A stretch of DNA of 64,000 nucleotides, from NCBI RefSeq assembly GCF_009914755.1, contig NC_060947.1. One strand, written 5' to 3'. Below are positions 1 through 64,000 of the stretch, piece by piece; the stretch's first letter is position 1, and every line of letters begins with the position of its first letter. The DNA is from the human T2T-CHM13v2.0 reference genome, Homo sapiens. The notes beneath the pieces were generated by a model. The model worked only from the letters and a program-made list of their open reading frames with translations, made no database searches and was not told the DNA's origin. The translations under genes were made by a program, and so were the position numbers.

Positions 1-363
1 ATACTATGCAGCCATAAAAAAGAATGAGATCATGTCCTTTGCAGGGACATGGATGAAGCTGAATGCCGTTATCCTTAGCAAACTAACACAGGAACAGAAA
101 ACCAAATACTGCATGTTCTCACTCATAAGTGGGAGCTAAATGATGAGAACACATGGACACAAATATGGGAGCAACAGACACTGGAACCTACCTGGGGATG
201 GAGGGTGAGAGGAGGAAAGTATCAGGAAAAATAACTAATGGGTACTAGGCTTAACACCTGGGTGATGAAATAATCTGTACAACAAACTCCTGTGACACAA
301 GTTTACCCAGGTAACAAACCTGTACTTGTACCCTTGAACTTAAAATAAAAGTTAAAAAAAAAA
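1..363 (+). mobile_element. LINE-1 3' end (older primate L1PA/PB type), runs off window start
   Basis: Typical L1 3' text 'atactatgcagccataaaaaagaatgagatcatgtcctttgcagggacatgg...gaacttaaaataaaagttaaaaaaaa'. Confidence 0.9.
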
Positions 364-984
364 GTCTGGCATTCATCCAATCAAATTCCCTCACTTTTAT
401 GATGAGGAAGTATGAATTGCCCAGGTCTTTTGAGTGGTCAAGGGCAGGACCAGAGCTAAATGTGAGCTCATGTGAAGCTCAGCATTTTTTACCACATACT
501 ACCTTCTACATGTTCGTGTATCCTGTGATTTTAATGCAAATAGCAATGTGTTTGGATTAAAATATCAAACATCAAAAAAAGAAAGAAAGATGAGGAAGTT
601 ATATTGATATCAGATAAAGGACCAATAAAATGCATTATTTGAGCATAAATAGTCCCTACGTAATGGTCAAAATTTGTTTCTCCAGAAACATTTAACAATT
701 GTATAGTTGTATGCAGGTAATAAAACAGTCTCGAAAATATATAAAGCAATAAGTAGAACTATTGAGGGAAACTGAAAAATCCACCATTATTGTAGAAGAT
801 TTTAAATGTAATTATCTCAGTTATTGTTAAGTTGAACAGAAAAAAATAATAAACACATAAATGTGAACAATACAATAAGCAAAGTTAACTTGTGGCCATT
901 TACAGAAACCTGTACCCAATAATTGGAATATAAACTATTCTCAAGCATACACACACACACACAGCTGTGATGAGCACGTGAGGA

Positions 985-1740
985 AGAGTCCCCTGCAGGG
1001 CTGAGATATAGCATCCAAGGAATGGTCCTCCCCTATCCGAGGTGGGAAACAGAGCATCCAAGGAAGCTCCTTCACTTCATGGCCGACATAGAGAAACAAA
1101 GGAAGGCATCCCCTAACATAATTATGATGAGAACCCAGGGAAGAGCCTTCCAACTGCAGTTATGAAACAACCAAGGAAAAGTCTCCTTCCCAAGGGCTGA
1201 GATACAGCCCCTTAGAGTCACCCATCTGGACTGAGATAGAGCATTATGGAAAATCCTTTCCAGGGCTAAGATACAGCACCTCAGAAACAGCCCCATCCAA
1301 AAGGGATGTGACAGAGCCCACAAGGAAGCATTCACCTAGGGTTGAGGTAGGGCACCCAGGGAAGCTAAGAGCTTTCTCCCAGGATTAAGTTAAAACCCAG
1401 AGGAAGATTCATCACCCCCATGCTGAGACAGAGGAACCCATGAAAGTCCTCTGCAGGGCTTGAAGAGAGCATATGAGGAAACACTCACAACACCACCACC
1501 ACAACCAAGGGTTGAAGTCCACATATCGGGTAAGCCCAGCTGTTACTCAGTGTATGCCAGAGAACTTGTTGGGCTGCCACATTGGCAGAACTCATTGGAG
1601 ATCTACCTTTGGGAATTTGAGGTTAGTATACAGGAAAGAATCCCTTTAACCCAGAGCTAAGATAGATTAACTTCCAAAAAGTTTATCCTGAAATACTGCT
1701 GAGATACAGTGCCTTGGAAAGAGCTCCCCACTACAGATCT
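985..1740. repeat. Highly degenerate ~38-40 bp tandem repeat
   Basis: Recurrent motif cagggctgagatacagca... near 997, 1193, 1227, 1261, 1301, 1338, 1380, 1419, 1455; period estimated by eye. Confidence 0.55.
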
Positions 1741-1834
1741 TAAATGGAATACTCAAATAACCTCCCCCAACCCCCCAATGTTGAATGAAATTCTATCCTA
1801 TTCATCTTAGCACCAATGTTGATATTCTGACCTT

Positions 1835-2141
1835 GCTGGGCGTGGTTGCTCACGCCTATAATGTCAGCACTTTGGAAGGTCGTGGAGGGTGGATTGCTTG
1901 AGCCCGAGTTTGAGACCAGCCTGGGCAACATAGTGAGACCCCATCTCTACAAAAAATAGGTATGGTGGTGCATGCCTGTGGTCCCAGCTACTCGGGAGGC
2001 TGAGGTGGGAGGATCACTTGAGCCCAGGAGGTCAAGGCTGCAGTGAGCCCTGTTCACTGCCACTGCACGCCAGCCTGAGAGACAAAGTAAGACTCTGTCT
2101 CAAACATAAAAATGAGAAAACAAAAAACAAAAAAAACAAAA
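1835..2141 (+). mobile_element. Alu (AluJ-like)
   Basis: gctgggcgtggttgctcacgcctataat...gcccaggaggtcaaggctgcagtgagc..., A-rich tail. Confidence 0.9.
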
Positions 2142-2239
2142 CCCTGATCTTGCCAGAGGAGTATGGCTGCACCTCACAAAATGGCAATAAAGTTGTTATG
2201 GTGCCTCACCACTGCTGGAACTTTCTAGAAACCTGCCCT

Positions 2240-2600
2240 CTAGGAGTTGTGGGAAATGTGCCCCCTAGGGCGCCCGGGAATGATGCGCATGGGGAGGCGT
2301 CTCACCATAAGCACCGATCACTCGTATGGTCCAAGCGCAATGGAAGGAAGGGAAGCTGCAGGCCACCACGTGCCCTGCTCCAACCGAACTCTGGGATCTG
2401 TGTGGGGCGCCAGAGTCCCTAGGAGAAGCCTCTCGCTCAGTGGGTGCCAGCCTAGAGAACCTGGAAGCGCAGCCCTCCCTTTCGCTGACTCTGGCGCCCT
2501 CTAAAGGCGGCCTTCAGTAACAACTGTACAGCCGACATAGGCGGAGGAACACAGACCCTTCTCACACAGCGGGATAAAAAGGTGAATTTGGAGCTGACAG
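2240..2600 (+). promoter_or_regulatory. CpG-enriched putative promoter / non-coding first exon of the SAGE-like gene
   Basis: Local excess of CpG and GC outside any Alu; tgcgcatg (NRF1-like half site) near 2284; possible donor aaaag|gtgaat at 2581/2582; lies ~2 kb upstream of the first coding-type exon. Function is inferred. Confidence 0.45.
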
Positions 2601-3170
2601 GAAAATATATCTTGTGACATATTTGTCTGGCTTTGATATCGGGGTGATATTGGCTTCATAGAATGAAGTAGTGTTCCTTCGTCCGTTATTTTTTGAAGAC
2701 ATTGCCAAGTATTGGTATTATTTCTTCCGTAAATGTTTGCAGAATTTACACGTGAAGCCACCTTGGCTTGGCTTGTATTTGTGGGGAGATTTTAAATTAC
2801 TAATTAAATCCCTTTTCTTTCAATAGTCCTATTTCGATTTTCTATTTCTTCTTGAGTCAGTAATTTGTCTTCTAGGATTTTTTTCTATTTTATCTAAGTT
2901 GTTTAGTGTGTTGGCATAAAGTTGTTCATAATTTATTCCTCTGAGTTTCTATAAGGTCAGTATTAATTACCCCCCTTTCATTCTTGATTTTGATAATCTG
3001 TGAGTCCTTTCTTTTTTTCCTTGGTCAGTCAAGTTAAAAGATTGTTAGGTTTCTTTCACTTTTTCAGTGAACCAACTTTTGATTTCATTGATTTTTCTGT
3101 TTTTTTATTTTATTGATTTTCTTCTACTCTAATTTCCATCATTCCTCTCCTACTGCTTGTCTGTGTTAAA
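2600..3170 (-). mobile_element. Old LINE-1 (L1M-type) fragment
   Basis: T-rich antisense L1 ORF2-like text; ORF 2501..2761(-) contains 'EGTLLHSMKPISPRYQSQT', resembling decayed L1 ORF2. Confidence 0.6.
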
Positions 3171-4107
3171 TACATCAATTTAAAACTTCAGGAATAATGA
3201 ATTACTTGTTTCATAAAGGAGGACTTAGACATACAGAAATGCTTATGATATTGCAAGTAGCAGTCATTTAGACAAGTTAACTAGGAGGAAATTTGCTATG
3301 CTGAAACCAGACACGTTTTTGTGTCGGCCTTTATTGATTTTGAAAATATCAAGTCTAGTTTGTAGGAAGGTGTTTATTGTATGAGTAGTTTATTTTTGAA
3401 TATTTTAAAATTTAGAATGTCCATTTTCACTAAATCCCAGAAGTTTATTTTTTTCAAGCTTAAAGGAAAGTATGTATTAGCCAGCACATACACTATCCTC
3501 TTTGTGCTTTATCTCTGGTAATCCTTATGAGAGCGCCATGAGTTAGATACTGTTTTATGCCCACTTTATGGAAATAGAATCGTAGAGTGCATATTTAAGC
3601 AGCCCTCACAGGTTTATCCAGTTGGAAAAGTGACAGAACCTAGGTCTGTCAGATTTCAGAGATTGCACACACAAATACTATATGACACTGCCTACCGCTG
3701 TGAGTTCAGCAGAGAATTCCTTGTTTATATGGAAATAACAAAGCTGATAGTGTCCAGGATAATTGGCATCAGTTTACAAACCCTCTGTACCCCAATGTTG
3801 GTGATTTTAAGTGGGGTCATCTGTCCACTAAATTAATCAGATCTCAGGCTGGTCACACTTCTGAAATTATACACCAAGTTTGTGTGTAAGGGTATTTTTC
3901 CAGGGAAAAATATCTATAGATTTCAGCAAGTTATCCAAAGAGGGTTAGGCCCACTATTTAGCGTTCTCTGGATGATAAGAGAATGCCATGGAGCCTACAC
4001 CCTTTCAATGGGGAGAATAGTGTCGATTTCTTTGCCATTTATGTTCTAGTTTTTAATCAGAGTGTTCTAGTCACACACACATAGTTAGCTATGAGGAATA
4101 TCTGCAG

Positions 4108-4217
4108 ATGCTGGTTCAAAGGAGTCAGTCACTTCAAATCGGACACTTCAAACGAGTCAGCCAACTCCACCTGAAGAAGTTTATACTTTTGGCTGTGTGT
4201 TTATAAATAATGGGCAG
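4108..4217 (+). pseudogene. Duplicated, frameshifted copy of the SAGE first coding exon
   Basis: ctgcag|ATG...GGGCAG|gtaag; 3' part reads [24 protein letters not shown]; upstream flank resembles 4620-4704; 110 nt long, so its ATG is out of frame with the conserved part. Confidence 0.75.
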
Positions 4218-4704
4218 GTAAGTTAAGTAGGACAGTGTATGTGCTCATTAATACATACTTCTCCTTTGAGCTTTAAAAAATGAACTTGAATAATTCAGTG
4301 AAAATTGGCATTCTAAATATTAAAGTATTAATATTTAGAATTAGATTTTTAGTTGGGATGGTGGTGTAAGGGAGGTCAGCCCATTCTCAAACTGAGCTGG
4401 AGGCATAAGGGAATTGTTTAACCTAGTGGTGTGAACCTATAGGAAGTAGTGAGGGTGGACTGAGTCATGACTTAGGTAAAGGGAGATGATTCTAGATCAC
4501 GGAACATGATATAGATTCTAGATATGAGATTCTAAACTGTGTTTGGTGCCAAGGCACACATTACTAAGACAGTCTGTGATCATGTACTCTCAAGAGGATC
4601 ATATATTTCAGCTGTGTAGCACTGATTTATGTGCCAGTTATGTTCCAGTTATAAATCAAAGTGTTCTAGTAACACACATAGTTAATTATGAGGACTATCT
4701 GCAG

Positions 4705-4791
4705 ATACAGGCTTCTCCACTTCAAACGAGTCAACCAACTCCACCTGAAGAACTTCATACAGTTGGCTACGTGTTTACAAATGATGGGCAG
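4705..4791 (+). pseudogene. SAGE-like first coding exon, start codon mutated (ATA)
   Basis: ctgcag|ATA CAG GCT TCT...GAT GGG CAG|gtaag, 87 nt = [29 protein letters not shown]. Confidence 0.88.
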
Positions 4792-5956
4792 GTAAGATAA
4801 CTATTTCTATTTCTGCCCTAATTGTGACGTTTTTAGTATAATTACTTTCTTATTGAAAAAATAAACGTGAACTATAGGTGTTAATTCTCTTGATTTAAAA
4901 GATAAAACATGACACGGGAATTCTTATGTGAACATAAAATGGGAATTTTTTGAACCAAGAGTGGATTCATTACACAAGGAACTAAGTTTTTAATTATCAC
5001 ATTTAATACTCATAATTGTTCTGCAGATGTGTATTACTATATCCCCTTTAGTAAGAAATAAAGGCTGACAGTGGTCAAATGGCTTGCCCCAAGTGACACA
5101 TGATAGGAGGTAGAGCCAGGGTTTGAACGCATACCTTTCTGACTCCAGACTCTATATTCTTTCCCACTCCCCACAATAACTCCTTTCATATCGAGATTAC
5201 AGTCTACAGTCTCTGTTTCTCTTATCCAAGTCTCTAGTGCTCTATCTAAAAAATGACTAAGTATTCCTCGTGGACTATGAAGCACTAGATGATGTTGCCA
5301 TAATTGGATTGTCCTAATGGAGATCTTAATATGAGTTTTGTGTTGTGTATGAGATAGACATACTAACTCCACCATTAAAACATGAAGACAAAAGAGATTG
5401 CATCTGCAGTTGTGGAACAGACCATTGGCCTAAGGACACAGGTAGGCAATAATCTCTTCTGTGACAAAAACAGACTAAAGTTATTCCACCATATTCCCAA
5501 AACTCCTCAATTAATTAAACTTTTCCTTAATTTTCTGTGCCTTTATTTTCTCTTTTTTAACAATAGAGATAAGAATCACACCACATTCATAGAGATTGGC
5601 CAAGGATTGCGTTAATACATGTAAAGCATTTAGAACCGTAACTGGATGGTAGTAGATGTTCGGTAAAAATGTTTTCACACATTCTAAGCCCCTATTTTAT
5701 AGGAAATGAAAATGGTTTGGAAAATTTTAAAATCAACATTATATATAAATATATTTTTATTAAATACTATATTTAATAAAATTTATATAATAAATATAAC
5801 TATTTTTATTATTATTGATATTTATTAATATAATAAATGTGAATTTTATTAAATATTAATAAATTTGTATAATAAATATAAATATATTTATTTTTAATAA
5901 TAAAATATAAATTTTATTAAATATGCTCCTGCATATTTAATGCAGGAGCATAATCT

Positions 5957-8858
<2,902 letters not shown>

Positions 8859-9001
8859 CAGGAGCATAGTCTTGGGTTATCCTTTGATGAAAATAGCTTT
8901 TAGTTAGCCTAGTATACCCTTGAATTTCATGTTTTATCTACCATCAACATTGCAAAGCACGCCCTATCCCTGTCTGTCTCCAAGATCAACATATTGGAAT
9001 A

Positions 9002-9663
9002 AAAGATTTGTCATCACTCAACACACATGATGCTCTCATAAAAGGCAAGTTAATTTTAATCTAGTCTCAGTGAAACAAGGGAAGGTAAAATACAAGGTGT
9101 TATCCAAAGTCAAACATGGTGCAGTCATGATTAATCAGAATGCTTGGGGAATGAAGCATATAGAAACATATAGATAGTGATACATATAGATATAATGATA
9201 TCTATATGTATCTATATGATATACATAATGATACATATAGATAGTGAAGGGTAGGATAGATTGAAAAGGTAAATGTTCCCACACCTCCATGGTGGGAACA
9301 TTTACCTTTTCAATCTATCCTACCCTTCACTATCTATATGTATCATCTAATAAAGTATTTATCAGTGTTTGTTAATACGTAGCTTTAAAGCACTGAAAGA
9401 TAAGAAAGGTATTTCTTTTTTTTGGTCCCCTAACAAGGGCTGAGACAAAATGATGTGTAATTCATTAGAGATATAACCATATGTTTATTCCTTTGGTTGA
9501 TGGAAGCCACTCATTCCCCAAACATTCTGATTAATCATGACTGTACCATGTTTGACTTTGGATAACACCTTGTATTTTACCTTCCCTTGTTTCACTGAGA
9601 CTAGATTAAAATTAGCTTGCCTTTTCTGAGAGCGTCGTGTGTGTTGAGTGATGAGAAATCTTT
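9002..9663. repeat. Nested inverted repeats (153-bp outer arms, 55-bp perfect inner hairpin)
   Basis: 9002-9154 is the reverse complement of 9511-9663 with about 7 mismatches; 9228-9282 is the exact reverse complement of 9292-9346 with a 9-nt loop. Confidence 0.92.
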
Positions 9664-9672
9664 GACCTGTGA

Positions 9673-10068
<396 letters not shown>

Positions 10069-10111
10069 TAGGATTTGTCTTTAAGGGAATATGTTCACTG
10101 ATGTTTTTCAG

Positions 10112-10244
10112 CAAATGAGGAGTGATGAAGTAAATCAGGTTGCAACAGGGCATCAAAGCAAACAGAAACGTTCCAGAAAATCCAAGAGACACTCTTCATC
10201 TAAGAGAGGGAAGAGTATGTCCCTGCGGTTAGACAAACAGGAAG
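10112..10244 (+). pseudogene. SAGE-like second coding exon (basic, NLS-like)
   Basis: tttcag|CAA ATG AGG...CAG GAA G|gtgag, 133 nt, [44 protein letters not shown]. Confidence 0.9.
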
Positions 10245-12614
10245 GTGAGGGGGAATCCAATCTTTGGGCCTCAACCATGTCAAAGGACATTTGTAGTCAT
10301 GTCCTTGAGGGATGAACAGATATGAGCACATTTGCAAGTGGAAGGGCAAGGTTCTAATTAGGTGCAACAATTTGGAGTTGCTGCAAGTGTTAGATGAATG
10401 AAGCAGGTTCCTGAGGCAGAAGGAGATGGTGGGCTCAACAAGAGGATGAGTCTGCTCACTTTCTGCCTGTCCTCACATTCCGCTCTAACCCAGTGTGGTC
10501 TGGCTTCTTAGTGTACTCCAATGAAACTACTATCATTAAGGTCACCAGTGTTTGCTACACTTTGGCGTTAATGTCTCAGCAGCATGCGACACAGTTGTTT
10601 ACTCCCTCCTGCACGGAAAGCTTCTTGGGTCCCCAGACACCTGGATTTCTTACCCTGTTACTGGAGACTCATTTTCCTTCTCTTTTTTGTTTTTTTCCTC
10701 TCCCTTCCCACCTCTAAATATTTCGGAACCCCAAAGCTTAATCCTAGACTCTCTTCTCTTCAGTATACTATCTATTTAGGCGATGCCATGCTGTCTTAGA
10801 ATTTTAAATGATTCACACTATAAGAATTCTCACCATTATACTTCAGCACTACAACTTGCTCCTGAAATCCAGACTCAAATACAACTACACGCGCGGTATC
10901 TCTACTGGGTGTCTAATAGGCATGTAAAATTCAACTGGCTCTACGTGTTCAAATTTCTGACCTCCCTCTCTCCAAAAATACTCTACTTTCATCCTTCACT
11001 TTTCAATTAAAGATACTGTCCATTAGGTGAAATATCCTCTAAGTTGTAGCAACCAGCTGTTCACAGGTATCGAGGATTGAGAAGTCCTGGTTTTTGGAGT
11101 TTGCAGCTATCCATAGAGCAGATAATCCCACCATGGCCTAGTTCAAGCTGTCAACGTAAGGTCACGGAACCAGATTCAAGAAGAGTTGGCAGCACTCAGC
11201 TCTCACAGTCGGTTGCCTAACACCTCCTGAACACCCCGGTGTACTTTTACTTAGTAGTTCAAGTCAAAATACTTAAAGTCACTTATGAGTTATCTTACGA
11301 TTCTTTTATTACTCTCTCATTTCCCATCTCTTAGCAAGTCTAGTAGTCGATGCCCAGTATAAATTCTGCATCCAACCGTTTCTCTCTGTCCCTCCAGTGC
11401 ACACTTCCGTGATCTCTCTCCAAGATAGTACAATGCCTTCTTAGCTCAGTGTTTCTAATCTTCGCTCATCTATCACATACTCTAACCCTATGGCTAGATA
11501 ATTATGTCAGCGTGTAAATTACATCATGCCATGTCCCTCCTGAAAACCCAACCTCAACTCTCCTAAGCACTCAGAACAGACCCTGAACCGGCTTTGGTCT
11601 CCAAGCCTCTGCACAGACTGGCCTCTATCACCCTCTCCTAACGCGGGTCCCGTCCATTTCCTCCTGGCTCTCTCTGCCTCTGTCCTTCACCTCTCTAGTG
11701 CCCGGTCTATCCCCACTCCATCCCCTAACCTTGGCCTCACCGCAACCTGGAACTCTCCCTCTGCCTCTGCACAGGAGGTTCTGCTTCTTCCTCCAAGCAC
11801 TGCCCGATGGCACCTTTTCAGAAGGCCCTGCCAACAAGCTGCAGCCCCTGGGGCTACCTCTGCTGCTGTCTCCCACATGCCTGTGGACTGCTTCCCCAAA
11901 ACCAGCCCAGCACTGTTTGTTTCATTTGCTCTTTGTACATGTTTTGTCTGACTGCCCCATGAGGATGTGAGCTCCACAGGGCAGGGAACGTTGCTCTCTG
12001 GGCTGTTTACTGCCGATCCCCAGCTCCTGGCACGCTGCCTGCCACAGATGGTGAATAAATGAAAGAGGTGTCAGACCTGGAGTGAAAAGAAAGTCACTTT
12101 TTCTAGACAAAAGGGAAGGATCTGTAGAATCATATAAAAACACAGATGTATGATGATGGAGTGGAGATAAGAGTGTTCAACTCCAATAGCCACCTCTAAT
12201 TTCTCAGAATATTTGAGGTAGAAAGGAGGCAGGTTAAGGACGGCTCACTTAGTCTGGCTTCCTGCTGCACACAGCATGGCATTTATAGGTGAATTACAAC
12301 AATAATATCAAATGAGAAATGTAAAGGGCAGCAAGATGATACAAAATGATGAGTACTAAAACCTGTGAATATTTATTCTGCTGTCGTACTTCTTTACTGC
12401 ATGTATTCATTATGCCAAGAGGTAAGAAGGTAGTTTTACTGTGTTATCTAACCTGATCTCTGTTTGCAAGATCTGAGATTCCCACGTGGTAAATCCTTCT
12501 GTTTCATGAAATAAATAATTTCCTAGAAACTGATTAATACATAGCTGTCCCTCTGGGGGAGGATTGGACAAAGCACACCTATCTTGCAGCTCAACCTCTT
12601 CATTTGGTTTCCAG

Positions 12615-15600
12615 ATGCTAGCATCACTCACAATGTCCATGAAGAGAAGGTAAAAAATGGCCAGCCAGCACCTGGTAATGTCATCACAACTGTTCCACCA
12701 GTGCTTATTAATATGGCTGCAGCTGGTATTTCATCCATGAGTACTAGGGATCAGTGTAAGTTTGCTCACTTGGTATACTGTTCTATTTGATTTCCACTAT
12801 GCAGTATATGCATAGTCTCATGAGGGAAGAAGGTAATTTTGTTGTATTATCTTTTCTGGCCTCAATTTTAGGGTTCTCAAATTGCTACCTGGTATATCCT
12901 CCTTCTTTATGAGATAATTTCCTAGATACTGAGCATCAGAGGGGTATGCCTGTGTGGTTGACATAATGCACTTACCTCGCAGCTCAACCACTTCATTTGG
13001 TTTCCAGATGTTGCAGTCACTCACAGCATTCGTGAAGAGAGGATAAATAACGGCCAACCAGCACCTGATAACACCTTGTCGACTGCTCGACTGCTGGTAA
13101 TATGGCAGCAGCTGGAGTTTCATCCACGAGCACGAGAGATCTGTGTATGTCTGCTTGTTATTTGGACTTGTCCTATTTGGTTTACATAAGCAGGCATATT
13201 TTCATGAATGGTGGAAGGTGGTTTTGTTGTATATTATTTCCTAGCCTCAATTTGAGGGGTATCAGATGGCCACCCGCCATATCCTCCACTGATTTTTTAG
13301 ATAATCTCCTAGAAACTGAGCATCAGAGGGATAGGCCTGTGGGATTGACAAAATGCACTTACCTCACAACTCAACCTCTTCACTTAGTTTCCACATGCTA
13401 CCGTCAATCCCAATGTCCATGAAGAGAGGAAGGAAAATGGCCAACTGCAAATGGATAACGTCTTGTCAAATGTTCTATCAGGGCTGATTTATATGGCAGG
13501 AGCTTGTATACCAGCGATGAGTACCAGGGATCTGTGTATGTTTGCTTATTGGTTGTAGTGTTCTCCTTGGTTTCCATATGCAAGCATAGTGTCATGAAGG
13601 GAAGAAGATGGTTTTGTTGAATTATTTTTCCTGGCCTCAATTTGAGGGGACTCAGATCATTATATGATGTATTCTCCTGCTTTATCAGATAATTTCTTAG
13701 AAACTGAGCATCAGTGGGATATACCGGTGAGGTGGTCATAATGCACTTACCTCACAGCTCAACCTGTTCCACTGGTTTCCAGATGTTACCATCACTCACA
13801 ATGTCCGTGAAGAGAGGATGGAAAATGACCAACCCCAAACTGATAATGTCTTGTCAACTGCTCCACCACAGCTTGGTTATATGGCTGCAGCTCCATCCAC
13901 AAGTATCAGGGATCTGTGTATGTCTGCTAATTAGTTGTACTTTCATACTTGTTTTCCATAAGCGTGCATATTTTCATGAAGGGTAGAAGTCGGTTTTATT
14001 GTATATTCTTTCTTAGCCTCAATTTGAGGGGTCTCAGATGGCCACCTGGCATATCCTCCCTGCTTTCTTAGATAATTTCCTAGAAACAGAACATCAGAAG
14101 GTTATACCTGGGGGGTTACCATAATGCACTTACCTCACAACTCAACCTGTTCATTTGGTTTTCAGATGCTACAGTCACCTTCACAGTCCCTGAAGAGAAG
14201 ATGGAAAATGGCCAACCCCAATCTGAGAACCCCTTGTCAACTGCTCCAACAGGGTTTATTAATATGGCAGGAGCTGTTATTCCATCCATGAGTACCAATG
14301 ATCTGTGTATGTTCACTTATAAATTGGATTGTCCTGCTTGGTTTCCATATGCATGCATATTGTCATGAAGAGGAGATGGAGGTTTTGTTGTATTATCTTC
14401 CGTGAGCTCAATTTGAGGGGTGTCAGATCACCAACTGTCATGTCCTCCTGCTTTATGCAATAATTTCTTAGAAGCTGAGCATCAGAGGGATATACCTTTG
14501 GGGTTAACATAATGCACTTACTCACAGTTCACCCTCTTCATTTGTTTTCCAGATTCCACCGTCACTCACAATGTCCGTGAAGAGAAGATGGAAAATGACC
14601 AACCCCAACCTAATAACATGTTGTCAACTGTTCAACCAGTGGTTATTTATTTGGCAGCAGCTGGTATTCTGGGCATGAGTACCAGGGATCAGTGTATGTT
14701 TGTTTACTAGTTGTAGTGTCCTACTTGGTTTCTATATGAATGCACAGTGTCAAAAAGGGAAGGAGGTTGTTTTGTTAGATTCTCTTTTGTGAGCTCAATT
14801 TGAGGTGTCTCAGATCATCACCTGGTGTATCCTCCTGCTTTATGAGATAAATTTCCTAGACACTGATCATCAGAGGGATATACCTGTAGGGTTGACACAA
14901 TACACTTAGCTCACAGCTCAACCCTTTTATTTGGTTTTCAGATGCTACCGTCACTCACAATGTCTGTGAAGAGAGGGTGGAAAATAACCAACCACTACCT
15001 AATAACGGCTTGTCAACTGTTCTACCAGGGCTTACTTATTTGGCAGCAGCTGGTATTCCAGCCATGAGTACCAGGGATCAGTGTAAGTTTGTTTACTAGT
15101 TGTAGTGTCCTACTTGGTTTCCATATGCATGCATATTGTCATCAAGGGAAGAAGGTGGTATTGTCGTATTATGTTTTCTGGCCTCAATTTGAGGGTTCTC
15201 AGAGGGCTGCCTAGTATATCCTAGTTCTTTATGAGATAAATTCCTAGATAGTGAGCATCAGAGGGGTATCCCTGTGGGATTCATATACTGTACTTACCTC
15301 ACAGCTCATCCACTACATTTGGTTTCCAGATGCTACCATCACTCACAATGTCCATGAAGAGAAGATAAATAATGGCCAACCAGCCCTGATAATGTCATGT
15401 CAACTCTTATACCAGGGCTTATTAATTTGGCAGGAGCTGGTATTCTACCTATGAGTATCAGAGATCAGTGTGTGTTTGTTTACTAGTTGTACTATCCTAC
15501 TTTGTTTCCATATGCATGCAGTGTCATAAATGGAAGAATGTAGTTTTATTGTATTGTCTTTCGTGAGCTGAATTTGTGGGATCTCAGATCACCACCTGGT

Positions 15601-18600
15601 ATATCCTCCTGCTTTAAGTGATTATTTCCTAGAAACTGAGCATCAGAGGGATATACCTGTGGGGTTGGCATAATGCACTTACCTTACAGCTCGACCTCTT
15701 CATTTGGTTTTCAGTTGCTACCATCAATCACAATGTCCATGGAGCGAGGATGGAAAATGGCCAACCGCAACAGGATAATGTCTTGTCAAATGTTCTATTT
15801 GGGCTTATTAATATGGCAGGAACTGGTACTCCTTCAGTTAGTACCAGGGATCTGTGTATGTGTTTTATTTTCTTGCACTGTCCTTCTTGGTTTCCATATG
15901 CATGCATAGTGTCATGAAGGGAAGAAGGTTGTTTTGTGAATTATCTTTCCTGGACTCAACTTGAGGGGCCTCAGTTCATCATATGATGTATTATCCTGCT
16001 TTATGGGATAATTTCCTAGAAACTTATCATCAGTGGAATATACCGGTGGGATTGACATAATGCACTTACCTCACAGCTCGACCTCTTCCTTTGGTTTCCA
16101 GATGCTACCATCACTCACAATGTCCGTGAAGAGACGACGGAAAATGGCCAATGCCAAACTGATAACGTCGTATCAACTGTTCCACCACAGCTTGGTCATA
16201 TGGCAGCAGCTGGTATTCCATCCATGAGCACCAGGGATCTGTGTATGTCTATTAATTAGTTGTACTGTCATACTTGATTTCCATGTGCATACTTATTTTC
16301 ATGAATTATAGAAGGTGGTTTCGTAGTATATTCTTTCCTAACCTCCATTTGAGGGGTCTCAGTTGACCACATGGCATATCCTCGCCTGCTTTCTTAGATA
16401 ACTTCCTAGAAACTGAGCATCAGAGGGATATACCTGTAGGGCTGACATAATGCACTTACCTCACAGCTCAACTTCTTCATGTGGTTTCCAGATTTTACCA
16501 TCACTCACAATGTCTGTGAAGAAAAGACAAAAAATGACCAAACAGCACCTGATAAATTCTTGTCAACTGTTACAGCAGGGCTTATGAATTTCGCAGGAGC
16601 TGGTATTCCACCCCTGAGTACCAGGGATAAGTGTATGTTTGTTTAATAGTTGTACTGTCCTACTTGGTTTCCATACGCATGCAGTGTCATGCAGGGAAGA
16701 AGATGGTTTTGTTATATTATCTTTTCTGGCCTAAATTTGAGGGGTCTCCGATCACCACCTGATATATCCTCCTGCGTTATGGAGCAATTTCTTAGAAACT
16801 GAGCTTCAGAGGGATATACCTGTGGTGTTGACATAATGCACTTACCTCACAGCTCGACCTCTTCCTTTGGCTTCCAGATGCTACCGTCACTCAAAATGTC
16901 CGTGAAGAGAGGATGGAAAATAACCAACCATCATCTAATAACGTCTTGTCAACTCTTCTACCAGGACTTACTTATTTGGCAACAGCTGGTATTCTAGCCA
17001 TGAGTACCGGGGATCAGTGTATGTTTGCTTATTCAGTTGTACTGTCCTACTTGGTTTTTTCAGATTGATACCTGGCATATCCTCCTTCTTTATGAGATAA
17101 TTTCCTAGATACTGAGCATCAGTGGGGTATGCCTGTGTGGTTGACATAATGCACTTACCTCACAGCTCAACCACTTCATTTGGTTTCCAGATGCTGCAGT
17201 CACTCACATCGTCTGTGAGAAGATAAATAACGACCAGCCAGCACCTGATAACATCTTGTCAACTGTTCCACCGTGGATTGGTAATATGGCTGCAGCTGGA
17301 ATTTCATCCACGAGTACCAGGGATCTGTGTATGTCTGCTTATTAGTTGTATTGTCCTACTTGTTTCCTCTAAGCAGGCCTATTTTCATGAATGGTAGAAG
17401 GTAAGTTTGCTGTATATTCTTTTCTATCCTCAATTTGGGGGGTGTCACATGGCCACCTGGCATATCCTCCCTTGCTTTCTTTGATAATTTCCTAGAAATT
17501 GAGTTTCAGAGGGATATACCTGTGGGGTTGACATAATGCACTTACCTGACAGCTCAACCTCTTCATTTCGTTTACAGATGCTACGGCCAGTCTCAATGTC
17601 CATGAAGAGAGGATGGAAAATAGCCAACCGCAACCGGATAACATCTTGTCAAATGTTCTATCGGGGCTTATTAATATGGCAGGAGCTGGTATTCCAGCCA
17701 TGAGTACCAGAGATCTGTGTATGCTCACTTTTTAGTTGGATTTTCCTACTTGGTTTCCATTTGCATGCATAGTGTCATGAAGGGGCGAAGGTGGTTTTGT
17801 TGTATTATGTTTTTTGCCTCCATTTGAGGGGTCTCAGGACAACGCCTGTCATGTCCTCCTGCTCCATGTAATAATTTCGTAGAAGCTGAGCATCAGAGGG
17901 ATATATTTGTGGGTTGAAATAAGGCACTTACTTCACAGCTCGACCTCAACATTTGGTTTCCAGATGCTACCATCACTCACAATGTCTGTGACGAGAGGAT
18001 GGAAAATGACCAACCACAACTTAATAATGTCTTGTTAACTTTTCCACCAGGGCATATTAACATGGCAGTAGCTGGTTTTCCGACCATGAGTCCTAGGGAT
18101 CTGTGTATGTTTGTTTACTACTTGTACGGTCTTACCTGGTTATTATATGAAGGCATGGTGTCATAAAGGGAAGAAGATGGTTTTGTTTTATCTTTCATGA
18201 CCTCAATTTGAGGGATTTCAGATCACTAACTGGCGTATCCTCTCCTCCTTTATGAGTTAGCTTCCTAGAAACTGAGCATGACAGGGATATACCTGTGGAG
18301 TTGCCAAAATGCACTTACCTCACAGCTCAACATTTTCCTTTGGTTTCTAGATGCTACCGTCAATCAGTGTCTATGAAGTGAGGATGGAAAATAACCAACC
18401 ACAATCTAATAACGTCTTGTCAACTGTTAAACCAGGGCATATTAACATGGCAGCAGCTGGTATTCCAGCTATGAGCACCAAGGATCTGTGTATGTTTGCT
18501 TATAAGTTGGATTGTCCTACTTGGTTTTCATATGCATGCATAGTGTTATCAAGGGAAGAAGGTGATTTGGTTGGTTGTACCTTCTTTCATGAGCTCAATT

Positions 18601-19655
18601 TGAGTGTTCTCAGATCACCACCTGGCATACCCTCTCCTGCTTCATGAAATATTTTCCTAGAAACTGAGCATCAGACGGATATACCTGTGGGGTTACCACA
18701 GTACACTTATCTTACAACTCAACCTCTTCATCTGGTTTCCAGATGCTACAGTCACTCACCATGTCCGTGGAGAGAAGATAAATAATGGCCAACCAGCACC
18801 TGATAACTTCTTGTCATCCGTTACACCAGGGCTTATTAATGTGTCAGTAGATGGTATTCCACCCATGAGTACCAGGGATCAGTGTATGTTTGTTTACTAG
18901 TTGTTTCTACTTGGTTTCCTACTTGGTTTCCATATGCATGCAGTGTCATAAGTCGAAGAAGGTGGTTTTATTGTATTATCTTTCATGAGCTCAATTTCAG
19001 GGGTCTCAGGTTGCCACCTGGTATATCCTTCTGCTTTATGAGATAATGTCCTAAAAAGTGAGCATCAGAGGGATATCCTGTGGGGTTGACATAATGCACT
19101 TACCTCACAGCTTGATGTATTCTTCTGGTTTCTAGATGTTACTGTCACTCACAATGCCCATGAAGAGAAGATGGAAAATGGCCAACAAGCAGCTGATAAC
19201 ATCTTGTCAGCTGTTCCACTGGGGCTTATTAATACACCAGAAGCTGGTATTCCAGCCATGAGTACCAATGATCTGTGTATGTTAACTTATAAGTTGGATG
19301 GTCCTACTTGGTTTCCATATGCGTGCATGGTGTCATGAAAGGGAGAAGGGGATTTTGTTATATTATATTTCATGACCTCAATTTAAGGGATTTCATATCA
19401 CCACCTGGCATGTCCTCCTGCTTTGTGCAATAATTTCCTAGCAAGTGAGCATCAGAGGAATATACCCTGCAGGGTTGATATAATGTACTTACCTCACAGC
19501 TCGACCTCTTGTTGTTTCCAGATGCCACCACCACTCACAATGTCCATGAAGAGAAGATGAAAAACAAGCACCTGATAACTCCTTGTCAGTGGTTCCACTG
19601 GGGCATATTAATCTGTCAGGAGCTGGTATTTCATCCAGGAGTACCAGGGATCTGT
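12615..19655 (+). repeat. Tandem exon-intron array: 19 units of ~387 bp, each with a SAGE 47-aa repeat exon
   Basis: Exon starts 12615, 13008, 13395, 13783, 14166, 14553, 14942, 15330, 15715, 16102, 16492, 16878, 17191, 17578, 17964, 18351, 18743, 19136, 19522; consensus ttccag|ATGCTAC...GATC(T/A)GT|gtatgt. Confidence 0.92.
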
Positions 19656-19902
19656 GTATGTTTGTGTATTGCTTGTACTGTCCTACTTGGTTTCCATATG
19701 CATACATAGTGTCCTGCAGGGAAGAAGGTGGTTTTGTTGTATCATCTTTCTTGAGCTCAGTTTGAGGGGTCTCGGATAGCCACCTGGTGTATCTTCCTGC
19801 TTTATGAGATAATATCCTAGAAACTGAGCCTCAGATGGATATAGCTGTGGGGGTGACATAATGCACTTATCTCACAGCTCAACTTTTTCATTTGGATTCC
19901 AG

Positions 19903-20271
19903 ATGCTACTGTCATTCACAATATCCAAGAGGAGGAGATGGAAAATGGTCAAACGCCTCCTAATGGCTTCCTGTTAAATTCTGCTCCACCAGAGCTTATA
20001 AATATGACAGGAGATCATATGCCACCCAACGCATTGGATTCTTTCTCCTACAACTTCACTAGTCTCAGCAGATATAAGCTGCTTTACAAACCTGATAGTA
20101 ATGACTTGTGGTAGGCACCAAAAATGGTCTCTGCAGGTGACCCACCAGTCACAGCAATGTCTTCAGTGGAAACTGTGCCAAATATACCACAAATATCTCC
20201 TGCCATGGCAAAGAAAATTAATCATGATATAAAATGTCAATTAATGAAAGAAGTTTGAAGGTTTGGGCAAA
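19903..20271 (+). pseudogene. SAGE-like large exon (last repeat plus start of INTS6/SAGE1/CT45-type C-terminal region), with stops
   Basis: [19 protein letters not shown]...LLYKPDSN then TAG at 20112-20114 after a 1-nt loss; later [18 protein letters not shown] (TGA 20256-20258, likely CGA>TGA); donor gtaagt at 20272. Confidence 0.88.
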
Positions 20272-20640
20272 GTAAGTAGTGCAAGGATGACTATCAATGA
20301 AAGCATGCCAAGTCTCTCATTCTATGATTTAGAACAGAATTAAGCTGCCTCTTGAGCTCATTGCTGGGCTGAATTGGATCTGTATATGATTTAGCATGAC
20401 TTCTATTTAATTTCACTGAAAATTTCTAACACATCTGCTTAAGTGTTTTGTTTTCCTTTGTTAATGTTCACAACAGTTTCCTTAGTAATATACAGGTGTT
20501 GTGATTTAAGCATTCAAACACAAACACTACGTAACATTGTAACCCATGAAAAATGTATACAGTGGTAGTGGATGCACTAAGATTGAGGTATATTTCATTT
20601 TCATAATTCTAGAAATACTAATATTTTAAAATATCTTCAG

Positions 20641-20734
20641 ATTATAAAACAATTTTCATTTTGCTTGAAGAACTACAAGGATCTATGAAAGTCAAGAGAC
20701 AATTTGTTGAATTTACCATCAGGGAAGCAGCAAG
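20641..20734 (+). pseudogene. SAGE-like penultimate exon
   Basis: ttcag|AT TAT AAA ACA ATT TTC...GCA GCA AG|gtgggt = [30 protein letters not shown]. Confidence 0.88.
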
Positions 20735-21118
20735 GTGGGTGCAAAAAGGAACTCTGCTGTTGTTTTAAGCACTTGCGCCCAATTTGGGACAGGGGCAGGA
20801 AAAAATCATGCCTTGTTCTTCCTAATCCCTGGCCCTCAATCATAGTTCATACTATTTCCACAGGCAGTTAGGTTGATATTATCTTATTCTAACACTTTCT
20901 TCCAATGCCATGGAGCCTTCCAAATTTACCATAATCTGGGAGTGGGCGTGGGTCCTCAGTTGAATCACTTTGTATTTTTCTAGTTTGTATCTTTCCATGA
21001 GGATGCATTTTCTATTTGCATGTCGATTGTAAACTCTATTTTGTATCCACTACTACCTCTTACAACTCGTAGATCCTGTAGGTATCCTCTGGTTAATGGA
21101 ATACCTCTTTAATTTCAG

Positions 21119-21380
21119 GTTTAAAAAAGTTGCCTTAATTCAGCAACTCGAGAAGGTGCTTAAAGATATAGGTTCCTACTGCCATCTCAGAAAAGTTAAG
21201 CACATGAGAAAAAAAATAATTGTTTTAGTGCAAAGACCAAGGAGAAACAAGGATACACGCAGCAGGATGGAACAGGTTATTACTGAAGCTCCCTATAATT
21301 TTGAAGCGAAGAGAATTCCCTTCCAAAAGCTAAGAAAAAAAGAGGTAACTTTTTATATTTAATAAATCTCCCTTAATAAA
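21119..21380 (+). pseudogene. SAGE-like terminal exon with two AATAAA signals
   Basis: ttcag|G TTT AAA AAA...=[31 protein letters not shown]; AATAAA at 21361-21366 and 21375-21380 followed by T/GT-rich sequence. Confidence 0.85.
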
Positions 21381-22656
21381 AGCTGCACTTTTGTTTGTTT
21401 GTTTGTTCTTCCGCCGGAGGAGGGGCATGAGTCAATAACTCAGCAAGGTATTTAGTATTACAGTCCTGGTTTCTGCAGCAGCTCACATTGTTGTAGCTGG
21501 TATTTATAACTGCCTTCTTTCACTACCCATTTCTCATTCCCTTTGCCCTGAGATAGCATGTCAGCTGGTCATGATGCTTGGTCTGGCAGGATGACTCAAA
21601 CCTTCATTACTGAACAGTCTGGACCAATAGATATCCTGCCTGGATTGGGTTGCTGTAATTTTCCATTAAGTGTAATAAACATGAGAGGACTAAGAAGCTG
21701 TCTAGACATATCAAACATACTCTTTTTAGCCCCTGGTGTAGTGCAATTAATCCCCCTTTGGTTGTCAGGTTCATCACCCCCAGCCAGTAGATGACCCCCT
21801 CCTTTGCCTCTAGATGGAAAGTGATGAAGAGAACAAAATGGCCTGCTGGCAGTATCGATCTCTTTTCAATGGAGTCACTGTTGTGTCCCTTGTCAAAAGC
21901 ATTTCTTCCTTTGGAACTAAGACTTCTAGTACAGGAGAGCCTAAAATCAGAAGGACAGGAAGCACTTATGCTAGTGGTTCACGGCGGGGAAAGTGAGTAG
22001 AGACACTCCCAGTTATACCCCTTCGTTCTAAGACGAATGAATCCTGACTATTGGAGAGAAAGCAGACTATGTTGGATGCAGACATACAGCAAACACTGCT
22101 TCTAAAAGTAATTTCTCAGACCTGCAAGGTATTGCCACTTAGCTAGCACTGTAACCGAGTTGTACAAGACCATTTCAGTTTCTGTTCATCCAGTCAGGTT
22201 CAGATTATGGGGGACACATTGGGAGGCTGATTTGGAATCAAAAAACAATGAGGCCAAGACAGTATCATGTCTATAAAGAAGATGATGGGGGATAGGGAGA
22301 TATAAATAATAAGACCAGTGAATTCCTATGAACACGGGCCCATCACTGCACTTTATTTTCTGGGAAGCGAGTGCCTTGTTTGGAGGTGATGCTGTGTGGA
22401 ATACCATGATGGTAAATAAAGCATTTTCTAAGTGCACAAATGTTGATTTTCTGAAATTACTGTGGTTGGGAAGGAAGATCCATATTCAGAATAAGTGTCA
22501 ATTTGAGTAAGAACACAGCCCTGTCCCTTCCATAGTGGAAGTGGTCCAATGTAATCACCTGCCATCTGGTAACTGGCTGATCACGCTGGAGACAGGTGCC
22601 ATATAAGAGACTCAGTGTTGCTCTCTGTTCTAGCAGATTGTACACTCAGCAATGAC

Positions 22657-23118
22657 TAATTGCAGAATTTTGCTCCTTAGTTCAGTTAAAACCGAGTTCA
22701 CACGAACGGGGAAGATTAGGTTCGCGGACACATTGAAGGGTGAGGAGCTGAATTTATTGGTTAAAAAAGAAAAATAGGGAGGAAAAAAAATCTCTCGGCA
22801 AAGTGAGAGGGAGTCCTGCTAAGAGGCCCCCATCTCACAGATTGATTCCGGGCCACCGCACAGGAACCGAAGAGACCAGGCTCCACACCGCCACCCCTGC
22901 ACAAGGTGCAAACTTCCCATGGCTCCACACCCTTCCCCCAGTACACACGATGCTAATATTAAGAAAGAATCAGTTGGGAATGGGCTAGCAAACAGTGCCA
23001 GTTCTTCTGGCTGCAGGTTTCATTCGGTAGCAGCAGTCTGGTTTCTCAACCTTCAGGCCATTTTAGGCTTGAAGGCGGGGTTTCACCGGGGACCCCTGGC
23101 TGTCTCATGTCTCTATCA
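22657..23118. mobile_element. ERV1-type solo LTR
   Basis: 'ttttgctccttagttcagttaaaaccgagttc...ggcttgaaggcggggtttcaccggggaccc...ctctatca' resembles the LTR27/28/MER52/MER61 group; subfamily not resolved. Confidence 0.6.
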
Positions 23119-23634
23119 ACTGTAGCCAGGTTGGCCTTGGTGAGTGGAAGTCCATGCTACTGAAGCAAAATCTCTATCCTTGGTCACCTTGGCCACTCTG
23201 TGAGCTCACGAGGTTATGACACCAATGTTGGGGAAAGAGGCTGATTAATATCTAGATAATAGGTACTTTATCCTTCAGATTATTAAAATTCTGCTCTACA
23301 GAGGTTACCCTTTGCTGAGAACTCTCATGAGACCTAAGTATCTTCACATTGTATATCCATTTGGACTACTCTATCCACATATTTTTTCCCAGACCTCCTT
23401 GTCATAAATTTTCAATCATGTGTCCACAAAGTCCTTGATCATACAGCCAATAAACGAGACACGGCCTAAACATGGATACATACTTATAGTCTGGCCATCT
23501 CTCCTCCACACAGAAACACTGCTCAAGCATCTTCCCTCTTGGAGGATTTCCCTTCACCACTGTCCTTCAGAGCTATCCCAGTTGGGCCTGTCGTAATGAA
23601 GCTGTCCGCTTCTGGCTTTTGTGGTAGACAGGCA

Positions 23635-24012
23635 TTATGAACAGACTGAATATTTGTGTCCTCTGAGAATTCATATGATGAAACCCTAACTCCCAGTGGG
23701 ATGATATTTGGAGGTGGAGCTTTTGGGAGGTAATTAGGTTTAGATGTGTTCATGATGTTTGGGTCCCTATGATGAGATTAGTGCCCTTATAATTAGAGAA
23801 AAGGGAACTTGTTCTTCCATGCCTCTTCAACGTGTGAGGCTACCGCAAGGTGGCTGACTGCAAGCCAGGAAGAGGCCCCCCACCAGAATTTGAGCATGTT
23901 GGCACCCTGATCTTGGATTTCTAGCTTCCAGAACCTTGAGAAAGAAATGTCTGGTGATGAAGCCACCCAGTCTGTGGTATTCTGTGATAGCAACTCGAGC
24001 TGACTGAGACAG
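23635..24012 (+). mobile_element. MaLR LTR (MLT1A/B-like)
   Basis: ctgaatatttgtgtcc...ttggaggtggagcttttgggaggtaattagg...gtggtattctgtgatagcaactcgagctgactgagaca. Confidence 0.75.
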
Positions 24013-24076
24013 CTGTAGTCTGATTCCCCAGACTCCCATCTCCTGTATACTCGATCAAGCAATAATCCCAATACTG

Positions 24077-24603
24077 CTATGGTGGGATTTTGCTGGATAA
24101 CTAATGTCTCAAGCCAGTTGACCCTGAGACACGAATGTGGTGTGGGTGGGCCAGACCTGGCAGGGGAATCCTTGAGAAGCAGAGCATTTTCCTTACCAAG
24201 GAGCAGAAGAAGAGGTAAGGGAATCAAAGTGCAAGAAGGATGTGACACAGCAGGCCCGCTTTGAGGATAAAGCAGTGCTCCCAAGAAGGTATAGGATGGC
24301 TCTAGGTGTTTAGTGCAGTTTCTGGATGACAGCCAGCAAAAAAATGGGAACCACATTCCTACCACCTTAAGGAACTAGGTCTAAATGAGCAATAACCTGA
24401 ATAAGCTTAGAAGTGGATTATTCCGCAGTCTCCACATCAGCACCCACCCGGCCTGACATTTTGAGTTGGCCTTGGGAGACAGTCAGCGGAGAGGCCGGTC
24501 AAACCTTCCTGGTCTTGACTTGCAGAAGTGTGGATAATTAATGTGTGTTGTTTTAGGCTGCTCAATTTGGGGTAATTTGTTATGTGGCAATAGAAAATTA
24601 ACA
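24077..24603 (+). mobile_element. MaLR LTR (MLT1-type)
   Basis: Ends with typical aatttggggtaatttgttatgtggcaatagaaaattaaca. Confidence 0.6.
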
Positions 24604-25133
24604 GCGGTGCTGCCAGCCCATTATAAAGAAAGAAAAGTAAGCCAGGCCTAGGGATTTTTTTATTGTTTGTTTTTCTGACAACTCTGTTCCTAAGGAAGCT
24701 GCCCTTGGAGCCATAGGTGTGGATTCAGAGAGCTTTTTCTTGTACTAGGCCAAACTCAGAAGTAGCAGATTTTCCGGTCATTAGAAGATAAGTCACAGCA
24801 GCACACCTCGATGAGGTACATGTTACCACCATCAGAACCTAAGGAGGCCCACTATATTTTGCGTGTCCCCTTTGAATGGTAGGAAGGGTGAGATGTACCT
24901 ACTTGCTGTTCACCTGATAAGTACTATGTTGATATTTCACTAAGTTAAAAGGCCCCTGATTTTTTGTGCAAATTAATACTTCGGTTGTCATGTCAGTATG
25001 TTACCAGTGTGTCTAGAGTAGTTGCTAGGTCCTGCTCAATCAGCATAACGTCCTCAATGCAAAGAAATGGTGTCACATGGTGGGAAGGAAAGGAGATCAA
25101 GATCCCTAAGGACTAGTTTGGGACATAAGTTTA

Positions 25134-26042
25134 TGATGCAGGATACTTTCTTGACCCCTTCACAGGACACATGACAGGGGTGCCCAGCCACTTTGGCACC
25201 AGCAGGAGCAAACTCCTTTTCCTTGGGCCCACCACACCCCACCTCTCACGGGATGGAGCATGTAGACAAGTGAGTGTGGCAACTGGCCAGCTGCTTTGGC
25301 GCTGGCAGGAGCAACCTCCATGCAGGCACTGTGGCACCATCTGGGTAGGAGTGCCTGCAACCCCAAGGCCCCAGAGTGCATGTTACAATGCTCTGTTAGC
25401 TCCACCATCCATGGACAGCAGTGTGTTATCAGCTCAGTGGGACCTTTGCCTCATCGCATGGGGTGGCTGCCCTCTGTCAGCAAGGGCAAAGGGCCAGTGT
25501 GACAGCCTTTTTGGGTACTCATACTTGGTGCGTCCCAAATTCTTGTCTGGTGCCCAAGAAGAATGAGGTCACACAGACTAATTGAAGTGAAGGATGGTGA
25601 GTGCAGAGAATTTTGTTTTGCGATGAAAGCAGCTTTCAGGGGAGAAGGCAGCTGGAAAGGGGACGTGAAGGGCAGGTCACTCTCCCCTGAAGTCAAATCG
25701 CCTCTCTGCCTCTCTCCTCGGAAGTCAAATTGCTTCTGCCCGACCTCTAGCTGTCATCTCTGAAGTCAAGTCACTTCTCCTTGATGTCCGGCTGCTTCTC
25801 CTCTCTAGTGGCTGAATCTGGGGTCTTTACAAACATGGGACATGGGGCAGGATGGGCCATAGGTGGTTTTGGGAAAGGCAAAATTCGATTGGTAAAAAAA
25901 TATTATTCAGAAAAAACCAATTGGCAGGGAGTGGCCAAGATGGGATAGAAGTCCTCACTTCAGGCTTTTCAGCTTGAAGGTGGGGTTGCACCAAGGACTC
26001 ACCCTTGTCTGCCTAGAGTTTCTTTGCCTCCTGCCTGTATCA
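25134..26042. mobile_element. ERV1-type solo LTR (LTR1/27/28/MER52 group)
   Basis: TG...CA ends (tgatgcagg...tgtatca), flanks ttta/ctta as imperfect 4-bp TSD; internal 'ccaagaagaatgaggtcacacagac'. Confidence 0.65.
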
Positions 26043-26148
26043 CTTAGAGAGTTGATGTAAGACTGAGGTAGGAAGGAAAAGGGTTTTGCTGGCCTTGCCA
26101 GCTGAAAGCAAACAGTTCCTCCTGATCTTTAAAAAACATGTTTAGAGA

Positions 26149-27071
<923 letters not shown>

Positions 27072-28576
27072 AAACATGTATAGAGAAAAACACAGTCACA
27101 TGATCTCACACACACACACAAACATATATGTGTGTATATATGCATACATAATGTTAAATTTCTATCTAATGTTAAACATCTGTATAAAAGGGAGCTGTTA
27201 TGTAAAATTGGTCGGATATAGTATTTTTACAGGACTATGCTCTCTGTATAAGGCTATTATCTCAGTATAATACCGGACAAGGAGTGAAACATTTCTGGAC
27301 TTGCTAAACCATATTTTGTGCTACAAGAATAGAGTGGAAGCACCCAGTGAGGGTGCGTTTGCCAAAATGCTGCCCTCAGTAAGCAGAGAGGCTCTCACCC
27401 CAAATACCTGAGGCTCCTGGGTCTGGGCAAGGAGCAGCCCTGTGCAGCAGGCAGGCTGGACATTTGGCTTCTTAGACTCTGTTCCAGCCCTAGCTGCCTA
27501 TGACCTGAGATTTGTCTTTCCCTTCTTGGGGCCTCATTTGTAATATCTCTGGAAAATGGCAATCCCGGGATAACTGATGTCTGACGTTCCTTGTGGCCTT
27601 GACAGTCGTGTCTGGGGAGATTGCTTTCCCTGGCCACAAGAGCGGTGTGTTTCTGTAATTCTTTTATTCTAAAGATTTTTGAAAGCCACTTTGTTGGAAC
27701 ACCAATCATTTCCCATCAGGAGCTTAAAGCAATCTTCAGACACTCGTTATGATGTTTCCTTCATTCAACAAATGTTCCTCAAGGGTTTTCCAGTGCTGGT
27801 TCTCTCCTAGACACTGGGGAGATGATGGCGAAAAGGCCACATGGTTGGCATTTCACCATCTTATGCATTAGGGTGCCTCTGGTTGCAATGAGCAGAGAAT
27901 CTCCCTGCCTGTGGGAGTAGCCGAAGACATCACACATTGAGAAGTCTGCAGGGAAGCAGGCAGGGTAGGGCCAGGACTTGGTTCAGATGAAGGAGGCAAA
28001 ATTTTGGGGGAAAGCAAGGCACTTGGTAATCAAGATGAGGAGTAGTTTGCCATAATTTTTCAAAAATCAAAATTAATACAAAACATCCACAATGAACAAT
28101 ATATCAAAATTTAAAATAAAGGCAGGATTTGCCCTTGCACCTGCAGAGCCCTGAACGTTGTGCACGTGGAGGGGACACATGGGTGCCACAGTCCTACTAC
28201 TTAAAAACGTCTCACTTGCAATTTTCTGTGAAGGCCACTGCTTCCTTCTGAGGGAAGCTGGCAATTGTTCTCTTTCTATGCTCATGCAATCCATATTGCC
28301 ACAGGGTGGAAAAAAGAAATAGTTTGATTTAATTACAAATATGTCTGTGCAATTTTTGAAAATATTCTAAAGAACCCTCAAGTAGGTCGTGAAAATTTTA
28401 TTCCTTAAAATATTTGACTTTTCAGAAATAGAATTTCATCAAATATGAAACATTTTCTGAAAAAGTATTCTTTCCAAGGAAAATAGCAATTATCAAGAAA
28501 CTTTTGTACTTTATTCACTGAAGGCAGTTATGAAAATTACACTGGTGTTCACTTCATTTTTAAAAAATTAATTTTT

Positions 28577-28883
<307 letters not shown>

Positions 28884-29509
28884 TTAATTAATTTTCAAGA
28901 GTTTTTTAAAGTCAGATTTGTTCAGAAGCCTGGTGTGAAATTTTTTACTCTTCATAACTATTTATTTTTTATCTTTATATAAATTTCTATGTACATCGGT
29001 GTAATGACTAAATATTTCAAAAGAATCCATAATTAATTTAAATTACTTGATTATGTGTTAGCACATTTATTCTACATGGACTATATCAATTAAAAGTAAA
29101 TATTTTTGTCAATTATGCTACAATTATTTAGAGAGTTAAGGCACCAAAGGTAAGTGATGTAATGTTCAAGAATGAAGTAAAATGCATGTGGAAATTCATC
29201 AGAATTACAGGATTCACTCAGTTATGAGAGTGACTAGAAGAAAGTATTGCAGCTACTGAAAATAAATGTTTTCCTGTCATTGACATTATTAGAATAGAGT
29301 TACCCTCAAATCCACTGAAAACTAAGGAAACTTTTTGAAATCGTGGGAAGAAATTGAAGGAGAGTGTTAGATATTTCAGAAACATGTTGACGTTTGAGCT
29401 AATGAAACAAAAGGGGTTTACTGGAAAGAATATGGACAAAACCAAGAACAACATGCAGATTCTAATGTATTCATATAATGACTGGAGATTTTTTAAAATA
29501 CAGGTGTGT

Positions 29510-29800
29510 GGCCGGGCACGATATCTCACACCTGTAATCCCAGCACTTTGGGGAACTGAGGCGGGAGGATCACTTGAGCCCAGGAGTATGCGACCAGCCT
29601 GGGCACCATGGCGAGACCACATCTCAGCAAAACATACAAAAATTAGCTGGGTGTGGTGGTGCACACCTGTAGCCCTAGCTACTCAGGAGGTCAGGAGGAT
29701 TGTTTGGGCTCAGAAGATCGAGGCTGCAGTGAGCTGTGATCCCAATAGTGCACTGACTGGGCAACAAGTGAGGCCCTGTCTAAAAAAAAAAAAAAAAAAG
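29510..29800 (+). mobile_element. Alu (AluJ-like)
   Basis: ggccgggcacg...ggatcacttgagcccagg...gaggctgcagtgagc, poly-A tail. Confidence 0.88.
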
Positions 29801-29829
29801 ACATTTATTCCAAATAATATATGTCTTTA

Positions 29830-30079
29830 TCTGGTTCTCTGTGAATAATTATTTTTAGCAGTAATACGACAGAATCAGATGCATGAAACTCAAAAAAGTG
29901 GGTTCACAGATTGGAAGAATTGAAATAGAATTTGGAAACATGAGAATTTCCTGTTCCAGCATAATGCTTTTCCAAAATGGAGGTGTATTATGGTATGTAT
30001 ATGCAGACTCATAGCTTAATAGATGATGGTTTGCAGAAGGTGATGAAATCAACAAAAGTGGCAGAATATTTTGGAGTGT
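29830..30079 (+). mobile_element. Decayed hAT (Tip100/Zaphod-like) transposase, N-terminal part, cut by the ERV
   Basis: Reads GFTDWKN*NRIWKHENFLFQHNAFPKW and QQKWQNILEC, resembling the GFxxWK...HExS region of hAT/ZMYM1-like transposases. Confidence 0.55.
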
Positions 30080-30671
30080 TGTTGATGGCTGTTCTGAGAC
30101 ATTGGTTCTTGCTTTCTTAGTTTAAATGAATTTAAACAAGAGGCACATAGCAAAGGAGATGCAGCATAGAGTAATTTATTGCAAAGGAAAAAGAATATTT
30201 TGAAAGTTAGCTGCAGAATACACACTGAGAAACACAGAGAGGATTCAGGGCTGGCTGGTCATAAGGATGAGACAGCATTCATTATTACTGGGGAAACTCC
30301 CTTTATGGGAGTCTTACATGATTATTCTTAAGGAAGTGGGAAGATGTGTTACTAGCAAACATGTTCTGGGTGGTCCTCTGGGTGTACATGCTCATCCATG
30401 CTCATTCATACATCACATGTCTCATTAGCATTTTAAATCTCCACCCAGGGGTGTGTTTTTTACTATTACAATAAGCAAAGGGTCAGTTTGAGGACAGGTG
30501 AAATCAAAGTGCACATGCTCTCTACAGAGGAAATTCCCTACTGAAGATAGCTTTGCTTGAATGAGCTTAACTACAATGTGAATGCTGAGGCTTATTGTGT
30601 TGGCTGTATGGTCCCCACGGTTGCTGCATGCCAAGGTCATGGTCACTTCCTTGACTACTTACCCTGCCTCA
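30080..30671 (-). mobile_element. 3' LTR of provirus copy A
   Basis: Reverse complement starts tgaggcagggtaag and ends ccatcaaca; matches LTRs at 54386-54990 and 63808-; polypurine tract adjacent. Confidence 0.9.
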
Positions 30672-31215
30672 ATTCCGCCTAAGAGATCTTAGGGCCTATA
30701 ATCATATGGGAGGTTGAGGGGCTAGGTCATTTCTTCTGAAGCTGCTTCCTGCTGAGTGGGGCGTTGTCCCTGCCTAGCCTGGGCCCTAAAGTCTCTTCCT
30801 GCCTGATCTAACGCGGTGTGAACCATGTTGTTCACGGGACTGGTGCACAAGACCTGAGATAGCTCATCAGGAGACCAAGGTTAAAAGCCTTGCAAAACCG
30901 TCATGTGGAGCTGAAATTGCTGTAAGCAAGAAACTAAGAAATCAGCATTTTAAACAAAATTGGACCAAAAGTTAAAGCTTAAAATATATTAATGACTGGC
31001 AGTGTTAAAGGGAGCAAGGCAGACAATAGCTAATGCTTCCAAATTCCCATTGAATTTACTAATGTGTATTGACTGTTGGGGCTGATATCCCCATTCTGTG
31101 GGCCAGTGAGTTTGTCCCTGGAGATGTGTTAGGAGCCAGGCCAGTCTTATAATGGCCCAGATCTGTCATATCCCCAAATTTTGGTATTTATGCAATGTCA
31201 ACAAGGTTTAGTTAA

Positions 31216-31531
<316 letters not shown>

Positions 31532-32009
31532 TCAGTTAAGTTTAATAGACTAACAGTATGGTTAATTACTTCCCCAGCAGATAGGCCAGTCTCTCTAAAA
31601 GTCATTAGAGTGCAGCAGGCAAGTACCAAGAAATGAAGATGTTACTTATCTTCCAGATGGGCTTTATCTGGAATTGTGTTCTTGAATAGAAGTTTTAGAG
31701 CTCCTATGGGCTGGCAGGTGTAATTAGTAGCTTCCTCTGGTTCCTGTAAAGGTTTATTGCAAAGTTGAATTCTGATCATATGAGCCGGAGTTGCTATGTC
31801 TTGAAGCTTGACAGCCATTGGGGTGGTTGGTAGTACTTGCTAAGACCCTTCCATTTAGGAAGAAGCAGATCTGCCAGGGTGGGGGGCTTCCTTCCAAGTT
31901 TTTAATAGGACCCAGTCTCCAGGCAGGACTTGCGGGATGTTTATCATTTGTCCAGGTGAGGGCAGCACTGTATTGCTATATTCCTGGATAGCCTGCTGTG
32001 CCAGGCTTA

Positions 32010-32021
32010 GATTTTTTATAT

Positions 32022-32064
<43 letters not shown>

Positions 32065-32341
32065 TCTGGGTAGCAGAGTGTCGCTCTATCACCCAGGATA
32101 GAGTGCAGTGGTGCAATCTCGGCTCACTGCAATCTCCGCGTCTCAGATTCAAGAGATTCTCCTGCCTCAGCCACCTGAGTAGCTGTGATTACAAACCCAC
32201 TACCTTGCCTGGCTCATTTTTGTATTTCGGGGGTTTTGCCATGTGGCCCAGGCCAGTTTCGATTTCCTGACCTCAAGTGATCTGCCCCCCGTGGTCTCCC
32301 AAAGTGATGACAGTACAGCCAGGAATCACCACGCCTGGTCC
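32010..32341 (-). mobile_element. Alu inside provirus A (shared with ~61009-61310)
   Basis: Alu text, (TTTA)n tail, same junction cctggcttagatttt as copy B. Confidence 0.85.
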
Positions 32342-32936
32342 CTGGCTTAGATTTTGAATCTATTATATAGTAGACTGGGTTTCCAGTTTGATAAACAGGT
32401 CTAAGGTAAGGAAGGGTCTCCCAGAAGTCATCTCAAACGGACTAAGTTTTGTCTTTTCTTTGGGTGCCACTCGTATTCTCATGAGGGCTATAGGCAACAG
32501 AGTGTACCAAGACTCAGAAGTTTCCTGGCACAGTTTTGCCAGTGTCTGCCTTAAAGTTTGATTAGTCCTATTAACCTTGCTGGAGGATTGTGGCCTCCAT
32601 GAGGAGTGGAGATGAAATTTAATTTCCAAAGCTTGGGCTATCTATTAGGTTATAGTTGCAGGAAAACAGGGTCTTTTGTCGCTTTGCAAGGAGCAGAGGA
32701 GGCCAAATCCTGGTATGATCACTTTTGGCAGTGCCTTGGCCACTTCTGTAACTTTCTCTGTTCTGGTGGGGAAAGCTTCTACCCATTCCAGAATGGTGTC
32801 TACAAAAACTAAAAGGTATTAAAAAACCTGAAAGGTGGGTATTTGGGTGCAGTGAATTTGCCAGTAGTCACCAGGATAGGTTCCTCGCCACTGGACTGAG
32901 GTTAATAAAGCAGGAGACCCTTGTTTTTTTGTTGTT

Positions 32937-33241
32937 GTTGTTTGCTTGTTTATTTTTCCAGAGACGGAGTTTCGCTTTATCGCCCAGGCTGGAGTGCAAT
33001 GGCGCGATCTCGGCTCACTGCAATCCCCGCCTCCCTGGGTTCAAGCGATTCTCCTGCCTCAGCTTCCCGAGTAGCTGGGATTACAGGCACGTGCCATCAT
33101 GCCCCGCTAACTTTTGTATTTTTAGTAGAGACAGAGTTTCGCCATGTTGGCCAGGCTGGTCTCAAACTCCTGACCTCGTGATCCTCCCTCCTCGGACTCC
33201 CAAAGTGTGGGGATTTCAGGCGTAAGCCACCGCACCTGGCC
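32937..33241 (-). mobile_element. AluS(g)-like element unique to provirus A
   Basis: TSD ttgtttttttgttgtt at 32921-32936 and 33243-33258; empty site in copy B near 60420-60430. Confidence 0.88.
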
Positions 33242-33548
33242 GTTGTTTTTTTGTTGTTCATTTTCCCCCAAGGTAATTTTGAGAGCAAAGTTCACAGGCC
33301 AGAGTGACCTTTTTTATTGTGGTTGCCAGGCCTTTACCTGTAAAGTCATGGTCCATCCAGGTGGTCATAGCATCCTGCCCATATGGATGGAATTATGTAA
33401 ATTTTTGACAATTTATCGTGATGGGACTGAGGAAGCAAGAGCTTTTGGCCTACGAGCCACCAACCCTCAGGTGTTAGGCTCCCCTGATTTTCTTTAGCCC
33501 ATGCTATTTCTTCCATAGTATAGGACGGATTATACCAAGAGAATGGGA

Positions 33549-33842
33549 TGGGCATGGTGTCTCATGCCTGTTATCCAGCATTTTGGGCTGCCAAGGCAGG
33601 CAGACCAGTTGAGGCCAGGAGTTCGAGATCAGCCTGGATAACATGGCAAACCCCTTCTCTACTGAAAGTACAAAAATTAGCGGCATGATGGCATGTGTCT
33701 GTATTCCCAGCTACTAGTGTGGCTGAGGCAGGAGAATTGCTTGAGCCCAGGAGGGTGCAGTGAGTTGAAATCAGGCCACTGCACTTCAGCCTGGGTGACA
33801 GAGTGAGACTCAGTCTCAAAAAAATAAAAAATAAAATAAAAT
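33549..33842 (+). mobile_element. Alu inside provirus A (shared with ~59830-60136)
   Basis: Alu text flanked by aagagaatggg duplication; same site in copy B. Confidence 0.85.
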
Positions 33843-36800
33843 GAAGAGAATGGGCAGAGAGGAATAAGGCCAGCTGGGCTACAGCTTCCATAGTCGCCAT
33901 CCTGTCTTCCCTGCCAGCCCTTGCATTGTCCGATGAGACTGAGGAGTTTCCTTTTTGATGTTTCTGATCCTTTTTCTTTTTTGATATTTTTGATCCTCTT
34001 GCTTAAGATCATGCACAGCCTCTAAAAGCTGCAGTATTTCTGTTCCATGTTCAATGGGGAATCCCTTGCATTTAAAGACCCCATTCTTTATAGATGGCAG
34101 CATATGTATGAAGGACAATGCAGGCATCCTTGGAGTCAATGTATATGTTAGTGTTTTTTCCCTGATCTAGAGCCAGGGCCCTGGCCAGGACAATTTTTGT
34201 GGCAAGGACAATCTGCTTTTTGTGCTGAGGCACTAGGTGGCAGTGCCTGGGCCTTTGTTGTTTGGTGCACACTAACCACAGTGTATCCTGCCCTTCTTTT
34301 TCCATTTCCCATAAAACTACTGGCATCAGTGAACCTTTCATTATCAGGATTCTTGAAAGATGTATCTCTGAGATCTATTCTATCTAAATAGACCTGGTCT
34401 ATGGTTTTAATACAGGAATGAGTTAGGTTCTCTGAGGAATTGACTGGCATGAGCAGAGCTGGATTGAGGGTGCCAGAAGTTTTTATAGTAACCTTGGGGA
34501 GTCCAGGAGGAGAGCCTGATGTTTGGTGAGTCTTCCTCTTGAGAGCCAATAGTGGCTCTTTATTTCTAAAACTCCCTGCACTTGACGCAGAATGAGGACC
34601 TCTAAAGTGTGTCTAAAAGTCAGCTTTAGGGCTTCCTCCACCAGAATGGCAGTGGCTGTGACTGCCCTAAGGCAACCAGGCCATCCACAGGCCACAAAGT
34701 CCATGTGCTTTAAATGTAGTCAGCTGGATGAGGTGGTTCTCCCAGTTTTTGGCGAGGACTCCCTGTTTCTCTGCCACATATAAGGTGCATAGATTTTCCA
34801 AGTCATGAATTTCCAGGGCAGGAGCCTCAACAAGGGCCTTTTTTATGTCTTGAAATGCCCTGGTTTGTTCTCTTTGCCATCGCAGGGCTCAGCGTCAGGC
34901 CATTTAATGGCCTCATATAGAAGATGAGCCATTAGCCCAAATCTCAGAATCCAGATTCTACAGAACTCAGACATTTCAAAAAAAGTTTAGAGTTGTCTCC
35001 TGGTTTGGGGACCAAGCAACTCCGTTATGGCTGGTTTTCTTTCCCCTGAGAGCTTCCTTGTTCCAGGGGTTATAATGTCCCCTAAGTAAGTTACTCTCTG
35101 TTTGGTTAATTGTGCCCCCTTTTTTTTGAAACCTTATATCTGCTTGCTCCAAGCAAATTTAAGACTGTAATGGTATTCCTGTCAGGTGTTTCCTGGGTTG
35201 GATTACATATTCAGTTGTTACCTAAATACTGTAGGAGGCTGCCTTAACTAAGTTGTAATTCTCAAAGATCTTTGCCTGGGGCTAGTGCAAACAGGTGAGG
35301 GCTATCTTGAAAGCCCTGGAGCAATACTATTCATGGGCGTTTCCTATATTTGTCCATTCAAAGGCAAATAGAAACTGAAAGGACAAGTGCACTGGGATAC
35401 AAACAGATGGCCTCTTTAAGGTCTAGTACGCTACAACATTGGCAATGTCTTGGAATTTGGTTAACAAGGTATAGGTATTAGCTACTAAGGGATGAAGAGG
35501 GTTCCTGCCTCGTTTATGATTCTCATGTCTTGTGCCATTGGATATTCTCCATTTTGTTTTATGACTAGCAGAATAGGAGTATTACAAGGTGATTGGCAGG
35601 ACACTAGTAAGCCATGTTGTAAGAATTTAGAAATCAAGGGCTTCAATCTTTTTTTAGCTTCTAACTTTAGGGGATATTGGTTTTCCTTGGGGTACCTATT
35701 GGGGTCCTGTATTTTAATGACCATGGGTTCAGCCCAAAGGGCTCTTCTGAGTACCCTGTCATCCCAGACGGCAAGTTTTACTTGTTCTAAGATTGATATA
35801 GGGAGGTGATCTGTTGGCCCTGCAGTGAGGACCATTTGGGAGGGACTGGTGCCTTTCAGTGATTAGATGCCTTCCATGATATTTAATAAATCGCTCTCTA
35901 AAAGCAGGGTAGGACACTCAGGAATAAGCAACAAGAAGTGTTACTTAACTGATCTCTTTAGTGACATGTGAGTAAGGAAGTAAAATATTAAGAACGGGGT
36001 TTCCTATTGACCCCAGCTATGGTACAATTTTGAAGGTCACTGACCCAACTGAGAAGTTAATACAGAGTAGGAGTCCCCGGTATTGATTTTAAAAATCAGT
36101 ATTCTTACCTACCATGTCATGGGTCAGCCAGGGTTCCAGATCGGTGACTGGAATGTCCTTTTCAATGGGGGCTGTCTGGATCCCTTAGCCTCCTCCGTCT
36201 TGAGTTAGTGCCATCTTGAAGGAGGATGTCCCCTTTCCCCTTCAGGGCTCAGGAAAATCCATTCCCCAGTGGCTATCCTGTTTACAGACTGGGCATGGCC
36301 CAGGGGCAGTTGGGTGCACCCTCTTTCCTGGTGCTCTGATTGTTTGCATTTAAAGCAGGCTCCTTGATTGTTTGTTGACCGGCTTCCAAGCTTCAAGGTT
36401 CCTGGGGGTGACTTGAGGTTCCAAGACACTACTGACAGAAACAGCTATCTTTTTAGACTGGGCTGTATCTCACCAGTTCTTGCGCTGGAGTCTGCCTTCC
36501 TCTTCAGCCAGATTCCTATTACGAAACACTCCAAAAGCCATTTCTAATAATTGAGGTATAGGTGTTTATGGCCCTTATTGTAATTTCTATAGTTTTCTCC
36601 TGATATCTGGAGTAGACTGGCCAATTAAGTTTTGTCCTGGTAACACTTGGCATTCAGCAGATGTAGGGTCTATGTTGGTATACTTTTGGAAGTATCCTTT
36701 AAGCTCCCCTGAAAGAAGGCAGGGTTTACATGTTTTCTCTGTGGGACTACTTTGACTTTCTCTTAAGAAACAGATTTTTTAACACATTGTCTGATCCCTG

Positions 36801-39800
36801 CCAGGAGGCATTGCACCATGTAGTCCATCCATATTCTTTATTCCTCCAGATAAAGGAGGAATTCCAATGTTGTAATTCCAATGTGGGTCCTGGGAGAGAT
36901 CAGCAGTAGCTGCCACTTCATGGGTGGCAGGCTGGTCAGCTGCCCTGCTATCTATGTATCCCTGACTGGCTAGCCAGATTCTCTATTGTTCCTGTGGAGT
37001 ACAGCAATAAAAAGGACAACTTGTATACCTTTCCAAGTTAAGTCAAAGGCCAAAGTTAGAGCGTTGCATGCGTTGGTAAATGCACTGAGTTCTTCTGAGA
37101 AGTATCTGCGGTTTTGCTTTTACTGGATTAGATCACTCATTAAGAATGGAACATGTATTCTAATGGTCCCTTCTCCATTTGGACTTCCCATAAAGGGAGC
37201 AGATTCTCTGGCCCTGGATGGTATGAAATCCCACTGCGAGTTATTCCAGCTAGGCTAGTCTGCAACGCACAAGGCGAAGGAGCATAAAGAGGAGCATAAA
37301 CAGGAAGTGAAATGGGATTATATTCCACAGAAGACTCTGGTAGTGCAGGGGTGCTGGGGACTCAGAAGGAAGTGAGGGTCCCTGACAGCCCCTATCTGGA
37401 GCCATCTTTGTGTCATGGGGCCTGGGTTCCCTTCCCTTAATAAAAGAGGATCTTCTAATGCATCTGTGTGGCTTCCTTGCTTACTGGGTTTCAGCCCACA
37501 GGTGCCACATAGAGCTGGGTTTTCTTATAAGGCCACAAAAGCCTCCACATAAGGTACTTCAGGGCACTTTCCATGATTTGTACAGAAAAGATCTAGCTGT
37601 AGGATGGTAATAAAGTTCACATTTCCATTTTCTGGCCATTTTTCATTGTTAGCTGACTTTTTCCCAGGCTAAACAGTGTTACAAAAGAAGATAAGGGTTT
37701 TTTTTCTTTTTTAGCTCATCTCACCCAAATTATTCCAGCTTTTAAAATATACATCCCAGGGGTGTTTCATTGAGAGTATTGGAGATGGCTCCCGTGGTGC
37801 CAAGAGAATCCTGCAATGACAGACACATATACAGAAGACCAGGAGGTCATGGCTGTCCCTATTAGCCAAGCTGGACCACGATGCAATACAGGGCATCTGC
37901 TTGAATTCCCACAAACCGAGACCCTAGGAGGTCACGGGTGTTTGCCATGCACCATCCTAGGTCTCACCAGAACTGGATATCTACAGCCTTGACCAAGGTG
38001 GCCATCACTGCCAGCTGGGGGGCCCAGATGTCTCACTGACAAGACTTTCCCTACTTCACTGGTTTGCCATTCGTTATGCCCAATTATAATAACTGGAATG
38101 CCTGGATGCAATCCCTGGGACCAGGCATCTGCTTGACTGCACATCTTTTTTTCAGCATAGAAAGTTTGTTAAAGGACAATCTGAAGTTGTATGAAAATGA
38201 ACAAAGTCTGGAGGGATAGGGATTCTTAATGTGGCCCTCAAAACTCTGTTTTGTAAACAGAAAATCAGATTAGAAAATAAATCACAATAGCCACTAAGTG
38301 GCAGTCAAGTATTGCCAGAGTGACAACAAAGGCGCTGAGTCTGAAATGTGGCCAGAAAGAAGTGAAACTAAGCAGCAAAATAGCCTGAATATTGAACATT
38401 GAGAGAAACCCACATGGCTAGTATAATTATGAATAGTACAGAAGTAGCAACAAAAAGGGCAGCTGAGAGAGACAGAGACAAGAGGACTGCTTGAGACCAG
38501 GAGTTCAAGATCAGCCTGGGCAAAATAGAAAGACCCCATCTCTACAAAAAATTTAAAAAATATAATAATAAAATAAAATAAAGGAAAATGGACAAAATGG
38601 GAAACAGTTATTTTGGCAGAGGAAAGAGCAACTACAAAGGGCCAGCAGTAGACATATGCCTGTCATGTCTGAGGAACGGCATAGAAGCTGGATTGCCTTC
38701 AGCACAGGGATGGATGGGAGGGGGACAGGTGGGTGACAATAAGTGAGGTTGGGAATACGAAGCAGGGGCCTCACCATGCAAAGCTCTTCCAACTGCCCCT
38801 TCTGTGATTGCATCCTTAGTCCTTCTTGGTTGAAAAGTCTAAGAATATGGTTTGGGTTTTTGTTTTTTGCCCTCCATCCACAATATCCACCCTGCCCATT
38901 GTGGAGTTGGGGCTGGCCGAGGAAGAAGCCCATGATTCCCCCAGTTCCTCCAGCAGCTACAGCCTGGCAGCTCTTGCTGCCAACTTGCTAGCTGATGCAC
39001 AGGGGATGAGCCCTCAGCCTGTGTTCACAGAATTCCTTAAAGCCCTTTTCCCTAGACATGGCCCAGCTTCGTGGGACTGCACTGCTACTCAGTTTCCTTG
39101 AAAAGCACTCCTGGACCCTGTAAAACCTGGAGTCTACAGAACATTCCATTCCATATATTTTTCCAAATTCTACAACTTATAAAACCTTGCACATATTTTT
39201 CCATAGGAGGCCAAAACCTCCTCTTTATATCTCCTTTTCTTCCCTGTTTCTTAAAGAGATTGCCCAAGGGGCACCAACTGGATTAGATTCTTCCAGTAAG
39301 CCTGCTTGTTGGGCTCTAGGCTCTCCCCTTGGAAACTGCAACATCGAGGCTCCAGGGCCTGCTAGCAAGCTCTGGCCTTGTAGATGACAGATTCCGGTGT
39401 CCCAGGAGCACCAGTCCATCCTAAGTCCTTCCTTCACAGTTCAGAGAAAACCCACAGTGGCTAAGCTGAGTTCTGATGCAGGCACTAGTTCTTTGGGTTC
39501 AAACGTAGTTTTGTACAGCACACTACTGGCTGCATAGCAGACATTGGGAAAAGGCAAATATCTATATTCCCCTTTTTACATTTCCTTGGGCATGACTTTT
39601 ACTAATCTCTCTCACAAGACTTGCAGAGCACTTGGAACTTTCTCAAATGGAAAGATCTCTGCATACATAATTTTACGTTCTGTAACAACTTATTCAGAAA
39701 CTTCTTCATTCTGGTTCTGAGACTAATGCATTACATACGTTGGATATCCCACTTGTGAAAGTCAGCTTTAAGCAGAACATCAAGTATATTTGTGGACTGC

Positions 39801-42079
39801 CTACACATCAGTGGGCAAAACCTTGTGGGAACCATGCTTTTCCACCATCAGAGAAGACCTACTTTAAAGCAAAAGCTCTTTTGAGAATCATCAGGTTGTG
39901 TCTGGCATGGCAGCCTGGGCAGGGACATTATACCACAGGTTATTGCCATTCCCCCCTCACCAAGTCTCCTAAAAGCATCTGCTGGCTCTGGTGGCCCTGT
40001 CTGGTTGTCCTCAACCGTCAAGATTTGGATTTACCATTTACCGACAGTGCAACTTGGGTCATCACCTCATCTTCTTTGGCCTGAACTTCCTCACCAGTAA
40101 AATGGGGTGAGTAACTTCTACTCCATGGAATCCTCAGGAGGAGTGAAAGAGGTGTAACATTCCGAGTGTCTGTACCATGCCTGGGCATAGTTGGCACTCA
40201 GAAAATTTGTGGGCTAACGATGAGGGCAAAGATGAATGATACTAGCAGGGCTCATCAGTGCTGCGTGACAACTACAGAGAGACAGACTCTGATGACCCCT
40301 AACCCCCAGGAGAAACTGAAAAGGTACAGAGATGTCCGCCATGGAGTGCAGCCTGTGGACAGGGCAACAGGCACTTTGGAGGCGGAAGACAGCCCGATTT
40401 AAGATGCTTGACTTGAGCTTTAAGCAGAATCTCCACTGTTTAGTGTGAATTGATTTTTCTGAGTATCTCCCTTGGAAAAGAGACTACTGTTCTAGGTGTA
40501 GGTTTTCAAAAGTAAGGACATCCCTTTTTATACAGGCTCCCTGTTGCAGTAATATAAAGCATCTGCCAAGGGACACTTAGCCTTCTGTTACAGTCTCTTG
40601 AACCTGGTTCAGAGGTGCATCATACTTTAAGGTGAAAGGAGTTTTTGCCATGGACTTCTTCACTTGGCAACACAAAATCTTCACACTTTTCAGTTTGTGG
40701 ATTTCAGTTTAGTAAGAAATCTAGCCACCCTTTTGTGTAGTAGACTCACGTTGCTGTAGAGTTCTTAGAGCATGGGCAGTGGAATTAGAAACACCTGGGT
40801 TTAAATCTGGGTTCAGCTGCCAGCCAGTTGTCTGACCTTGGGCAAATGACTTAATCTCTCAAGGCTCAGTCTCCTCAGGGGTTAAGTAGAAACCATAGCT
40901 CCTATCTCAAAAGGTTGTGTGGGGATTGAAGGTGAGCATGAATGTAAGAAGTCATAGGCAATGCCCAGCATGTTTTCATTGCTCATGAGATGTCCTCCCT
41001 GGGTTGGTATGGCATATAGGAAATGGTTATGGCCAAGTACCTAATAGTCGTTGCAGCTCTTGGGCAGAGCGAAGTTCAGGATGGGTCATTTGCTGATTTT
41101 CAGTGATCTGTTCTGGGGTAAACAGAGTGAAGTCTAGCCCGGAAGGCCAGCAATAAGCTGAGTGAGGGTAATTTGGCCCTGGCAGGAGGGAGCTTCCTAG
41201 GAGTACTCAGAGCTGAGAGGCTGTGGCAGAGGCAGAAGCAGAAGATGGGAGCCAAGCCTTCCTTCTCCTGAGAGACCCTATAAGAGACGAGTGAGTGGAG
41301 AAAGTTCTGGAACCAGGGTCATGTGATGAGTAGAACAGGATGAGAGGCTGTGTGTCAGGAGGAGCCTAAAGCTGGAGTGTATGGTGAGGCTGCACTGGAC
41401 AAGTGGAAAGTGCTTTGGGTTCAAGACAGAGCTGGAGATGAGGTGCTGCTACAGGTATGCACTTACATGCCTATGACCTGGCACTAGTTACTTAACCTCT
41501 CTGTGTTTCCATATCCTCTTCTGTAAACAGAGGATGATAACAGCAGCTATTCTCTAGGATTGTGGTGAATAGTAAAAAAAAAAAAATCCGTAATTCATTT
41601 ATTCAATATTGACTAAAAACTCTCTGAGTGCCAGGTACTTATCTAGGCATGAAAAAAAACAGTGAACTAAACTGTTCTCATGAATCTTACATTCCAGCTG
41701 AGGGCAAATGCACTAAAGAAAGAGAGCAACTATGGAATATGTTATTGGCCAAAAGCAGAAATCAGGTGGAGAGATGGAACATGAGTGGATGGTACTTTGA
41801 ACCTGGTAGTCAAGGAAGGTCTCTCTGAGGAAGAGACATCTAACTTTAGTCAAGTGTAAAGGGCCTTGTGCATTTAGATTTGCTCTGAAGGGCTCAGCTT
41901 CTGCAGAGTTCCCTCTCCTCCAAGGTGAGAGAAAAAGGAGGGACACGGATTTTAGTAAGTCTTCCTTCAAAACCCTGTAAGACTAAAGTTTCCACCAGCC
42001 CCAAACTAGAGGGTACATGGGTGTGACCCATTAGTAGGCATAAAATTTACCTTAACAACTACTGATTTTTTTAATGCTG

Positions 42080-43136
42080 ATAGGCAGAAACCTAGAGACT
42101 TTGTGTGCAAATAGTTCTTGAGGGTGGGGTATGAGGTGGAAGAAAAATTAATTTGATTCACACCAAACTTATTGCTATATAGTCATTAAGCCAAGGGTCA
42201 TTAAGCCAAGGCTCTGGATTCAGTGTTTCTCTTTGAGAGGATAAGGATGGCTCTAGCAGTTTGCTTGGTTGGTTAGCTAAAATGAGAAACCGAATGTTGA
42301 CTATCGTCAATTAAGGAGAAGTTCAAGGACTTCCTTGATATACTCCAAAGGCTTAAGGACATTGGAATGTGAGAGTGACTTTATCCTGGAAGAACTGCTC
42401 AGCCACGCTGGATGTCCAGATGATGTGACTTTCACCAAGGCTGCAAGAAATTACTTGGTAAGGGGAGCCCAAAAATCTGTGAGGAGATTGTGGTGGCTCT
42501 CTTCTTTAATCAGACATTACTGCAGGCTTGCCCTTGAGGAAAGATCATGCTGCACTGCCAAATAACAATGCTGTTAATCCTTGTCCCCACCTTCCCCAAC
42601 AGACCTGTGGCCAATTATTAGTGTGGCAGGTCATGGTGGAGAAGTAAATAATCAGAATTCTCAGGAATTACTTGATAATGGCTCTGAACTGGTGCTAATT
42701 CCAGGATACCCAAAATGTCACTATGCTCTTCTAATAAGAGTTGTAGTTTCTGGTAATCATGTGATTTTACATCAGGTAATCCATGTGGTTTTACATCAGG
42801 TCCAACGTACAGTGGACTAAGTTGGTCCATGAATCCACCCTCTGGTTGTTTCCCAGTTTCAGAATGCATAGTTGGGATCATACTCAGTGACTGGCAGAAT
42901 CCCCACATTGGTTCTATGACCCGCAAAGTGAGGGCTACTATGATGGAAAGGCCAATTAGAAGCCACTAGAACTGCCACAATTATAAAAACTATAATCCAC
43001 AAGCAACACTACTTTCTTGGAGGGACTGCAATAATTGGTGGTAACACCAAGCATTTGAAGGACACAGGTTGGTGTGATTCTTCAGCCATCCCTTTCAACT
43101 GAGCTATTTGTCCTGTGCAGAAATATATGGATTTTT
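42080..43136 (+). mobile_element. Decayed ERVL-like internal fragment
   Basis: ORF remnants 'PDDVTFTKAARNYLVRGA', 'LLDNGSELVLIPGYPKCH' resemble ERVL gag/protease. Confidence 0.6.
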
Positions 43137-43228
43137 GGCCAGGCACAGTGGCTCATGCCTGTAAACCCACAACTTTGGGAAGCCGAGGCGGGAGGATCAC
43201 TTGAGGTCAGGAGTTCGAGACCAGCCTG
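43137..43228 (+). mobile_element. Alu left arm cut off at a rearrangement breakpoint
   Basis: ggccaggcacagtggctc...gagttcgagaccagcctg then an abrupt switch to inverted SAGE intron sequence (cagttttctagaaattatttcatg). Confidence 0.88.
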
Positions 43229-43399
43229 CAGTTTTCTAGAAATTATTTCATGAAGCAGGAGAGGGTATCAGGTGGCGATCTGAAAACACTCAAATTGAGC
43301 TCACGAAAGAAGGTACAACCAAACCACCTTCTTCCCTTGATGACACTATGCATGCATATGAAAATCAAGTAGGACAATCCAACTTATAAGCAAACATAC

Positions 43400-46300
43400 A
43401 CAGATCCCTGGTACTCATGGCTGGAATGCCACGTGCTGCCATGTTAATGTGCCCTGGTGGAAAAGCTAACAAGACGTTATTAAGTTATGGTTGGTCATTT
43501 TCCATCCTCTCGTCACAGACATTATCAGTGACGGTGGCATCTGGAAACCAAATGTAGAGGTGGAGCTGTGAAGTAAGTGCATTATTTCAACCCCACAGGT
43601 ATATTCGTCTGATACTCAGCTTCTAAGAAATTATTGCACGAAGCAGGAGGACATGACAGGTGGCGATCTGAGACTCCTCAAATTGATCTCAAGAAAGATA
43701 ATACAACAAAACTACCTTCTCCCCTTCATGACACTATGCACACATATGGAAACCAAGTAGGACAATCCAACTAAAAAGCAAACATACACAGATCTCTGGT
43801 ATTCATGGCCAGAATACCAGCTCATGGTGCAGCAGTTGAGAAGACGTTATCTAGTTGGCATTGGCCATTTTCCATCTCCTCTTCGTGGACATCGTGAGTG
43901 ATGGTAGCATCTGAAAACCAAGTGAAGAGGTCGAGCTGTGAGATAAGTGTATTATGGTAACCCCATAGGTATATCTCTCTAATGCTCAATTTCTAGGAAA
44001 TTCTCTCATAAAGCAGGAGGATATATGAAGTGGTGATCTGAGACCCCTCAAATTGAGGCCAGGAAAGATAATACACCAAAACCACCTTCTTCCTCACCTG
44101 TCCTTCTTCCCTATGAATGCATATGGAAACCAAGTGGAACAGTACAAATAATAAATAAACATACACAGATCCCTGGTACTCATGGATGGAATACCAGTTG
44201 CTTCCATATTAATGAGCCCTGGTAGAACATTTGATAAGATGTTTTGAGGTGCTGGTTGGCCGTTTTCCATCTTCTCTTCATGGACATTGTGAGTGAAGGT
44301 AGCATCTAGAAACCAAATGAACAGGTTGGGCTGTGAGAAAAGTGCATTATGTCAACCTCACAGGTATATCCCTCTCATGCTCAGTTTCTAGGAAATTATC
44401 ACATAAAGCAGGAGGAAATACCAGGTGATGATCAGAGACCACACAAATTGAGCTCGCGAAAGACAATACAATGAAATCACATTATTTATGACACTGCATG
44501 CATATGAAAACCAAGTAGGATAGTAGAACTAGAAAAGAAACATTAGGATAGTACAACTAGTAAACCAACATACGCCTATCCCTGGTACTCATGGGTGGAA
44601 TACCACCTCCTGCCAAATTAACAAGCCCTGATGTAACAGTTGACAAGACATTATCAGGTGCTGGTTAGCCATTATTTATATTTTCTTCATGGACTTTGTG
44701 AGTGACTGCAGTATCTGGAAAGAAAATGAAGTGGTTGGGCTATGAGGTAATCGCATTATGTCAACCACACAGGCTTACCCTTCTGATGCTCAGTATCTAG
44801 GAAATTATCTCATAAAGAAGGAGGATACAACAAGTGTCAATCTGAGAACCCTAAAATTGAGGCCAGAAAAGGTAATACAACAAAACTGCCTTCTCTCATG
44901 ACCCTATGCATGCATATGGAAACCAAGTAGGACAGTACAACAAGTGAACGAACTTACACTGATCCCTGGTACTCATGGATGAAACACCAGCTGCTGCCAT
45001 ATTAGTAAGTGCTGGTGGAACAGTTGCGATGACATTATCGGGTGCTGGTTGGCCATTTTTTGTCTTCTCTTCATGGACATTGTGAGTGACAGTAGCATCT
45101 GGAAACAAAATGAAGAGGTTAATTTTTAGTTAAGAACATTATGTGAAGCCCACAGGTATATCCCTTTTATGCTCAGTTTCTAGAAAACTATTTCATAAAT
45201 CTGGAGAGGATATGTCAGGTGGTGATCTGAGAACACTAAAATTGAGCTCATGAAAGATAACAACGTGTCTCCCATGCATGACATGAGGCATGCATATGAA
45301 AATCAAGTAGGACAGTTCAAATTACAAGCAAACATACACTGATCCCTGGTACTCATGGCTGGAATACCAGCTGTTGCCAAATAACTAAGCCGTAGTGGAA
45401 GAGTTGACCTGACATTATTAGGTTGTGGTCGGTTATTTTCCATCCTCTCTTCACAGACATTGTGAGTGACAGTAGCATCTGGAAACCAAATGAAAAGGTT
45501 GAGCTGTGAGGTAAGTATATTACGTCAACCTTACAGGTATATCCCTCTGATGCTCAGGGTCTAGGAAATTATCCCATAAAGTAGGAGGATACACCAGTTG
45601 ATGATCTGAGACACCTCAAATTGAGCTCACAAAAAAGAATACCACAAAACCACCTCCTTCCCTTTATGACACTATGCATTCATATGGAAATCAACTAGGA
45701 CAGAACAACTAGTAAACAAAATACACTGATATCTGGTACTCATGCCCAGAATACCGACTGCTGCCAAATAAATAACCACTGGTCGAACAATTGACAGTAC
45801 GTATTAGGTTGCAGTTTGTCATTTTCCATCTTCTATTCACAGACATTGTAAGTGACAGTAGAACCTGGAAACCAAATGAAGAGGTTGAGCTGTGAGGAAG
45901 CACATTATGTCAGTCCCACAGGTATATCCCTCTGGTGCTCAGCTTCTATTATATTATTGCAAAAAGCAGAAGGACATGACAGGAGGTGATCTCAGATGCA
46001 TCAAATTGAGCTCAAGAAAGATTATACAACAAAACTTCCTTTCCTCTTCATGACAATATGCAGGCATATGGAAACCAAGCAGGACAATTCGACTTATAAG
46101 CGAACACACACAGATCATTGGTGCTCATGGCTGGAATATCAGCTCCTGTCATATTAAGACCTGTTGGAGCAGTTGAAAAAACGTTATCAGATTGGGGTTG
46201 GCCATCTTCCATCTTCTCTTCAGGGACGTAGTAAGTGATGGTAGCATCTGGAAACCAAATGAAGAGGCTGAGCTGTGAGGTAAGTGTATTATGGTAACCC

Positions 46301-48536
46301 CACAGGTATATCTCTCTGATACTCAGTTTCTAGGAAATTATGTCATAAAGCGGGAGCATAGAGCAGGTTGCCATCTGAGATCCCTGAAATTGACACCAGG
46401 AAATATACAACAAAACCACCTCCCACCCTTTTTGACACTATGCATGCATATGGAAACCAAGTAGGATGGTAATACTAATAAGCAAACTTATTTGTACACG
46501 GATCCCTGGTACTCATGGATGAAATATCAGTGGCTGTCATATTAATAAGCTCTGGTGGAAGAGTCAACAACACGTTATCAGGTGCTGGTTGGCCATTTTC
46601 TATCTTCTGTTCATAGACATTGTGAGTGACGGTAGCATCTGGAAACCAAAGGAAGAGGTTGAGCTGTGAGGTAAGTGCACTATGCCAACTCACAAGTATA
46701 TCCCTCTGATGCTCAGTTTCTATGAAATTGTTTCATAAAGCAGGAGGATATATCACATGGTGATCTGAGATGCCTTAGATTTAGGCCAGAAATGATAATA
46801 CAACAAAACCACCTTACTCCCTTCATGGCACTATGCATGCATATGAAAACCAAGTAGGACAGTACAACTTATAAGCAAACATACAAAGATCTCTGGTACT
46901 CATGGCCGGAATATCAGCCGCTGCCATATTAATAAGTGCTGTCAGACCAGTTGACAAGTCGTGATCAGTTGGGGTTGGCCATTTTCCATTCTCTCTTTGT
47001 GGACATTGTGAGTGACGGTAGCATCTGGAAACCAAATAAAGAATTTGAGCTGTGAGGTAAGTGCATTATGTCAATGCCATAGGTATGTCCTTCTCATGTT
47101 CAGTTTCTAGGAAATCATCCCATAAAGCAGGAGGATATATCAAGTGGTGGTCTGAGATCCCTCAAATTTAGGCCAGAAAAGATAATACAATAAAACCACC
47201 TTCTTCCCTGCATTACACTGCATGCGTATGGAAACCATGTAGGACAGTACAGCTGGTGAACAAACATACACTGATAAATGGTACTCATGGATGGAATACC
47301 AGCTGCTGCCATATGACGAACCTGTGGTGGAATAGTTGACAAGACGTTATCAGTTTGGGGTTGGCTGTTTTCCATCCTCTCTTCACCAACATTGTGAGTG
47401 ATGGTAGCATCTGGAAACCAAAGAAGGAGGTTGAGCCGTGAGGTAAGTGCATTATGTCAACCCCACTTGTATATCCCACTGATGCTCAGTTTCTAGGAAA
47501 CTATCCCATAAAGCAGGAGAATACATCAAATAATGATCTACATCCCCTCAAATTGAGGCCGGGAAAGATAATTCAACAAAACCATCTTTTTCCCCTCATG
47601 ACACTACGGATGCATATGGAAACTGAGGAGGACAGTACAACTAATAAATAAACATACATAGATGCCTGGTACTCATCAATGGAATACCAGCTCCTGCCAT
47701 ATTAATAAGCCCTGATAGAACATGTGACAAGATGTTATGTGGTTGTGTTTGGCCATTCTCCATCTGCTCTTCATGGACATTGGGATTGACGGTAGCATCG
47801 GGAAACCAATTGAAGAAGTTGAGCTGTGAGGTAAGTGCATGATGTCAACCCCACAGGTAAAGCCCTCTGATGCTCAGTTTCTAGCAAATCATATAAGAAA
47901 GCAGGGGAGGATATGCCAGGTGGCTATTTGATGCCCCTCAAATTGAGGCTAGGAAAAAATATACAACAAACCATCTTCTACCATTCATGAAAATATGCCT
48001 GCTTATGGAAACTAAGTAAGGCAGTACAACTAATAAGCAGACATACACAGATCCCTGGTACTCGTGGATGAAACTCCAGTTGCTGCCATATCACCAAGCT
48101 GTGGTGGAGCAGTTGACAAGATGTTATCAGTTTGGGGTTGGCCGTTTTCCATCCTCTGTTCAAAGGAAGAGGTTGAGCTGTGAGGTAAGTGCATTATGAC
48201 AACGCCACTGCTATATCCCACTGATACTCAGTTTCTAGGAAATTATCCCATAAAACTGAAGAATATGCCAGGTGGCCATCTGAGCCCCCTCAAATTGAGC
48301 TCACAATAGATAATACAACAAAAGCACCTTTTCCCCTTCATTACGGCATGCATGCATATGGAAACCAAGTAGGACAGTACAACTAATAAACATACACAGA
48401 TCCCTGGTACTCATGGATGACATACTAGCTTCTGGCCTATTAAATAGTCCTGGTGGAACAGTTGACAAGATGTTGTCAGGTTGTGTTTGGCCATTTTCCA
48501 TCTTCTCTTAATGGACATTGTGAGTAACACTAGCAT
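43400..48536 (-). pseudogene. Partial SAGE-family pseudogene (repeat exons only, 14 units); probably one of SAGE2P/SAGE4P
   Basis: Exons (- strand) 48536-48396, ~48161-48047 (acceptor deleted), 47798-47658 (AG>CG), 47410-47270, 47024-46885 (-1), 46638-46498, 46247-46110, 45864-45725 (stop, -1), 45478-45338, 45098-44958, 44714-44574, 44305-44165, 43910-43788 (stop), 43540-43400 (stop). No N- or C-terminal exons adjacent. Confidence 0.88.
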
Positions 48537-50844
48537 CTGGAAACCAAGTAAAGAGGTTGAGCTGCAAGATAGGTGTATTTTTTCCCACCCTCCCCCCAGA
48601 GGGACAGCTATGTATGAATCAGTTTCTAGGGAATTATTTATATCATGAAACAGAAGGATATACCGTGTGGAAATCCCAGATCTTGCAATCAGAGATCAGG
48701 TGAGATAATAAAATAAAACTACCTTTTTACCTCTTGGCATAATGAATACATGCAGTAAACAAGTACGACAGCAGAATAAACATTCACAGGTTTCTTGTAC
48801 TCATCATTTTGTATCATCTCGCTGCCCTTTACAATTCTCACTTGATATTATTTTTATAGTTCACCTATAAATGCCATGCTGTACACAGCAGGAAGCCAGA
48901 CTAAGTGAGCCCTCCTTAACCTGCTTCCTATCTATCTCAAATATTCTGAGAAAATAGAGGTGGCTATTAGAACCGAGCACTCTATCTCCACTCTATCATC
49001 AAACATCCCTGTTTTTATATGATTCTACAGATCCTTCCCTTTTGTCTAGAAAAAAGTGACTTTATTTTCACTCCGTGTCTGACACCTCTTTCATTTATTC
49101 ATCATCTGTGGCAGCCTGCATGCCAGAAGCTGGGGATCAACAGTAAATAGCCTATATAGCAGCGTTCCCTGCCCTTGTGGAGCCCAGCCAGTATCATTCA
49201 TCTTTGCCCTCATCATTAGCCCACAAATTTTCTGAGTGCCAACTATGCCCAGGCATGGTACAGACACTTGGAATGTCTCATCTCTTTTACTACTGCTGAG
49301 GAACCTGTGCAGTAGAAATTCCCCACCCCACCTTACTGGTGAGGAAGTGCAGGCCAGAGAAGATGAGGTGATGACCTGTGTCCCACTGTCAGTAAATGGT
49401 AAAGCCAAATCTTGATGGTTGAGGACAAACAGACAGGGCCACCAGAGCCAGCCGATGGTTTTAGGAGCCTTGGTGAGGGGGGATGACACTAACCTGTGTT
49501 CTAATCTCCCTGTCCCTGCTGCCATACCAAACACAATCTGATGATTCTCAAAAAAGCTTTTGCTTTAAAGTAGGTCTCCTCTGAAGGTGGAAAAGCATGG
49601 TTGCCACATTGCCCACAGATGTGTAGCATGTCCACAAATATACTTGATGTTCTGCTTAAAGGTGGGATATCCAATGTATGTAATACATTAGTCTCAGAAC
49701 CAGAATGAAGAAGTTTCTGAACAAGTTACAGAACATAAAATTATATATACAGAGATCTTTGTATTTGAGAAAGTTCCAATTGCTCTGCAAGACCTGTGAG
49801 GGAGAATAGTAAATGTGATGCCCTATGAAATGTAAAAAGGGGTACATAGATATTTGCATTTTCACAATGTCTTCTACGTAGCCAGCAGTGGGCTGTACTA
49901 ACCTATGTTTGAACCCAAAGGGGCAGCGCCTACATCAGAAGTCAGCATAGCCACTGTGGGTTTTTTCTGAACTGGGAAGGAAAGATTTAGGATGGATCGG
50001 TGCCCTGGGGACACCAGAATCTGTCATCTACAATGCCAGAGTGTGCTAGCAGGTCCTAGGGCCTCAACATTGTGTTCCCTAAGTGGACAGCTGAGAGCCC
50101 AACAAGCAGGCTTACTGGAAGAGTCCAATCCAGGTGGTTCCCCCTGGCCAATCTCTTTAAGAAAGAGGGAAGAAAAAGAGATACAAAGAGCAGATTTGGG
50201 TCTCTTATGGAATAATATTTGCAAGGTTATGTAAATTCCAGAATTTAGAAAAATACATGAAAGTTTTGGTAGACTCCAGATTTTACAAGTTCCAGAAGTG
50301 CTGGTCAAGGAAACTGAGCAGAAGTGCAGTCCCACAAAGCTGGGACAAGTCTAGGGAAAAGGGCTTTAGGGAATGCTGTGAACACAGGCTGAGGGCTCAT
50401 CCCCTGTACATCAGCTAGCAGGTTGGCAGCAAGACCAATCCCAGGCTGTGGCTGCTGGAGGAACAGGAGAAATCATGGGTTTCTGCCTTGGCCAGCCCCA
50501 ACTCCACGATGAGCAGGGTGGATATTGTGGATGGAGGCCCAAAAAACAAAAACAAAAACCCAAATCATAATCTTAGACCTTTCAGCCAAGAAGGACTGAT
50601 GATGCAATCACAGAAGGGATAGTTGAAAGAGCTTTGCATGGTGAGGACCCTGCTTCATATTCCTAACCACGCTTGGTGCCACCTACCTGCCCCTGTCTTG
50701 TCCATCCCTGTGCTGAAGCCACTCCACCTCTTTGATGTTCCTCAAACATGACAGGCATGTGTTTGCTGCTGGGCCTTAGTAGTTGTTCTTTCCTCTGCCC
50801 AAATCACTGTTTCTCATTTTGTCCATTTTTCTTTATTTTTTAAA

Positions 50845-50972
50845 AAATTTTTTGTAGAGAAGTGGTCTTGCTATGTTGCTTAGTCTGGTCTTGAACTCCT
50901 CGTCTCAAGCAGTCCACCTGCCATGGGCTCCCAAAGTGCTGGGATTACAGGCGTGAGCCGCTGTGCCTGGTC
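50845..50972 (-). mobile_element. Alu monomer (FLAM-like)
   Basis: Single-arm Alu text; only its 3' half survives in arm A at 38484-38560. Confidence 0.75.
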
Positions 50973-51609
50973 ATCTATTCTATCTCTTTAAATATCACTT
51001 CCTCAGAGAGACCTTTTTGTCATACCATCTGAAGTAAGACCCTCAGTGATTTCAGCCCCTTGTTTTCATCGTAGCACTACAACTTGCAGACTATCTATCC
51101 GTGTCGTGGTTCAGTGTCTCATTTGTGGGCAGGCATTGCTACCTGACTACCTTAGCATTGCTACCTGACTACTTACTATCTATTCCCCTTTCTCCCTCTC
51201 TATTGGAACCCTGATTTTGTTTTGGGCAGACTTTTAAAAAATATTTTCCATCTCAGACTCCTTTGCGGCAAGGGTGGTCCTCTGAACCTAGTTGTTGAAA
51301 GTGCGATGTCAGCTGAGATGGTGTGGGAAAACCTCTGCTTTCAGAGCCACCCCTACCTTCTTCCACTTCTCTCCTTTTTCTATTCCAGGAAGAGTCACTC
51401 ACGATGCTGAATGTGGGGAGCCCTAATCCCCCGCCCTTACTTAGTGCTATGTGGAGTCACACTGGAGCCCAAGGCATGGGGAAAATGTGCACCTTGATAA
51501 AAATAATTTCATATATTTATAAACAATTAGTGTTTCCAGAACATTAAAGTTGTCACAAAGATATTGAAAATTTGGAAAGTAGGTGAACAAACCTTACAAT
51601 ATTATTTTA

Positions 51610-52122
51610 TTTATTTTTTTATTATTTACTCTCTCTCTCCATATATATATATATATATATCCATATATATATCTCCATATATATATCCATATATATATCT
51701 CCATATATATATATCCATATATATATCTCCATATATATATATCCATATATATATCTCCATATATATATATCCATATATATATCTCCATATATATATATCC
51801 ATATATATATATCCATATATATATATCCATATATATATATATATCCATATATATATCTCCATATATATATCTCCATATATATATCTCCATATATATATCT
51901 CCATATATATATATCTCCATATATATCTCCATATATATATCTCCATATATATATCCATATATATATCTCCATATATATAGCTCTCTCCATATATATATCT
52001 GTATATATATATACCTCCATATATATATCTGCATATATATATATCTCTCCATATATATATGTATATATGGAGAGAGATATATATCTATATCTCTGTGTGT
52101 GTATATATATATATATATATAT

Positions 52123-52158
<36 letters not shown>

Positions 52159-52434
52159 ATATATATATACACTCTGTCAGCCAGGCTGGAGTGTGGTAGC
52201 ACAATACAGCTCATTGCAGCCTCAACCTCACAGGTTCAAACAATCCTCCTACCTCAGCCTCCCAAGTAGCTGAGATTACAGGCCCACACCACCATGCATG
52301 GCTACTTTTTGTATATTTTGTAGAGACGGGTTTTGCCATGTTGCCCAGGCTGGTCTTGAACTCCTGGGCTCAAGGAATCCACCTGCCTCGGCCTCTCATA
52401 GTGCTGAGATTATAAGCGTGAGACACTCAGCCCA
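51610..52434 (-). mobile_element. AluJ-like element containing an expanded microsatellite
   Basis: Alu body 52172-52434, T-rich tail near 51610-51628; TSD caatattatttta at 51597 and 52439. Confidence 0.8.
51630..52170. repeat. Compound (TA)n/CC(AT)n micro/minisatellite, ~540 bp
   Basis: Units such as ccatatatatat(ct) repeated dozens of times. Confidence 0.97.
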
Positions 52435-52439
52435 CCTGC

Positions 52440-54385
<1,946 letters not shown>

Positions 54386-54990
54386 TGAGGCAGGATAGGA
54401 AGTCAAGGAAGTGACCATGTCCTTGGGACAGAGCAATCATGGTGACCATACAATCAACACCAATAAGGCTCAGCATTCCCATTGTACTTAAGCTCATTCA
54501 AGCATAGCTATCTTCATTCGGGAATTTCCTCTGTAGACAGCATGCGTACTTTGAGTTTACCTGTCCTCACACTGACCCTTTGTTCTTTATAATAGTCGAA
54601 AACACATCCCTGGGCGGAGATTTAAGATACTAATGAGACATGTGATGCATGAACAAGCATGGACAGCTACTGCAAATATGCACCCAGAGGACCACCCTGA
54701 ACATGCTTGCTAGCTACACTTTTTCCCACCTCCTTATGAATATTCATATAAGACTCCCATAAAGGGAGTTTCCCCAGTAATAATCAGTGCTGTCTCGTGC
54801 TTTCAAACACTCCACCCTAAATTCTCTCTCTGTCTCAGGGTATACTCTCTATTCTGCACTTAGATTTGAAAATATTCTTTTTCCTTTGCAAAAAAAATTG
54901 CTCTGTGCTGCATCTCCTTTGCTGTGTGTCTCTTGCTTAAATTGTTAAACTAGGAAAACAAGAACCGAGGTCTCACAGCAGCTGTCAACA
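54386..54990 (+). mobile_element. 5' LTR of provirus B
   Basis: tgaggcaggatagg...gctgtcaaca (TG...CA), homologous to 63808- and to 30080-30671. Confidence 0.92.
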
Positions 54991-54994
54991 TTTC

Positions 54995-55012
54995 TGGTGC
55001 CGTGACACAGAT
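54995..55012 (+). promoter_or_regulatory. Primer binding site, tRNA-His
   Basis: TGGTGCCGTGACACAGAT, 16/18 match to TGGTGCCGTGACTCGGAT (complement of tRNA-His-GTG 3' end), 4 nt after the LTR. Confidence 0.85.
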
Positions 55013-55869
55013 AGAAGTTTGTCTGCTTCATTGACTTCAGTTTCCCTGCACCCGTGATGTGTCCTATGGCAGTCCCAAACTACCTGGTTGAGTATGACTG
55101 CTTTTTCTAGGGCTTTTTCCTTGAAGTTGTGGGGAAAACGTTTTTAAGTCACCTATATTCTTTATGTGAATATATGTGCTGCTCTACTTTTGGCTGCGAC
55201 TTCTGCACTATTCATAATTATACTAACCATGCGGGTTGCCCTCAATATTCAATATTCAGGCTATTTTGCTGCTTAGTGTCACATGTTTCTGGCCACATTT
55301 CAGACTCAGCACGTTTGTTGTCCCTCTGGCAATACTTGACTGCCACTTTGTGGCTATTGTGATTTATATTCTAATCTGATTTTCTACTGACAAAGCTTTC
55401 TGTTTTGAGGGGCACATTAAGAGTCCCTATCCTGCCAGGCTTTATGCATTTTCATACTCCTTCAGATTGTCCTTCCACAAACTTTCTATGCTGAAAAAAA
55501 ATATGTGCAGTTATGTAGATGCCTGGTACCAGGGATTGCATCCAGGCATTTTTGGTATTATAACTACTGGAATGCCTGGATTGCATCCAGGCATTCTTGG
55601 TATTATAAACGGCAAACCAGTGAGGTAGGGAACGTCTTGTCAGAGAGACACCTGGGCCCCCCAGCCAGCAGCAGGGGCTGCCTTGGTTGAGCCTGGAGAT
55701 GTCCAGTGCTGGTGAGACCTAGGATGGTGCATAGCAAACTCTGGTGACATCCTAGGGCCTCGGTCTCATGGGGATTCAAGCAAATACCCTGTACCACTTC
55801 ATGGTCTAGCTCGGCTCATGGGGACACCAACAACCTCCTGGACTTTGGTATATGTGTCCATCATTGCAG

Positions 55870-57470
55870 GATTCTCTTGGCACCATTGGACTCATCTCCT
55901 CTACTCTCACTGAAACACCCATGGGATTTATATTTTAAAAACTGGCATATCATTTGGTTAGATGAGCTAAAAAAGGAAAAAAAAACCTCATCTTCTTTTG
56001 TCACACTGTTTGCCCTGGGTACAATTAAGCAAACAATGAAAAATGGCCACAGAATGGAAATGTGAACTTTAACACCACAGATCTTTTCTGTACAAATCAG
56101 GGTAAGTGGTCTCAAGCACCCTGTGTGCAGGCCTTTATGGCCTTACAACAGAACCCAGCTCTATGCAGCACCTGTGGGCTAAAATCCAGTATGAAAGAAA
56201 TCCACGCAGAAGCATTAGAATATTTTCTTTCATTAAGGGGAAAGGACCCCAGGACCCACAGTCCAACACCAGTTCCACATAGGGGCTCTCAGGGACTCAC
56301 ACCTCCTTCCGAGTCCAGGGCACCCCCCACACTATCAGAGTCTTCTGGAGAATCTAATCCCATTTCAACTCCTGCTTATGCTCCTCTTTATCCTTCTTGC
56401 TTTGTACACTAGGGACTAGCCCAGCTGGAATAACTCGCAGTGGGACTTCATAGCAACCAGGGCCAGTAAAACTGCTCCCTTTAGGGGAAGTCCAAATGGA
56501 GAAGGGACCATTAGAGTACATGTTCCATTCCCAATAAATGATCTAATCCAGTGCAAGCAAAACCTCAGACTGTTCTCAGAGGAAGCCAGTGCATTTACCG
56601 ACACATTCCAGGCTCTAACTTTGGCCTTCGACTTAACTTGGAAAGGTATACAAGTTGTCCTTTTTCTTGCTGTACTCCACAGGAACAACAAAGAATCTGG
56701 TTAGCCAGTCAGAGATACATAGATAGCAAGGAAGCTGACCAGCCTGCCACCCATGAAGTGGCAGCTATTGCTGATCTCTCCCTGGACCTACATTGGAGTT
56801 ACAACAGGTCTGGAGGAATAAAGAAAAGGGATGGACTACATGGTCCAATGCCTCCTGGCAGAAATCAGACAATGTATTAAAAATCCTGTTAACTAAGAGA
56901 AAGTCAAAGTAGTCATACAGGGAAAAGATGTAAACCCTGCTTTCTTTCAGGGGTGCTTAATGGAGGCCTTCCAAAAGTACACCAACATAGACCCTACATC
57001 TGCTAAAGGCCAAGTGTCACCAGGACAAAACTTTATTAGCCAGTCTACCCCAGACATCAGGAGAAAACCACAGAAATTACAATTAGGGCCACAAACACCT
57101 GTCCCTCAATTTTTAGAAATGGCTTTTGGAGTATTTCATAATAGGAATCTGGCTGAGGAGGAAGGCAGAGTCCAGATCAAGAACTGGTGAGATAAGGCCC
57201 AGGATAAAATGACAGCTGTCTCTGACAATAGTGTCCTGCCACCTTAAAGTCACCCCCAGGAACCTTGAAGCTTGGAAACCGGTCAACAGCAAGGTAACAA
57301 CAATTAAGGAGCCTCCTTTCAATGCAAACAATCAGAGCACCAGGCCAGAGGGTTCACCCAGCTGCCCCTGGGCTATGGCCAGTCTGTAAACAAGATAGCC
57401 ATTAGGAAATGGATTTTCCTCAGTCCTGAAGGGGAAAGGGGACATCCTCCCTCGAGATGGCACTAATTCA
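55870..57470 (+). pseudogene. gag: ERV gag remnant
   Basis: QGKWSQAPCVQAFMALQQNPALCSTCGL; EAFQKYTNIDP...FISQSTPDIRRK.QKL (capsid); degenerate zinc knuckle near 57320. Confidence 0.8.
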
Positions 57471-57479
57471 AGACTGAGG

Positions 57480-61560
<4,081 letters not shown>

Positions 61561-61800
61561 CTTTGCAATAAACCTTTACAGGAACCAGAGGAAGCTACTA
61601 ATTACACCTGCCAGCCCATAAGGGCTCTAAAGCTTCTATTCAAGAACACAATTCCAGATAAAGCCCATCTGGAAGATAAGTAACATCTTCATTTTCTTGG
61701 TACTTGCCTGCTGTACTCCAATGACTTTTAGAGAGACTGGCCTATCTGCTGGGGAACTAATTAACCATACTGTTAGTCTATTAAACTTAACTGAGGCCTA

Positions 61801-63700
<1,900 letters not shown>

Positions 63701-63807
63701 CTAGGCAGGGACAACGCCCCACTCAGCAGGAAGCAGCTTCAGAAGAAATGACCTAGCCCCTCAACCTCCCATATGATTATAGGCCCTAAGATCTCTTAGG
63801 GGGGAAT

Positions 63808-64000
63808 TGAGGCAGGGTAAGTAGTCAAGGAAGTGACCATGACCTTGGCATGCAGCAACCGTGGGGACCATACAGCCAACACAATAAGCCTCAGCATTCA
63901 CATTGTAGTTAAGCTCATTCAAGCAAAGCTGTCTTCAGTAGGGAATTTCCTCTGTAGAGAGAACGTGCACTTTGATTTTACCTCAAACTGACCCTTTGCT
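63808..64000 (+). mobile_element. 3' LTR of provirus B (runs off window end)
   Basis: PPT aggggggaat then tgaggcagggtaagtagtcaaggaagtgacc. Confidence 0.9.

What the first reader, a model, noticed from the sequence alone, without database searches (positions are those of the whole stretch)
43229..64000. Inverted AND permuted duplicon: 40253 joined to 11971 by a 4-bp microhomology (circular-intermediate signature)
Seen: read on the - strand from 64000, this block first matches + strand ~30.5k to 40253 and then jumps back to 11971 and runs on to ~18666. The junction reads gatactggctgg-GCTC-cacaaggg (GAGC at 49180-49183); the donors are gatactagcagg-GCTC|atcag (40250-40253) and gtga|GCTC-cacaggg (11971-11974). 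Inference: a tail-to-head join of a ~28-kb unit arises either from an excised DNA circle that reopened inside the SAGE array and reinserted inverted 3 kb from its donor, or from a tandem duplication later inverted. Either route splits a SAGE gene into repeat-only and C-terminal halves, a possible way of creating C-terminal-only genes such as CT45 (speculative).
Basis: partly seen in the sequence, partly recalled or inferred. Interest (0 to 1): 0.85.

Follow-up and report, generated by a model that had tools for sequence, protein, structure and literature searches.

The report
Old SAGE pseudogene duplication breakpoint
A real four-base join between the tail and the head of a SAGE pseudogene unit on human Xq26 marks where a second, partial inverted copy was laid down behind a complete one during ancient segmental duplication. 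It is an ordinary kind of breakpoint and does not point to a reinserted DNA circle.

Summary
Read on the minus strand, 64000-49180 matches 30474-40253 and 49183-43229 then matches 11971 onward, joined through a shared GCTC. The junction is unique in the genome (1 of 17 hits spans it). It is also derived: SAGE1, SAGE4P, SAGE2P and INTS6L run colinearly through the donor points.

The circle reading fails its own test. To the right, the inverted copy does not stop near 18.7k. It runs through the whole array, past 11971, to -885 as the complete SAGE2P unit. The minus strand therefore holds more than one unit. No Alu remainder exists, because the only nearby copy of that Alu and its flank is an intact part of the CT45A5 unit.

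The junction is a head-to-tail duplication breakpoint at the inner end of an old inverted repeat (SAGE4P arm against SAGE2P arm). SAGE3P is a promoterless, repeat-only second copy, cut off bluntly against a truncated Alu. One complex template-switching event or several stepwise events remain possible.

CT45 was not made this way. It carries a single unamplified repeat unit, colinear with INTS6L. This is an ordinary kind of feature and interest is low.

The parts
49180..49183 (-). Junction: GCTC on the minus strand, shared by the tail (40253 equivalent) and the head (11971 equivalent) of the SAGE unit
   Evidence: It is unique in the genome: 1 of 17 hits spans it, and that hit is the locus itself.
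40250..40253 (+). Tail donor site in the SAGE4P unit
   Evidence: The left unit and the SAGE1 locus both continue colinearly past it (38469-41966 to u41477-44961, 90%; base level).
11971..11974 (+). Head donor site in SAGE4P intron 2
   Evidence: SAGE1, SAGE2P and INTS6L are all colinear through it.
43229..49183 (-). SAGE3P fragment: a second, partial inverted copy made of about 1.0 kb of unique intron sequence (48163-49183) and 12.7 array units (43233-48162). It has no 5' exons and no C-terminal exons.
   Evidence: no PF15300 match falls inside 43229-64000. RefSeq annotates only 43404-44712.
49180..62258 (-). Tail part of the complete inverted unit, equivalent to 31065-40253. It is 81-90% identical to the left copy.
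   Evidence: The end part (49184-50915) has only 3 full-length copies in the genome.
50916..55186 (-). Extra sequence relative to the left copy. Part is shared with the SAGE1 locus. It also holds two Alu-like stretches and a 605-bp dispersed repeat (54386-54990).
62259..63412 (-). Segment present here and in the SAGE1 locus but deleted from the left copy, which has only 31067-31218 at this place
   Evidence: 62077-64669 to u36527-33924 forms one colinear alignment at 89%.
63413..64000 (-). Start of the high-identity part of the right arm. It continues outside the window to 103097 and contains SAGE2P.
   Evidence: 96-97% identity.
40254..43228 (+). Spacer: the 3' flank of the SAGE4P unit itself, colinear with the SAGE1 locus. 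It ends 92 bp into an Alu (43137-43228).
   Evidence: Only two copies exist in the genome.
43228..43229 (.). Second non-homologous junction: the truncated Alu joined bluntly (0-1 bp microhomology) to the inverted array
12587..19947 (+). SAGE4P tandem array of 387-bp units. Each unit is homologous to one single-copy 390-bp stretch of INTS6L.
21522..25682 (+). A 4160-bp run with no difference from the inverted right arm (about 78822-74662, outside the window)

Best explanation
SHOWN. The region is an old inverted segmental duplication. The left arm is the SAGE4P unit, -885 to 40253 on the plus strand, followed by its own 3' flank up to 43228. The right arm is a complete inverted unit, 103097 down to 49180. 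It consists of SAGE2P plus the tail part that fills most of the finding's block.

Between the arms lie 3 kb of SAGE4P flank and a second, partial inverted copy, SAGE3P. SAGE3P runs from the 11971 equivalent through 12.7 array units. The join at 49180-49183 is where the tail of the complete copy meets the head of the partial copy. The permutation is therefore only apparent: the window shows the end of one inverted copy followed by the start of another.

INFERRED. The join was made by a homology-independent process using 4 bp of microhomology. That process was either end joining or a replication template switch, of the kind that makes head-to-tail duplication junctions. It was not recircularisation and reinsertion. 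I put about 0.8 on this general reading.

Within that reading I lean to one complex replicative event (about 55:45 over separate steps). In it, synthesis left the SAGE4P flank inside an Alu and copied backwards from the array to 11971. It then switched at GCTC to 40253 and copied backwards to -885. It then switched again into a third tail copy at 103098-108550.

The event is old. The copies differ by about 10-15%. The outer arms were later partly homogenised by arm-to-arm gene conversion. The fragment has no promoter exons and no C-terminal domain, so it was dead on arrival.
For: - The junction and its donor sites are seen at base level.
- The junction is unique: 1 of 17 hits spans it, 14 match only the head side and 2 only the tail side.
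- The SAGE1 locus is colinear with the left unit from 2143 to 43228, through both donor points. INTS6L is colinear through the head donor.
- The right arm is colinear with -885..31065 at 103097..63413 and runs unbroken through the array and through 11971. It is also colinear with SAGE1 across 63413.
- The donor sites share no extended homology: 27% in register.
- The neighbouring junctions are blunt, at 43228|43229 and 103097|103098.
- No further copy of the unit's C-terminal and middle part exists: only 3 full-length copies of 20000-23600. Sequence 40254-43113 has only 2 copies. A full second copy, if it ever existed, has left no trace.
- The three tail copies form an unresolved trichotomy at 84.6-87.1% identity (2474 columns). 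This fits a near-simultaneous origin.
- SAGE3P branches first among the SAGE copies (support 89/85, 659 columns).
Against: - One event and several steps cannot be told apart from one genome.
- A one-step replicative event should resume in plus orientation on the original template. I did not identify such a resumption point.
- Gene conversion has reshaped identities. Left against right ranges from 88 to 100%, and left against SAGE1 reaches 96-98% just upstream of 11971. The trees and the dating are therefore soft.
- Because the outer right arm has been converted, its original state next to the tail part is not directly preserved.
- Head-side divergence (10.3% over 630 bp) is somewhat lower than tail-side divergence (13.7% over 2474 bp).
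Confidence: 0.8

Rival explanations
1. Stepwise history. This is a sub-variant of the best reading and is counted inside its 0.8, not in addition to it. First an inverted duplication of the whole unit took place. Then a tandem duplication of 11971-40253 occurred inside the right arm. Finally a deletion of at least 25 kb at the centre of the repeat removed the rest of the second copy and the right arm's own 3' flank. That left SAGE3P abutting the Alu.
For: The head-to-tail join is the classical mark of a tandem duplication. The first copy sits in its native colinear context. By recalled knowledge, the centres of large inverted repeats are prone to deletion.
Against: It needs three events, one of them a deletion with exactly the right limits. 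No remnant of the lost part exists anywhere in the genome.
Confidence: 0.35
2. A 28-kb unit was excised as a circle, closed at GCTC, reopened inside the array and reinserted inverted into the Alu at 43228.
For: A tail-to-head join with microhomology and a truncated Alu at the left end of the block are what a circle insertion would also show.
Against: - The minus strand holds more than one unit. The head segment and array occur twice, at 49183-43229 and at 84951-80386, and the copy runs on to -885.
- There is no break at the 18.7k equivalent.
- There is no Alu remainder. The only nearby copy of that Alu and flank is complete, inverted, and contiguous on both sides within the CT45A5 unit (92% to the next CT45 unit across the point).
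- The tail part is colinear with SAGE1 into the neighbouring sequence.
Confidence: 0.05
3. The tail-then-head order is ancestral, and the SAGE4P and SAGE1 units are the rearranged copies.
For: A permutation is symmetric in principle.
Against: Four loci run colinearly through the head donor: SAGE4P, SAGE2P, SAGE1 and the parent gene INTS6L. Two run through the tail donor. They share the same flanking bases. Only one locus has the join.
Confidence: 0.02

Closest known systems
Head-to-tail breakpoints of segmental or tandem duplications made by non-homologous end joining or microhomology-mediated joining
   Same: The tail of a unit is joined to the head of the same unit in the same orientation. 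The microhomology is 4 bp with no extended homology. The first copy lies in its native context.
   Different: The second copy is only 5.95 kb of a 28-kb unit. The whole structure lies inverted beside the source unit.
Complex replicative rearrangements (FoSTeS/MMBIR; duplication with an inverted segment). The literature is recalled and was not read here.
   Same: Several non-homologous junctions with 0-4 bp of microhomology lie within a short distance. All segments are copied from one template of about 44 kb, in inverted orientation.
   Different: These are known mostly as recent pathogenic copy-number changes. This one is an ancient, fixed structure, and a single origin cannot be shown here.
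Large X-linked inverted repeats or palindromes carrying testis genes, with arm-to-arm gene conversion
   Same: Inverted arms of about 41 and 54 kb carry cancer-testis pseudogenes around a spacer of about 8.9 kb. Identity is mosaic and includes a 4160-bp run without any difference.
   Different: Overall arm identity is far lower: about 94% in the outer part and 81-90% in the inner part. It is not the 99% or more that I recall for catalogued palindromes. The genes are pseudogenes.
Reintegrated extrachromosomal circular DNA
   Same: A circle junction and a tandem-duplication junction look the same at base level.
   Different: The content exceeds one unit, and the two halves of the target site do not flank the block.

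Membership tests
Head-to-tail (tandem-type) duplication junction | The tail of a unit is joined to the head of the same unit in the same orientation | tested here: met
Head-to-tail (tandem-type) duplication junction | Both donor points are internal to sequence that is contiguous in paralogues or the parent gene | tested here: met
Head-to-tail (tandem-type) duplication junction | The first copy lies in its native colinear context, so total content exceeds one unit | tested here: met
Head-to-tail (tandem-type) duplication junction | The second copy is complete | tested here: not met
   It is cut off at 43229 inside the array. The rest is absent from the genome.
Reinserted DNA circle | Exactly one circularly permuted unit | tested here: not met
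   The head segment and array are present twice on the minus strand, and the copy extends to -885.
Reinserted DNA circle | The insertion is flanked by the two halves of the target, here the Alu | tested here: not met
One-event replicative rearrangement (MMBIR/FoSTeS) | Two or more clustered junctions with 0-5 bp microhomology, and segments templated from nearby sequence | tested here: met
   Junctions at 43228|43229 (blunt), 49180-49183 (4 bp) and 103097|103098 (blunt).
One-event replicative rearrangement (MMBIR/FoSTeS) | All junctions arose at the same time | not testable with these tools
   This needs other primate assemblies. The trichotomy of the tail copies is compatible with it but is no proof.
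Inverted repeat with arm-to-arm gene conversion | Tracts of near-identity set in an older, diverged background | tested here: met
   Window identities of 88-100% and a 4160-bp run without differences.
Inverted repeat with arm-to-arm gene conversion | Arms almost identical over their whole length (threshold recalled) | tested here: not met

The most novel reading that the evidence does not exclude
Three minus-strand pieces may be the fixed fossil of a single germline replicative event with repeated template switches back into the same 44-kb template. The pieces are SAGE3P (array back to 11971), the complete unit (40253 back to -885) and the third tail copy (about 38.5k back to 32.2k). The event would have occurred in an early anthropoid ancestor. 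It would have created the inverted repeat, which still exchanges sequence today.
Probability: 0.35. Interest if true: 0.35.

Novelty: new member of a known kind. Interest (0 to 1): 0.2.

Why it matters
The result gives a base-level account of how the SAGE2P, SAGE3P and SAGE4P pseudogene cluster beside INTS6L and CT45 is built.
- SAGE3P is 5.95 kb (43229-49183), not the 1.3 kb that is annotated.
- A permuted-looking duplicon is not evidence of a DNA circle unless its content is exactly one unit.
- The SAGE array is a 19-fold tandem amplification of one 390-bp, exon-bearing stretch of an INTS6L-derived copy. CT45 keeps the unamplified state, so CT45 did not arise by splitting a SAGE gene.

None of this changes current ideas about segmental duplication. 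It is a worked example of a known process.

Tried and rejected
1. A 71-kb inversion between 43228 and about 114927. This was suggested because SAGE1 sequence u47936-48733 reappears inverted at 114927-114084. I rejected it for three reasons.
- That copy holds the Alu from its first base, so it overlaps rather than complements the 92 bp kept at 43137-43228.
- The flank is a standard part of every CT45 unit: self plus 9 copies at 85-87% identity among 16 hits.
- 114084-116979 is contiguous at 92% with the next CT45 unit across the supposed breakpoint.

2. A clean young duplication layer ending at 31065/63413. I rejected this in favour of mosaic gene conversion.
- Left-against-right identity varies from 88 to 100% window by window.
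- The right arm is colinear with SAGE1 across the point.
- The left copy simply has a 1.2-kb deletion there.

3. Recombination between similar repeats at the two donor sites. I rejected it because in-register identity is only 27%.

4. Matching SAGE3P array units to particular left-array units. All registers score about 75-80%, so the true endpoint in the array cannot be named.

5. Literature.
- Five searches found no paper on this junction.
- SAGE2P, SAGE3P or SAGE4P occur in 1 paper, on an unrelated subject.
- I read passages only, using term finds, in PMC1890293, PMC13616518, PMC2956734, PMC4611718 and PMC3652184.
- PMC4611718 states that CT45 shares a domain with DDX26B, INTS6 and SAGE1 and that its derivation needs study.
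- I opened no supplements.

Full report
OBSERVATION

A self-comparison of the window confirms that the block 43229-64000 is an inverted match to two separate parts of the left half.
- 64000-63413 matches 30474-31065 (96.3%).
- 62258-60419 matches 31065-32931 (88.5%).
- 60422-55187 matches 33261-38457 (about 86%).
- 50915-49180 matches 38484-40253 (84.9%).
- 49183-48161 then matches 11971-12999 (85.2%), followed by a tandem array.

Read on the minus strand, the junction is ...TGGCTGG-GCTC-CACAAGGG. GCTC stands at 40250-40253 and at 11971-11974, and the neighbouring bases differ, so the shared stretch is exactly 4 bp. Over +/-150 bp the two donor sites are 27% identical in register, which is the random level. 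This is a non-homologous join.

Three refinements apply.
- The block carries about 4.3 kb (50916-55186) and about 1.15 kb (62259-63412) that the left copy lacks.
- The array is 12.7 units of 388 bp, against 11.5 + 7.4 units of 387 bp on the left. It aligns in many registers at about 75-80%, so the endpoint of about 18666 is arbitrary.
- The last 588 bp are far more similar to the left copy than the rest.

WHICH ORDER IS ANCESTRAL

The assembly is searchable, and the window is C23:133920001-133984000. A 601-bp query across the junction returned 17 hits, all of them scored.
- Only the locus itself spans the junction.
- 14 hits match the head side alone: SAGE4P, SAGE2P, SAGE1, CT45 units and INTS6L.
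- 2 hits match the tail side alone: SAGE4P and the SAGE1 locus.

I fetched 80 kb of flanks and 60 kb around SAGE1. The SAGE1 locus is colinear with the left unit from 2143 to 43228. It runs straight through 11971 (10071-15562 to u14859-20363, 88%) and through 40253 (38469-41966 to u41477-44961, 90%).

At base level, the tail donor continues identically in SAGE4P and SAGE1. The head donor is preceded by the same bases in SAGE4P, SAGE1 and SAGE2P. The parent gene INTS6L is also colinear through the head donor. The join is therefore derived and private to this locus.

WHAT LIES TO THE RIGHT

The inverted copy continues, but not as a circle would require. The whole of -885..31065 is matched by 103097..63413. 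The block identities are 92-95% outside the array; the block that runs into the array, 10071-16514 to 86853-80413, is 85.7%. The main pieces are:
- 17071-28575 to 83265-71772;
- 10071-16514 to 86853-80413;
- 949-5922 to 95363-90473;
- -885..951 to 103097-101262.

Two insertions of about 6 kb are private to the right arm. I checked one of them, and it is a degenerate full-length L1 with ORF1 domains, an endonuclease and a reverse transcriptase.

The minus strand therefore carries a complete SAGE unit: upstream region, 5' exons, array, C-terminal exons, middle part and tail part. This unit is SAGE2P plus most of the finding's block. Behind its tail lies a second start, 11971 onward, which is SAGE3P. 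The permutation is the end of one inverted copy followed by the beginning of another.

A third copy of the tail part lies at 103098-108550. It sits directly against the -885 end of the right arm, at a blunt junction.

THE LEFT END OF THE BLOCK

Homology of the left unit to the SAGE1 locus stops exactly at 43228. That point is 92 bp into an Alu that is present in SAGE1 from its first base and continues past that point. The Alu is joined to the inverted array with 0-1 bp of microhomology.

The rest of this Alu is not found at the far side of any insertion.
- The sequence that follows the Alu in SAGE1 occurs in every CT45 unit: self plus 9 copies at 85-87% among 16 hits.
- The nearest copy (114084-114927, inverted) holds the Alu from its first base.
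- That copy is contiguous, at 92%, with the next CT45 unit on both sides of the supposed break.

This removes both the Alu-remainder prediction and my own interim idea of a 71-kb inversion.

WHAT IS MISSING

- The left unit's flank 40254-43113 exists only twice in the genome, in SAGE4P and SAGE1.
- The C-terminal and middle part 20000-23600 exists full-length only three times, in SAGE4P, SAGE2P (98%) and SAGE1.
- The INTS6/SAGE1/CT45 C-terminal domain (PF15300) has 16 matches in the genome and none in 43229-64000. The SAGE-type matches are at window 20631-20738, at 79606-79707 and in SAGE1.

SAGE3P is thus a promoterless, repeat-only fragment. No separate C-terminal half was left anywhere.

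AGE AND LATER HISTORY

On the 630-bp head segment, SAGE3P branches first among the SAGE copies (support 89/85). SAGE1 branches next, then SAGE4P with SAGE2P (85/85). INTS6L and CT45 lie on the other side of a long branch. That tree had 6 rows and 659 columns. I used one of the four fetched CT45 copies; those four gave the same BLAST alignment.

The tail end has three copies. The right copy is 85-86% identical to both others, and those two are about 90% identical to each other.

The middle tail segment was rooted with a chromosome 8 relative. Its three X copies form an unresolved trichotomy at 86.3, 87.1 and 84.6% (2474 columns, support 75/69).

These values point to a burst of duplication about 10-15% of divergence ago. 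From recalled primate divergences, I take this to predate the split of apes and Old World monkeys. That is an inference, not a measurement.

Identities have since been reshaped by gene conversion.
- Left against right ranges from 88 to 100% in 400-bp windows. It includes a 4160-bp run (21522-25682) without a single difference.
- Left against SAGE1 reaches 96-98% at 10200-11000.

The jump from 96% to under 90% at 63413 is therefore the edge of a conversion-active region next to a 1.2-kb deletion in the left copy. It is not a separate duplication boundary, because the right arm is colinear with SAGE1 across it.

MECHANISM

Shown:
- a derived, unique head-to-tail join with 4-bp microhomology;
- its position at the inner end of a complete inverted unit;
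- two neighbouring blunt junctions.

Inferred: the join was made by end joining or by template switching during duplication.

Two histories fit.
- One history is stepwise: inverted duplication, then tandem duplication of 11971-40253 in the right arm, then a central deletion of at least 25 kb.
- The other is a single complex replicative event. Synthesis would have left the SAGE4P flank inside the Alu, copied the array back to 11971 and switched at GCTC to 40253. It would then have copied back to -885 and switched again into the third tail copy.

I lean slightly to the single event. It needs no precisely placed deletion, no remnant of the supposedly lost part exists, and the tail copies look coeval. 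However, I found no resumption point in plus orientation, and one genome cannot decide the matter.

A reinserted circle is not supported. The content exceeds one unit, there is no break at the 18.7k equivalent, and the target halves do not flank the block.

CT45

The 3' 7.5 kb of INTS6L is colinear with the SAGE unit and holds one copy of the 390-bp stretch (-14725..-14336). SAGE has amplified that stretch about 19-fold.

CT45 units are colinear with INTS6L from -15449 to -12497 and hold a single unit, with no array. On the head segment they group with INTS6L, not inside the SAGE clade. CT45 therefore did not arise by breaking a SAGE array at this or a similar junction.

In print, I found only the statement that CT45 shares a domain with DDX26B, INTS6 and SAGE1 and that its derivation needs study (PMC4611718, one passage).

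COMPARISON AND VERDICT

This is a previously undescribed instance of a well-known kind of feature: a microhomology breakpoint inside a complex, ancient segmental duplication of a cancer-testis gene cluster. Five literature searches found nothing on it. The circle interpretation and the CT45 idea are not supported. Interest is low.

Noticed in passing
window 21522-25682, against about 78822-74662 outside the window: A 4160-bp run has no difference at all between the SAGE4P and SAGE2P arms. The flanks show up to 48 differences per 500 bp, and the arms are about 94% identical on average. It looks like a very recent arm-to-arm gene conversion tract.
   Followed up: partly
window 12587-19947 and INTS6L at window -14725..-14336: Each 387-bp unit of the SAGE array is homologous (75-82%) to one single-copy stretch of the INTS6L 3' region. 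The SAGE unit as a whole is colinear with the last 7.5 kb of INTS6L. The array is therefore a tandem amplification of one exon-bearing segment.
   Followed up: partly
window 10200-11000 and 30400-30800, against the SAGE1 locus: Patches of 96-98% identity between SAGE4P and SAGE1 sit in a background of 85-92%. This suggests gene conversion between direct copies about 290 kb apart.
   Followed up: no
window 54386-54990; also 30080-30671 and 63808-64394: A 605-bp dispersed repeat has at least 330 first-look candidates genome-wide, and full-length copies are 77-84% identical. On chromosomes 8, 6 and X, copies lie beside relatives of the middle tail segment (55187-59700). That segment and this repeat therefore look like an old endogenous retroviral internal part and its LTR. 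I did not check this against a repeat library.
   Followed up: partly
window 103098-108550 (outside the window proper): A third copy of the tail part (equivalent to about 32.2k-38.5k) lies in the same orientation as the copy in the finding. It abuts the -885 end of the right arm at a blunt junction.
   Followed up: partly
window 31067-31218: The left copy has about 150 bp where the right copy (62111-63413) and the SAGE1 locus (u35182-36528) both have about 1.3 kb. This is a private deletion next to an Alu, and it coincides with the drop in arm identity.
   Followed up: partly
window 65063-71213 and 95363-101262 (outside the window proper): Two insertions of about 6 kb are private to the right arm. 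The first is a degenerate full-length L1 on the minus strand, with ORF1 domains, an endonuclease and a reverse transcriptase. The second shares L1-like matches but was not checked at protein level.
   Followed up: partly
window 43404-44712 (RefSeq SAGE3P): The annotated pseudogene covers only 1.3 kb of a 5.95-kb SAGE-derived fragment (43229-49183).
   Followed up: yes
window 11940-12040 and 40190-40253: From memory, both donor sites resemble the 3' parts of ancient MIR/L2-type repeats, at different positions of the element. I did not test this, because no repeat library was available. The 27% in-register identity rules out recombination between them.
   Followed up: no
SAGE1 locus, C23:134242936-134243733: The SAGE unit of the SAGE1 locus passes into CT45-unit sequence at the same Alu that is truncated at window 43228. 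This Alu therefore marks a boundary between two duplicon types.
   Followed up: partly
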